IMG/VR virus record: IMGVR_UViG_3300028829_000632
Coordinates: 1-57,157 of that record
Direction: 5' to 3' (one strand)
Length of the DNA: 57,157 bases
Source of the DNA: a virus
Lineage: Duplodnaviria > Caudoviricetes
Made by a program: the position numbers and the translations under genes. The notes under the pieces were generated by a model. The model searched no databases and was not told where the DNA came from. It saw only the letters and a program-made list of their open reading frames with translations. Positions 1-57,157 of the stretch are shown in pieces. The first letter of the stretch is position 1. Every line of letters starts with the position of its first letter.

Positions 1-581
1 AAATTCATTATCATTTGGATCGTAACCTTCATTCTTTAGTTCCGCATCAATGGCTAGTGCCGCTGCGGTCATAACATTATTAGTACCAAACCAATCATTC
101 TCTGATGCCCACTCTTCTGCCTTGGGATCATTGGCCGCAGGTCTAGGAGCAACCTGCCGTTGCACTGGCTGTTCTACTGGAGCAGCTTCATAATTACGTT
201 TGGCACTGGAAACATTCTTCAGATCACCCTGCGCTTCATTTAGCATTGTCTGAGCCTGAAGAAGTTTCTCCTTCTCACCATTTTCAAATGCTTCTAAATA
301 AGCTGCCTGAGCTAACTGAATTTTATCTGTCAATTGCTTTTCTGAAGCATCAAGACTTAGTTTATTAATCTCTTGTACTTCAGAGTGCTTTGTTTTGAGG
401 TTAGTTTCTAATTCCTCATTCTTCTGCATGAGGGAGTAAATCTGTTCGTCACGTTCTTTACGCTGACGAATGAGTTGTCGGATACGTTTCTGAGCGCCAG
501 ACGTTTCAACTCCATCTAGCTCTGACCCACCTTTTTCTTTTTCTTTTTCTTCTTTTTCTTCAGGTGCAGAAACTGCAATAG
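1..581. repeat. Left copy of 581-bp terminal overlap (circular genome)
   Basis: 1-581 aligns to 56577-57157; 13 substitutions by manual alignment, all between 136 and 451. Confidence 0.95.
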
Positions 582-675
582 TTTGTTCAGAAGATTCTTC
601 AATTTCATACGCAACTTCATTCTCCTCTGCATTATCAGGAACAGATACTTCGCTCCACTCTTCTTTTTCGATCAT
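1..675 (-). CDS. Capsid scaffolding protein, 5' part (runs across the circular junction into 56576-56316)
   Basis: ATG at 675 (MIEKEEWSEV...KRIRQLIRQRKERDEQ) is in frame with the listed 56316..57005 ORF; acidic N-terminus and coiled coil, upstream of capsid genes. Confidence 0.75.
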   Translation of the reverse strand, partial: MIEKEEWSEVSVPDNAEENEVAYEIEESSEQTIAVSAPEEKEEKEKEKGGSELDGVETSGAQKRIRQLIRQRKERDEQIYSLMQKNEELETNLKTKHSEVQEINKLSLDASEKQLTDKIQLAQAAYLEAFENGEKEKLLQAQTMLNEAQGDLKNVSSAKRNYEAAPVEQPVQRQVAPRPAANDPKAEEWASENDWFGTNNVMTAAALAIDAELKNEGYDPNDNEF

Positions 676-731
676 TGTTTTTTTCTTTCCCGTTGTTTAC
701 GAAACAAACGATTTAACGATTATATCAGTAT

Positions 732-760
732 ATTATAGCATAGTATTGTTATATCTACAA
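732..760 (-). promoter_or_regulatory. sigma70-like promoter for scaffold/capsid operon
   Basis: TTGTAG-17 nt-TATAAT with extended -10 TG on minus strand. Confidence 0.6.
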
Positions 761-761
761 A

Positions 762-1190
762 TTAAGCTGATCCTGCACTAAGATTAAAGGTAGGATCAAG
801 ATCAGCAGGGTTTTCTACACGGAGCATGATCTGGTCATCAAACAATAGAATAAGCCGTACTCCTTTATAAAATAGCTTAGTTCCTGTATGCTTACCGTAG
901 CAAACATAGTCCCCTTCTTTACACCAGTTACCTTTAGGAAACTTATCCCGATCTCTATATGCAAGATCACCAAGGCTTAGAACTTTACCAATAGTTGTAA
1001 GATAAGACATATCTTCTTTGGTAGAGTCTGGAATAATAATACCACCCTTGGTTAATGACTTAACCGAGACAGGGCGGATTAGAACATGAAAGCCGGGAAG
1101 TGATGGTAGTACATCAGGGTCTGGCTGTTCAATAGGGTCTGTGATCCAGAGATCATTTTTAATAGAATTACCTAAATTTACTTGTTGCAT
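762..1190 (-). CDS. groES: Co-chaperonin GroES (Cpn10)-like
   Basis: PGFHVLIRP..TKGGIIIPD..GKVLSLG..CKEGDYV.YGKHTGT..L.DDQIM; GAGGAG RBS favours ATG at 1190. Confidence 0.85.
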   Translation of the reverse strand: MQQVNLGNSIKNDLWITDPIEQPDPDVLPSLPGFHVLIRPVSVKSLTKGGIIIPDSTKEDMSYLTTIGKVLSLGDLAYRDRDKFPKGNWCKEGDYVCYGKHTGTKLFYKGVRLILLFDDQIMLRVENPADLDPTFNLSAGSA

Positions 1191-1191
1191 T

Positions 1192-1386
1192 TTACTCCTC
1201 ATCTTCGTCGTATATGCGTTTCTTTACAATATCAGTTAAACGGTCTCTTGACCACTCTAACCCTGCAAGAGTGCCTACCATTTGCTTATACTCAGCATAG
1301 TCACTGGCACTGCCATTACCAAGAGACACTCTTAGATTATTAATTTCTTCATTTAGTGTTTGAACAAATTCATCCCAGATAGTCAT
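1192..1386 (-). CDS. Small hypothetical protein of portal-GroES module
   Basis: 64 aa, coupled to neighbours; LGNG.A.DYAEYKQMVG pattern. Confidence 0.7.
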   Translation of the reverse strand: MTIWDEFVQTLNEEINNLRVSLGNGSASDYAEYKQMVGTLAGLEWSRDRLTDIVKKRIYDEDEE

Positions 1387-1598
1387 TACTTGAGTTTAGC
1401 AGGACCGGGAAATTCAAACGAGGACTTATCGAACTCGCCAAGAACACTACGATTCTTACGTGTGCCGTAGGACTCTTCCTTTACTACATCACCAAACGTA
1501 GCACGATTAGAAGACGGTACATGTGTAACGTATCCGTCAGTAATACCTTTAACATCGGGCTTCACATGATCGTGATAGCCCTTTCCTTTTGTCATCAT
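1386..1598 (-). CDS. Hypothetical protein
   Basis: 70 aa, overlaps portal stop and next start. Confidence 0.6.
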   Translation of the reverse strand: MMTKGKGYHDHVKPDVKGITDGYVTHVPSSNRATFGDVVKEESYGTRKNRSVLGEFDKSSFEFPGPAKLK

Positions 1599-4066
1599 TG
1601 GTTGTCTCCTTGAAACTGTTTAAGAAATTCAAATATTTCTTGAGTTGTGTTTTCTTTTTCTTTACCTTGCTGCTTTTCAGCTTCAATAGCCAATAGTGTA
1701 AGAGCTTCAAGGGCTTTGATATCTTGCTTACTATTCCGATCTAGCTCGGCTTTCTCTCGTTTGAAGTTATCAGTAGAGTTAGTTTTCAACATACTAATAA
1801 TCTGATCGTTCTCTTCAAGCTCAAGTTTCTTATTCTTCAGTTCCATATCAGCCGCTGAGATAGCAGTATCATTCTGAAGTTTTTGTTTCTCAAGTTCTAC
1901 CTTGGCCTGTTCAAGTGAAACTAGCTGCTGCTCTGGCGACTGTGCCATGCCCATAGCCATGTTAGCATTGAGAACCTGCTGTGCAGCCTGTGCTGTAATC
2001 ATCTCGATTACCTGTGGGTTACGAGCAGCATCTGGTCCAGCTTCCTGCATCAACTGCTGAGTCATACCTGCCACCTGTTCCTGATACTTCATTACAGAAT
2101 GTTCCTGAATGTTAGCTTCAAGAATAGGACGGAGCCTACCCATAATAGGATTAGAGCCGTTCATAGGGTCTTGAAGGTAAGCCATCTTAGTCTGGATATG
2201 TGCATCATGGTTCTGACCAGCAAATGCCCCGATAGGAATACCCTTTGTTGCAGCCATGATATCAGACACTGGGTCCATAGCTTGAGGCTCAATCTTAGGA
2301 GGCAGTATCTGTTCTAGGTTAGGCATGTTAGCAGCATGTAGAATAGTTCTATTCAATGCTTCTAGGTTAAACATTCCCGGCGGGGACTGCTGTGCCATCT
2401 GTAATGCCATGTTAGCCAACATCATGCGATGGGCATTGGATGGAATGTTAGGATCAGATACAGGGATAATATCTACACGACCATCAAAGTCTTTTCGGAA
2501 AATACTACGCGACTCAAAGGGGACATCATATGGATATTCGTCAGGTAAGTAATCATAGTTAATACTGGCAAGGATTCTAAATTCATCCTTCTGTGATTTA
2601 TGCACTCGCTTGTGAATAGCCGAGAAAAACTTACTACTGGCTTCAAGCAACGCCATAGTCGTGCCAACGGGTCCATAAGAGGCAGCATCAGAAATTACTT
2701 GCTCTGTGCTATCTGCAAACTTTTGTCCTGTCAAAGCTACAAACTGTAGCATCTGATATAGAGTTGAGGAAGGCTCTTTGTAGGGGAGGGGAACAATAGC
2801 CTTTGATAAATCTATACCCGTTGCTTCAACCTCTTTGAACTCGCCCGGACTGATTGGATCATTATCTCCAACAATCCTGACACCCTTAGCTTTAAATCCG
2901 CCCGGAAGATTAGCAAACTGACCTGCGTCTATAAGAGACCGCATTGCTGCCGTCGCACTCATTGTCAGATTTCCAAGGAAATGAATTAAGCCAAGGCCGT
3001 AAAAACCAAAACCGGGAACAAACCTGTAATGAACAAAGTGACTCCGCTTCTCACGGTTAGGATCGTCTTGTTCATAGTTTCTACGAATACTTAGTACCTG
3101 TCGAGAATCCTGCTCAACAGTTACAATATATGGAAGTGCTTCATCAGCATCTTCAATATCTAAATAACAATGCTGTTCCAGTAAGACATACTGAGGATCA
3201 TTATCATAATCAGGATTGAAACCAAGAATAGTATCAATCTTTTCTGCAAAAGAAGTAATCCCTGATTGAGAAGGAGTAGGAAGATCAGCATCCTGATACA
3301 CTCCTGCATTGATATCTTTTTGAATATCTATAGGACTACGATAGATTACATGCGTATACCTGTCAGCATTTCTAAGATCAGTAGCATAGTAAGAAATATA
3401 AAACTGGTCAATAGGAATAAACTCTGAGACAGGGCGCTTCAGTGTAGAGCTATAGTAAATCTTTTTAAACGCTGAACCAATCAAGGGGAGATGGAAAAGC
3501 ATTCTTTCAAATTCGTCAAAGTATTCTGGCATCTGCTCAGTAACCTGATAGTTCATAAAGTTCTGAACACGGTTAGCTTGCATTTCCTTTTCAGGAGTAG
3601 CACTGCCTAGAATATTTGCTTTTACTGGACCACTTGCAGGAAAGAGTTCCTGTGAAGCCTTCGACTGAAACTTAACAGCCGACTCAATTAGTAGTGGGTG
3701 GACTGCCGTACATGCGCCCTCAAAAGGTTCTGAACCTTGCTCTAGCTTTAAGCCTAGCAAATCAAACCCACGTTCAAACATAGACTCCCATTCAGAACGG
3801 GACTCCTTATCTGCTTGAAAATTATCTATGACCATGCGGCCAATCTCAAGAAGTTCTTCTTCTTCTAATGTTTCTGTTAAATCACCATACCACTCAGCAA
3901 CTTCGTCAGTCGCTTCCATGCCTACAGCTTCAGTAAAATCTACAATGACGCCATCACCTTCAGGATCAATCTCAATGCTTGCTCCTGTTTCAGACTGCTC
4001 CATGAGAGGGATTACATTATCTTCTTCTTCAGGGATCGTGTCGAAAGGGTTACGTTCAGTTGCCAT
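1595..4066 (-). CDS. Portal protein
   Basis: 823 aa downstream of TerL; PFEGAC..VHPLL.E..V.FQ, GSAFKK.Y, GFGFYGLGLIH, DAGQFANLPGGFK motifs; coiled-coil C-terminus. Confidence 0.9.
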   Translation of the reverse strand: MATERNPFDTIPEEEDNVIPLMEQSETGASIEIDPEGDGVIVDFTEAVGMEATDEVAEWYGDLTETLEEEELLEIGRMVIDNFQADKESRSEWESMFERGFDLLGLKLEQGSEPFEGACTAVHPLLIESAVKFQSKASQELFPASGPVKANILGSATPEKEMQANRVQNFMNYQVTEQMPEYFDEFERMLFHLPLIGSAFKKIYYSSTLKRPVSEFIPIDQFYISYYATDLRNADRYTHVIYRSPIDIQKDINAGVYQDADLPTPSQSGITSFAEKIDTILGFNPDYDNDPQYVLLEQHCYLDIEDADEALPYIVTVEQDSRQVLSIRRNYEQDDPNREKRSHFVHYRFVPGFGFYGLGLIHFLGNLTMSATAAMRSLIDAGQFANLPGGFKAKGVRIVGDNDPISPGEFKEVEATGIDLSKAIVPLPYKEPSSTLYQMLQFVALTGQKFADSTEQVISDAASYGPVGTTMALLEASSKFFSAIHKRVHKSQKDEFRILASINYDYLPDEYPYDVPFESRSIFRKDFDGRVDIIPVSDPNIPSNAHRMMLANMALQMAQQSPPGMFNLEALNRTILHAANMPNLEQILPPKIEPQAMDPVSDIMAATKGIPIGAFAGQNHDAHIQTKMAYLQDPMNGSNPIMGRLRPILEANIQEHSVMKYQEQVAGMTQQLMQEAGPDAARNPQVIEMITAQAAQQVLNANMAMGMAQSPEQQLVSLEQAKVELEKQKLQNDTAISAADMELKNKKLELEENDQIISMLKTNSTDNFKREKAELDRNSKQDIKALEALTLLAIEAEKQQGKEKENTTQEIFEFLKQFQGDNQ

Positions 4067-5106
4067 TATGCTGTTCCTGTATTATTTGTTGCAATGCCGA
4101 GTAGTCCTGCGCTTGAACCCGGCCCATAAATGCTATCTATTAAATCAGCGCGGTGGTTTATTTCTTCTTCTTCTTCTGTTAACTGCCTATTAATATTTAA
4201 TAGTCTATTAGCCTGTGCTACGCCATACATTTGTTTTATAATATCTTCAATATTTGTACCAGCAATACGTTCTTCGGCTGTCTGTCTGACTCTGGCGACA
4301 TCTGCATCTGACACATCTTCAACAGGGACTTCTTTAACTGCTGCAATTTTTTCTTTAATAATAATATCGTCTCCACCAGCATCGGTGCCATCATCGTCAC
4401 CATCGTCGTCATCTCCTTGATTACCACCCGGAGATGTAGTTGGGCCTGTGACAGTTGCTATACTGGGATCAAACCCAAGCGCCGCTGCGACAGCACTTGC
4501 AGTTCCGGGCATACCTATACCAATATTTTGTGAATAAGTCATATCAGGATTAACATTAAATCCTTTATCGGTAAGACCAACGAAACCCAGAGCAGCTCTG
4601 CCTACCATACCTTTACTAGGACCCGGCGTATTAAACGAAACTTGAGCATTCTGATTAGAACCTAATCCCATACTATTATTCTGACCGGGATCAGTAACAT
4701 CGCCAACAACTCCCATTGGGTCCATTCCAAAACTACCGGGATCATCGGGATCACCAAAACCCTGACCAGTAGTATCACCACTATCAGGATCAGAATCCTC
4801 ACCGGGACCGCCGGGTCCGGGACCACCTTGATCTGAGCCACCATCTACACTATCGTCGTAAGCTGGAATACCGTCAATCTTTCTACCACTACCACCAAGT
4901 GATTTTAATAAATCTTCTTCATTAGGATTAATGTAGGCCAGTCTGTGTGGCTGACCATTAATGTTCAGACTGTTCTGAACACTAGATAGACCACCTCCTT
5001 GCGCCATAGGCATAACAGGTTGCGTCCCCATGCTAATAGTAAGCATAGGTTTTTCACGTTCTAGTTTTCTGGATACTACTTCTTGTGCATATTCAAATAA
5101 AGACAT
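4066..5106 (-). CDS. Probable virion protein with Asp/Gly low-complexity core
   Basis: 346 aa; MAQGGG then HRLAYINPNEEDLLKSLGGSG..GIPAY; D/G/P-rich. Confidence 0.6.
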   Translation of the reverse strand: MSLFEYAQEVVSRKLEREKPMLTISMGTQPVMPMAQGGGLSSVQNSLNINGQPHRLAYINPNEEDLLKSLGGSGRKIDGIPAYDDSVDGGSDQGGPGPGGPGEDSDPDSGDTTGQGFGDPDDPGSFGMDPMGVVGDVTDPGQNNSMGLGSNQNAQVSFNTPGPSKGMVGRAALGFVGLTDKGFNVNPDMTYSQNIGIGMPGTASAVAAALGFDPSIATVTGPTTSPGGNQGDDDDGDDDGTDAGGDDIIIKEKIAAVKEVPVEDVSDADVARVRQTAEERIAGTNIEDIIKQMYGVAQANRLLNINRQLTEEEEEINHRADLIDSIYGPGSSAGLLGIATNNTGTA

Positions 5107-5148
5107 TTAATTCCCCTGTAACAAAAGTTACCTCGCCTAACCCACTAT

Positions 5149-5177
5149 ATTATAGCACACTATTTTAAAATGTCCAA
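5149..5177 (-). promoter_or_regulatory. sigma70-like promoter upstream of portal operon
   Basis: TTGGAC-17 nt-TATAAT with extended -10 TG. Confidence 0.55.
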
Positions 5178-6703
5178 TAGGTAGATTTCTTTTCCCTGAC
5201 AGGCTCATCCCAATCTGGATCGTCAGGATGTGCAAGGTTCCATGAGTCACGCATGTAATGTACTGCCATAGTCAACGCATCTACCTGATCGTCATGGGCT
5301 GAGTTTGGAAAACGGATTAACTCTTCTATAAGGTCATCTGCCCATTTCTTAGAGGTAGGTAGCCATAGCCGTCCTGCTTCCATGATAGGCGTAGCTGCAT
5401 AAACTCTGGATACCTTATCCCGATCTGGCATGTATTCCATGATGGGTAATCCTGATCTGCGTAAGTCCTGAATCAAAGACTGCCCACTTGCTTTCTTTTC
5501 AATCATGCAGACATCAGGTCTATACTGATTATACAGCTTCTGTGCAATACGCCTAAGCTCTGGGTACTCAAACCTACCCTTGACATTACCAAGTAAGATT
5601 AAGTTAGAAGCATAATCTTCTACCCCTTCTTCATCTTGGTCATACATGTAAAATATGCCCCATGTCTGGATAACACTGTAATCAGCCGTGTTACTTGTAG
5701 AGAAAGCAGTGTCCATCGTTTGTATAATAAACTCACAGGTAGGAGGCTCTTCGTATTCCCATTCCTGAATCCACTTCTTTTTAATTAACCCGCCTTCTTC
5801 GGGGGTAGGGTCTTGCATATAGAGAGCATTCCAGTATCTGCTACCATTACTGGCCTTGATCTCATGTTCATCAATACGTAATAGCGCATCAGACTTCCAT
5901 TCTGGAAAATAACTACTACCCACTGGTAAATCAAGCAGTTCTGCTGCTTCTTCGTCTACCCATGCAGGAATCTTAATTACTTCCCACGGGATTGTCTCAT
6001 AATCGCCCATGTCTTCCTGCTGTCGTAGCAACCATCCGCAGAGATCATCATGATGGTAGCGCGTATTAATAATAACAATCGCACCGTTGGGCATAATACG
6101 AGTACGTAGACCAGCAGGGTACCATTCTTTGATGTATCTTCTACCTGCATCTGAATATGAGTCCTCTTCAGACATCACATCATCCAGAATTGCTACATGA
6201 GCACCTCGTCCAGCAATTTGTGACCTGACACCAGCCGCATAGTAGGTACCATTCTGCGTGGTCTTCCACTTACCTGCTGCACGAACGTCACTACGTAGCG
6301 CAACACCGGGAAATATTTTAGAAAACTCTTCAGTATTAACCACATCTCGGACAGACCGACCAAAATCACTAGACAATTGGTCACTATGGGAGACAGTCAG
6401 TATCTCATGTTCTGGGTTTCTACCTATATACCATGCTGGAAACAACTTAGAACAGATAACAGACTTTGATGAACGTGGTGGAAGGAAGACCATCAGTCTT
6501 TTTATTTTTCCAGACTCTAAATCTTTCAGCTTTTCAGAGATTAGTTCAATATGTTTACCCATCTTCCAACCAGACACAAGGCTTGGAGCGACAAGACGTA
6601 CAAATGTGAGGAAATCTGTGTTGGCTTCTAGATTTATTTCTTGATTAAGAAGGTGCTGTAGGTCAATATATGAATCTAGAAAGTTATCTTCAATGTTTAA
6701 CAT
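5165..6703 (-). CDS. terL: Terminase large subunit
   Basis: Walker A-like LPPRSSKS, GRGAHVAILDD Walker B, nuclease DTAFS..DYS and HDDQVDA. Confidence 0.95.
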   Translation of the reverse strand: MLNIEDNFLDSYIDLQHLLNQEINLEANTDFLTFVRLVAPSLVSGWKMGKHIELISEKLKDLESGKIKRLMVFLPPRSSKSVICSKLFPAWYIGRNPEHEILTVSHSDQLSSDFGRSVRDVVNTEEFSKIFPGVALRSDVRAAGKWKTTQNGTYYAAGVRSQIAGRGAHVAILDDVMSEEDSYSDAGRRYIKEWYPAGLRTRIMPNGAIVIINTRYHHDDLCGWLLRQQEDMGDYETIPWEVIKIPAWVDEEAAELLDLPVGSSYFPEWKSDALLRIDEHEIKASNGSRYWNALYMQDPTPEEGGLIKKKWIQEWEYEEPPTCEFIIQTMDTAFSTSNTADYSVIQTWGIFYMYDQDEEGVEDYASNLILLGNVKGRFEYPELRRIAQKLYNQYRPDVCMIEKKASGQSLIQDLRRSGLPIMEYMPDRDKVSRVYAATPIMEAGRLWLPTSKKWADDLIEELIRFPNSAHDDQVDALTMAVHYMRDSWNLAHPDDPDWDEPVREKKSTYWTF

Positions 6704-6709
6704 AACATT

Positions 6710-6738
6710 ATTATAACATATATATTAATGTTAGACAA
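6710..6738 (-). promoter_or_regulatory. sigma70-like promoter of terL (probably leaderless transcript)
   Basis: TTGTCT-17 nt-TATAAT with extended -10 TG; ATG lies 7 nt downstream. Confidence 0.6.
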
Positions 6739-6966
6739 ATGTTAATTTATATCTTAATAGTGTAGTAGTATTGTTTATTAGTCTAATGGTTATATTAAGT
6801 GCGCGCTAAAAAATACTAGATTTTACTGCCCCATAGATTATGGGTACCCTTTCCTCCCTTTGGTATATTATATATATGTACGCGCCCGAGCATTTTCCGC
6901 GCAGGGTACGCGATTTAGTAAAAAACTTTACAAAAAGCTGGAATAACAGATACCTTTTTCCAAGTT

Positions 6967-7017
6967 TAATTAATAAATACTACTTAGCTTCCTTTGGAAG
7001 CAGTATTTATTTAATTA
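6967..7017. repeat. 51-nt bulged hairpin element, copy 1
   Basis: TAATTA ATAAATACT [ACTTA] GCTTCC TTT GGAAGC AGTATTTAT [T] TAATTA. Confidence 0.95.
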
Positions 7018-7189
7018 TATACTAAATACCAACCCCAAACCTCCCCAAATCATCCAAAGGATGTGTAGGGTGGCTAGTTCTGCTACAAGGTAGCAAGGCT
7101 AGTCTTCGACTAAACCTTTGGAAAGCTTATAACTTCTTAAGTTATCCACAGCAAAGCAAAGCTTTGTTGCACGATGAAGCAAGCAGAGC

Positions 7190-7217
7190 TTGACAAGGCT
7201 TTGCAAGCCGCTATGAT
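7190..7217 (+). promoter_or_regulatory. sigma70-like early promoter
   Basis: TTGACA-16 nt-TATGAT just upstream of hairpin copy 2. Confidence 0.6.
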
Positions 7218-7223
7218 GAAACC

Positions 7224-7274
7224 TAATTACTAACTACTACTTAGCTTACTACGTAAGCAGTAGTTAGTTAATTA
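7224..7274. repeat. 51-nt bulged hairpin element, copy 2
   Basis: TAATTA CTAACTACT [ACTTA] GCTTAC TAC GTAAGC AGTAGTTAG [T] TAATTA. Confidence 0.95.
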
Positions 7275-7294
7275 AACAACTTGGAGTGAAATTT

Positions 7295-7459
7295 ATGAAC
7301 ATTGCAACAGCAATCCAAACTATCGAAGATAACAGCAACTTTGTTGCTTATGTCACCGTTGGTGGTAGTGAGCATCTCGACATCCATTCAGAGAATGGAG
7401 AGTTTATTTCTTGCATCCACACCGATGAAACCGACAGGTTTTTGGACATTCAAGGCTAA
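7295..7459 (+). CDS. Early hypothetical protein (54 aa, not in ORF track)
   Basis: GGAG RBS; MNIATAIQTIEDNSNF...FLDIQG*; stop TAA is the first 3 nt of copy 3. Confidence 0.7.
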   Translation: MNIATAIQTIEDNSNFVAYVTVGGSEHLDIHSENGEFISCIHTDETDRFLDIQG

Positions 7460-7507
7460 TTACTAACTACTACTTAGCTTACTTTGTAAGCAGTAGTTAG
7501 TTAATTA
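7457..7507. repeat. 51-nt bulged hairpin element, copy 3
   Basis: Same as copy 2 with TTT loop. Confidence 0.95.
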
Positions 7508-7519
7508 AAGGAGATTGAA

Positions 7520-7717
7520 ATGGAATATGGTCTAGTTGCCTTCGGCATTCTTGGAATAGTTTTTCTGGCTGCTATCAGTTGCTTTGCCGTTAGTACTACT
7601 AACGAGCTGACTAGAAGTAGCAGTGATAAAAGGAATTTCAATCGAAAGATTGAGAAAGCCGCTCGTGAGGAGAGACGGCATCAGCGAGTGATGGCACAAA
7701 TCAAGGCTAATTACTAA
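7520..7717 (+). CDS. Early membrane-anchored small protein
   Basis: AAGGAG RBS; hydrophobic N-terminus then basic helix; stop lies inside copy 4. Confidence 0.75.
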   Translation: MEYGLVAFGILGIVFLAAISCFAVSTTNELTRSSSDKRNFNRKIEKAAREERRHQRVMAQIKANY

Positions 7718-7758
7718 CTACTACTTAGCTTACTTTGTAAGCAGTAGTTAGTTAATTA
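7708..7758. repeat. 51-nt bulged hairpin element, copy 4
   Basis: Identical to copy 3. Confidence 0.95.
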
Positions 7759-7786
7759 AGTAAACAAACAACTTGGAGTTAAAATT

Positions 7787-8071
7787 ATGACTAAGACATT
7801 CAAAGCATTTGCTGGCAAGAACTGGGTAGCCCTGACAAGCCGAGAGGCTTTCAAGGAAGCTGACAAGGCTGGTAAGCCTATCCGAATTGAGTTCGACAAT
7901 GGCTCTTTCAGAGTCATCAAGAACGCTGACAAGTTGCCAGAAGGCAAGCCAGTTGGCTTTAGCAAAGCAGCAGCAGATCGGGAAGCTGCAAAGCAGAAGA
8001 AAGTAGTTAAGCCCGAAGTTGTGGAAGCGGTAGCAACTGCTACAAAGCTATCGCAGTGGCCTTCCCACTAA
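7787..8071 (+). CDS. Early hypothetical protein
   Basis: 94 aa, GGAG RBS, K/A-rich. Confidence 0.75.
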   Translation: MTKTFKAFAGKNWVALTSREAFKEADKAGKPIRIEFDNGSFRVIKNADKLPEGKPVGFSKAAADREAAKQKKVVKPEVVEAVATATKLSQWPSH

Positions 8072-8120
8072 ATACTTTGTGCAGGGCATAGCTAGTTGCT
8101 ATGTCTTGTGCTAAGTATTT
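8070..8120 (+). other. Long G-U-containing stem-loop (terminator or RNase III-like site)
   Basis: AAATACTT..TGCAGGGCATAGC TAGTT GCTATGTCTTGTG..AAGTATTT. Confidence 0.5.
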
Positions 8121-8144
8121 ATATCTTTAACAAAAGGAAATAAA

Positions 8145-8312
8145 ATGTATGATTCCAGACTTCCAAAGTGTGACCAGTGTGGTGAAGCTGCAAAAGTAAA
8201 AGATAGCGGCTTGCTATTGTGTGCGCCATGCTATATGAAAGATGCGAAGCGATCAGCCAGAACGAAGTCTGAATACGTAGCTTCCATCGTAATTGAAACA
8301 CGGAAAGGTTAA
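8145..8312 (+). CDS. Small zinc-finger protein (55 aa, not in ORF track)
   Basis: AAGGA RBS; CDQC...CAPC. Confidence 0.65.
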   Translation: MYDSRLPKCDQCGEAAKVKDSGLLLCAPCYMKDAKRSARTKSEYVASIVIETRKG

Positions 8313-8317
8313 AGCTA

Positions 8318-8578
8318 ATGACGACAAATAATGAAATGAAACATACAGTTTTACTGTCCTTAAAGTATCTCACAGCTTTAGTTGAAGAGAAAATTGACTT
8401 ACTAAAAGCCATAGATTGTGATACTTATGAAGATGGTAGCTATGATTTAAACGATCAGATCATGACTTTTATTAGGACTGTTCAAGAATTAAAAGCTGTA
8501 ATCAATCGTTCAGTGGCAATCGTGCCAAACGACGAACTGTACTATGCCGGGACAATATGGGACGATTACGAAGACTAA
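8318..8578 (+). CDS. Early hypothetical protein
   Basis: 86 aa; stop TAA is the first 3 nt of copy 5. Confidence 0.7.
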   Translation: MTTNNEMKHTVLLSLKYLTALVEEKIDLLKAIDCDTYEDGSYDLNDQIMTFIRTVQELKAVINRSVAIVPNDELYYAGTIWDDYED

Positions 8579-8626
8579 TTACTAACTACTACTTAGCTTC
8601 CTTTGGAAGCAGTAGTTAGTTAATTA
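8576..8626. repeat. 51-nt bulged hairpin element, copy 5
   Basis: Inner stem GCTTCC TTT GGAAGC. Confidence 0.95.
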
Positions 8627-8647
8627 CTACAACTTGGAGTGTTGAAA

Positions 8648-8923
8648 ATGCAGATGCTAACAAAACAGAACGAAAAAGACTTAGGCAAAAAAGTAATTAA
8701 GTTTTTTACGCCTTGGTCGAACTGGTCTTGGTATGTCACCGAAGGTGAGCAAGAAAGCAACGGCGACTGGTTGTTCTTTGGCTTTGTAGAAGGCATGGAG
8801 CGAGAATGGGGTAGCTTTAGACTGTCGGAACTTACCAGTGTAACTGGTCCGATGGGTCTCAAGATTGAACGGGACCGTTGGTTTGATACCCCGGTCACAG
8901 AATTTTCAACTGAAAACGTCTAA
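8648..8923 (+). CDS. DUF2958-like protein
   Basis: KFFTPWSNWSWYVTE..LFFGFVEG.E.EWGSF.LSEL....GP.GL.IERD..F. Confidence 0.8.
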   Translation: MQMLTKQNEKDLGKKVIKFFTPWSNWSWYVTEGEQESNGDWLFFGFVEGMEREWGSFRLSELTSVTGPMGLKIERDRWFDTPVTEFSTENV

Positions 8924-8933
8924 GGAAAATCTA

Positions 8934-9563
8934 ATGTATAACCGCGACAATAAAATGATCCAGAAGTATTCCGATCAAGGTTCAACCCAAACTGCTATTG
9001 CAGCAATGTTTGTTATCTCTAGCATTAGGACTTTTACTTGGCTGTTGCCAGATATGATGGACAACTATCGTGACAAAGGTATGAAATCATTTAATACTTT
9101 AATGCCAAAACAGAAAGAGGGTATTAAATATGTAATGAAAAATAAGGAATGGCTGTACGATTTGGTGCAGAGCTACAAGGCTGGAGATATTTATCCAGAA
9201 GAGTTTCTGATATCTTTGCAGCGTATCCCGTGCATTGGCTTGGTAAAAGCAGGGTTTATCATGCAACTCACCACTGGTGAAGCTGGATGCCTTGACTGTC
9301 ACAATCTAAAGCAGTATGATGTGGACGAAAACACATTCAAAGTAAATGGAAAAGACAAGGGCAAGATAACCGCCGCTAGCTTTAACAAAGCAAGAAAGTA
9401 TCTTGCAGTGTGTAAGGAAATCGGTGGCAGTGAAGTACTTTGGAATAACTGGTGCGATCTAGTAGCAGAAAAATATCCGAAGCACTTTGAAGCTGGTGAC
9501 GATGTATCTTGGTTGCATAGCAATGCTATCATGGGAATCCATCAGACAATGGCAAGGGCATAG
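8934..9563 (+). CDS. HhH-GPD DNA glycosylase-fold protein (putative)
   Basis: LQRIPCIGLVKAGFIMQL..G...CLDCHNL resembles a helix-hairpin-helix plus catalytic Asp; AAGGA RBS before MYNRD. Confidence 0.5.
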   Translation: MYNRDNKMIQKYSDQGSTQTAIAAMFVISSIRTFTWLLPDMMDNYRDKGMKSFNTLMPKQKEGIKYVMKNKEWLYDLVQSYKAGDIYPEEFLISLQRIPCIGLVKAGFIMQLTTGEAGCLDCHNLKQYDVDENTFKVNGKDKGKITAASFNKARKYLAVCKEIGGSEVLWNNWCDLVAEKYPKHFEAGDDVSWLHSNAIMGIHQTMARA

Positions 9564-9566
9564 ACT

Positions 9567-9791
9567 ATGACAAGTGAAGCAATATCAATCGAACCTAATA
9601 TGTATCAAGCCATAGCTTTGAAACATGGCTTGAGACTTTGGATCAGGCATGGTATAAAAGCTAATACTAGATGGACTGTCACCAACATGCTGCGAACTGT
9701 CGGCAAGTTTACTGGTAAAAGCTATAAGCGTAGTAAGCAAGGACAGGAAGAAGCATTGGCAGATATCATTGCATTTATAGAGGGTAATTAA
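9567..9791 (+). CDS. Early hypothetical protein
   Basis: 74 aa, tightly packed. Confidence 0.65.
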   Translation: MTSEAISIEPNMYQAIALKHGLRLWIRHGIKANTRWTVTNMLRTVGKFTGKSYKRSKQGQEEALADIIAFIEGN

Positions 9792-10016
9792 ATGGAAGAT
9801 TTTTCGACACTTATGTTCCATGAAATGGACGAGGACCAACACGCAGCATTTGAAGCAGCGTGGATCATAGGCTGGGCAAAAGATTTACAGGTCGAATGTG
9901 GTATGTCCGCTAAAGAAGCAGAAGAGCAAGCACCTTATGATTATGAAAAGTATCTTAATCAAGAGGGGTATACGCAACGAGACATGTACATAGAATTAAA
10001 CAGAAGTAGAGGGTAA
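9792..10016 (+). CDS. Early acidic hypothetical protein
   Basis: 74 aa, abuts upstream stop. Confidence 0.65.
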   Translation: MEDFSTLMFHEMDEDQHAAFEAAWIIGWAKDLQVECGMSAKEAEEQAPYDYEKYLNQEGYTQRDMYIELNRSRG

Positions 10017-10020
10017 TTAA

Positions 10021-10206
10021 ATGAATGCATATGTCACAGAAAAAATATGTAAAGTTTGCAAAGGCATGACAGAACGTATGGAATACATTCTAACTGTAGA
10101 TAACACTGATATATATTACTGTGATGCCTGTGAAACTGAACACCACTCAACGCCTGTGGAGTATGTAACTCCAGAGGTTATGCTTAGTGAACTATACGGA
10201 GAATAG
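10021..10206 (+). CDS. Small zinc-ribbon protein
   Basis: CKVC...CDAC. Confidence 0.65.
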   Translation: MNAYVTEKICKVCKGMTERMEYILTVDNTDIYYCDACETEHHSTPVEYVTPEVMLSELYGE

Positions 10207-10208
10207 CT

Positions 10209-10391
10209 ATGAAGTATGAAAGCACTGACGACCTTTCTACCCTTCAAATTCTGGAACTTAGTGAGCGTATAGCAGAAGCTATGAAAGTAAAGGATGCGTT
10301 TACTACTGAGGCAGACGTTTTTTATTTTGAAACGAATGACTATCTTGCTGAACTTACAATCAATAAAAACACCATCAATATAAAAAACTAA
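10209..10391 (+). CDS. Early hypothetical protein
   Basis: 60 aa, GGAG RBS. Confidence 0.6.
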   Translation: MKYESTDDLSTLQILELSERIAEAMKVKDAFTTEADVFYFETNDYLAELTINKNTINIKN

Positions 10392-10439
10392 CGGAGAATG
10401 TGTAAGCAACAGTAATTAAATTTTATAAGGAAACAAAAT

Positions 10440-10541
10440 ATGTATGATACGACGACACTAAAAGTAATTACATTAGTTATTACTACTGTGGTGATAGTGG
10501 CAGTAGTATTTGTTGTATATAAATATACAAAGGATATGTAA
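10440..10541 (+). CDS. Single-TM micro-protein (33 aa, not in ORF track)
   Basis: AAGGA RBS; VITLVITTVVIVAVVFVVY. Confidence 0.5.
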   Translation: MYDTTTLKVITLVITTVVIVAVVFVVYKYTKDM

Positions 10542-10542
10542 T

Positions 10543-10773
10543 ATGGCTATGTTATTTCTGTATCCCAGTAAGAAAAATATGAGAGAAAATATTGGTAAGC
10601 CCTTGAAGTATGAGGAAACATCTTTCTTTGGGCCAGAGTACTTGACCGATGGCGAATTGTATGGTAGTAATAGGCCATCAGTTACGGGTATCAAAACCGC
10701 TGAAGGTAAGAAAGCTACTGAGTTTTTTGCTCAGGTTATTATGGAAAATTCTTTAATCAAGAGGGTAATATAA
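10543..10773 (+). CDS. Hypothetical protein
   Basis: YPSKK...IGKPL.Y.ETSFFGPEY...EFFAQV. Confidence 0.65.
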   Translation: MAMLFLYPSKKNMRENIGKPLKYEETSFFGPEYLTDGELYGSNRPSVTGIKTAEGKKATEFFAQVIMENSLIKRVI

Positions 10774-11013
10774 ATGTTTAAGACTGTGAAACTTACTGCT
10801 CGTGTCAACGCCAAGTCACCAAAGTATGGTTATGGTTTCCATTTAATTAGTAATGGGTGGCGTGTAGATGTGCCTTACCATAGCATTACAGTGTTTGGTA
10901 AGTCATCTGTGAAGCCTACCATTCGATCAAAGCGTAGCGGTCTTCGCTGGATTGTGGAGAACAATCGCTCTCGCCTTGTTCGTGTGGCGCACAATGTAGG
11001 ACAAGGAAACTAA
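10774..11013 (+). CDS. Basic hypothetical protein
   Basis: 79 aa, GAGG RBS. Confidence 0.65.
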   Translation: MFKTVKLTARVNAKSPKYGYGFHLISNGWRVDVPYHSITVFGKSSVKPTIRSKRSGLRWIVENNRSRLVRVAHNVGQGN

Positions 11014-11022
11014 TATAAACAA

Positions 11023-11109
11023 GTGAGCGTGGTGAAATTGGTAAACACAACAGACTTAAAATCTGTCGCCAGCTATGGCTTGCGGGTTCAAGTCCCGCCG
11101 CTCACACCA
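11023..11109 (+). tRNA. tRNA-Leu (anticodon TAA)
   Basis: GTGAGCG/CGCTCAC acceptor, ACAGA-CTTAAAA-TCTGT anticodon arm, long variable arm, GGTTCAAGTCC, encoded CCA. Confidence 0.95.
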
Positions 11110-11120
11110 AAGGAAAATAA

Positions 11121-11264
11121 ATGATAAAATCTAAATCAAATACAGTTATAGAACCGACCAAGAAAAAGACAAGTATTGGTGGTAATCATGCTATGGTATC
11201 AAGTAAAACTATGAATAAGAACAGGCGCTCCCGCTACAAAAAATATAGAGGGCAGGGACGATAG
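11121..11264 (+). CDS. Small basic peptide ending YRGQGR (47 aa, not in ORF track)
   Basis: AAGGA RBS; KKKTSIG...MNKNRRSRYKKYRGQGR. Confidence 0.7.
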   Translation: MIKSKSNTVIEPTKKKTSIGGNHAMVSSKTMNKNRRSRYKKYRGQGR

Positions 11265-11266
11265 CA

Positions 11267-11380
11267 ATGGTTGAGATACTCACTTTAATAGTAGAAGCAA
11301 CTGTGTTGCTGGGTGTCTGGGTTAATACAGTTATTAATTTAATTCTTTACAGAAAAAGGAAAAAAGATGCCAAGGTTTAG
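11267..11380 (+). CDS. Single-TM micro-protein (37 aa, not in ORF track)
   Basis: Hydrophobic helix then RKRKK. Confidence 0.5.
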   Translation: MVEILTLIVEATVLLGVWVNTVINLILYRKRKKDAKV

Positions 11381-11606
11381 AGGCTGGGTTTTTCTTGAAG
11401 ATGAGCTACCCTATATAGGATCAGGTGCTAGGCTATTAGAGGCCAAAGTAGGATGGAAATGGGTAAGAGCTAAGTCAGCTACCTATCCTATCCCACAAAA
11501 CTATTCACGCATTTCTTTAACTAAATGGAAAAATATCTTGAGGCGTACTGAAAAGCGTGGCATACCTTGGGATACAACATGGGAGACAGGCAGTGATGGC
11601 AGATAA
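11367..11606 (+). CDS. Hypothetical protein
   Basis: 79 aa, AAGGA RBS, W/R-rich. Confidence 0.6.
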   Translation: MPRFRGWVFLEDELPYIGSGARLLEAKVGWKWVRAKSATYPIPQNYSRISLTKWKNILRRTEKRGIPWDTTWETGSDGR

Positions 11607-11832
11607 TGGTTGGAAGACCAGAGGCAGAGACATCACCAGTTTCTATGAACTGTTTGGTGCCGAGATAGAGTACAATCTAACAGAAGGTAAGAACCCTATC
11701 GTTGTAGTCTATGGTTCATTGGCAGCAGCTATAGATGCAGCGTTCCATCATGCACCTTCCAATGAGGATGCTATGTTTGTAGTTACATCGTTATTGAATA
11801 AGAAGTTAGAAGACTTGACAAAAGAAGACTGA
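11596..11832 (+). CDS. Hypothetical protein
   Basis: Likely start MADNGW overlapping upstream stop. Confidence 0.6.
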   Translation: MADNGWKTRGRDITSFYELFGAEIEYNLTEGKNPIVVVYGSLAAAIDAAFHHAPSNEDAMFVVTSLLNKKLEDLTKED

Positions 11833-11842
11833 TATGTATATA

Positions 11843-11919
11843 CTCCACATAGCTCAACTGGATAGAGCAACAGCCTTCTAAGCTGTAGGTTGTAGGTTCG
11901 AGTCCTACTGTGGAGGCCA
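11843..11919 (+). tRNA. tRNA-Arg (anticodon TCT)
   Basis: CTCCACA/TGTGGAG acceptor, ACAGC-CTTCTAA-GCTGT, GGTTCGAGTCC, encoded CCA. Confidence 0.95.
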
Positions 11920-11926
11920 ACCAACT

Positions 11927-11977
11927 CTATTAGTAACTACTACTTAGCTTACTACGTAAGCAGTAGTTACTTAATAG
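11927..11977. repeat. 51-nt bulged hairpin element, copy 6
   Basis: CTATTA GTAACTACT [ACTTA] GCTTAC TAC GTAAGC AGTAGTTAC [T] TAATAG. Confidence 0.95.
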
Positions 11978-11990
11978 TAAGGAGAATGAA

Positions 11991-12173
11991 ATGTATAGTG
12001 AGACCACAAGTTTTAAGGCTAGTAAGATCGTATGTGATACCCATCGTAACCCTTCCTATACTATTACAAAGGTAACTGTTACCGATATTGAAGGCAATGA
12101 GATTGAACATAAGATTTTTCACAATGACGACATGACTGTAGAAATAGAATTAAAAGAAGAAGTATTGACATGA
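11991..12173 (+). CDS. Hypothetical protein
   Basis: AAGGAG RBS directly after copy 6. Confidence 0.7.
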   Translation: MYSETTSFKASKIVCDTHRNPSYTITKVTVTDIEGNEIEHKIFHNDDMTVEIELKEEVLT

Positions 12174-12316
12174 CAACAGCATGTTGTAATGTATGTAAGC
12201 TCGACAACAATAAAGAATACTGTGTTGGATGTAACCGCACAGTTGAGGAGATACGTCTAGCAGGCGTAGAAACTAAAAACAAAAGAAAGGAAAAAGATAA
12301 TGCTAGTAAAGTATGA
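12170..12316 (+). CDS. DUF1289-like Cys-rich small protein (48 aa, not in ORF track)
   Basis: ACCNVCKLD...YCVGCNRTVEEI matches the PC..VC.LD..C.GC.RT..EI pattern; ATGA coupling. Confidence 0.65.
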   Translation: MTTACCNVCKLDNNKEYCVGCNRTVEEIRLAGVETKNKRKEKDNASKV

Positions 12317-12527
12317 TTATAGTAAAGAAGGAATCTGCACGGCAGAGGAAGCCCTGCGCCGGGTATGTAACTCTGATCTCATCGACTCATTAGAACACAT
12401 GTACGAGATGGATGGTGACATGCTCGTCTCCACATACAATAAACTAATAACTACCATGCACACCTTGATGAGGATTAAGGGGTCTCTTGACAAGGGTGGT
12501 GAGGTTATAGGTGATGACAACAACTAA
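12300..12527 (+). CDS. Hypothetical protein
   Basis: 75 aa, AAGGA RBS. Confidence 0.6.
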   Translation: MLVKYDYSKEGICTAEEALRRVCNSDLIDSLEHMYEMDGDMLVSTYNKLITTMHTLMRIKGSLDKGGEVIGDDNN

Positions 12528-12729
12528 GTTTGAAAGTAAAGAAGAAGTTTTAAAGTATCTTAATGAAGTCTATGATCCGTGGATAACTCCAGTGCTGGAA
12601 GAGTACTGTAGTGTGTCTAATGATATACAATTAGACGAGGTAAACCACTGGGTTGAGAGTGAAATTCTAATCATGGAGAATGAATATGAGCAATGGATCA
12701 ACGACACTTACATCACTCCGGGTCGATGA
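12511..12729 (+). CDS. Acidic hypothetical protein
   Basis: 72 aa, GAGG RBS. Confidence 0.6.
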   Translation: MMTTTKFESKEEVLKYLNEVYDPWITPVLEEYCSVSNDIQLDEVNHWVESEILIMENEYEQWINDTYITPGR

Positions 12730-12877
12730 ACTGATGGCAGAGGGTAAAGCCTCACGCCGTAAGGCATGGGTAATGAGTGAGATTTTGGATACGCTTCAGC
12801 AAGAGGGTGGCGAACGTGCAAGAGAAGAGGCACGAGAATATATAATTAAATATTGTGGTATAAAGGTAGGTGACTGA
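12680..12877 (+). CDS. Hypothetical protein
   Basis: 65 aa, GGAG RBS, overlaps upstream gene. Confidence 0.55.
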   Translation: MNMSNGSTTLTSLRVDELMAEGKASRRKAWVMSEILDTLQQEGGERAREEAREYIIKYCGIKVGD

Positions 12878-13050
12878 TGTCTGGCAATGTAATCTACCCT
12901 GAGTGGACAACCAATCCTAAACTAGATGTCCCGTGGGAATCCGTTAGAGATTTTGTATTCTCATTTGGATACAACCCTGATGATACCAAAGAGTTGGATG
13001 AGTTTATCTACAAAGCTTTTGATCTTATAGTAACTGAGGATAACCAATGA
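12877..13050 (+). CDS. Hypothetical protein (57 aa, not in ORF track)
   Basis: MSGNVIYPEW...VTEDNQ*; coupled at both ends. Confidence 0.6.
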   Translation: MSGNVIYPEWTTNPKLDVPWESVRDFVFSFGYNPDDTKELDEFIYKAFDLIVTEDNQ

Positions 13051-13391
13051 ACATTGAAGGGAAAGTTTGGGGAAGCACACGCCCCTTGCTGCAAACACCA
13101 GCCATTGAAATCCATGAAATTAACATTGATCTCGGTGGTTTTTGTAGCACACATACACATCAAAGTAAGATCAATGCTTTCTATGTTTTGGAAGGAGAGT
13201 TAATTATTAAACGACATAAAGACTATGGCTTGATAGACGAAACACATTTGTTTATGGGAGATATGTGTGTGGTTCCTGCTGGAGAGAAGCATTCTTTTGA
13301 AGCCTGTCAGGAAACCAAAGCCCTTGAAATTTATTGGGCAGAGCTTAACTTTAATGATATCATTAGGGACAATGTGGGTGGCGTGGTATAA
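13047..13391 (+). CDS. Cupin-domain protein
   Basis: CSTHTHQSKINAFYVLEGEL...GD..VVPAGEKHSF. Confidence 0.85.
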   Translation: MNIEGKVWGSTRPLLQTPAIEIHEINIDLGGFCSTHTHQSKINAFYVLEGELIIKRHKDYGLIDETHLFMGDMCVVPAGEKHSFEACQETKALEIYWAELNFNDIIRDNVGGVV

Positions 13392-13891
13392 TGAAATTTA
13401 TGGACCTGACTGATTCTGATAGAGCCTTGGCCTCTAAATTAGCAGAGGAGATGGGAGTTCTTAACAACTCTATCGAGTCAGGTGGTGGTAGTCTCGCTGG
13501 GTTCCTCGGAGAGATAGCAGCACAAAAAATATATGGCGGTGAGATACAGCACACTTATCAGTATGACCTAGTGTTGCCAGATAAAAGGACCGCCGATGTT
13601 AAAACTAAACGTACATCAGTAGCTCCCAGAGATTACTACGAGTGCTCAGTATCTAACTTCAACCCTAACCAGAAGTGTGATGTCTATATCTTTACCCGTG
13701 TATCCTATGACAACAAAAAATGCTGGGTACTGGGACACTACGATAAGAAAAAATATATAGAAGACGCACGGTTTCTTAAAAAGGGACAGACGGATGGAGA
13801 CAATAACTTTACAGTACGTGCTGATTGCTATAACCTACCCATCCTTGACCTAGAAAAATGTCCAGAGGAGCAGCCATGTCATACATTATAG
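13391..13891 (+). CDS. PD-(D/E)xK nuclease-fold protein (putative)
   Basis: GFLGEIA...YDLV....ADVKTK. Confidence 0.55.
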   Translation: MKFMDLTDSDRALASKLAEEMGVLNNSIESGGGSLAGFLGEIAAQKIYGGEIQHTYQYDLVLPDKRTADVKTKRTSVAPRDYYECSVSNFNPNQKCDVYIFTRVSYDNKKCWVLGHYDKKKYIEDARFLKKGQTDGDNNFTVRADCYNLPILDLEKCPEEQPCHTL

Positions 13892-14064
13892 TACAGGTTC
13901 CTGAAAAACCAGACCTTGAAGAAACAACACCCCTCGTATCGGAGGATGGTGATAGCTTAGAAACATTTGAAACTATGCTAGAAGCACAGCAATTCATGCA
14001 AGAAATTCTTGAGCCTTTCTTCGGAAACTATATATATGGCCTTGAAATTTTAAGGATACATTAA
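13876..14064 (+). CDS. Hypothetical protein
   Basis: GAGGAG RBS before MSYIIVQ. Confidence 0.6.
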   Translation: MSYIIVQVPEKPDLEETTPLVSEDGDSLETFETMLEAQQFMQEILEPFFGNYIYGLEILRIH

Positions 14065-14537
14065 TGTTTAAATATATTTTAAGCAGCCTGTTACTGCTCT
14101 TGCTTATCAGTCCTGCAAAAGCAGATGAACGTACATGCTTAGTCGAAGCAGTTTACTTTGAGGCTAGGTCAGAAACTTTAATAGGAAAGTTAGCAGTAGC
14201 TAATGTAATTCTAGAAAGAATGTACAATAAATCTTTCCCAAATACTATATGCGGAGTAGTTAAACAAGGTATGTATTGGGAAGGAAAGCCAGTAAGAAAC
14301 AAATGTCAATTTTCTTATTGGTGCGACGGTAAGACTGAGAGTATGAACAACAGCAAGGCGTTAGAGGACGTTGTTAAAGCAGTTAAATTAACATTAGATG
14401 GTGTGATGTTACGTAATACTTTAGGAGCTACACACTATCATGCAGTATATGTATCGCCATCATGGGCTGTGTCTAAAGAGTTTGTGCTTATGGATACAGT
14501 GGGTGAGCATATCTTTTATAAGAAAGCAAAGCAATGA
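14064..14537 (+). CDS. SleB-like cell wall hydrolase (Hydrolase_2) with signal peptide
   Basis: CLVEAVYFEARSE, FPNTICGVV.Q, CQFSYWCDGK, GATHYHA.YV.P.W, GEHIFY. Confidence 0.9.
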   Translation: MFKYILSSLLLLLLISPAKADERTCLVEAVYFEARSETLIGKLAVANVILERMYNKSFPNTICGVVKQGMYWEGKPVRNKCQFSYWCDGKTESMNNSKALEDVVKAVKLTLDGVMLRNTLGATHYHAVYVSPSWAVSKEFVLMDTVGEHIFYKKAKQ

Positions 14538-14668
14538 ATGATGCACAGAAAATTCTAAAGCTGGAGCAGTATATTTTTATCTTGAAGAAAGCTATAGAAG
14601 ATAAAGAAGAGACAATTAAAAAACTAAGCGCGCAACTAGGAATTAACAGAGGCAAGTGGGCAGAGTAA
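14534..14668 (+). CDS. Small coiled-coil protein (44 aa, not in ORF track)
   Basis: Coupled at both ends. Confidence 0.5.
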   Translation: MNDAQKILKLEQYIFILKKAIEDKEETIKKLSAQLGINRGKWAE

Positions 14669-14853
14669 TGGCAAAAAATCTATGGGAAAAAGAACGTAAC
14701 CATTTGTTTCGTGATCTCACTAGACAGTACAGTGACGAAGGCTACACAGCCAAGGAAGCTAAGAAGCTTGCCAAGGAAGAGATTGACGAGATCATGGAGG
14801 ACAAGGAAAGCTTTGTAGATAATCTATGGGAGGAAACTTTCAATGATGGTTGA
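14668..14853 (+). CDS. Hypothetical protein
   Basis: MAKNLWEKER...ETFNDG*. Confidence 0.65.
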   Translation: MAKNLWEKERNHLFRDLTRQYSDEGYTAKEAKKLAKEEIDEIMEDKESFVDNLWEETFNDG

Positions 14854-15361
14854 TGAAGAATACCTTAACTTGTTTAACGCGCTCGACAAACTTACAAAAC
14901 TTCCAGCAAAAGTATGTACCAAATGTAAAAAAAATAAACTAATAACTGAGTATTATAAAAAAGGTGATCGACGTTACTCACCTCTGCGTCGAAAAGCAGA
15001 ATGTAAAACATGTGTAAGAGAATCGCAACAAAAATATAAAAAAGAAAAACCTTTTAATATGAGACATTCTCGTATTAAAAACCGTTCTCGTATAAACAAA
15101 TTACCTTTTAATATAACAGTAGAATACTTAGAGTCTATTTGGACTGATACCTGTCCTATTCTGGGACTTAAGTTAGACCTTTTAGCCACTAAACATGCTG
15201 ACAATGCGGCACAATTAGATCGCATTGTACCTGATAAAGGATATGTAAAAGGAAATGTTTCTTGGTTATCTGCCAGAGCTAACCGATTAAAAGATGACGC
15301 AACAGCAAAAGAACATATGCAAATTGCACAATGGATGTTAGGACAACTGAATGACGGCTAA
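14843..15361 (+). mobile_element. Free-standing HNH-type (homing) endonuclease gene
   Basis: CTKC..CKTC zinc finger; TCPILG...LDRIVPDKGYVKGNVSWLS.RAN.LK; more AT-rich than its flanks. Confidence 0.75.
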
Positions 15362-15995
15362 ACTTATAGACCACATGGGCAGTGATGTTACTGTTGTAAA
15401 TGCAGCAAGGGTATCGTTCAACAAACGCTCACCCAAAAGTAAACCAATCTCTGACAAAGATGCTAAGTTAATTAACTATCTTGCCAAGCACAATCATTGG
15501 ACACCGTTCGGACACTGCTCCGCACAGTTCCACATGAGAGCGCCTATCTTTGTAGCTAGACAACTTGGTAAGCATCAGGTAGGGTTGGTATGGAACGAGG
15601 TGAGCCGTCGCTATGTGTCTGATGATCCAGAGATGTGGTACACAGAAGAATGGCGTAAAGTTGCTGACGATAAGAAACAAGGATCATCAGAAGAGTTAGT
15701 AATGTCACCAAAAATTATGAGCAACATCTACAAAAACGCTATAGATCATGCCACAGAAGCATACAAATCTTTACTCTCCCAAGGAGTATGTGAAGAACAG
15801 GCTAGGGCTGTGCTACCACAAGGTATGTATACTGAATGGTACTGGAGTGGTAGCATCGCAGCCTTTGCTAGGGTTTGTAAGCTACGCCTAGCTAGTGATA
15901 CGCAGAAGGAGACAAGGGATGTAGTTAAGAATATAAATAGGCAACTCGAACAAAGATTTCCTGTGTCATGGAGAGCTTTACAAGGAGCGATGTGA
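15351..15995 (+). CDS. thyX: Flavin-dependent thymidylate synthase
   Basis: VVNAARVSF, HNHWTPF, APIFVARQLGKHQ, NEVSRRY, EQARAVLPQ. Confidence 0.95.
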   Translation: MTAKLIDHMGSDVTVVNAARVSFNKRSPKSKPISDKDAKLINYLAKHNHWTPFGHCSAQFHMRAPIFVARQLGKHQVGLVWNEVSRRYVSDDPEMWYTEEWRKVADDKKQGSSEELVMSPKIMSNIYKNAIDHATEAYKSLLSQGVCEEQARAVLPQGMYTEWYWSGSIAAFARVCKLRLASDTQKETRDVVKNINRQLEQRFPVSWRALQGAM

Positions 15996-16174
15996 TGGTA
16001 AAAAAATGGGCAGTTAGAAATATCAATACAAATACTTTAGTGAGTAAGGACATCAGAACAAGAGGCGAAGCCGAAGAAACTCTTGACTATTACAGCAAAT
16101 TGTATTATGCTATCTACTCAGAGCGACGTACAGATTATAAGAAACTCTATGAAATTGTATCTAACAGTGAGTAA
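15995..16174 (+). CDS. Hypothetical protein
   Basis: AAGGAG RBS, TGATG coupling. Confidence 0.55.
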   Translation: MVKKWAVRNINTNTLVSKDIRTRGEAEETLDYYSKLYYAIYSERRTDYKKLYEIVSNSE

Positions 16175-16177
16175 GCT

Positions 16178-17836
16178 ATGACAGACACAGCAACTTTCGT
16201 ACACCACCTACCATGTAAATCTTGTGGCTCTTCTGATGCAAACTCTTTGTACTCAGATGGTCACCAGTACTGTCACAAATGTGAAGAATTTATCCCATCC
16301 AATGAGGAAACAAGTATGCAAACTAATACAGTTGTATCTATTGATAAGACAAAGCCTTTGAATAAGTATGACAACGCTGTTATTTCTGATCTTGGTGATC
16401 GTAAGATTGCTGCTGATACGGCCAAGCTTTATGGTGTATCAGTTGTTAAAAACAATGCTACTATTACCCATCACCTATACTCTTACAGAGGATCAGACGG
16501 TGAGTTGATTGGTCGTAAGATCAGAGGCGTTGAAGGTAAGAAGTTCTGGTCGGAGGGCAACCTCTCCGATGCAGGTTTGTTTGGTCAGCATCTATTCCCT
16601 CGCAAGGGCAAGTATGTCACTGTCTGTGAGGGTGAGCTTGATGCTATGTCAGCTTATGAGATACTGGGTTCCAAGTGGCCCGTTGTCTCTCTCAAGAACG
16701 GTGCTGGTGCAGCAGTAAAGAACTGTAAGGAATCATTTGATTTCCTTAACATGTTTGATAACATTGTTCTGTGCTTTGACAATGACAAGGAAGGACGCGA
16801 AGCAGCACAGAAGGTAGGCCAACTGTTTGAGCCTAACAAATGTAAGATTGTCCATCTTGCCATGAAGGATGCTAATGAGTACCTGAAGACAGGTCAGCGT
16901 CAGCAGTTTGTTGAGATGTGGTGGAACGCTAAGTCCTATACACCAGCAGGTATCCTAAATCTTAATGAGCTAGGTTCTTCGTTGTATGACGAAGCATACT
17001 TTGAATCAGTCCAATACCCTTGGTCTAAGCTCAACGAGAAGACATACGGTATGCGTACAGGTGAACTAGTTACGTTTACGAGTGGTGCTGGTATGGGTAA
17101 GAGTAGTATCATTCGAGAACTTATGCATCATATTATGTGTACTACTAAGTACAACATTGGTGTACTAGCACTAGAAGAAAGTGTACGTAACACTGCATTC
17201 AATCTTATGTCAGTGGAAGCTAACGCAAGATTGTATATCAAAGAGATCAGGGACCAGTTCACACAAGAACAGTTGAATGATTGGCAGGAGAAGACAGTAG
17301 GTACTGGTAGGTTCTTTGCCTTCGATCACTTTGGTTCTATCTCTAACGACGAGATACTAGACCGTGTTCGTTACATGGCAAAGGCTCTTGATTGTAAATG
17401 GATTTTCCTCGATCATCTGTCCATCCTTGTATCAGGACAGGAAGATAAGGGTGATGAGCGTAAGTCTATTGATATCCTTATGACTAAGCTACGTTCTCTT
17501 GTTGAGGAGACAGGCATTGGCTTGCTACTTGTCAGCCACCTACGCCGTCCATCAGGCGACAAGGGCCATGAGGATGGTCGCGAGGTAAGCCTGTCACATC
17601 TTCGTGGGTCAGCATCTATTGCACATCTCAGTGATAGTGTGATAGCATTGGAGCGTAACCAACAGGCTACCGATGAGGTAGAAGCCAACACAACTACACT
17701 ACGCATCTTGAAGAACCGTTACACAGGAGACACAGGAGTATCGACACATCTCCATTACGACAGTGAGACAGGACGTATGACACAGATTGACAATCCTTTT
17801 GTTGATAATGAAGATGATCAAGATATTCCTTTCTAA
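16178..17836 (+). CDS. T7 gp4-like primase-helicase
   Basis: C..CGSSDA zinc finger, TOPRIM EGELDA/FDNDKEG, Walker A SGAGMGKS, LDHLSI, LRGSASIAHLSD. Confidence 0.95.
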   Translation: MTDTATFVHHLPCKSCGSSDANSLYSDGHQYCHKCEEFIPSNEETSMQTNTVVSIDKTKPLNKYDNAVISDLGDRKIAADTAKLYGVSVVKNNATITHHLYSYRGSDGELIGRKIRGVEGKKFWSEGNLSDAGLFGQHLFPRKGKYVTVCEGELDAMSAYEILGSKWPVVSLKNGAGAAVKNCKESFDFLNMFDNIVLCFDNDKEGREAAQKVGQLFEPNKCKIVHLAMKDANEYLKTGQRQQFVEMWWNAKSYTPAGILNLNELGSSLYDEAYFESVQYPWSKLNEKTYGMRTGELVTFTSGAGMGKSSIIRELMHHIMCTTKYNIGVLALEESVRNTAFNLMSVEANARLYIKEIRDQFTQEQLNDWQEKTVGTGRFFAFDHFGSISNDEILDRVRYMAKALDCKWIFLDHLSILVSGQEDKGDERKSIDILMTKLRSLVEETGIGLLLVSHLRRPSGDKGHEDGREVSLSHLRGSASIAHLSDSVIALERNQQATDEVEANTTTLRILKNRYTGDTGVSTHLHYDSETGRMTQIDNPFVDNEDDQDIPF

Positions 17837-17838
17837 AT

Positions 17839-19470
17839 ATGAGAGCTATTGTAGACATAGAAACAGATGCTATTGATGCTACAGTTATCCACTGCATCGT
17901 AGCAAGAGACTACGACAACGGTACTGAGTGGTCGTGGGTAGGTGAGGAGTGTCACGAGTTTGTTTCGTGGGCTAAGAATGTAGAACAATTTATAATGCAC
18001 AATGGCATTAGCTTTGATGCACCTGTCTTAAACAGACTGATAGGTTCTACAATACAGCTACGACAGATTCGTGACACCCTCATTGAATCACAGTTGTTTA
18101 ACCCTGTCAGAGAAGGAGGACATTCCCTCAAGGCATGGGGCGAGAGACTGAGTGATATTAAGATAGAGTTCAAAGAGTTTGATTGTTACACGCCAGAGAT
18201 GCTAGAGTATTGTAAGCAGGACGTTAGGCTTACACACAAGGTAGCACAACAGCTAGACAAGGAGGGAGTAAAGTTTTCTACAAAAAGCATACGCTTAGAA
18301 AATTGTGTTAGAGCTATCGTAGATCAGCAAGAGAAGAATGGTTTTACTCTTAACCTTCGTGGAGCCATGATGCTGCTATCTGAGTTACAAGAAGAAGAGG
18401 AAGGCTTAGTGGCTACAGCAACTGAGATGTTCCCGCCTAAAGAACTACAGCTAAAGACAAAGATTAAATACATACCCTTCAACATTGCTTCTCGTAAGCA
18501 GATAGCAGAACGCCTGATGGCTAAAGGCTGGAAGCCTACTAAGCATACAGACAAAGGTAATGTTATTGTCAATGAAGAAACTCTAAGCCACATTAAGATG
18601 CCAGAAGCTCAGATGTTCAGTAGGTTTTTCTTGCTACAGAAAAGAACAGGTATGCTTAAATCGTGGATCAAAGAGTGTCACGATGACGACAAGGTACGAG
18701 GCAGGGTAATGACACTGAAGACTATCACGGGCCGTATGGCTCACAATAGTCCTAACATGGCACAAGTCCCAGCCTCGTACAGTCCTTATGGTAAAGAGTT
18801 CAGATCACTATGGACCATCTCTGATCCAGACAATTATAATTTAATTGGTACTGATGCTTCTGGTCTAGAGCTACGGTGCCTTGCACATTACATGAAAGAC
18901 AAGGAGTATATACATGAAGTAGTTAATGGAGATGTACACACAGCCAACATGAAGATGGCAGGTCTCACCAACAGAGATCAGGCAAAGACTTTTATCTATG
19001 CCTTTCTCTATGGTGCTGGTCCTGCTAAGATTGGTAAGGTTGTTGGAGGTGGAGCGGCACAGGGCAGAGAGCTTATAGAAAGGTTTCTAAGCAACATGCC
19101 AGCTCTGAAAAGACTTCGTACACAAGTCACTGAAGCTGCAACCCAAGGGTCCATCAAAGGATTAGATGGTAGGTGGTTGCAGATACGGTCTGAACATGCT
19201 GCGCTCAATACCTTGTTGCAAGGTGCAGGAGCAATCATCTGTAAGGAATGGTTGGTTCAGATGACAAAGCAAATCAATGAGATGAAACTAAATGCCAAGC
19301 TTGTAGGTTCTATTCACGATGAGTATCAGTTTGAAGTTAGCATAGAAGATACTCCTCAGTTTTGTGAGATAACCAAGCAAGCTATTCTGGACACTGAGAA
19401 AATACTAGGAGTTATCTGCCCCTTAGATTCAGAATATAAAGTAGGAAAAACATGGGCAGAGACCCATTAA
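17839..19470 (+). CDS. polA: DNA polymerase family A (T7-like)
   Basis: Exo DIET, HNGISFD, YCKQDV; motif A DASGLELR, B RDQAKTFIYAFLYG, C IHDE. Confidence 0.95.
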   Translation: MRAIVDIETDAIDATVIHCIVARDYDNGTEWSWVGEECHEFVSWAKNVEQFIMHNGISFDAPVLNRLIGSTIQLRQIRDTLIESQLFNPVREGGHSLKAWGERLSDIKIEFKEFDCYTPEMLEYCKQDVRLTHKVAQQLDKEGVKFSTKSIRLENCVRAIVDQQEKNGFTLNLRGAMMLLSELQEEEEGLVATATEMFPPKELQLKTKIKYIPFNIASRKQIAERLMAKGWKPTKHTDKGNVIVNEETLSHIKMPEAQMFSRFFLLQKRTGMLKSWIKECHDDDKVRGRVMTLKTITGRMAHNSPNMAQVPASYSPYGKEFRSLWTISDPDNYNLIGTDASGLELRCLAHYMKDKEYIHEVVNGDVHTANMKMAGLTNRDQAKTFIYAFLYGAGPAKIGKVVGGGAAQGRELIERFLSNMPALKRLRTQVTEAATQGSIKGLDGRWLQIRSEHAALNTLLQGAGAIICKEWLVQMTKQINEMKLNAKLVGSIHDEYQFEVSIEDTPQFCEITKQAILDTEKILGVICPLDSEYKVGKTWAETH

Positions 19471-19474
19471 TAAG

Positions 19475-19556
19475 TTGACAAGCCTACTTAAAGAGAGTAT
19501 GATGTAAAAATAAAGTACAAGGAAGTGTTGATTTCATATCAACCTTATGTTATAAT
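19475..19556 (+). promoter_or_regulatory. Two tandem sigma70-like promoters upstream of SSB
   Basis: TTGACA-17-TATGAT (19475-19503) and TTGATT-17-TATAAT with extended TG (19528-19556). Confidence 0.7.
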
Positions 19557-19615
19557 GTTTGTTCTTGTGTAGTAGACAAGATGGAAACTAAATAGAAACT
19601 CTAGGAGAAATTAAA

Positions 19616-20122
19616 ATGACTACCACCGAATATGCAGCCCCTATTTTTATTACTGGTGAAGCTTACTGGGCAAAGGTGTTTGAGCCTAACACGATCAACC
19701 CTGAGAAGCCTGAGTACACGATTGACATTTGTAATCTTGACCCAGAAAATCTGAAGATTGCACAGGATGCAGGACTATCTGTTAAGAATGTATCAGCACA
19801 GAAGCCAGATGATAAGCGTGGTAATTTTGTTACGCTGAAACAGTTTACCACTAACTACAATGGTGATCCCCGTAGCATTCGAGTAGTGGATGCACAACGT
19901 AATTCTTTCCCTGCCAATACCTTGATTGGTAATGGTTCAAAGGTATGTGCAAAAGCTTTTGCTAAAGCATGGACCTTTGGTGGTAAAGAAGGTGTTAAGG
20001 GATACCTTGACTCCTTGCAGGTACGTGAGCTTGTTGAGTATGCAAGCAGCGGTCCTGACTTTGATGTGGTCCCTGATGGGTACACGAGTAACGAAGCAGT
20101 AGACTTCCCCCTAGCTTCGTAA
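19616..20122 (+). CDS. T7 gp2.5-like ssDNA-binding protein
   Basis: G.AYWAKVFEP, VVDA....LIGNGSKV, L..LQV.ELVEY, acidic tail. Confidence 0.8.
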   Translation: MTTTEYAAPIFITGEAYWAKVFEPNTINPEKPEYTIDICNLDPENLKIAQDAGLSVKNVSAQKPDDKRGNFVTLKQFTTNYNGDPRSIRVVDAQRNSFPANTLIGNGSKVCAKAFAKAWTFGGKEGVKGYLDSLQVRELVEYASSGPDFDVVPDGYTSNEAVDFPLAS

Positions 20123-20134
20123 TTTAAAAGGAGA

Positions 20135-20173
20135 AGAGGGGCATCTATTAATTTAGGTGTCCCTCTAATTTTT
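20135..20173 (+). terminator. Stem-loop after SSB
   Basis: AGAGGGGCATCTA-TTAATT-TAGGTGTCCCTCT then AATTTTT. Confidence 0.55.
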
Positions 20174-21037
20174 ATGACAAAAACAATTGATACTTTAGTT
20201 GAAGATATTTATAAGCTATTTACTTTTGATCCTATTGATATGGATGAAGCCGAGGTAGACAAGCACATTGATACCTTTGGAGAGATGTTGAAGACACACG
20301 TTAAAGACTTCATGAACGAAACTCCAAGGGATCGTAGAGGTCTACGGCTATCAGCCATTGGCAAACCAAACAGACAGTTATGGTATGACTCAAGAGACCA
20401 AACAACTGAAGATCATATTCAACCAAGCACAAGAATTAAATTCTTATACGGATATATCTTAGAAGAACTGTTGTTGCTATGTGCTACTGTCTCAGGACAT
20501 ACAGTCACTGACCAGCAACGAGAGCTAACCTTAGAGGGTGTTAAGGGACATCAAGATTCACTTATTGATGGTGTCCTTATTGATTGTAAGAGTGCATCTG
20601 GCAGGAGCTTTGATAAGTTTAAGCGCAACGATCTAGTGAACGACGATCCTTTCGGTTACATCGCACAGATTTCAGCCTATGCACAAGCAAATGGATTGAG
20701 CGAGGCTGGGTTCTTGGTCATTGATAAATCAACTGGTGAGATATGTCTATCAAAAGTACATTCAATGGAGATGATAAATGCGTCTGAACGTATCAAAGAA
20801 CTCAAGGAAGTGGTTGCACCGTCGTCCACGGTCCCTGATAGGTGCTACTCTGCTGTTCCTGATGGTAAGTCTGGTAACATGCGTCTTCCTATTGGTTGTG
20901 TTTATTGCCGCCATAACAGAGAATGTTGGCAAGATGCGAATCAAGGCCAAGGCTTACGTACTTTTAAATATGCGTCGGGTAAAAGACATCTTGTCCAAGT
21001 AAACAAGACACCTGATGTTGAAGAGGTTGCATACTAA
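20174..21037 (+). CDS. RecB/Cas4-like PD-(D/E)xK exonuclease
   Basis: LRLSAIGK..RQLWY, GHQD..IDG.LIDCKSAS, GYIAQ.SAY, CVYC....ECW. Confidence 0.85.
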   Translation: MTKTIDTLVEDIYKLFTFDPIDMDEAEVDKHIDTFGEMLKTHVKDFMNETPRDRRGLRLSAIGKPNRQLWYDSRDQTTEDHIQPSTRIKFLYGYILEELLLLCATVSGHTVTDQQRELTLEGVKGHQDSLIDGVLIDCKSASGRSFDKFKRNDLVNDDPFGYIAQISAYAQANGLSEAGFLVIDKSTGEICLSKVHSMEMINASERIKELKEVVAPSSTVPDRCYSAVPDGKSGNMRLPIGCVYCRHNRECWQDANQGQGLRTFKYASGKRHLVQVNKTPDVEEVAY

Positions 21038-21436
21038 ATGCACTGGGAGTATGATAAGGACAGCAACATCCACAAATACTTTGGATTTGTTTACTGCATT
21101 ACAAACAAGAAAACAAAGAAAGCCTACATAGGCTGTAAGCAGTACTGGTCTTTCCGTAAGGGTAAGAAAAAAACTGAATCCAACTGGAAAGTATATGCAG
21201 GTTCTAGTCGTCACCTCAAGGAAGACATTGATAAGCACGGTAAAGATAATTTTAGATTTGAAATTCTAGGAGAGTTTAAAAATAAAAGAAGCATGAAGTA
21301 TTATGAGTGCTACCACCAAGTAACACGGCATGTTCTGACTGCTACACTGGAAGGTACAGATGAGCCAGCCTACTACAACAACTGGGTAGGCGGTAAGTTC
21401 TACAGACCAGTACAGGATTTTAATTTAGATGAATGA
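21038..21436 (+). CDS. GIY-YIG-family endonuclease-like protein
   Basis: FGFVYCITN.....AYIGCKQ...W..YAGSS. Confidence 0.75.
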   Translation: MHWEYDKDSNIHKYFGFVYCITNKKTKKAYIGCKQYWSFRKGKKKTESNWKVYAGSSRHLKEDIDKHGKDNFRFEILGEFKNKRSMKYYECYHQVTRHVLTATLEGTDEPAYYNNWVGGKFYRPVQDFNLDE

Positions 21437-21746
21437 GCCTTTACTAGAATCTTTATACGATCAATTAAATAAAGACCCACATAAAGTTTTATACGTATCT
21501 GTTATCTTACAGGCTTTCTTAGATTTGTTTAAAGAGAAACGAAGCTATGAAGCCAGCAGTATTACACTTGAAAGAGATCAAGCTAAGGCATGGTTCTTTG
21601 CATCTGTTGGTGTGACAAGCGAAGACTTTGAAATAATCTGTACCCATGCAGGGCTTGAACCTCACAAGGTAAGGAGCTTTGCTTTGAAGGTAATCGAAAC
21701 AGGAGATCAAGAGAATGTCAGAAGAAGGATCAACACGCTCCTCTAG
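21429..21746 (+). CDS. Hypothetical protein
   Basis: SVILQAFLD...AKAWFF...DF..IC..AGL.P. Confidence 0.7.
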   Translation: MNEPLLESLYDQLNKDPHKVLYVSVILQAFLDLFKEKRSYEASSITLERDQAKAWFFASVGVTSEDFEIICTHAGLEPHKVRSFALKVIETGDQENVRRRINTLL

Positions 21747-22005
21747 AGAAGGATCAGAAGAGTACTATCTAAGACGTTATAAAGAAGACACCAACAACAC
21801 TCTGACCAAGCAGGTTGGAGGCAATCACTACAAAGACTGCGGCATCCAGCCAGTAGAATATATTCATGCTAATAGCCTTGACTATTTTGAGGGTAATGTA
21901 GTAAAGTATATCACACGCCATCGTGCCAAAGGAGAAGGGGAGAAAGACATTAAGAAAGCTATCCACTATGCAGAGTTAATCTTAGAATTGTATTACAATA
22001 AATAG
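21715..22005 (+). CDS. DUF3310 (T7 gp1.7-like nucleotide kinase) protein
   Basis: QVGGNHY..CGIQP.EYI...GNVVKY..R...KG...DIKKA.HY. Confidence 0.85.
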   Translation: MSEEGSTRSSREGSEEYYLRRYKEDTNNTLTKQVGGNHYKDCGIQPVEYIHANSLDYFEGNVVKYITRHRAKGEGEKDIKKAIHYAELILELYYNK

Positions 22006-22024
22006 AAGTACGAAGGGGAAGTGT

Positions 22025-23701
22025 ATGTTTAAATCAAATAGAAATCCACAGTTCAGGTCTAAGTTCAGTGAAGATATTTTCAATACTAAATACTCACACA
22101 CAGGTGCAGAAACTATGCACGAACTGGCATGTACTCTGGTTGAAGATGTATGTCAGAGCTATCTAACTCGTGACGAGAAGGACGAACTGATTGACCACAT
22201 GTCTAACCTCCGCTTCCTTCCGGGTGGTAGATATTTATACTATGCAGGACGCGAAAAGAAATTCTTTAATAATTGTTACCTTCTTCGAGCAGAAAAAGAT
22301 ACCAGAGAAGATTGGGCTGACCTGTCTTGGAAGTCTGAGTCATGCTTGATGACAGGTGGTGGTATTGGTATTGATTACTCTGTCTATCGTGGAGAAGGGG
22401 CGGTCCTTAAAGGCACAGGTGGGACAGCTAGTGGTCCTATCCCTAAGATGCAGATGATTAACGAGATTGGCCGCAGGGTTATGCAGGGTGGTAGCAGACG
22501 TAGTGCTATCTATGCTTCGCTTAACCATCAGCATCCAGACATCATGCAATTCCTTAATGCTAAGAACTGGAATGACATGCCTGTAGGAAAAACAGGGCAG
22601 ACTTATTTCGATGTTAAGCAAGATGACTTTGACTTCCCTTGTCCTCTTGATATGACAAATATCAGTGTGAATTATGATACTGATTGGTTGTTGAATTACT
22701 GGGAGACAGGAGAAATTGGAGATGTCTTTAGGTACAATGTGCAACAGGCTCTTAGAAGTGCCGAACCCGGATTTAGTTTTAACTTCTTTGAGAAAGAAAA
22801 TGAGACCCTTCGTAATGCTTGTACTGAGGTTACGTCCGAAGACGACAGTGATGTCTGTAACCTTGGCAGTCTTAATTTTGCTAGGATTGATGACCTCGGC
22901 CAACTCAAAGATGTTGTTCAACTCGCAACCAAGTTTCTCTTGTGTGGAACATTACGAGCACAGCTACCTTATGATAAGATTAAAACTGTCCGTGAGAAAA
23001 ACAGGCGGCTTGGCTTGGGACTCATGGGGCTTCACGAATGGCTTATCCAACGAGGACATAGGTACGAGACTACCCCAGAACTGCATCGCTGGCTTAAAGT
23101 TTACGAGGCAGAGTCCGACAGAATTGCCAGAGACTTTTCAAAAACACTTTCTGTTTCACGACCAGCAGCGGTTAGAGCGGTTGCGCCTACTGGAACAATC
23201 GGTATTCTGGCTGGAACTTCCACAGGTGTTGAGCCTATATTTGCAGTGGCATACAAACGACGCTACCTCAAGTCAAAGAAGTGGCACTACCAGTATGTGG
23301 TAGACAGTGCCGCTCAAGAGATGATTGATCTCTATGATACTAAGCCAGAGAAAATTGAATCAGCAATTGATCTTGCCACTGACTACGAACGACGACTAAG
23401 TTTCCAAGCTAACGTGCAGGAGTATGTAGATATGTCTATTTCTAGCACTATCAATCTTCCTGCATGGGGAACACCTAACAACAATGAAGATGGTGTAGAA
23501 GACTTTGCACAGACGTTGGCTAAGTATGCTCACAGACTACGTGGCTTCACTTGCTTCCCTGACGGGTGCCGTGGTGGTCAGCCTTTGACTGCTGTTCCTT
23601 ATGCGGAAGCAGTTGTAAAGCTGGGCGAAGAATTTGAAGACAACGTACAGACACATGACATCTGCGACATTAGTGGGAGCGGTGGGGTTTGTGGAGTGTA
23701 A
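22025..23701 (+). CDS. nrdJ: Ribonucleotide reductase, class II (B12-dependent)
   Basis: PGGR, NNCY, NACTE, CNLGS, APTGT, SISSTINLP, C-terminal Cys pair; no beta subunit gene in genome. Confidence 0.85.
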   Translation: MFKSNRNPQFRSKFSEDIFNTKYSHTGAETMHELACTLVEDVCQSYLTRDEKDELIDHMSNLRFLPGGRYLYYAGREKKFFNNCYLLRAEKDTREDWADLSWKSESCLMTGGGIGIDYSVYRGEGAVLKGTGGTASGPIPKMQMINEIGRRVMQGGSRRSAIYASLNHQHPDIMQFLNAKNWNDMPVGKTGQTYFDVKQDDFDFPCPLDMTNISVNYDTDWLLNYWETGEIGDVFRYNVQQALRSAEPGFSFNFFEKENETLRNACTEVTSEDDSDVCNLGSLNFARIDDLGQLKDVVQLATKFLLCGTLRAQLPYDKIKTVREKNRRLGLGLMGLHEWLIQRGHRYETTPELHRWLKVYEAESDRIARDFSKTLSVSRPAAVRAVAPTGTIGILAGTSTGVEPIFAVAYKRRYLKSKKWHYQYVVDSAAQEMIDLYDTKPEKIESAIDLATDYERRLSFQANVQEYVDMSISSTINLPAWGTPNNNEDGVEDFAQTLAKYAHRLRGFTCFPDGCRGGQPLTAVPYAEAVVKLGEEFEDNVQTHDICDISGSGGVCGV

Positions 23702-23708
23702 AAAAGAC

Positions 23709-23737
23709 TTGCACTATAAATAAAAATACTATATAAT
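23709..23737 (+). promoter_or_regulatory. sigma70-like promoter of hsp20/glyco operon
   Basis: TTGCAC-17-TATAAT. Confidence 0.65.
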
Positions 23738-23792
23738 ATATATGAAGCTGCTAAAACAGGGCTTCACTAACTCGCCAAAGGAGAAAAATATT

Positions 23793-24203
23793 ATGCCAAA
23801 TATTACAAGAACAGTATTAAGTAACTATGCAATTGGGTTTGATTCTTTATTTCAGGAACTGGAAAATATCAAAGATCAGTTTAGTAGCAACTATCCACCA
23901 CATAACATTACCAAGATTGACGAAAATAATTTTAAATTAAGTCTTGCTGTAGCAGGATTTACTAAAGAGGAATTATCAATTACCTCTGAAGATGGTTTGG
24001 TTTCTGTCAAAGGTAGCAGAGATACAAAAAATAAAACTGAAAACTTATACAACGGTATTGCAGAAAGAGATTTTTATAAAAGGTTTAAGATGAGTGAGCA
24101 TATGGAAGTTGTTGATTCTAAACTCATGAATGGTATTTTAACTTTGTCTCTTCAAAGAGAAGTTCCAAAAGAAAAGCAACCCAAGACTATTAAAATTAAC
24201 TAA
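23793..24203 (+). CDS. Small heat-shock protein Hsp20
   Basis: IGFD.LF, NYPPHNI, LAVAGF, GIAERDF...F, NGILT..L.RE.P....PK.I.I; AAGGAG RBS before ATG 23793. Confidence 0.92.
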   Translation: MPNITRTVLSNYAIGFDSLFQELENIKDQFSSNYPPHNITKIDENNFKLSLAVAGFTKEELSITSEDGLVSVKGSRDTKNKTENLYNGIAERDFYKRFKMSEHMEVVDSKLMNGILTLSLQREVPKEKQPKTIKIN

Positions 24204-24211
24204 GGAAAGGA

Positions 24212-24250
24212 TGTAGAGAGGGGGTTGTAGCTTCCTCTCTACAACTATTT
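24212..24250 (+). terminator. Stem-loop after hsp20
   Basis: TGTAGAGAGGGGGTT-GT-AGCTTCCTCTCTACA. Confidence 0.5.
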
Positions 24251-24252
24251 AT

Positions 24253-25032
24253 ATGTCTAAAGAATTACCATTTACTGTATACATAGGATACGATCCACGC
24301 GAACAAACAGCCTATGATGTATGTAAGTTTGCTATCGAACGTACCGCATCTAAAGCTGTACGAATTATACCCATTAAACGCCCCACTGTTGAGCGCATGG
24401 GTCTATACTACAGACAGTTTGATATTGTAGACGATCAGTTCATTGACCTGAAAGATGGTCGCCCTTTCTCTACTGATTTTAGTTTTACTAGGTTCCTTGT
24501 GCCAGCACTTAATATGTACGAGGGCTGGGCTTTATATATGGACTGTGATATGTATATGCGGACAGACATTAATGATTTGTTTGAAGAGTATACTACTCAG
24601 GAGTACTCAGATTTTTATCCTTTGTTTTGTGTGCAGCATGATTATGCTCCTACAGAAACAGTTAAGATGGATGGTAAGCTACAAGAAAATTATTTTAGAA
24701 AGAACTGGTCTAGCTTTGTACTATGGAACTGTGCTCACCCAGCACATCAGAAGCTAACAATTAATGAGATCAATTCAAACAGTGGGTCTTGGCTACATAA
24801 GTTTGGCTGGCTTTCTGATAAAGCATCTGACATTGGCAAGATCACAGAGGACTGGAACTGGCTTGATGGACATTCAGATGTAAACCTTAATGCTAAAAAT
24901 GTTCACTTCACAACTGGTGGTCCTTGGTTTAAGGATTGGAATTGTCAGAGAACTATGGATGCACAGTATGCCTCCGAGTGGAATATGGATTATTCTTATT
25001 TACTTTTACATGGACTGACTAATGAAATATAA
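24253..25032 (+). CDS. GT-A glycosyltransferase (GT8/CDI-like)
   Basis: YIGYDPRE, STDFSFTRFLVP, YMDCDM (DxD), RKNWSS, WNWL, VHFTTGGPWF. Confidence 0.85.
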   Translation: MSKELPFTVYIGYDPREQTAYDVCKFAIERTASKAVRIIPIKRPTVERMGLYYRQFDIVDDQFIDLKDGRPFSTDFSFTRFLVPALNMYEGWALYMDCDMYMRTDINDLFEEYTTQEYSDFYPLFCVQHDYAPTETVKMDGKLQENYFRKNWSSFVLWNCAHPAHQKLTINEINSNSGSWLHKFGWLSDKASDIGKITEDWNWLDGHSDVNLNAKNVHFTTGGPWFKDWNCQRTMDAQYASEWNMDYSYLLLHGLTNEI

Positions 25033-27421
25033 AGTTGTAACTTGTTTTAACGAAGACATTCTAAATCAAACAGGAAACATAGTTCTAAATCAATTTAAAG
25101 ATTCTTGGTCACGAGATATTGAGTTTCATTTATATCACTATGATATGGATATTACTAAGCATAGTCTACCTCAAGGGTCGAATATTTTTTACCATGCTCT
25201 GGATAAGCTAGAGGACTATGTTAATTTTTCCAGTGAGTACGCAGAACATAACGGTACTGAGGGAGGACAGATTCCATATCAGGATATCCTAGACCCACAT
25301 AAGTTTATGCCTCGTGTCTTAGCTATGACAGAGTGTGCATTTAATAATGTTGATGCATGGATGGTCTGGTTAGACCCTGACGTAATCTCACAGAAAAAGA
25401 TTACAGTAGCAGAACTAGATAAACTATTTCCTGATGGGAAAGAAAAGATTGATATGGTATGTCTTGATGACTCAGGTCATTTTGCTGCTTACAATCTTTC
25501 TAGACAGACAGCAGTAGACTTGCTTGGAGATTTTAGAGGAGCGTTTATTTCTGGAGAGTTTTTGAACTATCGTGAGTGGCATGACAGCTTTATTTTAAAT
25601 AGGCTTCGTACCATTTACGTAGCTCATGGCATGAGGGTACATGAAATTTCTAGTAAGTCTTCCTATGTTAATGATTTATTTGCTTGTCTCAGAGATAAGA
25701 AGAATGCTTCCCTTAGAGACAAAGAAGGCAACAGGCTTATTCAACTGTCTGATACCGAAACATCTCCAGACATTCTACCCAACAGGTATCGCCAGCTTGC
25801 TGACTTAATCAGGCACTACAAGCCAAGCACTCTGCTAGAGACAGGCACATGGAATGCAGGTCGGGCTGTTGAGATGGCTCTGGCAGCGTTTGAAAATACA
25901 GACAGTGTACATTATGTTGGCTTTGATTTGTTTGAAGATGCTACGTCAGCCACAGATGCTTTAGAATTTAATGCCAAGCCACACAACACAGAGAAGGCTG
26001 TCTCAGCTAGGCTTGACGAGTTTAAGGAACACATGAAAGAGAAAGAGAAGAAAGATTTCTCTTTTGAAATAGTAAAAGGAAATGTAAGAGAGAGCCTAGC
26101 CAAACACTATAAGCTAGATAATCTTAAAAAATATCCACATCAATTAGAGTCTGTAGACTTTGCTTTAATTGGCAGCGGCAACAGTAAAGAAACCGTAGAG
26201 ATTGAGTATGAGTTTTTAAAAGATGTTCCAGTTGTTGTCATGGATCATTACTTTACAAAGGATGACGACGACAATATTCCACAGGAAGAAGCTCAGGGTG
26301 TTAAAAAAGTTTTTGATGGTATTGCCATACAGAAATTAGAAGAAAAACCTGCGGTAGAAGATGGGTGGACTGTCTTTGACGAGAAGAGTGTAGTTAGAAA
26401 ATACATCTTACCTTCTGGAGATAAGGTAGTTGATGGTGGACATACACATCTTGCGGTTGTTCTAAGCGATTTAGACTTGGAAGAAGTTCCAGACACATTG
26501 AAACGTGTGCCTATTATTGTACATCCAAGAGACTCGGTTCCTAGAGAGTACATTACAAATAATATCCAAACCAATATGAAACTTATTGGAGATAAGAAGT
26601 GGGTAACTAAACATCCTGCCAATAAAGAAATGGGTATTATTGTTTCTGCTGGGCCGTACATCGACTACGATGCACTGAAAAAATTTATCAGTGATAACCC
26701 ACATGCTAAATTACTTACAGTTAAACACGCGTATCCACAGCTACTTGCTCAAGGTATCAAGCCTTGGGGTTGTGTTGTCTTAGACCCTCGACCTATTACA
26801 GGTAAGAGTACACACAACATTATTCGTAAAGACTTGTTTGCAACCGTTGATCCTACTACAAGATTCTTTGTTGCCTCTATGACTGATCCTTCTGTTACTG
26901 AGCACTTGATTGAGAACAAGGCTTCTATCTATGGTTGGCATGCCTATACTGATTCCCTTCGTCAAGAAGAAGAGCAGGGTAAAGAAATTGTTAATCAGCA
27001 GGTTAAGGTAGAAGATAACCTTGGCATCCCTCAAGGAGCTACGCTTATTACTGGCGGTACGTGTGCAGCCATGAGAGCTATTGGCGTCTTCCATACAATG
27101 GGTGTTAGAAATATTCATCTATGGGGCTTTGATTGTTGTAGAGAAGAGCCTACGAAAGAAGAAAAAACAGAGACTACGGGTGATGTAGAAGGAGGAGAAG
27201 TTCCTAAGCCTAAGTACATTGAAGTTAATGTAGAAGATAAAACTTATTGGACTACAGGTGAGCTTCTAGCTATGGCACAAGATTGCGAGAAAGTCTTTTC
27301 AGATCAAGGCATGGAAGGTGTGTTAGATTTCCACGGAGAAAATACAATGGTTGCTGATCTTTGGAAAATAAATAACAGTAGGGACAAGCGCCCTCAATTT
27401 AAGGATTACTACAATGACTGA
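25022..27421 (+). CDS. Tri-domain protein: GT-like + SAM methyltransferase-like + Maf/DUF115-like
   Basis: WLDPD and EWHDSF; LLETGTWNAG..YVGFDLFE; IIVSAGP..GIKP...VVLDP..GGT...A....HTMGVRNIHLWGFDC. Confidence 0.7.
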   Translation: MKYKVVTCFNEDILNQTGNIVLNQFKDSWSRDIEFHLYHYDMDITKHSLPQGSNIFYHALDKLEDYVNFSSEYAEHNGTEGGQIPYQDILDPHKFMPRVLAMTECAFNNVDAWMVWLDPDVISQKKITVAELDKLFPDGKEKIDMVCLDDSGHFAAYNLSRQTAVDLLGDFRGAFISGEFLNYREWHDSFILNRLRTIYVAHGMRVHEISSKSSYVNDLFACLRDKKNASLRDKEGNRLIQLSDTETSPDILPNRYRQLADLIRHYKPSTLLETGTWNAGRAVEMALAAFENTDSVHYVGFDLFEDATSATDALEFNAKPHNTEKAVSARLDEFKEHMKEKEKKDFSFEIVKGNVRESLAKHYKLDNLKKYPHQLESVDFALIGSGNSKETVEIEYEFLKDVPVVVMDHYFTKDDDDNIPQEEAQGVKKVFDGIAIQKLEEKPAVEDGWTVFDEKSVVRKYILPSGDKVVDGGHTHLAVVLSDLDLEEVPDTLKRVPIIVHPRDSVPREYITNNIQTNMKLIGDKKWVTKHPANKEMGIIVSAGPYIDYDALKKFISDNPHAKLLTVKHAYPQLLAQGIKPWGCVVLDPRPITGKSTHNIIRKDLFATVDPTTRFFVASMTDPSVTEHLIENKASIYGWHAYTDSLRQEEEQGKEIVNQQVKVEDNLGIPQGATLITGGTCAAMRAIGVFHTMGVRNIHLWGFDCCREEPTKEEKTETTGDVEGGEVPKPKYIEVNVEDKTYWTTGELLAMAQDCEKVFSDQGMEGVLDFHGENTMVADLWKINNSRDKRPQFKDYYND

Positions 27422-28157
27422 TAATAGCTGGGAAAAAACCAAGCTTTCTAAATGGGGACATGTTCCAGACAGAGAGATTGATTATGAGTCGTCCCATACT
27501 CATAAGCACAACGCATCTGAAAAGTACCATGAGCTTCTTTCAGAATATAAGGAGATGCACTCAGCAGCTAAAGGAATGTTTAACGGTAAGAGCCTATTAA
27601 AATTTGTAGATATTATTGGAAGCTATCTAGAAAAGAACGACTGCATTAGTTTGCTAGACTATGGTGCTGGTAAGGGTGTTCTTTACGGCGATGACTTTAA
27701 AGAACTATCTGATGAAATAGATAAGCCCCTTGGAGAACTTTGGAATTTAGATTCTTTCAGACTGTACGACCCAGCATATGAGCAGCATAATGCGCTGCCT
27801 GATCCTTGGGAGAAGGGTAACTTTGATGCAGTAATTTGTACTGATGTGTTGGAACATATTCCAGAGACAGACTTGAAGTGGGTAGTGGATGAAATTCTAT
27901 CCTATGCAGGTAAGATGGTGTTCTTTAATATTGCGTGTGTCCCTGCGCTAAAGAAGTTTGCTGACGGAACTAACGTACATATCTCTGTCTTTGAACCTCA
28001 GTCATGGTTAAACTTCTTTGCTGACATGTCTTTTAAATATCCTGAATTAAAAATATATTTGTTCTTCGATACTGTAGATAAAGAAACTGACAAATTAATT
28101 ATGGATGGTTATAAGCTAGAGATGTATCCACAAGTTACAAAACTTAAACACAAGTAG
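27414..28157 (+). CDS. Class I SAM-dependent methyltransferase
   Basis: LLDYGAGKG, YDPA, FDAVICTDVLEHIPE. Confidence 0.85.
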   Translation: MTDNSWEKTKLSKWGHVPDREIDYESSHTHKHNASEKYHELLSEYKEMHSAAKGMFNGKSLLKFVDIIGSYLEKNDCISLLDYGAGKGVLYGDDFKELSDEIDKPLGELWNLDSFRLYDPAYEQHNALPDPWEKGNFDAVICTDVLEHIPETDLKWVVDEILSYAGKMVFFNIACVPALKKFADGTNVHISVFEPQSWLNFFADMSFKYPELKIYLFFDTVDKETDKLIMDGYKLEMYPQVTKLKHK

Positions 28158-28166
28158 GAGATCATA

Positions 28167-28565
28167 ATGATTGTAGATTCAATTATAGGAGTGGCGGGTA
28201 AAGTCCTTGATAAGTTTGTTGAAGACAAAGACCTGCGGGTTAAGCTAGAGTCTGAATTAAAGTCTCAGCTTATCACACTAGACATGGCTCAGGCACAGGC
28301 TAACATCGAACAGGCCAAGCATCCATCTGTCTTTGTAAGCGGAGCTAGACCAGCTATCATGTGGGTCTGTTGCTTTGCACTATCATGGCAGTTTATTGTT
28401 GCCCCTATTGTAAGTTGGGGACTAGCTATCTGGTATCCTATTATTATTCTTCCTACATTAGACACACAAGCTCTGATGACTTTGCTTCTTTCCCTTCTCG
28501 GTCTTGGTGGGATGCGTACAGCAGAGAAGTGGAAAGGTGTTGCTCGTAACAACATGAAAAATTAA
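28167..28565 (+). CDS. Holin (3TM/GTA-type holin-like)
   Basis: LDKFVEDKD, FVSGARPAIMWVC, LLGLGGMRTAEKWKGV; TM segments. Confidence 0.8.
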   Translation: MIVDSIIGVAGKVLDKFVEDKDLRVKLESELKSQLITLDMAQAQANIEQAKHPSVFVSGARPAIMWVCCFALSWQFIVAPIVSWGLAIWYPIIILPTLDTQALMTLLLSLLGLGGMRTAEKWKGVARNNMKN

Positions 28566-28567
28566 TC

Positions 28568-29056
28568 ATGGCCTTAAACGAAAAGCAAGAGAAGTTTGCA
28601 CAGGCTTATGTGCTGCACCGCAATGCAACTGAGGCAGCTAAGGCCGCAGGGTATTCGGATAAGTCAGCCTATAACCAAGGCTATCGACTGCTACAGCTAG
28701 ACGAGGTTGTAGAACGAGTTCATACATTAGAGAATGAACTAGAAACTAATGTTAATGTTATTGAAGAAATTGAAAAGCAGTACTCATATGCTGCCACTAA
28801 TGGACACACTAATAGCGCCATCAAAGCACTTGAATTACTAGGTAGAGTACGTGGAGCTAACTCAGATACAGGCGTACCGAAAGACCGAGAAGCACTAGAA
28901 GCTGCGATTATAAAATGCCTTAACGTATTAGGGCAAGAAAAACTAATTGACCTGCTATCTAGGACAGATTATGCAGATTTGTTCTTTGAAGCAGAAGATT
29001 TAAAAGAAAACGCTGCCGAGGATGCGTCAGGAGAGCCGTTGGAGAGCGTTGGGTAG
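28568..29056 (+). CDS. terS: Terminase small subunit
   Basis: LNEKQEKFAQAY....NATEAAKAAGYS..SA..QG.RLL, AIKALELLG. Confidence 0.85.
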   Translation: MALNEKQEKFAQAYVLHRNATEAAKAAGYSDKSAYNQGYRLLQLDEVVERVHTLENELETNVNVIEEIEKQYSYAATNGHTNSAIKALELLGRVRGANSDTGVPKDREALEAAIIKCLNVLGQEKLIDLLSRTDYADLFFEAEDLKENAAEDASGEPLESVG

Positions 29057-29130
29057 GTAACCTAGCCTAAACAAGCTACATGCTCTGTACGGCGCTCTCT
29101 ACCCCCTTAGCGTTGATATCGCTATTTCCT

Positions 29131-29511
29131 TTACTTATAACTCCACACCCAAGGCCGAGGGTGGTCTTCACCGCTCATATCGTCTAGATGAATGAACCTT
29201 CTTTCGATTGGCCCTCTCTGAGCTACACCGATACCTGTCATACCCATCTCCATTGCAATACGAATCAGACGGTAAGCATCTTTACCTGACACAGCTACGT
29301 CAACTGCTCGACCATAAATATGTGGTGACTTAGGCGCACCGTTAATAGCAGAGTTATGGGCTATATGTCGGTAACCTGAATTGATAATCATAGGGGTATT
29401 AAACTTTTTACGGACTGCTATTAACTTCTCCATGAAGCTATCGTCCATTTCACATTCACCTGTGCCGTGACAGGACATTTCTTTTCTTGTGAAAAACAAA
29501 TTCTCTAACAT
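29131..29511 (-). CDS. Peptidase M15 endolysin
   Basis: INSGYR..HN..ING...SPH..GRAVD, FIHLD. Confidence 0.9.
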   Translation of the reverse strand: MLENLFFTRKEMSCHGTGECEMDDSFMEKLIAVRKKFNTPMIINSGYRHIAHNSAINGAPKSPHIYGRAVDVAVSGKDAYRLIRIAMEMGMTGIGVAQRGPIERRFIHLDDMSGEDHPRPWVWSYK

Positions 29512-29756
29512 TATTTTACCTTTACTAAAAATGAATCTAACTTAGCGTCTAGTCTATCAAACCTATCCATAATTTTACCAAGGTCTTTCTCTACGTCTGC
29601 CTTAGTCGCATAGGTCTTGGCAACCTCTTCTCGTGTGTCGGCAATACGCCTCTTAGTTTCTTGTACCTGTTGGCTAATGCCGCGCACCCACCATACAAAG
29701 GAACCACCGGCTATACTTAGTATTGCATTCCAAATCATAGTGGGATCGCTAGGCAT
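29511..29756 (-). CDS. Small TM + coiled-coil protein (lysis accessory?)
   Basis: TM then TREEVAKTY..K...RFDRLDAKLD; coupled to endolysin. Confidence 0.6.
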   Translation of the reverse strand: MPSDPTMIWNAILSIAGGSFVWWVRGISQQVQETKRRIADTREEVAKTYATKADVEKDLGKIMDRFDRLDAKLDSFLVKVK

Positions 29757-29768
29757 TATATTTACTCC

Positions 29769-32700
29769 TTAATTTTTTTCTGCTTGAGGTCTTAAAGATA
29801 TACCAGCATACTCTTGATATATGTTATACAAATCATTAACTAATTCTATAGGTAAACTTTTGCTTCTTATATATTGATTTATAACCTCATCGGCTGGATT
29901 ATCAGGCATAAAGGCACCTTCCTTAGATGAGCTATTGCCAACAATATCAAGCGGATTGCCAGCATATCCAGCATAAATAATATCATCCTTAACATCATAC
30001 CAGCCATCATCACTTATAATTCTATAAAGTTTAGTACCATCAATAGTTTTATCTTGTCCTTTTGCATCAGTGTATTTTATTTGTTTAATGCGATCTATTT
30101 TACCAGCAAGGTCTTGCATACCTTTATACTTTAAGTCTTGATAATATCTATACTTATCTAAGATATCTTGACGGCGTTCTGAAGTATAAACTTCGCTAGG
30201 CAAGTCCCTTAAATAACTTACAAATTCATTACCAGTTTGCTGAATTGCTTTTACATCTTGAGATAAAGTATAACCAATAGACTTATCAACATTCATAGTC
30301 TGAGGTTTAATGCCTGTCCCCATATGCCACTCAATATCTTTACGTTCAAGTGGAAATCCTTTAGAGGTTCTGGCAGCTAATTTTACTTCTTCAGCTTTCT
30401 CTTCAGCTTTAAGAGACGCCCAGTATTGTCTAATAATCTGTGTAGTTCCGGGTTCAAAAGACTCAGCTAATTCTAACAAAGCTCGTTGTGTATTTTCTAA
30501 GGACAGCCCTTGCTCACCAACTGCACCAGAATAAATACCTCCTTGATCTTTAGTATCCCCATCTATAATATTTAACAAAGCTTGTGTTAAAAACTTTGGA
30601 TTGGTATAAGGACCAACAGCAGCACCAGCAAGACCAGATAAAGACTCTTCTACTTCTGTATCAGTTAGTTCTTTACCGCCCAGAAGGCTTCCCATTATAA
30701 CTCTGATGGGTTGCTTTGCAAAATCATAAGCATCATACTGGGAAGAGTTTCTAAAGTTAGTAATAATTTCACCGTCTTCGTTTTCTACAAGAGCAGTGTT
30801 GTGCTGACGCACAGTATTTTTATACCAAGGAGCCATTACTTGCTCAAGACCAAAGGCAGTTTCTTTATCAATACCTAAGTTCTCATTAGAGTTATTAATC
30901 ATAGCTTCTGTACCAGCAGTTACTGCTCCAAAAGCAGCTAGGCGGTTTAACCCTGCTCTAATCTGTGCAGCATTCTTATTTTTAATACCATCCCTGACAT
31001 CAGTAACACCCAGCTTAATAACATTCTTTGTTGTTCGTACAATCTCAGAGGGGAACAAAGCATATGTACCAATAGGCAAACGAGATAGCTGACGAGCAAG
31101 AGGAGCCGCTGCATTGTATGTAGGTATGGTTGCCCTAACCCTATCAATAGCTAACTTTTCTAATGCCGCAGTATTTAAATCAGGAAACATTTTCTTTACA
31201 GAATTAAGTTCACTTTCAAAAGACAATAACTTAGCATAGGTATCAGGTAGACCATAAGCCTTACCAGCTTTTTCAATACCTTTTCTATAGCCAGTAGTTA
31301 TAATATTCTTAGGATTAGTAAGCGATTGATTAACATTTCTTACAATCATTTCTGCTGAAAGATCAGAGTCAATAAGCCCTGATCTTTTGAGCATTTCTAA
31401 TTTTGTAATAGCAGCAGGATTATTTAATTTTATTTGTTCTATAGTAGTCTTAACCGCTTCTCTAGCTGCCTTATAAACAAAAGGATTTAAGATGTGTCCG
31501 TTAGCAGCGGTCATAGTTATAGCGCCTATGGTATTTAAAGCATAGGCTGGGATGTCAAAAATAGTTTGTGATGCCTGACCAAGCGCAGCAAGGTTTTGCA
31601 CAGGAGCCATGAACTTATTAGCTTGCTTACTAGAATCAAACAAGTTTACACCGTTACGAATGTATTCAGCCATGTTGTCGCTCATATACATACCCTGTAA
31701 GACACGAGCATTGTTTGCTCTATTACCAAGATTTTCTCTTACAAAATTATCTATGTTACTTTCAGGTCTTATGTACTCAGTTTTTTTCTTATTCTGTCCT
31801 TTGCGAGGACCACTTTTATATTTTACTTGATTACCGTCAGCGTCTAAAACATCTACTTTTTTTGCTATAAGTTTTTTTCTTTCTATCTTTTCAATACGTG
31901 TAGGAAGCTTTGGAAATAAACCACCCATAACAACGAGGCCATCACCTTCCATAACTTTTCTAGCATATTTATCTACATCAGCTAAGTACTGAGCCTGACC
32001 AATAAGTCTTTGTTGAGTATCAAAAGTTTTTTCTATTTTCTTCAGAGGATCGTCTACCTCACCTAAGAGTTCTTTTACTTCTTTGTCAAGAACTTTCTTT
32101 TTAAGTAGAGATTTAACTGCTGGCCTATTGGGAACACTTTCAGATAATCGTACAGCAGCATCAGTAAATAAATCACCATCTCTCTTGGCAAGACTTTTAA
32201 CCATAGCTACAATAGTTTCGTTCTGATCTCCAGCTTCAGTAATGCCCTGCTTGTCTAATAGCTTTCTCATGTTTGTAACTCTACTGGCTATTACGTCGCT
32301 TGTACCCTTAGACCATGTAGCTCTGTTACCAGCAACAGCCTTTTTTATCTGGTTTAAATATGCAGGATTATTTTCTGCCTCATAGAATGTAGTAAAATAA
32401 ACTTCTCCATCCTTGTGACCAAAACCTAACTTGTTCTTTCCTTTAAGCCCTGCTGCTGTATTAAATAATTCTTCATTTGCAGGAATATATTCTCTAATTT
32501 CATCTACAGCTTTTCGGAAGCCTTCTGAAAATTCATCTCCACCCTCACCAGTGCTCAGATAATTATTAACTTTATCTTTCTGAGCTTGACCTAATGTCTT
32601 GTATTCCTTTTTAAAAGCTTTTACTAATCTCTTACCTTGGAATTGTAGGGCGTTAACATTTTCTCTAGATACTCCAGCATCTGCAAGAGGTTTAGCTAAT

Positions 32701-33923
32701 GCGCCGTCACTTCTCAGCAGCCTACCAAGGAATGTGTTTGCATTGCCAATAGTTTCAATTACTTTTCCACGGCTATCTACATTAGGACCAGTAGTATCAA
32801 GGTCTTTGAAAGCAGCTTCTTCAGCGTCTTCTAATCTTTTCTGAACTTCAGGAGTTCGGAAATATCCTTTCTTACGAAAAGCTGCTTCAGTATCTGCTTG
32901 CCCTACAATGTCATCTTCAAACTTAGCTAGTTCAGATTGTTTACCTCTGAGCTTGCTAATACCCTTACCAATACCAGACAAACCGACACCAGCAACAGCG
33001 CCTAGCCCTGTCATAGCTGCAAATTGTTCGTAGTTAAAGTCTTTGCTATCATCAATATTCATGCCAAACTGTTGTTCAGAAGCATCAAATGCTCCCGTAT
33101 AACCAGCACCTGTAGCAGCAGCTTTGCCAACTTTTTTAACAGCGGCTTTAGTGGCAGCAGATTTAGCATGTGTTTTTAAAATTTCTGCTGGGATAGCACG
33201 AGACACGCCTTCGGTAACAGCACGATTAACTGCACCTTTTTGATACCCTGCCTGTGTAAGACTTTTAATTAATTCCTTTTTAAATAAATTAATTGCAACC
33301 TTAGATGCCCCTCTTTGACCAGCCATTTTGGCTACGCCACCCACACCAAAACCAAATACTAAACTACCCCATGTAGTAGGATCAAGTGCTATTTGTTTAG
33401 CGGCACGCGCTCTTGAACCCCAATCACTGTCAGTCTTTTCATACATATCAAGTGAGTCAATCCATGCTTGTTTGGCATCATCCTTCATATCAAATGTAGT
33501 TAAAGCAGTTTCAGCTATACCTTTACCAGCTACATTAGCAAGACTCCAACCAATCTCAGAATGTCTTTCCTTTAGCCACTGAGCAAGTTTAGCTGGGTCA
33601 CGCTGCATTTCAATAGGTATTGGACCCTTTTCACTTTGATAAATCTTTCTGGCAGAATCAAGCCATGCTTTATTAGTATCAAGACTATCCATAGTAAATG
33701 TTGCATCAGTAGGTTGTGGGCCTTCTGCTGCTGCCTGTTCCATAGGACTAGGAATAGGTTCTGCTAAATTATCAAAAAGATTTGTTGTAGGTTTAGATTC
33801 TAAATTATCAAAAAGATTTGTTGTAGGTTTAGATTCTAAACTACTAATAGGTTTAGTTTCTAAACTGTCAAAAAGATTTGTTGTAGGTTTAGATTCTAAA
33901 CTATCAAAAAGATTTTCAGCCAC
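29769..33923 (-). CDS. Large internal virion / DNA ejection protein
   Basis: 1384 aa, last of tail/ejection module; N-terminal NLFD.LE.KP repeats. Confidence 0.7.
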   Translation of the reverse strand: MAENLFDSLESKPTTNLFDSLETKPISSLESKPTTNLFDNLESKPTTNLFDNLAEPIPSPMEQAAAEGPQPTDATFTMDSLDTNKAWLDSARKIYQSEKGPIPIEMQRDPAKLAQWLKERHSEIGWSLANVAGKGIAETALTTFDMKDDAKQAWIDSLDMYEKTDSDWGSRARAAKQIALDPTTWGSLVFGFGVGGVAKMAGQRGASKVAINLFKKELIKSLTQAGYQKGAVNRAVTEGVSRAIPAEILKTHAKSAATKAAVKKVGKAAATGAGYTGAFDASEQQFGMNIDDSKDFNYEQFAAMTGLGAVAGVGLSGIGKGISKLRGKQSELAKFEDDIVGQADTEAAFRKKGYFRTPEVQKRLEDAEEAAFKDLDTTGPNVDSRGKVIETIGNANTFLGRLLRSDGALAKPLADAGVSRENVNALQFQGKRLVKAFKKEYKTLGQAQKDKVNNYLSTGEGGDEFSEGFRKAVDEIREYIPANEELFNTAAGLKGKNKLGFGHKDGEVYFTTFYEAENNPAYLNQIKKAVAGNRATWSKGTSDVIASRVTNMRKLLDKQGITEAGDQNETIVAMVKSLAKRDGDLFTDAAVRLSESVPNRPAVKSLLKKKVLDKEVKELLGEVDDPLKKIEKTFDTQQRLIGQAQYLADVDKYARKVMEGDGLVVMGGLFPKLPTRIEKIERKKLIAKKVDVLDADGNQVKYKSGPRKGQNKKKTEYIRPESNIDNFVRENLGNRANNARVLQGMYMSDNMAEYIRNGVNLFDSSKQANKFMAPVQNLAALGQASQTIFDIPAYALNTIGAITMTAANGHILNPFVYKAAREAVKTTIEQIKLNNPAAITKLEMLKRSGLIDSDLSAEMIVRNVNQSLTNPKNIITTGYRKGIEKAGKAYGLPDTYAKLLSFESELNSVKKMFPDLNTAALEKLAIDRVRATIPTYNAAAPLARQLSRLPIGTYALFPSEIVRTTKNVIKLGVTDVRDGIKNKNAAQIRAGLNRLAAFGAVTAGTEAMINNSNENLGIDKETAFGLEQVMAPWYKNTVRQHNTALVENEDGEIITNFRNSSQYDAYDFAKQPIRVIMGSLLGGKELTDTEVEESLSGLAGAAVGPYTNPKFLTQALLNIIDGDTKDQGGIYSGAVGEQGLSLENTQRALLELAESFEPGTTQIIRQYWASLKAEEKAEEVKLAARTSKGFPLERKDIEWHMGTGIKPQTMNVDKSIGYTLSQDVKAIQQTGNEFVSYLRDLPSEVYTSERRQDILDKYRYYQDLKYKGMQDLAGKIDRIKQIKYTDAKGQDKTIDGTKLYRIISDDGWYDVKDDIIYAGYAGNPLDIVGNSSSKEGAFMPDNPADEVINQYIRSKSLPIELVNDLYNIYQEYAGISLRPQAEKN
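33763..33914. repeat. 36-bp-based intragenic tandem repeats (NLFDxLExKPxx)
   Basis: Four TCAAAAAGATTT cores plus one truncated unit. Confidence 0.85.
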
Positions 33924-33938
33924 TAAATAATTCCTTTA

Positions 33939-36437
33939 CTATTGAGAGGCTTTGTCAAAAGCCGCTTGACCAAACTTAGAAACAAAATCTCTTTCTACTC
34001 TATCATTATCAAATTTAGGATCAGCTAAAAGCTTTTTTAACATACTTTCTGGAGTAGCAGCCGGTGCAGTACTGCCACGCATTGCTGTTTCTAATCGTTC
34101 CTCAGTAGCATCCTTGCCAAGTGCGTCCATTCTTTTTCTTGCTGCTTCGGCCATTTCCTGTGCCTCAACATAAGCAGCAGAACTGCCTTGTGCAGTTGGG
34201 TTTGCTTGATATCTATTATTTAGTATTTTAATAGCATACTCTGAAAGATTAGACATTTTTCTAGCATCGGCTCCTTGTAAAGGATTACCATTTTTTGTTA
34301 CCGTTCCTGTTTGTCTATCAAATGTAAATCCAAACTTTTGTGCAATAGCGCCTCTTAAATCTTCTCTTGTTGCAGTAATATCAAAAGCTTTAGTACTATC
34401 AGCATCAGGAAGCAGATCGTCAAAAATACTAGCAAGAGAAGCTGCATTTGCAAGTATGTCTTTTCTTTTCTGTGCAGGAAGAGCAGCAAGTTCTTTTTGT
34501 CCAGCACGGTCTAGGTTAAGAATAGATAAATCCTGTGCATTATTTTTTTGCAGAGTCTCTAGATTTCTTTCTAGTTTTCTATCAATAATTAAAGTCTCTT
34601 TATCAAACTCTTCTTTATCAAGTTCACTAAGCTGTTCTCTTTGCAACAGTCTTTCAGCAACCACTGTCTCAGTCATACCACCCATAGCACCAGAAATTTG
34701 CTGGACAATACTTAAATTAGGATCACTGAATGATTTAGCAGCTACACCAAAAGCCTTAGACAAAGTTATGTTGCCATCACGACCAGTAATTTCTTCTCTA
34801 CGTCTAAGCATTTCATCAGCAAGTCGTTTAGTCTGGCTATCAGATAATGTATTAAATGCATCTGACTCAGCAGTACGCTGCTCTTTCATAAGTCTATTAC
34901 GCTCTGTTCTATATGTTAAATCTTCTGCTCTTGCAGCAGCAACTTCACTAGCAACTCTGTCATCCATACCAGCTAGTCGTCTAAGAATATCTGTTCCTAC
35001 ATCATATGGTTTTTCATTAGGAGGAGCAGCAGGAGGAGAAGAAGGAGTTCTAGATTTTACAGTTTCTGGAGCCATGAGACCCCCAACTTCTAGATTAGGA
35101 GAAACAACTCCTCTACTAATATCTTCATCAACAGCAGCAGTAGGCACAGGATTCTTAATACTAGAAGATTGATCTATTAATCCTAAAACACCAGCTTGTC
35201 TAGCAGACGGACTTAAATTATCTTGTAACATATAATTTTTACCAGTTCTTTTGCCCCGTGCGTCTGGATATTCTAATTTACTGCGTTGCGGTCCGTCTCT
35301 TTCAATTTGCTCTGCTCTAGCAATATCATCAGGTTCCTTTGTTGCCCTTAACTCTGTTGCTAGTTGCGCCAAAGCTAACGATATGTTTTCTGAATTTCTA
35401 TCTTGAGTAATTCTTTTTTCTTCTTCTCCAATTATCTGTCCTGATTCTTTCCTATAAACCACACCAGACAGACCATCATTTAAACGACCGCCCTCGGCTC
35501 TAGTCACACCAGCGCCCATTCCTCCAAAACCACCACCATAGTACATACTAGCAGCCTGTAGACCAAGGCCCAGTAACTGTGATCCCGTACTCGGACCTTG
35601 CTGCCCCGGAGCAGTAGTCTGCCTATTCATGGAAGGAATAGTATTTAAAGGATTAGCATATACAGTACCAGAATACTCTGCTAATGCAGCCTGTGGTTCA
35701 CCACGCTGCTCAAGAAATCTAAAGTAAGCCTCATCTAAAGCTTCCTGTGCTAGTCCTCTACGTTGTTCGCCAACGCCTGCTAAAGCACCCTGCTCTGCTA
35801 AACCAGAAGCAAACATAGCTGGTCCCGCCTTAGCTAAATCTTGAGCTTGTCCTCGTTCTCTAGCTTTTTGAGCATTAAATTCTTGACGACCCTGAAGAAA
35901 AGCTTGCTGTAAGCCTTTAGATTGAATATCTCCAAGACGTTGGCCTTGAGCTTCGCCAAGTAATGCAGCCTGTACACCAGCCCTAGAACCAAGACCACTC
36001 ATACCACCAGCACTTACTGCTTGCTTTTCAAACTGAGGTAAGATTCTAGTTTCAAAATCTTCTTGAGCTTTACGTTTTTCAACATCAATAACAGCTTGCT
36101 GATAAGGATTCATATACTGTTGTGCAGTATCAGCCGTAAACTTTTCACCCTGTTGGCGTGTAATACCTAGAGCTTCTTGCTGAATAGGCGCTGATAAACC
36201 TACAAGACCTTCAATACCTGCTTGAGCATCTAGTTCCTGTTGAGTAAACGGAGCAATAGTTGCACCTTCATAAGGAACATAGCCTTCAGCAACACGCTCA
36301 TCGTAAAGTCGTTTTGCCTCATCGGCAATTTCTGCAACCTTTGGCGCAATCTCTTCAGGTAGCTTTTGTGTCTGTTGAACCATAGTAGTCTGCGGTTGAC
36401 TCTTAGAACTACCAAATAGTGAAGATAGGAAACCCAT
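33939..36437 (-). CDS. Internal virion / pilot-type ejection protein
   Basis: MGFLSSLFG start, QQYMNPYQQAVID, GGMSGLGSR, Q/A-rich. Confidence 0.75.
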   Translation of the reverse strand: MGFLSSLFGSSKSQPQTTMVQQTQKLPEEIAPKVAEIADEAKRLYDERVAEGYVPYEGATIAPFTQQELDAQAGIEGLVGLSAPIQQEALGITRQQGEKFTADTAQQYMNPYQQAVIDVEKRKAQEDFETRILPQFEKQAVSAGGMSGLGSRAGVQAALLGEAQGQRLGDIQSKGLQQAFLQGRQEFNAQKARERGQAQDLAKAGPAMFASGLAEQGALAGVGEQRRGLAQEALDEAYFRFLEQRGEPQAALAEYSGTVYANPLNTIPSMNRQTTAPGQQGPSTGSQLLGLGLQAASMYYGGGFGGMGAGVTRAEGGRLNDGLSGVVYRKESGQIIGEEEKRITQDRNSENISLALAQLATELRATKEPDDIARAEQIERDGPQRSKLEYPDARGKRTGKNYMLQDNLSPSARQAGVLGLIDQSSSIKNPVPTAAVDEDISRGVVSPNLEVGGLMAPETVKSRTPSSPPAAPPNEKPYDVGTDILRRLAGMDDRVASEVAAARAEDLTYRTERNRLMKEQRTAESDAFNTLSDSQTKRLADEMLRRREEITGRDGNITLSKAFGVAAKSFSDPNLSIVQQISGAMGGMTETVVAERLLQREQLSELDKEEFDKETLIIDRKLERNLETLQKNNAQDLSILNLDRAGQKELAALPAQKRKDILANAASLASIFDDLLPDADSTKAFDITATREDLRGAIAQKFGFTFDRQTGTVTKNGNPLQGADARKMSNLSEYAIKILNNRYQANPTAQGSSAAYVEAQEMAEAARKRMDALGKDATEERLETAMRGSTAPAATPESMLKKLLADPKFDNDRVERDFVSKFGQAAFDKASQ

Positions 36438-36439
36438 CG

Positions 36440-37252
36440 TTATGTCCTCTCATTTATTGAAGATGTTAAGGAAGCCAAGCCATTAATTTCATTAGGCTGT
36501 TTAGTATTTCCATAAGCATCTTTACGAATATCTTTTACAACATTATCCATGATATCTGCACCTTCATCTGCATTACCATTTCCTAGTGCTGCCATTGTAT
36601 GACTATCAATTACATACTCAGAAGGGCTAACTGCTAGTGTACCTACTTGTTTAGGATTGTCAAGTGTACCTACTTGCTGTCCCATAGCTCGTTCAACAAT
36701 AGGCATGTATACATTATCTTCCATGCCACCACCGTCTCCTTCAACTCTACCTGAGAACTCTCCACCAGCCTTCAGTCCCATAATACCACCACCATACCTA
36801 GCATTAAATTCCATAGGATCAGTATCTTCCATCATAGCCATTTCCATAAACGGCTGGGCTGCTTGAGTATCAGCTAAACTATACTGTGTTTCTACTGCTT
36901 CAGTAGTATCCACACCGGAATTTTTAGTCAGAACTTCAAGTGCCTTAGCTGCTAGTGAGTCTCCATCAGGAAGCGTAGCTGTAAGAATTTCATTTACATT
37001 CTGCTTTACATCCATCTCTGCCATATCTCTGCCTGACATAGGAATAGGAACAGGGATAGGAGCCTGTGTATTCATAGGCACACCAGCCAGTCCAGAAGGT
37101 GCTTGAGGAGCCATAGGAGCTTGCACAGGAGCCGCTGGATTAGGCATACCCGTCATAGGGTTAGGCACACCTTGAGCTACTCTCATGGCTTCCATAGGCT
37201 GTGCATTAGCCATGTTTCTATACTTCATAGCTTGATCTACTGGCATATTCAT
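36440..37252 (-). CDS. Internal virion protein with GG..G.G....D.V....S.SEYV motif
   Basis: M/P/A-rich N-terminus; LKAGGEFSGRVEGDGGGMEDNV...AVSPSEYVI...LGNG. Confidence 0.65.
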   Translation of the reverse strand: MNMPVDQAMKYRNMANAQPMEAMRVAQGVPNPMTGMPNPAAPVQAPMAPQAPSGLAGVPMNTQAPIPVPIPMSGRDMAEMDVKQNVNEILTATLPDGDSLAAKALEVLTKNSGVDTTEAVETQYSLADTQAAQPFMEMAMMEDTDPMEFNARYGGGIMGLKAGGEFSGRVEGDGGGMEDNVYMPIVERAMGQQVGTLDNPKQVGTLAVSPSEYVIDSHTMAALGNGNADEGADIMDNVVKDIRKDAYGNTKQPNEINGLASLTSSINERT

Positions 37253-37452
37253 TTGTTCTGTCCATAATCTGATTCAGGAGAACCTAAGTAATCATTACTA
37301 TTATACTGTATTTTCTTTATATTCCCAAATGTTTGGTTCTTTTCATTTAAGTTATGACGAGTAGGATCAATAAACTGTCCCGTATTAAGATTACCAAAAT
37401 ACGTACTATCGTTTACTAAACTAAAATGTGTTCCTAATTCAGATTTTGCCAT
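37249..37452 (-). CDS. Hypothetical protein
   Basis: 67 aa, coupled. Confidence 0.55.
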   Translation of the reverse strand: MAKSELGTHFSLVNDSTYFGNLNTGQFIDPTRHNLNEKNQTFGNIKKIQYNSNDYLGSPESDYGQNK

Positions 37453-37709
37453 GATGTCTCTACTCCTAAACTAACATATCCTTTAAACTTACCAGTGCTT
37501 GCTGAATATGCTATGTCACCCTTCTGTGGTCTACCAATTTCTGTTACTGTAACAACAGTATAAATATTTGTAGATGGTTTACTATTAACTTGTAAATCTC
37601 TTGAGTTTAGCTCTTGTACTAAAACTGATCCCCATCTTTGAATACTACTATACATTTCAATAGGGTCTTTAAAATATCTTCTTTTAAATAAAGTAGGGTA
37701 TCTTGCCAT
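37434..37709 (-). CDS. Small tail-associated protein
   Basis: 91 aa; P..GDIAYSASTGKFKGY...W motif. Confidence 0.6.
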   Translation of the reverse strand: MARYPTLFKRRYFKDPIEMYSSIQRWGSVLVQELNSRDLQVNSKPSTNIYTVVTVTEIGRPQKGDIAYSASTGKFKGYVSLGVETSWQNLN

Positions 37710-39877
37710 TATCTTTCACCATCACCTTGGACTGCCAGTCGGATTGATCCCCATCTCCAACTAGCATTATTTGAATCACAAGATACCCTTACTACCCCTT
37801 GCCTTCCTCTTGACCTTAAATCAACTTTTTGAGTTGTTTCTGTCACATCAAATTCTTTTGTAGTTTTTTCCGTACTTTCTGGAAACTGTTTAGTAATAAG
37901 TTTTAGTTTGATCTTACCACCGCTTAAATCAAAATCAGGAATAAGTCTGCTCATATACATCAAAGCATTACCATCATCAATATCAAAATCACCTGACTCT
38001 ACAAATGAAGTAAGTGTTTCACCGTTAGCAGTAAAGACACTAGGCGGTTCATTATCATATACTAAGTTACCGCCAACTGTAGCACCAGTTGTAATTGTAT
38101 TACCAAACACTTCTCTATCAGCAAAGGTAGTAAAGATCATATCCCCATAAACCCAGTACCCTTCTTCAGGAGAATAGATAACATAACTATCACACTCAGT
38201 ACTGTTAAGTGAAGGATAGAGCCAGATAATTTCCTGAAACTCAGAGTTAATACCAGCAAATACTTTATCAGTATAGTCTTGGTTTATATTTTCAAAAATA
38301 TATCTTCTAACTGTGCAGTTTAATGTTTCTACTTGACCAGCAAAAGAATAGAAGTTATCACTACCCATCCAGTATGTAACACCATTATAATCTAGTCCTG
38401 CATGTTGTCCTACTAAACCACAATTAGAACCAACCTGTTCAAAATTAAAAATAAATGGTGGCCCTGCATAACTCATAGTCCATAATGAATTATCAGTCCA
38501 AATATTAATAGCATTCTTTGACCGTGCTGCCCCTACAATTTCTGTACCATCTGTTAGTACAACCTCACCTGATGTAGTACTAAGAGAAGGAACCCAATTT
38601 GTTCTGTCATCTTGATCTGACCAACGAACAAGCATAGGATCAAAAGGACCGCTAATGCTTGCCGTAGCTGTGTAACTATTAGACCCAAGAGCAATTAGGT
38701 GTCTGTCATTAGGAGAAACAATAATAGAGTTGACACTGATAGGAGATGTTGTTACAGTTGTAGCGTGTAAAGGTGTTGTACTGGCATCACTATCAAAATA
38801 GAAAATGTTAGAACCTTTTCTATTTGCAACAATATCCTCGCCCCAGTTATCAAGACTCCAGTTAGCTAGTGTTAATCTAATATCACTAGCAGATACAGAG
38901 GAAGGGCTGTTCCATCCTCTACCAACAGACTGCTGATAGATCAATGCGGTCATATTAAGACTGGCTGTTATATTAGTAGTAGCACTAGCCGCTGTATCAG
39001 TTGATATAATAAGTTGAGTACTAGCAACAGATACAATAGTAAACTCAGGTCCGCCTACACTGACTGTTGTCCCTGCACCATTAACAATAAACGGCTGAGA
39101 TAGAATTAAATTACCACCTACTGTAGCAGGAGTCACGCTTGTATTAGCAGGTCTAAATACTACAAAGTCTCCAGCAGTTCCGCTATGAGCGGCATCACAA
39201 GATATAGTAACTAATACATTACTCCCTGTGGTTGAGATTTTACTTATCCCTACTGAAGTAGGAGGCGTAGCATTATATATAGCAGCAGAATAACCAAGAC
39301 CTGCGGTAGCTACAGAAGGGCCAGTAGGAATATAGTAGTTAAAAGTAGCAGCACCTGCATCTGCTGAAGTAGCTGCTGCTGCGGTTGTAACTTCAATTGT
39401 AAAAACATTAGAACTTGTAATAGAAGTAATTGGATAAACATTTCCTGTCAGACTAACATTGCCACCAAAAACAGCAGCAGAAGTAAAATAAACATAATCA
39501 CCTATAGCTTTACTGTGTCCGGTATCAGACACGCACACTCTTGTTTGCCCAGCACTTGTTCCAAAAACAGCCGTTAAAGTTACAGTAGAAGCAATAGGAG
39601 TAATATCATACAACTGATCTCCGCTCATTGTGTACAGTTTATCTGGTGTACCAAAAATAGCACGGGCAATTCTATCTGAATCACGCCATGTAACTAAATC
39701 TCTAGCAGAACCGTCAAAGGCTGCGCTTACTCTAGTCGTGTATCCTCGCATGTTCTCAGGTTTCTGAGCACGGAAACGCACTCGATTGCCATCAAACCAT
39801 TTATCACCTTCAGCAAACTGAGTGGTTTCTCTATGAAACCCTTGCTGAAACTCAAACTTTGCAAGTTTACTTGTCAT
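37709..39877 (-). CDS. Tail tubular B / P22 gp10-like stabilisation protein
   Basis: W.DG.RVRFR, WSLDNWGED, DPMLVRWSDQ, ESGDFDI..G, R.RGRQ, DG.R end. Confidence 0.8.
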   Translation of the reverse strand: MTSKLAKFEFQQGFHRETTQFAEGDKWFDGNRVRFRAQKPENMRGYTTRVSAAFDGSARDLVTWRDSDRIARAIFGTPDKLYTMSGDQLYDITPIASTVTLTAVFGTSAGQTRVCVSDTGHSKAIGDYVYFTSAAVFGGNVSLTGNVYPITSITSSNVFTIEVTTAAAATSADAGAATFNYYIPTGPSVATAGLGYSAAIYNATPPTSVGISKISTTGSNVLVTISCDAAHSGTAGDFVVFRPANTSVTPATVGGNLILSQPFIVNGAGTTVSVGGPEFTIVSVASTQLIISTDTAASATTNITASLNMTALIYQQSVGRGWNSPSSVSASDIRLTLANWSLDNWGEDIVANRKGSNIFYFDSDASTTPLHATTVTTSPISVNSIIVSPNDRHLIALGSNSYTATASISGPFDPMLVRWSDQDDRTNWVPSLSTTSGEVVLTDGTEIVGAARSKNAINIWTDNSLWTMSYAGPPFIFNFEQVGSNCGLVGQHAGLDYNGVTYWMGSDNFYSFAGQVETLNCTVRRYIFENINQDYTDKVFAGINSEFQEIIWLYPSLNSTECDSYVIYSPEEGYWVYGDMIFTTFADREVFGNTITTGATVGGNLVYDNEPPSVFTANGETLTSFVESGDFDIDDGNALMYMSRLIPDFDLSGGKIKLKLITKQFPESTEKTTKEFDVTETTQKVDLRSRGRQGVVRVSCDSNNASWRWGSIRLAVQGDGER

Positions 39878-40806
39878 TATCTAGTCATATTGTTAAGCAT
39901 TACCGCATCAATTGTGGTAGCACTTCTTGCTGTATAGAAAAGAATATCAGTTGATCCTGATGTAGATGTTGCGGTAGGTACTGTTCCTCCAGCAAATTTA
40001 AATACAGAGTTAAAACTAATTGTTCTTCCACCAGTAGCATCCTGAATTAGATAGTAATGTCCTGATTGACCAGCATCCATATTACTAGGTGCAGCCAAGG
40101 TTCTGTTACCGCCCAGTGTTACTAGAAAAATATTACCAGTATCAGCATCTGAAACAACAGACGCTGCATCAGTCAGAGTTGTAATGAAAGACTTTACAGC
40201 ACTAGATACTTTAATCATTGCTGCATCGCCATAAGCTACTGTAGCATTAAATGTTTTAGCAGCAGTGATAGTATCTGTAGCAGACACCTTTACATAACGA
40301 ATATCACCAAGAGAGGTATCAGGAATTTCTGTAGCACAGACTCCTACATTACGTACAGCAGCGGTTCCTAGACCTAACCCAGTACTATCTAGTTGATAAA
40401 CAGATGTGCCATTAGTAAAGAAATAACCATGACCTCCATTAGCAACAGTAGTACCGGCATTACCAGCAACACGTAAAATAACAGCATTGGTCGTAGCATT
40501 AGTTGATACTGCGTTTTTAATTACATAGGTTTTAGAATTATTAGGAATTAAAACAAAGATAGATGTATGAGCAGTCCCGATTGATCCAGAAAATTGTAGG
40601 ATAGCAGATCGTGACTGGTCTCCGCTACCTTGATTTTCTGATAGCGTAACAGTTGCAGCACTGCCTAAACTTACCGTGGTATAGCCAGCAACAGCATCAT
40701 CAACAAGACTAATAACACCGTCATTGAGAACCTGTCCCCAAGTATTAGGATTATCACCATTACCTTGTTTTGTCAGCCTAATGTTTGTTGTATAAGTTGA
40801 GGCCAT
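39877..40806 (-). CDS. Tail fibre/spike protein
   Basis: MASTYT...G.N.NTWG N-terminus; VTLGGNRTLAAPSN..GQ...IQDATGGRT C-terminal domain. Confidence 0.8.
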   Translation of the reverse strand: MASTYTTNIRLTKQGNGDNPNTWGQVLNDGVISLVDDAVAGYTTVSLGSAATVTLSENQGSGDQSRSAILQFSGSIGTAHTSIFVLIPNNSKTYVIKNAVSTNATTNAVILRVAGNAGTTVANGGHGYFFTNGTSVYQLDSTGLGLGTAAVRNVGVCATEIPDTSLGDIRYVKVSATDTITAAKTFNATVAYGDAAMIKVSSAVKSFITTLTDAASVVSDADTGNIFLVTLGGNRTLAAPSNMDAGQSGHYYLIQDATGGRTISFNSVFKFAGGTVPTATSTSGSTDILFYTARSATTIDAVMLNNMTR

Positions 40807-40807
40807 A

Positions 40808-41101
40808 TTACGTACCTTTTCCGTTGTTAAGTTTTAATTTTGGAATTATAGTTCCTGTATAAGTAGGTCCAGTACAAAGCTTTCCTTCATTAGTTAAAAA
40901 AAGAATTGTAAAACTATCCTTACCTTTATAAATAGTAATGGGAGTTCCTGCCGTAGTTACTCCTGAAAAAACAAACTCTTCATTATATTTTAGTAGGCTT
41001 TTTTCAATATCTTGAGCATCTTCATTAAAACAAAAGACTTGCGCTGATACTGGAAATACAAACCACAAAGTTATTAAAATATATGTTAGTATAAATTTCA
41101 T
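40808..41101 (-). CDS. Exported hypothetical protein
   Basis: Signal peptide (VSA|Q), two Cys, AT-rich. Confidence 0.6.
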   Translation of the reverse strand: MKFILTYILITLWFVFPVSAQVFCFNEDAQDIEKSLLKYNEEFVFSGVTTAGTPITIYKGKDSFTILFLTNEGKLCTGPTYTGTIIPKLKLNNGKGT

Positions 41102-41668
41102 TTAAATACTTTCAGGCCAGTCATAAATCGGCGCGTTACCGATCGGATTGCCATCAGCGTCCGTCGAGGTGACGAACAGAGCCTTAAATGCGTCGAGATC
41201 GGCACACTGATTAATCTGATCTTCGATTATACCAGCCGCCAGACGAACCTCGTTGCGGTACTGCTGAATGTCAGCCGGAACTTCAATGCCGGTATCCTGC
41301 TTACGAATATATGCCCAATCCGTCTGAGACAAAAGGCTACCCTGTGTCTGCTTAGTCTGGGCAATCCAGTTGGACTTCAGCCCCAACGTGACCATCTGCA
41401 CACCATCTGCATCTAGCAACGGATCACCGTTGTCATCTACTTCATTAGTGTCTTCCAGAACCTTCGGCGTAGTCGTGTACGTGCCGTCAGCGTTTTGTGA
41501 GAACCAGTAGAAGCGTTCATCTGGCTTTGGCTGGGCGTCTACCCAGACAAGACCGTGGGCAACCTTCTCGTCCTCAGACCAGATAGCCCAGTTGGCCGGA
41601 TGCTGGACGCCGTTGTCGTCCGTCCATGCCCGACCCTCTCGAATACGTTTTCCGTTATATGTCCACAT
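41102..41668 (-). CDS. Tail fibre assembly chaperone-like protein
   Basis: LLSQTDW...R.....VPADIQQYRNEVR...WP; GC-rich. Confidence 0.65.
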   Translation of the reverse strand: MWTYNGKRIREGRAWTDDNGVQHPANWAIWSEDEKVAHGLVWVDAQPKPDERFYWFSQNADGTYTTTPKVLEDTNEVDDNGDPLLDADGVQMVTLGLKSNWIAQTKQTQGSLLSQTDWAYIRKQDTGIEVPADIQQYRNEVRLAAGIIEDQINQCADLDAFKALFVTSTDADGNPIGNAPIYDWPESI

Positions 41669-41677
41669 TGTCTTCTC

Positions 41678-44035
41678 CTATCGAGCCGGGACGGAGGCGA
41701 CACCATCGCCGCCAAAGGGGTGTTTGGCAAATGCCATAAAGATGTAAGTGCTGCCAGAGCCGTTTACGCCACCATCACTGGCGCGAAGTTTAAATCCATT
41801 AGACAACAAATCATGCGTTGTGGATGTGAGGTCGGCATTACTGGTGTCTGGATAAAGCCTAAGATTTGCTACGTTGTACAGGTTACGACCTGCATCAACT
41901 GTCACCCAGTTATCGGCAGAATTTGTCCGCTTCACCAGCACAAATGCAGGTTTGAATCCGCAGTAGACAAAGGGGCCATTGGTAGAACCGTTGCCGGTAT
42001 AGGTGCCAAACTTGCTAAAGCCCTCTACTTCTGCAAACGCATAAGCAATCATTGTGCCTGTGTTATTAGTTGCGCTTGAGTTACCGAGTGTAATGACGCT
42101 GCTAGTTGGCGCAGTGTTATTCCACGCGGCGCTATCGGTAAATGCGGCGCTGTTGTCGTTAAGACGCATATATTTCGTTGCGCCATTTAAATGATGGTAA
42201 ACGTACCAATGATAGCTGCTGCTGCTTCGTGACTTCGTGATGACCACTGAAGGAGCAGCGCCAAGTCCGTGCCCTATAGTGGCTCCGCTTGTTTCATTTC
42301 CTGTGTAACCGATAACACTAAACCCCGCATCCACGTTAGCCGACACCGTGGACGTAATGCTACCGTCTTCGTTTGAAGCTGTGCCGTTACCGGCTAACCA
42401 TTGCCACGCTGCGTAAGTATTTCCTGAGTTATTAACAAATGGACCAGAGCCAACAGTAAAGCCATCGGCATCAAAACTTGTCAAACTTGCAGAACTGGTG
42501 CTTTCAGCATCTTTTTCGTTTGTTTGTAAGTATTTTTCAACACCACGCACTTCATCATAGACAGTATGAACGCGAGTGCCGTTTCGCTCTTTAATCCATA
42601 CCCACGAAGGCTGGAACGTACTGTTGCCCGACTGATTAATCTCCTGTGTCGAACTATTTCCGCTATACAACGAAGTCTGAAAATACGCCGAGCCGTCAGC
42701 TATTGTAGGTGTAGGCAATGTGCTGCTGTCAATTTGCGAGAAGCCTGTCGGCGGTGTGTACGTCAGTCCACCAGTCTGACCAAAGTTTGCAATAAGGCGA
42801 CTTGTGCCTGTGCCATAATCTACCGCAAATGCTGGAGCAAATGTTCCTGACAGTCCTGAATAGGCTTCGCTCGTTCCAGCAGCAGGATTGCCGGACGCTT
42901 GAAACGTGCCGTTTACTGACCACCAGATTTTTCCGTTATCAAGATCAAGTGCTACACCAACAATGTCTCCGGCAGAAAGCGCAGAGCCGTAGGATGCCGC
43001 ACTGCCGTTATTTAGCTTTTGCCCAACGGTATTATAAGCATATCCCGTACTGTCCTGAGAAAAATTAGAACCTGCTGAACCTGAATCAAGCCGCCACTCA
43101 GGAGATACAACGCCAATAAATTCTCGACCAACGCCAGATTGACCGAGAGAGTCAGCTTCGACTTCCCAGTACCATTTGCCGCTGCTGACAGCAAAAGTAG
43201 CACGGGCATCGTTAGCTGATCCGCTGTTTGCGTTTTGGAACGTAAGGTTTCCGTCGCTAATAGTAACATTGCTTCCGGTCTGGTAATCAATCGGGCTGAT
43301 GACTGGGAAGTTAAGAGTCGGACTGTCAGTAACCTGATCGTCGCTGGTCAGCCCTGACGAGGTGAAGTCGTTGCTGTTGCCGGAGTAATCTGCGCCAAGA
43401 TCAGCACTGTCCTCGCCTGTGATATAGAAGCCGTTGGTGCCGTATGATCCTGTGTATTTTTTCGGCACCCACACGCCATCGTCGTTGTATTCGCCAAATG
43501 AGGTTGGGTCGGCAACGGTGTTGTCTAGCTTAACGATTTCGGAAAGGTAACCGTCATAGTAGTTACCTCCACCGCCTTGACTGCCAAGGCTAAAAAACTC
43601 GCCGCTTTTGTTGTAGTATGTTTCGCCAGACGATCCCGTCCCGCTAATTAAGCTGACATTGTTCTGCCAGAGGTTGTAGGCCCCAGTTGATCCATTCCAG
43701 TTAGCGACAAAATGATACCAAGCTGACGGATCGCGGAAGACCGCAGTGGTTGTATTGTCAATGCTGCGACTAAAAATACGGAAACGGATTTTTTCGCTTG
43801 TTTCAAACCGAATGTAATCAGGATATGCGTTGCCGCCGTTTATAAACCACATCTCAGAGGCATCAATTTTACCCCGCTTCATCCACCATGAAAGCGTCCA
43901 ACTAGTCCCATCCGGGGTGCCCTGAGTTAGTTGCAGCCTAGAACTCGCCGTTTTATCAAACCGGATCGACTGGTCAATCTCGTAGCCGCCGCCCTGACCA
44001 GCAGCACCCATAAGTAAGTTATTGCGAAATACCAT
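41678..44035 (-). CDS. Lectin-like (LamG/SPRY) tail/receptor-binding protein
   Basis: YEIDQSIRF, FRDPSAWYH, SSGKWYWE..GDIVGVALDLDNGK, GFSKFGTYTGNG, YIFMAFA. Confidence 0.8.
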   Translation of the reverse strand: MVFRNNLLMGAAGQGGGYEIDQSIRFDKTASSRLQLTQGTPDGTSWTLSWWMKRGKIDASEMWFINGGNAYPDYIRFETSEKIRFRIFSRSIDNTTTAVFRDPSAWYHFVANWNGSTGAYNLWQNNVSLISGTGSSGETYYNKSGEFFSLGSQGGGGNYYDGYLSEIVKLDNTVADPTSFGEYNDDGVWVPKKYTGSYGTNGFYITGEDSADLGADYSGNSNDFTSSGLTSDDQVTDSPTLNFPVISPIDYQTGSNVTISDGNLTFQNANSGSANDARATFAVSSGKWYWEVEADSLGQSGVGREFIGVVSPEWRLDSGSAGSNFSQDSTGYAYNTVGQKLNNGSAASYGSALSAGDIVGVALDLDNGKIWWSVNGTFQASGNPAAGTSEAYSGLSGTFAPAFAVDYGTGTSRLIANFGQTGGLTYTPPTGFSQIDSSTLPTPTIADGSAYFQTSLYSGNSSTQEINQSGNSTFQPSWVWIKERNGTRVHTVYDEVRGVEKYLQTNEKDAESTSSASLTSFDADGFTVGSGPFVNNSGNTYAAWQWLAGNGTASNEDGSITSTVSANVDAGFSVIGYTGNETSGATIGHGLGAAPSVVITKSRSSSSYHWYVYHHLNGATKYMRLNDNSAAFTDSAAWNNTAPTSSVITLGNSSATNNTGTMIAYAFAEVEGFSKFGTYTGNGSTNGPFVYCGFKPAFVLVKRTNSADNWVTVDAGRNLYNVANLRLYPDTSNADLTSTTHDLLSNGFKLRASDGGVNGSGSTYIFMAFAKHPFGGDGVASVPAR

Positions 44036-44041
44036 TATTAA

Positions 44042-44248
44042 TTATTCCTCAGTCTTTAACGACCCTGTCAGCATATTGACAAAAGCAGATTTTCCAACTT
44101 CTAATTGATCTACATTAAATTTTGCAGCCGAAAGTTTACGTTCCAGATCAGCAATATGATTAACAATCATCTGCTGTTCCTCGGTCATGTCTTCATACTT
44201 ATATTCTACGTCGTCGATAATAATTGGGGTTTTTTCATTTTTTCCCAT
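44042..44248 (-). CDS. Small coiled-coil tail-associated protein
   Basis: IIIDDVEY..EDMTEEQ...HIADL..K.......DQL. Confidence 0.65.
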   Translation of the reverse strand: MGKNEKTPIIIDDVEYKYEDMTEEQQMIVNHIADLERKLSAAKFNVDQLEVGKSAFVNMLTGSLKTEE

Positions 44249-44568
44249 TTTTCCCACGGGGTGCCACTACCCTCCGTAGGGTTTTCGATAAGCTGCAACT
44301 GAGCAGCCACGTTTGCTTCGATAGATGCAACCTCTTCAGCACCAAGAGCAGTCTTGGTCCACTCAAGAGCCTTTGCCTCAGTGATGTCGGCATATGGAAT
44401 AAAATCTGCAATGTCATCCGTTGGGATAGCGACAGAGCCATAGACCCTACCCTGATTACCAGCGTCATCTTCGTCAATGCACTGCCAGTGAGAATTGTTA
44501 ACCACGTCAGATTCGCCGTCGAGAGATACAGCGTAATCAAGCTGCACGATTGACCATGTAATTGCCAT
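44206..44568 (-). CDS. Tail-associated protein (3' end possibly disrupted)
   Basis: MAITWSI..L, FIPYADITE...LEW, G.PW; reads through a 9-nt duplication into next gene. Confidence 0.65.
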   Translation of the reverse strand: MAITWSIVQLDYAVSLDGESDVVNNSHWQCIDEDDAGNQGRVYGSVAIPTDDIADFIPYADITEAKALEWTKTALGAEEVASIEANVAAQLQLIENPTEGSGTPWEKWEKMKKPQLLSTT

Positions 44569-44579
44569 TTGTTTGTTCC

Positions 44580-44735
44580 TTATCCTAATGGGTTCCAGCC
44601 CGAGTTATCCGGGTTGATTTGGTTAAGCCACGTTTCGCGCAGCTTTGGGTTTTCTTGCGTGTGTTCCTGCCACTGCCGTTCGCTGATTTGTCCGCTTCGA
44701 TAACAGGCGATGAGAAGTTCTTGCTCGGTCATCAT
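44580..44735 (-). CDS. Hypothetical protein (51 aa, not in ORF track)
   Basis: ATGA coupling; MTEQELLIACYRSGQISERQWQEH. Confidence 0.55.
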   Translation of the reverse strand: MMTEQELLIACYRSGQISERQWQEHTQENPKLRETWLNQINPDNSGWNPLG

Positions 44736-47700
44736 AACGCTGCGATCATAAATGCGAGGAGTTCATCGTACCGGATGCCGTAACGCTCACCAGCTTCGAT
44801 GCCCGGATTGATTACGTTGCCGTTTTTATCGACTTCTTCCGGCTCTGCTTCCCATGTATCGTGGCACAGCAGCGCATAGCGTGTGGCGTCAAGACCTTCT
44901 GCCTGCCGCAAATGCCGCGATAACTTCCTGTGCAATTACGCCGACATGGATTCGTGCATCGTCGCCTTTCAACGCTACTGCGTCGTTATATTTGTATTTT
45001 TTGACAAGACCCTTGATCGCCACGGCAACGCGACGTTCTGCGTCATCGAGATCGGCAATCTGCTGTTTTTCCCGCTCGTCAGATGTATTGATCGTTCCGG
45101 TTCCAGCATAAACAACCGACCAACGATTTGCAGCGGCTCCAAGGGGCTGTACGTTGTCAGTTGCTGGGCGGACAACGCCGTTATTGACGATTCTTAAACG
45201 CTCTATGTTATTAGTGCCGATTCGGACGTAGTCATTGAAGTCGTTCCAGATGTCAATGCCGTTCGTGTTGTTGCCGTAGCCGAGGTGACCAGTGGTGGCA
45301 CCACCATCCTGTGACAGCTCAATTCGAGCGTTGTCACTTTCGGTTACATTATCTGTGTCTGCTTCCAGCGTCAGGATTGCGTTTCCAGTTGATGCTAGAT
45401 GCAGGAGTGTGCTGGGTGACGCAGTCCCAATACCGACCCTGCCGGTGGGGGCGATACGCATAGTCTCAATGTTATCTTCCTTAAAAATAACACTGTTGCC
45501 GGTATCAATAGTGATTGGATAACCGCCTATAGTATGAAGCAATAACCCTACAGATGCTCTTGTGTCGTAGGGCAAAGAAATATCGCCATATGAAGTGCTG
45601 TTAGTAGTAAACGTCCAACGAAGTGCACCAGTTGTTCCCCCACCGCCAGACTTTAACTTGATGTCAGCGTTTGTAGCATCGAGAATAATGTTGCCAGTAA
45701 CCTCCAACTTTTCCGCAGGAGAAGTAGTGCCGATACCAACGTTACCCGCGCTGGTGATACGCATACGTTCTGAGGCATTAGTCGTAAACGACATAAAATC
45801 ACTAGCATGACTGTACCGAATGATTCCGATATTTACGTCGTCAAGATCACCAAAATAAATGTAGTTACTTTGACCATTGTCAGCGACTAGATTTTCAAAA
45901 ATAGTATCTGCGCCGCCACCCGTGTCTGAAGCTCTAAGACGTATATACGCATCTCCAGAGGCTTCCTCAACTTCAAAAAGTCGGTCAGGTGTCAAAGCAC
46001 CAATACCGACATTGCCGCTGCTGTCGATGATCATCCGAGTACTATTATTATACCCACGAATCTGAAGATCGTTTTCGCTAGTGTCATAGAACAGCCCCGC
46101 ACGTACAGTATCTGCAACATCGCCAAGATATATAGCGGCATCGCCGCCACTTGGGCCGATGGTAAGCGTTTCGGCAACCGTGCCATTTTGTCTAAACCGT
46201 AGACTTGATGATCCATCTAGGACGTGAAACTTAGTTGCTGGTGACGAAGTACCAATACCGACGTTACCCGATGAGTCGATACGCATACGTTCTGTACCAA
46301 TAGCAGTTTTGAATGTTAAAAACCCATTTGATTTATGCGTACCGACTTGTAGCTCATTATCATCATGCACCCATCTGATAATTGAACCGATATTATCGCT
46401 CGGACTTCCAAAAATTAAATTTGCTTGGTTATTATCTGGCGCAAGAATACTTATGCCCGTTGCCCCGTTTGTTTCGATAACGACATCGTCGGCGTTAGCC
46501 CAAGGACTAGCCCCAGAAGAACCTGATGCTACATTTAATTTACCACTTGGCGACGATGTACCAATACCGACCAGACCCGCGCTGGTGATATGTACTAGTT
46601 CGGAAGCTAATTTTGTATCTGTACTTGCATCTCCAGAGCGTATTTGAAAACCGTTTGCATCAACAAAAAACTGAAAATCTGTTGCAGAGCCGGAAAGGTC
46701 TTCAAGGACAATGTTTGGACGAAACTGCGAAACCAAAACATTAAAATTATCCGAAGCGCCTCCAGCCGGTTGAACGTGCAATGGTGCACGAGGAGCCGAA
46801 ATACCAATACCGACATTGCCGCCAATATTTACATCACCGCTTACTGATACGTCTCCATCAAATGTAATGTCACCTGTTGCAAAAATAGTACCGCCTACTG
46901 ATACATTGCCTGCTACATCAAGTGTGCTAGCCATTGTTGCAGCACCACTAACTCTAACAGTGCTTAAGAAACCTGTAGCACCTACTACTGTAACTGTACT
47001 TAATAAATTAGTAGCGCCACCAACACTCAAGGCACCGCCGATGCTCATTGCTCCAACAACTGTCGCAGTTCCGCCGACAACTAATCCAGCACTGATTGAA
47101 ACAGTACTATCAAATGTACCAGCACCTGTTACAAACAGTGTTCCGCCAACAGATGTGTTACCTGCTACATCCAATGTACCACCAACTGTGACATTAGATT
47201 TTAAAGCAGCAGCGCCTACTACAGTAACTGTAGATGCAAATGTTGCAGCACCTGTTTGAATTAATGTACCACCAATTGATGTGTTACCTGCTACATTAAG
47301 AGTACCACTGACTGATACATTACTATCAAATGTTGCAGCACCTGTTTGAATTAATGTACCGCCAATTGATGTGTTACCTACTACAGCTAGAGTACCACCA
47401 ACATTTAAAAATCCTGATATAGAAACACTATCTGGAAGTACACCTATAGAAGCTATAACACCAGTTAGATTAGTACCGTCACCATAGAAAGCAGAAGCAG
47501 TCACATTACCAACAACATTAAGCTTACCGCTGACAGATACATCAGCAGCAAAATTACTAATACCTGTTACATTTAAAACACTTCCTACTGAAACAGAAGA
47601 AGCAGTATCAATCCTACCGCTAACTGACACATCATTACTGAATGTAGACTTACTTGTAAAAGCAGCCGTACCAGTTACAGCTAACGTACCTCCAATAGAT

Positions 47701-48227
47701 ACATTTTCATTTACATCAAGCTGACCACTGACAGACACATCACCTTCTACAACAAGCTTCCCACCTACTGTAACATTACTGACAAAAGTTGCTACACCTG
47801 TTTGAGTTAGTGTGCCACCAAGAGACGCATTACCTGCTACATTTAAAGCACCACTTACAGATGTATCACCTTTTACAACTAAGCTACCACCAACATTAGC
47901 ACTGCCAGCTACAGTAATAGAATTGACAGAGATATCGCCACCAATACTAGCAGTTAAGCCCGTAAGATTAGAACCATCTCCAAAGAAAGCAGAAGCACAG
48001 ACTCTATCACTAACAACTAAATCATTAGTAATTGTTGCTGTACCGTTTACACGTAGAGCAGTTTCAACAACTACTTGATTTGTAGCTACTTTTAATGCAG
48101 TATTAGTACCATCACCAGTTTGAACAGCAACAATAGACGTGCCAACGCCTTCGTTAGTAGTGCTACTATTAATGAGCAATAACTGCTGATATGTTCCCGA
48201 AATTAATTTACCTGTTAAATCTGTCAT
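44732..48227 (-). CDS. Long tail fibre with C-terminal intramolecular chaperone (peptidase S74), frameshifted at ~44904
   Basis: V.G..S.GG.L repeats, six G.VGIG modules, INTSDEREK..HVGVIAQE, then AEGLDA.RY...YGIRYDELLAF in another frame. Confidence 0.85.
47238..47384. repeat. ~57-bp direct repeat, 90-bp period, inside tail fibre
   Basis: AAATGTTGCAGCACCTGTTTGAATTAATGTACCRCCAATTGATGTGTTACCT twice. Confidence 0.8.
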
Positions 48228-48499
48228 ATTAGTTGCCAATACTCATCTGTTGAATCCCAAGTGGTTGCTACTTGATCCCATGTTAAATTCCTGCCGCCTG
48301 TGTCAGGTCTAGGATTACGTATAGCAGGATTGTCTCGAACATCAGGAATTTTATTCTGAGGATGGTTTTTTAAATCAAAGTTACCCTCAAAATCTGATGG
48401 ACAAACAATAAGGCCGTAGCTATTTTCTTGCATAAGTCTATGCGGATAAACCCATCCACATACATCACACATAGCTAGTGCATTTTTATTACTTGCCAT
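48224..48499 (-). CDS. Small Cys-containing virion morphogenesis protein
   Basis: A.AMCDVCG..Y......GLIVC....HPQ......PAIRNPRPD. Confidence 0.7.
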   Translation of the reverse strand: MASNKNALAMCDVCGWVYPHRLMQENSYGLIVCPSDFEGNFDLKNHPQNKIPDVRDNPAIRNPRPDTGGRNLTWDQVATTWDSTDEYWQLI

Positions 48500-48644
48500 T
48501 TTTATTATTCCAAAGCTCAAACAAAGTTTTTACTTTTTCTTTTATAATTTCTATATCACCGTGCATTTTAGCCAATACAATAATCAAAGTAATTATTCCT
48601 AAAAATACAGGCCATGATTTTATAATAGCTTCTGCTATGGTCAT
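48489..48644 (-). CDS. Small TM protein (51 aa, not in ORF track)
   Basis: WPVFLGIITLIIVLAKMH..I..IKEKVKTLFELWN; TAATG coupling. Confidence 0.6.
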   Translation of the reverse strand: MTIAEAIIKSWPVFLGIITLIIVLAKMHGDIEIIKEKVKTLFELWNNKNGK

Positions 48645-49318
48645 TAGATATACCTAAGTCTAGGTCGAACAAACATGCTTGAGCGTTCACGATCCTCCTG
48701 CATAGCTCTTGCAAGTGTTTCCTCATAATTAGTTTTTAACATGCCGATACGTTCAGAAGATACTCCTGCTCGTTTCATTGACATGTAGTAAGATAACCCT
48801 GCCGTAAGACAAGGAAAAAATCTTTTAGGTAGATCAGCGTTTTGTTCTGCGGATTTATTAATATCCTGTAGTTCGCTGATTACTTCTATCTTTAAAATGT
48901 CTGTGGAATTATCTGGAAGGGGCCAAACGGACATTACAGGATTATCTCTACTTCTACGAATAGAATACTGAGAAGGTCGTCCTGTCTGTGTTTTATTAGG
49001 TATCAATAAATACTCTTCTGATGTAATACGTGTCAACTGTAAATCAGTACTGTCTCTATTTAAAACTACTTCAAGTGCATCAATAGTATTAGAAGATAGA
49101 TTATATACTCCAGTAGAAGCTGCTACCGTTATAGAAGAAACACTCGTACTCCATAACAGTATACCACGGTTTTGCCAATCCTTCAACATAATATTAATAG
49201 AACGACGAGCAGAAGCAGGTTCATGACCGAGAGTGCTTTCGCCTCCAATCATTTCCATTGCTTCTTGAATAACCTCGTCAATATCGAGATTAAAATTATA
49301 TGTTCCTGATACAGCCAT
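48644..49318 (-). CDS. Head-tail adaptor-like protein
   Basis: SGTYNF.LDIDEVIQEA, ARRS.N....WQNRG..LW, GRPSQY, P.RF.PCL.AGL.YY. Confidence 0.75.
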   Translation of the reverse strand: MAVSGTYNFNLDIDEVIQEAMEMIGGESTLGHEPASARRSINIMLKDWQNRGILLWSTSVSSITVAASTGVYNLSSNTIDALEVVLNRDSTDLQLTRITSEEYLLIPNKTQTGRPSQYSIRRSRDNPVMSVWPLPDNSTDILKIEVISELQDINKSAEQNADLPKRFFPCLTAGLSYYMSMKRAGVSSERIGMLKTNYEETLARAMQEDRERSSMFVRPRLRYI

Positions 49319-49719
49319 TATGTTTTCCTATATCTCTTAACCTTACGCGCAATACGTTTAGGTTGTTTGGAGTATTGCTTCCCCGCAGCAGTCGCTTTTC
49401 TCTTTGTTCTCGTGGTCGCAGCATACTCTTTTGACGACAGGGCTTTGATTGCTTTCTCTGGAAGATATCTCTCCCCTGTTTTGCTGCTTGGTTTCCCTGA
49501 CTTTGTTTTCCATTTTTGCTTAGTCCACTTTGATAATTTATTAGTAGTTTTTTTCTTACCTTTATAACTTCCACCAGATTCTTTATAATACTTAACAGCA
49601 AGCTGCATAGCTCTGGCAGAATGCTTACCACCCATTTTAGCTTTAGCTCTGGCCTTTGCTCTAGCCCACTTAGCAGGGTTACGCTTGGTAGCTGTACCGG
49701 CTTTCTTTTTTACTGCCAT
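49318..49719 (-). CDS. Highly basic small protein
   Basis: SARAMQLA...YK..GG.YKG, L.KW.KQKW.TKSGKPS..TGERYLP. Confidence 0.8.
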   Translation of the reverse strand: MAVKKKAGTATKRNPAKWARAKARAKAKMGGKHSARAMQLAVKYYKESGGSYKGKKKTTNKLSKWTKQKWKTKSGKPSSKTGERYLPEKAIKALSSKEYAATTRTKRKATAAGKQYSKQPKRIARKVKRYRKT

Positions 49720-49727
49720 TGTGTGTT

Positions 49728-49880
49728 TTATTTCTTATGTATAGTTTGAACTTCAAAGCTTGCTTTTTTTGATGCACCCTTATGTGGAGCATAACCAGTA
49801 CGAGGATTTTTCATAAGTTTAAATCCTTTACCAGCTTTCATCCAGTGAAAACCTTTAGGTGCGTCTACTGCTTTTTTCAT
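49728..49880 (-). CDS. Basic micro-protein (50 aa, not in ORF track)
   Basis: MKKAVDAPKGFHWMK...LMKNP..GY.PHKGAS; GAGG RBS. Confidence 0.7.
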   Translation of the reverse strand: MKKAVDAPKGFHWMKAGKGFKLMKNPRTGYAPHKGASKKASFEVQTIHKK

Positions 49881-49881
49881 A

Positions 49882-50223
49882 TCAACCTCTTCTTTTTATG
49901 CCACGTACAAGCTTCTGAGACTTAGGGGGACTTTTTTTAGAACCGCTAGGTCCAGCCCAGAAAAGTTTATTTGCCCAGTAAGCTGCACTTGTTTTACCTT
50001 TGGCAATATTCTTACCATGTCTTGCTTTAAAAGATTTACGAGCTTCAGGAGAATAGTTATGTCCCATCTTCTGATCGCCAAACCTAATAATTTTAATACC
50101 ACCATTATTACTTACAGCAACAATACCTTTTTTAGTAGGATGATTTGGTGTACGCTTCGGTTTGTTCAGACCGCTTAATCTATAGCGTTTAAGTTTTTTC
50201 TTATCAGAATCAGATAAAGCCAT
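49882..50223 (-). CDS. Highly basic small protein
   Basis: NKPKRTP.HPTK, IIRFG, ARKSFKARH, SAAYWA. Confidence 0.8.
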   Translation of the reverse strand: MALSDSDKKKLKRYRLSGLNKPKRTPNHPTKKGIVAVSNNGGIKIIRFGDQKMGHNYSPEARKSFKARHGKNIAKGKTSAAYWANKLFWAGPSGSKKSPPKSQKLVRGIKRRG

Positions 50224-50370
50224 TATTTTTTCCTACAGTTAGTATTCTTATATTTTTCTACCATATAGTTACAAAACTCAATCCAGTACTCGTCCCAATT
50301 TTTATAATCTTTTTCTATAGGACGTTCTATATCCCAATTTATTCCTACTTTTTCAGGAAGACTATTAAAA

Positions 50371-51189
50371 TTAGTTTCCGCGAGTTTCGACACCAAAGCC
50401 TCTTTTTGCTGCACGTTTACGAACAGATGACTTTTTCTTTTTCATAGTCTTTTCTATACCGCCACCTGATCGGCTACCAAAAACATCTTCATTCATATCG
50501 TAGTCACTAAGCCCACGTTTCTTTCTATCAGCCGTAGCTCGATCACCCGCTACCTTAATAGAATCAAAAGCACGTTCTAGCATGTTCATATCTTTACGTC
50601 TATTTTTTTCAGAAAGATTGTACATCTTATCAGCATCAGGAGATGCAAAAGCTTCTGAATATTCATCAACATCTTTTTTAGATAGTGTTCCACCGCCCGG
50701 AGGAGTGGCAGCAATCATATTACCTCCAGCAGTAGGCCGTCTAGGCGGGTTAGGTTTAGACCGAGGCTGTGCTTTTCGAGTCCCTGTACCAGAAGTAGAT
50801 CGTGTTATTGGAGCATCTGAACCACGAGGAGTATTTTTTAATAAATTTGCTGCTTTAAGAACATCAGGATTCATAGCTGGTTTAGGTAAATTACGCACAG
50901 AAACAGCATCAGGATTCTTAGCTGGTTTAGGTAAATTACGCACAGAAACAGCATCAGGATTCTTAGCTGGTTTAGGTAAATTACGCACAGAAACAGCATC
51001 AGGATTCTTAGCTGGTTTAGGTAAATTACGTACAGAAACAGCATCAGGATTTTTAGCTGGAACGTCCTCGCCACCTATTCTTCTAAGCTGTCCTTGCAAT
51101 CTGGCAAGTCTATTTTTACTAGGATTTGACTTAGCTCTTTCTCTCGAAATAGCTTCTAATAAATTATCTCTTGCATTTTCTTTTGCCAT
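50371..51189 (-). CDS. Basic low-complexity protein with 15-aa repeats
   Basis: AKNPDAVSVRNLPKP x4; ends A.RGFG. Confidence 0.75.
   Translation of the reverse strand: MAKENARDNLLEAISRERAKSNPSKNRLARLQGQLRRIGGEDVPAKNPDAVSVRNLPKPAKNPDAVSVRNLPKPAKNPDAVSVRNLPKPAKNPDAVSVRNLPKPAMNPDVLKAANLLKNTPRGSDAPITRSTSGTGTRKAQPRSKPNPPRRPTAGGNMIAATPPGGGTLSKKDVDEYSEAFASPDADKMYNLSEKNRRKDMNMLERAFDSIKVAGDRATADRKKRGLSDYDMNEDVFGSRSGGGIEKTMKKKKSSVRKRAAKRGFGVETRGN
50862..51060. repeat. 45-bp tandem repeat, ~4.4 copies
   Basis: CATCAGGATT at 50862, 50907, 50952, 50997, 51042. Confidence 0.95.
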
Positions 51190-51930
51190 TTATTTGCTCC
51201 TTACGGCTCCGCCACCACGAAGAGCAGCACCGCATCCACGGCCAACACGGCCACCTTTTTTACGAATTTCAAATCCTTGTCCGCCTTCACCAGCAGTTAG
51301 GTTTCTAATTTCTTTTTCACTAATTTTACCACGGCCCGTTAAGCCCATCTTCTCAGCTACTTCTCCTTTAGGAGGAGAATACTGTCCAGTAGTAACAAGT
51401 TTAGTCTTACCATTTTTCATTCTAACAATTTTAGCTTGACCAGTTTTAATAAAGCGTCTAAGCTGCGCTCTTGAATATTGTTTTAACTCAGGGTCTAGTT
51501 GGACTTTAGAAAGAAGGTCTGTATTAACACCGCCTTCAACTTTATTACCAGCACTGTCTGTTGTAGATGTACGCCTACCTGAAGGTACTTCTCCTTCAGA
51601 CTGTTTATTTAATATTGCTCGTTGTTCTGCAACAGTTTTTTTATTAAAGTTTCTTGGACTAATACCTGTAAGTCTTTGAATTTCTCTAGCCTGTGCTTTT
51701 CCAAATTTACTGGGCTTTTTATCTGAGGGTCTCTCACCCTTAACTGTTTTAGAAACAGGTTTAGCATCTTCTTTAATCTGGGCTTTAGCTGCTTTCTTAT
51801 AAGCATCAACAGACATATCATTAGACTTAGCAGCTTTAGCAATAGCAGCATTAGCGGCTCTGCTGTTTTTACCTTTACTTGTTAAAGCTTTTAAAATAAT
51901 TCCAGATACTTTACCAGTAAGCCCTGACAT
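51190..51930 (-). CDS. Basic protein
   Basis: 246 aa K/R-rich; ends RKKGGRVGRGCGAALRGGG. Confidence 0.75.
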   Translation of the reverse strand: MSGLTGKVSGIILKALTSKGKNSRAANAAIAKAAKSNDMSVDAYKKAAKAQIKEDAKPVSKTVKGERPSDKKPSKFGKAQAREIQRLTGISPRNFNKKTVAEQRAILNKQSEGEVPSGRRTSTTDSAGNKVEGGVNTDLLSKVQLDPELKQYSRAQLRRFIKTGQAKIVRMKNGKTKLVTTGQYSPPKGEVAEKMGLTGRGKISEKEIRNLTAGEGGQGFEIRKKGGRVGRGCGAALRGGGAVRSK

Positions 51931-51932
51931 AA

Positions 51933-52130
51933 TTACTCTCCAGCTTTTTCTGTGTAAATAACTTTCTCATCCATAGAATAATCTACAACTACATTTTCAG
52001 GTTTGCCTACAACAGACGGACCCTTACGTGCAGCACCGAAACCCTGACCAGTAGGCTTACCAGTAATAGCATCAAGGTCAGCAGGATAAGCCAGCAAACT
52101 GTGCGGCCCTCTTAAATAAGTTTTCTTCAT
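51933..52130 (-). CDS. Hypothetical protein
   Basis: 65 aa; GQGFGAARKG. Confidence 0.65.
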   Translation of the reverse strand: MKKTYLRGPHSLLAYPADLDAITGKPTGQGFGAARKGPSVVGKPENVVVDYSMDEKVIYTEKAGE

Positions 52131-52348
52131 GATCTTCTCCTTCTTCCCTTTGCAGCCATCGCGGCCATTTTTTTAGCACCGTACTTTTTTCTTCCAATGT
52201 ATGCTGCTAAAGCTTTAGGGTTTCTAGCCCCACGTTTTTTTAAATTAGAAACTGTTTTTTTAAATCGTTTGCCAGAACCAAGAGGTGGCTTTTTCTTTCG
52301 ACCACCCTTAGTAACTTGCTGTCTAATGCTGGCGCGACTAGTAGCCAT
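52127..52348 (-). CDS. Highly basic small protein
   Basis: LGSGKRF...L...GA.NP.ALAAYIGRKKYG. Confidence 0.75.
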   Translation of the reverse strand: MATSRASIRQQVTKGGRKKKPPLGSGKRFKKTVSNLKKRGARNPKALAAYIGRKKYGAKKMAAMAAKGRRRRS

Positions 52349-53109
52349 TAGTCATAACAAGAAGCAATAAGACTATCACCACCACTAGCAGCTTTTACAA
52401 CACCGCCATGTTTCTTATATACCATGCCGCCCTTCTTATACTTCATCACCTGACCACCGCCCATTTTCTTGTTCATAGCTTTAGCAGAATCGGCTTCCAT
52501 CTCAGACATGCGATTGCCACGTTCTACTGCACCTTTACCAATAGGAGGAGTCGGCTTGTCCTTTGGCTTTGCATTTATTGTATCAAAATCTTTTTTAGTT
52601 ATCTTACCATCGTTATTTACATCTAGCTTCTTTTGATTACCTTTTAAAACTTGTCCGGGTTTTTTACGATAAACAATTTTACCACCAGCTTTTTTATTTG
52701 TTGCTCTACGAGCAGCAACGTTTCTTTTACGTTGTGCTACTTGTTTAGGAGTAGGAGTAAAACCTTCTAATATTTCACCTGTTTTCATATATGTAGCTAC
52801 CGCATCTTTTGGCTTTTTAGGTTTAGTAGGCATAACGCCTTTTTGCTTTCTGCGGGCCTCATCAGCCTTAACTCTTGCTCTTAAAGTATCTGCTTTATCC
52901 GCAGCCTCTAGTTTTTTTAATTTAGCTATTTCTGTTTTAGATGCAGTGTTGTTGTTAACTTTCTTTTCAAGAGCTACTTTGTTTCTAGCTCTAGGACTTA
53001 CCAAACCTTGTCCTGCTCTACCTGTGCTTGATCCTGAACCAGCAGATGGATTCTTAAGTAATTTTTTTGCAACGCCTGAAGCGCCTTTAGTAAAAAGTCT
53101 TGATACCAT
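52348..53109 (-). CDS. Basic protein with EF-hand-like loop
   Basis: LDVNNDGKITKKDF; multiple xxGG motifs at C-terminus. Confidence 0.75.
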   Translation of the reverse strand: MVSRLFTKGASGVAKKLLKNPSAGSGSSTGRAGQGLVSPRARNKVALEKKVNNNTASKTEIAKLKKLEAADKADTLRARVKADEARRKQKGVMPTKPKKPKDAVATYMKTGEILEGFTPTPKQVAQRKRNVAARRATNKKAGGKIVYRKKPGQVLKGNQKKLDVNNDGKITKKDFDTINAKPKDKPTPPIGKGAVERGNRMSEMEADSAKAMNKKMGGGQVMKYKKGGMVYKKHGGVVKAASGGDSLIASCYD

Positions 53110-53804
53110 TAGCTTGTTCCTTGTATAATTGTGTCGGGTCCGCCAGCAGGACTAGCAGCGATTTCCATATCGTCTTGTCTAGTTCTACGTGCCTGATTAC
53201 GAAGTGATGTGATTGCGTTATCATACTGTCCCTGCCAAACTGGAAGAGTAGCCCAGTCTTTCATATACATAGTGGCTTCTAACATACAACCATAGAACAA
53301 AGCATTATAGCAATACTCACTGTAATAGTTTGAAACCGTCACACTTGTACCTGTTGCCGAAGCAAGAGCTAAAGGCCGTGACGCTGTTTGAACAATACCT
53401 GACAAAGTTGATGTAGGTGTTGGTACGATGTAAATTGATCCATTCGTTTTCCGTGAATAGTAACGGGGAGTTCCTGTAGATGTAGCAATAGGCCAGTAGT
53501 CTGTAGCATACTCATAAGTTCTTAGTAACAAGTTTACCTTTGAAGAGGCTGGAACTCCAGTTACACTGACACTTGTGGTGTAATTTACATTACGAACAAT
53601 ACGCACTCGATCATTAAGTGCAATACTGGCATTAGTCGCTACATATGAAATAGCGGTATACTCATCTAAACCAACATCGTCTAAATCTTTAGTAAGACGT
53701 AGTTCTGTTTTTTCAATCAACTTAGGAATTTGATCCGCAAACTCAGTCGAATCATTCTCAGTTGTATTAATAATGTCAGTCTTCAGATAAGAATAAGAAG
53801 GCAT
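53109..53804 (-). CDS. Head-tail connector / tail tubular A-like protein
   Basis: Y..L..DI....EN, G.PRYY, VPTP, ALFYGC.LEA..YMK. Confidence 0.7.
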   Translation of the reverse strand: MPSYSYLKTDIINTTENDSTEFADQIPKLIEKTELRLTKDLDDVGLDEYTAISYVATNASIALNDRVRIVRNVNYTTSVSVTGVPASSKVNLLLRTYEYATDYWPIATSTGTPRYYSRKTNGSIYIVPTPTSTLSGIVQTASRPLALASATGTSVTVSNYYSEYCYNALFYGCMLEATMYMKDWATLPVWQGQYDNAITSLRNQARRTRQDDMEIAASPAGGPDTIIQGTS

Positions 53805-53805
53805 G

Positions 53806-54165
53806 TCAGCCTACATATAGTGTAATCGTGGGAGTCATAACGCCAGTACCTGAGTTGGCAACACTAAGCACACCATAAACACCAACACCCATATCTCCAA
53901 TATACATATCATTAGAATCTAAAGCACCAACACGATATCGAATAGCCGTACCCTTGGCAGTCTTATTGGTAATCTGATTTGCACCAGTAATTACAATCTC
54001 ACCAGCAAGAGTAGCATAAGTATGGATAGCCATAACACGAGTTGTTTGAGGAACTGGTCCACCACCATTTGCTCCAACAGTTAAATTACTGTCTACATAT
54101 CTGAAGCCATTAATAATAGCACCGTCGCTACTTACATTTTGAGCAACTTTAATATTTGTACCCAT
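53806..54165 (-). CDS. Putative head-associated structural protein
   Basis: 119 aa beta-rich, immediately after capsid gene. Confidence 0.6.
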   Translation of the reverse strand: MGTNIKVAQNVSSDGAIINGFRYVDSNLTVGANGGGPVPQTTRVMAIHTYATLAGEIVITGANQITNKTAKGTAIRYRVGALDSNDMYIGDMGVGVYGVLSVANSGTGVMTPTITLYVG

Positions 54166-54180
54166 ATTTAATTCCTTTAT

Positions 54181-54227
54181 AAATAAAGAGTCGAAGGAGA
54201 AAGCAACATTTAGCCGCTCTCTCCTTC
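54181..54227 (-). terminator. Stem-loop terminator after capsid gene
   Basis: GAAGGAGAGAGCGGC-TAAAT-GTTGCTTTCTCCTTC then T-rich. Confidence 0.6.
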
Positions 54228-54235
54228 TATCTTAA

Positions 54236-55153
54236 TTAACCTTCGCTACCGAAGAAGCCACGCCAATCAGAGACACCGAAGCTATAACGCTCCCGAGCCT
54301 TAAATCGGATGTTTCCAGTATCGAAGTCAGGTTCCATCTTCGTCTGAAGCGGAGTACGAACAAACATCTTAGTGCCGTTCGGAACATCCGTCTTGACAAA
54401 CCACGCATCAGTGTCGGTAAACCGACGATTGATGTAGTAGCCTTCAGGAACCATACCCAAGTGACGAGTCGCGTTAATAGCGTTGTTATTTGGGTTAGCC
54501 TGTGCAGCACTCGTCTGAGTGTTACCGGGGCTGCTTAGAACGCGATCTGCAATGGCCCACGAATCAACGGGAACATGCAGCGAAACCGCGCTGGCACCAA
54601 TAAGAATACCACGATCATCTTCAATCTTCTGAATAGCAGTCAGAGCCGCCTCAAGAGTGGCTTCCGAAAGATCGGCAGCACCAAGAAGGTTGGACTGATT
54701 ACCAGCAGAGATGGTCGGATGAGCAGCAGAGAAGAACGCAGCACCGTCACCAATAGCGGTCGAGAAACCATTATTGAAAAGTGCAGCAGCCTTGACCTGC
54801 TTGGTATTCGCCATCGCACGAGCGAGACCGCGCGCACGAAGCTTGGCAAACGTGTCATACAGATTGTCTTCCATTGCTTCTTCCGTAACCGCGAAAGCAA
54901 GCGCAATAGTTTCAGCCGTATAACGGGCAGTGTAACTTTCCTGAGCGTCGTCATAGGAGACAGCAGCACCTTCACCCTTGGTCGGCGCAGAGCCGAAACC
55001 AGTGAAGAGAACTTCTTCCTCGAATGCACGATCAGAATTCTCAATATCAAAAAGAGGTTCGTGTTCGTTATTAACCTCTCCATACTCCATTCCAAATACG
55101 GCATTCAGGCCCGGAAGGAGTTCTTTTGAAATACTAGCTCTATTAATAGCCAT
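54236..55153 (-). CDS. Major capsid protein
   Basis: MAI.RA...KEL.PGLNA.FG.EY, SDRAFEEEV...GFG.A..K.EG, DFDTGN.RFKARERYSFG.SDWRG. Confidence 0.92.
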   Translation of the reverse strand: MAINRASISKELLPGLNAVFGMEYGEVNNEHEPLFDIENSDRAFEEEVLFTGFGSAPTKGEGAAVSYDDAQESYTARYTAETIALAFAVTEEAMEDNLYDTFAKLRARGLARAMANTKQVKAAALFNNGFSTAIGDGAAFFSAAHPTISAGNQSNLLGAADLSEATLEAALTAIQKIEDDRGILIGASAVSLHVPVDSWAIADRVLSSPGNTQTSAAQANPNNNAINATRHLGMVPEGYYINRRFTDTDAWFVKTDVPNGTKMFVRTPLQTKMEPDFDTGNIRFKARERYSFGVSDWRGFFGSEG

Positions 55154-55168
55154 GATTAATCCTCCCTA

Positions 55169-55783
55169 TTAAGCCGTTGAAGCCGTAGCAGTGACATAAC
55201 GATCCCGATGGGTGTTAAGCCAAACTTCGACAATTGGATAAGCGTCATTGTTACCTTCGTCAGGATACTGAGCGCGGCCAACAACACGAGCAGCAAGCTC
55301 GGTTTCAGCACCAGAACTAGCCATCAGGTAATAGCTGGACTGCCCAGTTACCGTGCTGCCCGAACTAGCGGTAGAACTAACTGTAACAGTGTAGTTCTTA
55401 GCAATCGCTGCTTCAGCAGCAGAAAGAGTCAAAGAACACTGAATGTAGTAAGTCTGTGCCGGATCAGTAATAACAAAGAATTTAATATCTGTGGCGGATG
55501 TCCCACCATTCCAATAACGAGAGAACTTCTGTTCTCCATTTTCAACATACTGACAGCCCATGAAAACGCCCGAGGGCTTCAAGGTACCGGCAATAAACGG
55601 CGAGATCGTTGCAAAGTTCGCGCCCGGAAGCACGACAGGATCGCCTGTAAAAATGTTGTTACTAGGTGACTGCGCCTGACCCGTCGAGGTAAGCGTAATC
55701 ATATCGGTGACGGCCTCATTATTATAAGCGCCGCCTCTCTTACGAGCAGGGACAAAACCACGAAATGCTTTAGTAGTAGACAT
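55169..55783 (-). CDS. Putative capsid decoration/minor structural protein
   Basis: IFTGDPV, GVFMGCQY, V.TDP...Y.IQ, TGQS; directly upstream of capsid gene. Confidence 0.65.
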   Translation of the reverse strand: MSTTKAFRGFVPARKRGGAYNNEAVTDMITLTSTGQAQSPSNNIFTGDPVVLPGANFATISPFIAGTLKPSGVFMGCQYVENGEQKFSRYWNGGTSATDIKFFVITDPAQTYYIQCSLTLSAAEAAIAKNYTVTVSSTASSGSTVTGQSSYYLMASSGAETELAARVVGRAQYPDEGNNDAYPIVEVWLNTHRDRYVTATASTA

Positions 55784-55809
55784 GTGTCATCTCCTTAAAG
55801 TTAAAGACG

Positions 55810-56298
55810 CTAACCCTGAAAATCGGGTCGTCGCCCTTTCGTTACTGTGGTTTTACTATTATTGGAAATTGGCATACGAGAATCAGAACTGTTCATAAGT
55901 TGAGCGTTTACGGCTTGCATCATATTATCAGCCTTGTTTTCGTAGAATTTCCGTTTAGCCGCTACCTTACCCGCTGGCATTTTTGCTAATGCCAAGTCTC
56001 CACGACAGACTGTGCCTTGGTAACGACCGTCTTCCCTTACGAAGGATGTAATCGACATTTCAGGAACTTCATCAGGAGTTACGAAAACCCATCCCTCTTG
56101 TAGTTTCTTACCTACATTTGAGATGTCGTCTGTGCCTTTGATGGAGATGCGTATCCAACGTAAAGCCATTCCTTCACTATCAAATCGTGCTTGCACATGA
56201 TCTGGAATAGATAAGGCGTTAGGCTCTTCAAAGGTCCATTCTTCTTCCTGTGTGTTATTCTCTCTAAGTTGACTACTACGTGTTTCATTTCGTGTCAT
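55810..56298 (-). CDS. Hypothetical protein of head module
   Basis: RWIR....G.DD..NV...L.EGW.FV, G.L.LAKMP. Confidence 0.7.
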   Translation of the reverse strand: MTRNETRSSQLRENNTQEEEWTFEEPNALSIPDHVQARFDSEGMALRWIRISIKGTDDISNVGKKLQEGWVFVTPDEVPEMSITSFVREDGRYQGTVCRGDLALAKMPAGKVAAKRKFYENKADNMMQAVNAQLMNSSDSRMPISNNSKTTVTKGRRPDFQG

Positions 56299-56315
56299 AA
56301 TAATTCTCCGCGCTT

Positions 56316-57157
56316 CTATTTAATATTTGTGTATTCACCGTCAAGCCCATTTACTTTGAGCTTTTCGGCAGCATATCTTTCAAGTGGAATATTCCATTTC
56401 TGTGCTAGTCGGATATCTTCTTGAGATAACTTAACCTTTTTAGAATTGGATGAGGAGGAACGCGATCCCCCCGAAACCACTTGAGCAGGACTTGACGTAC
56501 TGTCCTGCACACGTTGAATATCTTCCCCAAACTGTTGAGGAAAAGATTGCTTCATTCTGTTACTAATCTCCTGATAAAATTCATTATCATTTGGATCGTA
56601 ACCTTCATTCTTTAGTTCCGCATCAATGGCTAGTGCCGCTGCGGTCATAACATTATTAGTACCAAACCAATCATTCTCTGATGCCCACTCTTCTGCCTTG
56701 GGATCATTGGCAACAGGTCTAGGAGCAACCTGCTGTTGCACTGGCTGTTCTACTGGAGCAGCTTCATAATTACGTTTAGCACTGGAAACATTCTTCAGAT
56801 CACCCTGCGCTTCATTTAGCATTGTCTGAGCTTGAAGAAGTTTTTCCTTCTCGCCATTTTCAAATGCTTCTAAATAAGCTGCCTGAGCTAACTGAATCTT
56901 ATCTGTCAATTGCTTTTCTGAAGCATCGAGACTTAGTTTATTAATCTCCTGTACTTCAGAATGCTTTGTTTTGAGGTTAGTTTCTAATTCCTCATTCTTC
57001 TGCATGAGGGAGTGAATCTGTTCGTCGCGTTCTTTACGCTGACGAATGAGTTGTCGGATACGTTTCTGAGCGCCAGACGTTTCAACTCCATCTAGCTCTG
57101 ACCCACCTTTTTCTTTTTCTTTTTCTTCTTTTTCTTCAGGTGCAGAAACTGCAATAG
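56316..57157 (-). CDS. Capsid scaffolding protein, 3' part
   Basis: DPKAEEWA..N.WFG....MT.AA, V.LS......A.K..IPLE.YA; frame open to window end. Confidence 0.75.
   Translation of the reverse strand, partial: IAVSAPEEKEEKEKEKGGSELDGVETSGAQKRIRQLIRQRKERDEQIHSLMQKNEELETNLKTKHSEVQEINKLSLDASEKQLTDKIQLAQAAYLEAFENGEKEKLLQAQTMLNEAQGDLKNVSSAKRNYEAAPVEQPVQQQVAPRPVANDPKAEEWASENDWFGTNNVMTAAALAIDAELKNEGYDPNDNEFYQEISNRMKQSFPQQFGEDIQRVQDSTSSPAQVVSGGSRSSSSNSKKVKLSQEDIRLAQKWNIPLERYAAEKLKVNGLDGEYTNIK
56577..57157. repeat. Right copy of terminal overlap
   Basis: Matches 1-581. Confidence 0.95.

Follow-up and report, generated by a model that had tools for sequence, protein, structure and literature searches.

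What do six copies of one 51-nt hairpin do among the early genes of a phage? The window analysed here (57,157 nucleotides) is the whole 57-kb genome of an uncultured marine phage, and it carries the six copies, which we call class A, all on the + strand. The outer stems of 6 bp and 9 bp enclose an inner stem of 6 bp, which is closed by a loop of 3 nt; ACTTA bulges out on the left, and the right arm has a single additional T. The preliminary description had reported these positions and this geometry, and pattern search, shuffles and folding bear both out. Searching for the 27-nt core ACTACTTAGCTTNCNNNGNAAGCAGTA with up to three mismatches, we found exactly six matches in the window and a mean of 0.00 in 100 dinucleotide shuffles. 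The RNA folding energies of the window copies range from -15.2 to -19.8 kcal/mol (z -3.8 to -5.0; five of the six copies were folded, copy 4 being identical to copy 3 across the 51 nt). The element holds stops in all three frames. As described earlier, GGAG and an ATG follow copies 2-6, the upstream gene's TAA opens copies 3-5, and all stem differences among the six copies are the listed Watson-Crick double changes. A promoter-like TTTACA-18-TACCTT ends 9 nt 5′ of copy 1. Copy 2 would lie close to, or right at, the point where the early transcript begins.

Table 1. Coordinates of the hairpins and associated features in the window
Feature	Position	Strand	Remarks
Class A copy 1	6967..7017	+	Non-coding divergent region, 5′ of structured leader
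Structured non-coding stretch	7019..7221	+	Between copies 1 and 2; conserved, five relatives aligned
Promoter-like TTGACA-16-TATGAT	7190..7217	+	11/12 host-type match
Class A copy 2	7224..7274	+	Then GGAG and ATG of 54-aa gene
Class A copy 3	7457..7507	+	First three bases are TAA stop of preceding gene; then GGAG, ATG
Class A copy 4	7708..7758	+	Contains stop of preceding gene; fam3 gene next
fam3	7787..8071	+	Conserved small early protein, only protein common to all hairpin-bearing early modules
Type B intercistronic hairpin	8070..8120	+	51 nt, 22 bp, several G.U; begins at fam3 stop codon
Class A copy 5	8576..8626	+	Within window-specific insertion 8318-8647
Promoter-like TTGACA-18-TATACT	11815..11844	+	11/12 host-type match; before tRNA-Arg and copy 6
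Class A copy 6	11927..11977	+	Between tRNA-Arg and 60-aa gene
Empty site TTAATAAG	19467..19474	+	PolA stop to TTGACA promoter; L001-type relatives carry class A there

The core T-ACTTA-GCTT..AAGC-A recurs in 38 IMG/VR stretches and in at least 120 marine metagenome stretches. Aligning 49 distinct class A copies, we find 96.1% of the cells paired and double changes at 15 of the 21 pairs (156 cells), a covariation score reached by none of 500 shuffles; slid controls were at most 53.8% paired, and the 38-sequence set shows double changes at 12 of the 21 pairs. Selection for structure, proposed earlier, is thus upheld, the covariation being strong across as many as 174 distinct relatives. The total stem length has its mode at 21 bp (64/159) and lies at 19-23 bp in 142/159; some class A relatives have an 8-bp inner stem and a 4-nt loop. 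The core is constant across phages whose terminases are just 72-80% identical. Such constancy goes beyond what RNase III needs and implies a sequence-specific partner.

Class A is one core class of a family of ~51-nt, ~21-bp, 5′-bulged hairpins. Further core classes (E, G, C and others) share the architecture and occur in mixed arrays within one operon; the early array of G002, for instance, mixes A, A′ and E. Hairpins of the family are always oriented with the genes, spanning stop codon to ribosome site. We examined 194 distinct contexts: in 127, a ribosome site and an ORF of at least 40 codons follow no more than 75 nt downstream on the same strand (antisense control, 0), and in 95 a frame of 40 codons or more comes in from upstream and ends in or at the left foot of the hairpin. 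Such orientation and placement suit a signal carried in the message.

The distribution of class A raises the question of whether the element is a selfish or neutral miniature palindromic repeat of the REP, MITE or Correia kind, which spreads and homogenises in early regions and persists because it is harmless there. It is patchy (5 of 78 terminase-selected loci), the five relatives searched over their full length have 1 to 6 copies each, and its copies are closer to others in the same genome than to orthologous copies, the scaffold sequences being homogenised within genomes. L001-type relatives carry a class A hairpin at the PolA-SSB junction, its outer stem matching the stop-codon sequence found there, and the window lacks one at this site, a presence/absence polymorphism. 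REP/BIME, REP with RAYT and Correia/NEMIS elements are short palindromes that lie between the genes of operons, show compensatory changes and affect mRNA ends. The hairpins share the first two traits and would share the third, and a GTAG/CTAC tetranucleotide occurs in the bulge-adjoining stem of classes A, E and C, but it is not invariant (AAT/ATT and CTCT/AGAG variants), no RAYT or transposase was found, and the element is not a host-genome repeat: the core appears in only one contig among 185,579 bacterial and archaeal species (one genome each). The bulge unchanged in 48 of 49 class A copies, the architecture kept across unrelated cores, the strict sense orientation and the exact placement between stop and ribosome site also make a selfish repeat quite improbable.

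We then asked at which level the structure is read. On the sense strand, the lower stems of class E hold 15 G.T against 0 A.C (513 cells), and those of all non-A classes 22 against 4 (1167 cells). G.T without A.C on this strand points to the transcript. Class A shows no such preference (9 against 5 in 2289 cells; 11 against 8 in 2651 cells), so this class may yet act at the DNA level. It has about seven times less wobble than class E; the near lack of G.T pairs noted earlier is real. As DNA, both class A strands fold equally, at -11.6 kcal/mol each, so that either strand could physically form a hairpin, or the two together a cruciform. The type B hairpin folds on the sense strand only (-12.8 versus -7.7 kcal/mol as DNA); in L011, one of this type separates the same two genes as copy 3 does in the window. 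The stretch between copies 1 and 2 forms G.U-containing hairpins in the five-relative alignment, which holds no conserved ORF bar one doubtful. The preliminary judgement "probably DNA-level" is not the one to prefer: sister classes, which share the architecture and the arrays, carry sense-strand G.T without A.C, and in one relative a G.U-rich hairpin takes the intergenic place of class A.

Comparing the window with L027 and L024, we find that two of three indels end exactly at hairpin copies, which supports the expected gain and loss of genes at the element. L027 has 607 bp more than the window and L024 ~200 bp more, and hairpin copies exactly bound each of these additions; copy 3 is the break-point of the indel relative to L027. 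One cassette insertion runs from ATG to ATG with no hairpin at its bounds. The window-specific insertion holding copy 5 comprises one 86-aa gene, the hairpin and a ribosome site. The gene order between hairpins differs among the window, L027, L024, L019 and L011/L034. L276, which is 97-98% identical elsewhere, has a different first early module in place of this one, and no class A copy occurs within 6 kb upstream of its terminase gene; this argues against an origin, a packaging site or an obligatory promoter. Judged from this comparison, the class A element is modular and dispensable rather than essential.

Could these exchanges reflect a DNA-level site, an extruded cruciform or single-stranded hairpin recognised by a host or phage enzyme for attC-like strand exchange, nicking or replication priming? 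Besides the exact indel ends and the polymorphism at the PolA-SSB junction, the strictly Watson-Crick class A stems (G.T as rare as A.C), the equal folding of both strands and the fixed extrahelical bases fit such a site, and the phage encodes an endonuclease VII/HNH-like enzyme, a GIY-YIG endonuclease, a gp2.5-type annealing protein and a Cas4-like exonuclease. However, the 67 ORFs scanned include no recognisable RNA polymerase, integrase or transposase, as the preliminary description had stated for the first two, nor any tyrosine/serine recombinase or HUH transposase. The sister classes are strand-specific (22:4), the hairpins in every one of the 127 oriented contexts point the way the genes are transcribed, and similarity of copies within a genome is also expected from ordinary homologous recombination, as with PeSLs. 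We consider a DNA-level site unlikely. Like attC sites, the hairpins mark cassette boundaries with imperfect palindromes whose extrahelical bases are fixed and which often overlap stop codons; unlike attC sites, they have no integrase to go with them and, in class A, no strand asymmetry, and they lie in lytic-type phage early operons instead of bacterial arrays. Of the earlier suggestion of a gene-swapping site, the bounding of exchangeable early genes holds, in gene order and in the indels; attC membership is not supported, given that no recombinase was found, the ATG-to-ATG insertion and the near absence of the element from bacterial genomes.

The sites at which transcription would start bear on a further proposal, an N4-type hairpin promoter, in which an injected virion RNA polymerase recognises the inner 6-bp, 3-nt-loop hairpin of the template strand. 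N4 early promoters have a hairpin of 5-7 bp with a 3-nt loop. The inner stem and loop fit this size, and the copies lie upstream of early genes. The opposite-strand loops do read GTA or AAA in the window as described, but among relatives the loop is free, with G-N-A in only 13 of 49 distinct copies, besides the 8-bp stems and 4-nt loops. The whole hairpin has 21 bp, with the putative start inside the stem. No polymerase was recognised; neither the 1384-aa nor the 832-aa virion protein matches a PDB sequence, and the 1384-aa one is just 27% identical in G001, otherwise 80-96% identical. Host-type promoter-like sites are present. The site at 7190..7217 ends 5-6 nt before copy 2, depending on the hairpin start taken, recurs before the second hairpin of L024, and is presumably active, judging from its sequence. 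L024 and L011 have similar promoter-like sites, as do L004, L008, L018 and L028, where they lie 33-38 nt upstream. Together with the replaced module of L276, these observations leave the N4-type proposal, raised in the preliminary description, very improbable. In the window, a near-consensus promoter lies directly upstream of copy 2 only, of the six, that of copy 6 preceding the intervening tRNA-Arg (11843-11919), 8 nt past which copy 6 begins; this placement recurs in L001, L019 and L034. L001-type relatives have one class A copy upstream of a promoter, and in L160 the best -10 candidate overlaps, on our reading, a class E hairpin at its left foot; some copies may thus not be fully transcribed.

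The fam3 gene, often directly behind a hairpin, always accompanies the family. We compared 25 terminase-selected relatives that have 3 kb or more of early region. In 11 of them fam3 is present, each time together with class A, E or C hairpins; the remaining 14 have neither. A class-blind detector found 47 sense hairpins in the 11 fam3 loci (3-5 each), 1 in the 14 fam3-less loci and 0 on the terminase side in all 25; 12 additional fam3 loci hold 54 sense 5′-bulged hairpins. Such co-occurrence, with the invariant bulge and flanking pairs suggesting sequence-specific reading, is consistent with an RNA operator, in which fam3 or another phage factor reads the 5′ bulge and mini-hairpin and controls translation, antitermination or cleavage for each early cistron, like N/boxB or coat-protein/operator pairs. 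But fam3 and the hairpins lie within 1-2 kb, so linkage in one module would give the same table, and several core classes per genome misfit a pairing of one protein with one site. No Pfam or PHROG family matched fam3, its AlphaFold model (pLDDT 73) had no fold match at E ≤ 0.001 in PDB or BFVD, and none of 101 relatives carries a name. We give an RNA operator a low probability.

The closest parallel may be the RNase III sites of T7. Folding the T7 regions likewise, at what we take to be the positions of R0.3, R0.5, R1, R1.1 and R1.3, we obtained 21-27 pairs and a common core ...CTCAAGGTC..GGCCTTTATGATT. Both systems have repeated irregular hairpins of about two turns between the cistrons of an early operon, read by the host polymerase in T7 and presumably here, with a core conserved among same-genome copies that includes an asymmetric unpaired part. 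They differ in that each T7 site has 3-6 G.U pairs and class A almost none, T7 has an internal loop and the present hairpins a one-sided 5-nt bulge, and here there are several interchangeable core classes, whose cleavage is a prediction.

A second parallel is the PeSL of T4-type phages, which Arbiol 2010 (PMC2839356) and Comeau 2014 (PMC4122927) present as a sigma-70-like promoter plus a stem-loop terminator. As portrayed there, PeSLs are likewise repeated intergenic motifs reaching from the upstream stop to the downstream Shine-Dalgarno, before small genes of unassigned function, and recombination between copies yields insertions, deletions and reshuffling. Unlike PeSLs, the present hairpins have no U tract, only one of the six has a near-consensus promoter directly upstream, and their conserved part is the bulge with its neighbouring pairs.

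Weighing these options, we favour a processing site. Our leading, tentative reading, which falls a little short of an even chance, is a signal between cistrons for RNA processing or stability, akin to the T7 RNase III sites, which also serves as a PeSL-like recombination break-point. Host RNA polymerase would start at sigma-70-type promoters and transcribe the hairpins within a polycistronic early message. The sense-RNA hairpin would fold between cistrons, with the upstream stop in its left foot and the next ribosome-binding site just past its right foot, giving a two-turn irregular helix that is most likely cut or bound by a factor recognising double-stranded RNA, either host RNase III, as in T7, or a phage factor such as fam3. 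Each cistron would thereby gain defined, protected ends. Since these 50-60 bp are repeated at intervals of a few hundred bases, the hairpins are also where recombination deletes, inserts and reorders single early genes.

In summary, the hairpin family punctuates the immediate-early operon in a group of uncultured marine podoviruses and probably marks gene boundaries in their early messenger RNA. As far as genome comparison goes, the relatives show the hairpins to be sites of single-gene deletion, insertion and reordering, through recombination that may be homologous or site-specific alike.

Six copies of a 51-nt bulged hairpin, here called class A, lie along the early genes of the window, all on the + strand. 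Searching with a 27-nt core and at most three mismatches, we find exactly six matches in the window and zero in 100 shuffles. The preliminary description had proposed outer stems of 6 and 9 bp, a left bulge ACTTA, a 6-bp inner stem, a 3-nt loop, and an extra T on the right arm, with stem changes among the six copies that are all Watson-Crick double changes and with stop codons, ribosome sites, and a tRNA at the flanks. The fold and the changes were as claimed, and the flanks proved correct on inspection. The fold z scores of the copies range from -3.8 to -5.0, and class A holds stop codons in all three frames. The bulge nearly repeats the neighboring stem arm in class A (ACTTA/GCTTA) and in a sister class, E (AGTAG/AGTAT); thus, two pairing registers are possible. 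Both this two-register pairing and the three-frame stops may be of importance. The sole further genome match of a class-blind detector of bulged hairpins, with 11 pairs in its lower stem, falls within the late region and probably arose by chance.

Performing a covariance model search, we recovered more diverged copies of class A. In 49 distinct sequences, 96.1% of the cells are paired and double changes occur at 15 of 21 pairs (156 cells), a covariation score reached by none of 500 shuffles. The T-A pair beneath the bulge and the four pairs that start the inner stem (GCTT/AAGC) are invariant, and the bulge reads ACTTA in 48 of the 49 sequences. The next inner pair, the fifth, is free to covary. 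The loop sequence is likewise free (TTT 15, TAC 12, TAT 8, TGT 4, AGT 3, and others; ten different loops of 3-4 nt), and the right-arm bulge varies as well (T 37, A 5, G 2, missing 5). The inner stem extends to 8 bp with a 4-nt loop (8 bp in 3/49 distinct copies), while the total pairing is held near 21 bp (modal 21; 19-23 bp in 142 of 159 copies). The core remains identical across phages whose terminase and polymerase are 72-80% and 55-60% identical to those of the window, respectively.

The exact core is present in 38 IMG/VR stretches and a slightly shorter core in at least 120 metagenome stretches. A looser IMG/VR pattern added at least five new structured copies, chance matches predominating among the matches listed. 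Class A is present in 5 of 78 terminase-selected IMG/VR loci, and the element is carried by a widespread group of uncultured marine podoviruses. Among 185,579 bacterial and archaeal species (one genome each), the core occurs in one 5.5-kb MAG contig only. A permissive Rfam 15 scan of 6000-13000 (E-value ≤10), a check that the preliminary description had called for, returned only two tRNAs above the gathering score; no curated family matched the hairpins. The 51-nt element has no real match among 50,697 GenBank phage records (one match, E = 4) and is not described in the main texts of the literature searched, including PMC9599517 and PMC12753301; the preprint 10.64898/2026.10.21.760802 does not mention phages. 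The structured motif is itself well supported, and we found it undescribed in these three sources.

Positions of the hairpins and other features, and cores of the sister classes (slash, boundary of bulge and inner stem)
Feature	Position	Description
Class A copy 1	start 6967	
Class A copy 2	start 7224	
Class A copy 3	start 7457	
Class A copy 4	start 7708	
Class A copy 5	start 8576	
Class A copy 6	start 11927	
Further detector match	995 (+)	
Conserved non-coding stretch	7019-7221	between copies 1 and 2
fam3	7787-8071	small early protein gene
Type B hairpin	8070-8120	51 nt, 22 bp, several G.U pairs; starts at the fam3 stop codon
Metatranscriptome piece	8040-8260	221 nt
Window-specific insertion	8318-8647	86-aa gene, copy 5, ribosome site
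Class E core		AGTAG/AGTATC-TTAC-GATACT
Class G core		GTAA or GTGA/GTTC-TTAC-GAAC
Class C core		TTAA/GTAC-TAAC-GTAC
Example of a further core class	L304:4280-4344	
Replaced first early module of L276	~7740-10017 (reverse complement)	
Repeat near both ends	1-300 and 56577-56876	98% identity
Endonuclease VII/HNH-like protein	14843-15361	replication block
SegE-like GIY-YIG endonuclease	21038-21436	replication block
1384-aa protein	29769-33923	virion block
Diverged repeats	46818-47897	36/90/126-nt periodicity, within the 1116-aa tail fibre gene
Tandem repeats	50812-51081	five of 45 nt, within a late gene

Checking the contexts of the hairpins, we find a ribosome site and an ORF downstream on the same strand in 127 of 194 and on the opposite strand in 0; an upstream frame stops within the left foot in 95 of the 194. 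With the stop codon in the left foot and the ribosome site past the right foot, the hairpins take the T7-type intercistronic position. Predicted near-consensus, host-type promoter-like sites (11/12) are located 5-6 nt upstream of copy 2 and ahead of the tRNA-Arg and copy 6, and similar sites precede the first copies in relatives. A site of at least 10/12 stands directly upstream of copy 2 only; copies 3-5 score 4-7/12, and that of copy 6 precedes the tRNA. We infer early polycistronic transcription by the host RNA polymerase across the hairpins. No U tract follows the class A stem, and a terminator scan listed only the inner stem of copy 1. Four of the 23 listed runs were compared with the window as assembled contigs. 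Two of these were metatranscriptome runs, which yielded only a 152-nt piece within fam3 with no differences and the tabulated 221-nt piece with 6 differences; neither piece is evidence of transcription or of RNA ends. The conserved non-coding stretch, which has several small hairpins with G.U pairs, is kept in the relatives L027, L024, L019, and L034. Its possible roles are that of a leader and, if the flanking hairpins are cut, that of a freed small RNA.

The preliminary description had set class A apart from the RNA-type stems of the same genome. In the merged class A set (2289 cells), 2164 cells are Watson-Crick, 9 are G.T, and 5 are A.C; a separate, independently anchored alignment with 174 distinct copies (2651 cells) gives 11 G.T and 8 A.C. 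These counts were used because the 20 A.C cells reported for class A by the class-blind detector are an artefact of a shifted register. Both DNA strands of class A fold equally (-11.6 kcal/mol). The contrast is therefore real, as class A is almost purely Watson-Crick. Classes E, G, and C share its architecture, in which a lower stem of about 15-17 bp is followed by a 5′ bulge of 3-6 nt and then by an inner stem of 4-6 bp capped with a small loop. The core classes are mixed in arrays within one operon, at times on an identical outer-stem scaffold. On the sense strand, G.T versus A.C is 15:0 in class E and 22:4 in all non-A classes, and this excess is spread over several positions and lineages. 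Type B folds on the sense strand only and shows compensatory changes among 14 distinct variants; in the related stretch L011, it lies between the same two genes that copy 3 parts in the window. Taken together, the strict orientation, the nearby promoters, the G.T excess of the sister classes, and type B indicate that the hairpin architecture as a whole is a sense-strand feature, most simply an RNA feature. These observations weigh against a DNA-level hairpin or cruciform site. The nearly pure Watson-Crick stems of class A and the equal folding of its strands speak for such a site, but we consider it unlikely. At least six further 5′-bulged core classes occur in L283, L302, L304, and L357-L367; they share the class A architecture and often its outer-stem scaffold, many with a TTAC loop.

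T7 RNase III sites likewise lie between early genes transcribed by the host polymerase, as the genes around class A would be. Both are irregular two-turn helices of about 20-22 bp with an unpaired element. Folded in the same way, the T7 sites are also repeated, core-sharing, and similar in size to the hairpins here. Each T7 site holds 3-6 G.U pairs; by this measure, the sister classes with their G.T excess stand apart from class A with its 11:8. Bulges protect antisense RNAs from RNase III. We tentatively favor, at somewhat under an even chance, a reading in which the class A family acts between cistrons as an RNA processing or stability signal, with the T7 sites as the model.

The window is the entire 57,157-base record in one contig. 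Using Pfam and/or PHROGs, we identified the large and small terminase subunits, portal, major head protein, and tail fibre proteins; a T7-type primase/helicase, DNA polymerase A, a gp2.5-like single-strand binding protein, and a Cas4-like exonuclease; and ribonucleotide reductase, ThyX, Hsp20, an endonuclease VII/HNH-like protein, and a GIY-YIG SegE-like endonuclease. The scan covered 67 distinct ORFs of 89 greedy ORFs, the other 22 or so being mostly below 100 aa or antisense artefacts, and in these 67 neither an RNA polymerase nor an integrase, another recombinase, or a transposase was found. For the earlier proposal of an N4-type hairpin promoter, no virion RNA polymerase emerged: neither the 1384-aa nor the 832-aa protein matches a PDB sequence. 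Moreover, the loop and stem bases vary, and the template-strand loop is not conserved (G-N-A in 13/49), which leaves this reading extremely unlikely. An integron attC-type recombination site, also proposed earlier, gained no support either. The 67 phage ORFs include no IntI-type recombinase, though a host enzyme may act, and class A lacks one-strand folding, G.T and A.C being equally rare. A trans-acting guide or ribozyme arm was rejected as well, since the bulge-region complement gives 26 matches at up to two mismatches versus 28.4 expected, and its exact matches are the six self-matches only.

The nearest cultured terminases are those of the Pelagibacter phages HTVC027P and HTVC023P, at 40% identity, and no near relative of the hairpin region was found among GenBank phages. 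DNA of the window was found in marine and seawater metagenome runs (23 runs listed). The repeat near both ends is either a terminal repeat or the assembly overlap of a circularly permuted genome. The two endonucleases could promote recombination; no connection of them to the hairpins was found. The 1384-aa protein has no family match and is 27% identical to its counterpart in the related stretch G001, versus 66-90% for its neighbors; it is fast-evolving and possibly host-range-related. Two blocks of repeats lie within a tail fibre gene and another late gene.

Gene order between the hairpins differs among the window, L027, L024, L019, and L011/L034, and the cassette exchange raised in the preliminary description is partly supported. 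Relative to L027, homology extends through copy 3 and picks up again at the fifth L027 copy, leaving an extra hairpin-bounded L027 segment of 607 bp with two additional genes. L024 has one additional gene plus hairpin, likewise bounded by copies. The window-specific insertion, in turn, runs from ATG to ATG and not between hairpins, so gain or loss exactly at the element holds for two of three indels. One DNA contig (run X3) joins 8316 to 8648, matching the L027/L024 arrangement, with just 29 letters on its shorter side; metagenome DNA contigs end at the repeats, as is usual for assemblies. In L001-type phages, a hairpin copy stands between the stop codon of PolA and the promoter that follows, its outer stem built from the local stop-codon sequence; the window has only TTAATAAG there.

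Copies of one genome are more alike than orthologous copies across genomes, which fits ongoing recombination or conversion. A selfish palindromic repeat is very improbable in our estimate. REP elements with RAYT were rejected: no Y1/HUH transposase was found in the ORFs scanned, and the core is confined to the single MAG contig among cellular species. Closer to the behavior here are the PeSLs of T4-type phages, for which two reports (PMC2839356; PMC4122927) describe a similar cassette behavior. As in our hairpins, a stem-loop lies between the stop codon and the Shine-Dalgarno sequence, and recombination between copies reshuffles genes. Each PeSL repeat contains a sigma-70-like early promoter, unlike most class A copies, and its stem-loop terminates transcription. 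Under the reading that we favor, the repeats would bring about the shuffling of cassettes as a side effect.

In the stretch L276, which elsewhere matches the window at 97-98% identity, the first 1.2 kb of the early region is replaced by 2.3 kb with other short palindromes before ribosome sites and no class A copy. This swap places the element in an exchangeable early module and not in the replication/packaging core. The replacement contains a GC-rich insert as well as tandemly arrayed GGCGTAAGGCAA-like repeats, and the palindromes directly before its ribosome sites read TCTTATATATAAGA; L349 has CAGTAGTACTACTG palindromes in their place.

All hairpin-bearing modules have just one protein in common, fam3. 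Applying the class-blind detector to 25 loci whose early region spans at least 3 kb, we find bulged hairpins in 11 of 11 loci with fam3 (47 in total, 3-5 each) and one match altogether in the 14 loci without it; the terminase side has zero in 25/25. Twelve additional fam3 loci hold 54 such hairpins. The hairpins could accordingly be an operator for fam3 or another phage factor. However, linkage inside one module would yield the same pattern equally well, so the co-occurrence is a lead and not proof of partnership, and we regard an operator as doubtful. fam3 belongs to no Pfam or PHROG family, its AlphaFold model (pLDDT 73) has no PDB or BFVD fold match at E ≤ 0.001, and the ESM Atlas gave nothing usable. 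Its 101 relatives include none with an assigned name; W13, P31, R33, V43, and N46 are invariant, along with a GSFKV.KN motif and a variable Lys/Ala/Glu-rich tail. In a bolder and quite improbable reading, the hairpins and fam3 would make up a cassette system of their own in lytic marine phages, with the hairpins as strand-specific recombination sites. These sites would be recognized in single-stranded nucleic acid by their 5′ bulge and mini-hairpin. Single immediate-early genes would be captured, excised, and reordered there without a known recombinase family, with fam3 or a host enzyme as the new partner.

What distinguishes this family is a single architecture with several interchangeable cores, each invariant; mixed arrays with one hairpin for each gene boundary; and constant co-inheritance with one tiny protein. 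Should class A act on DNA, it would represent a novel type of site for cassette exchange. With either role, the family supplies RNA parts that are compact and look orthogonal, together with a protein-hairpin pair that can be tested. Should the hairpins instead serve in processing or stability, they would show how phages that lack an RNA polymerase of their own organize a takeover operon made of swappable single-gene units.
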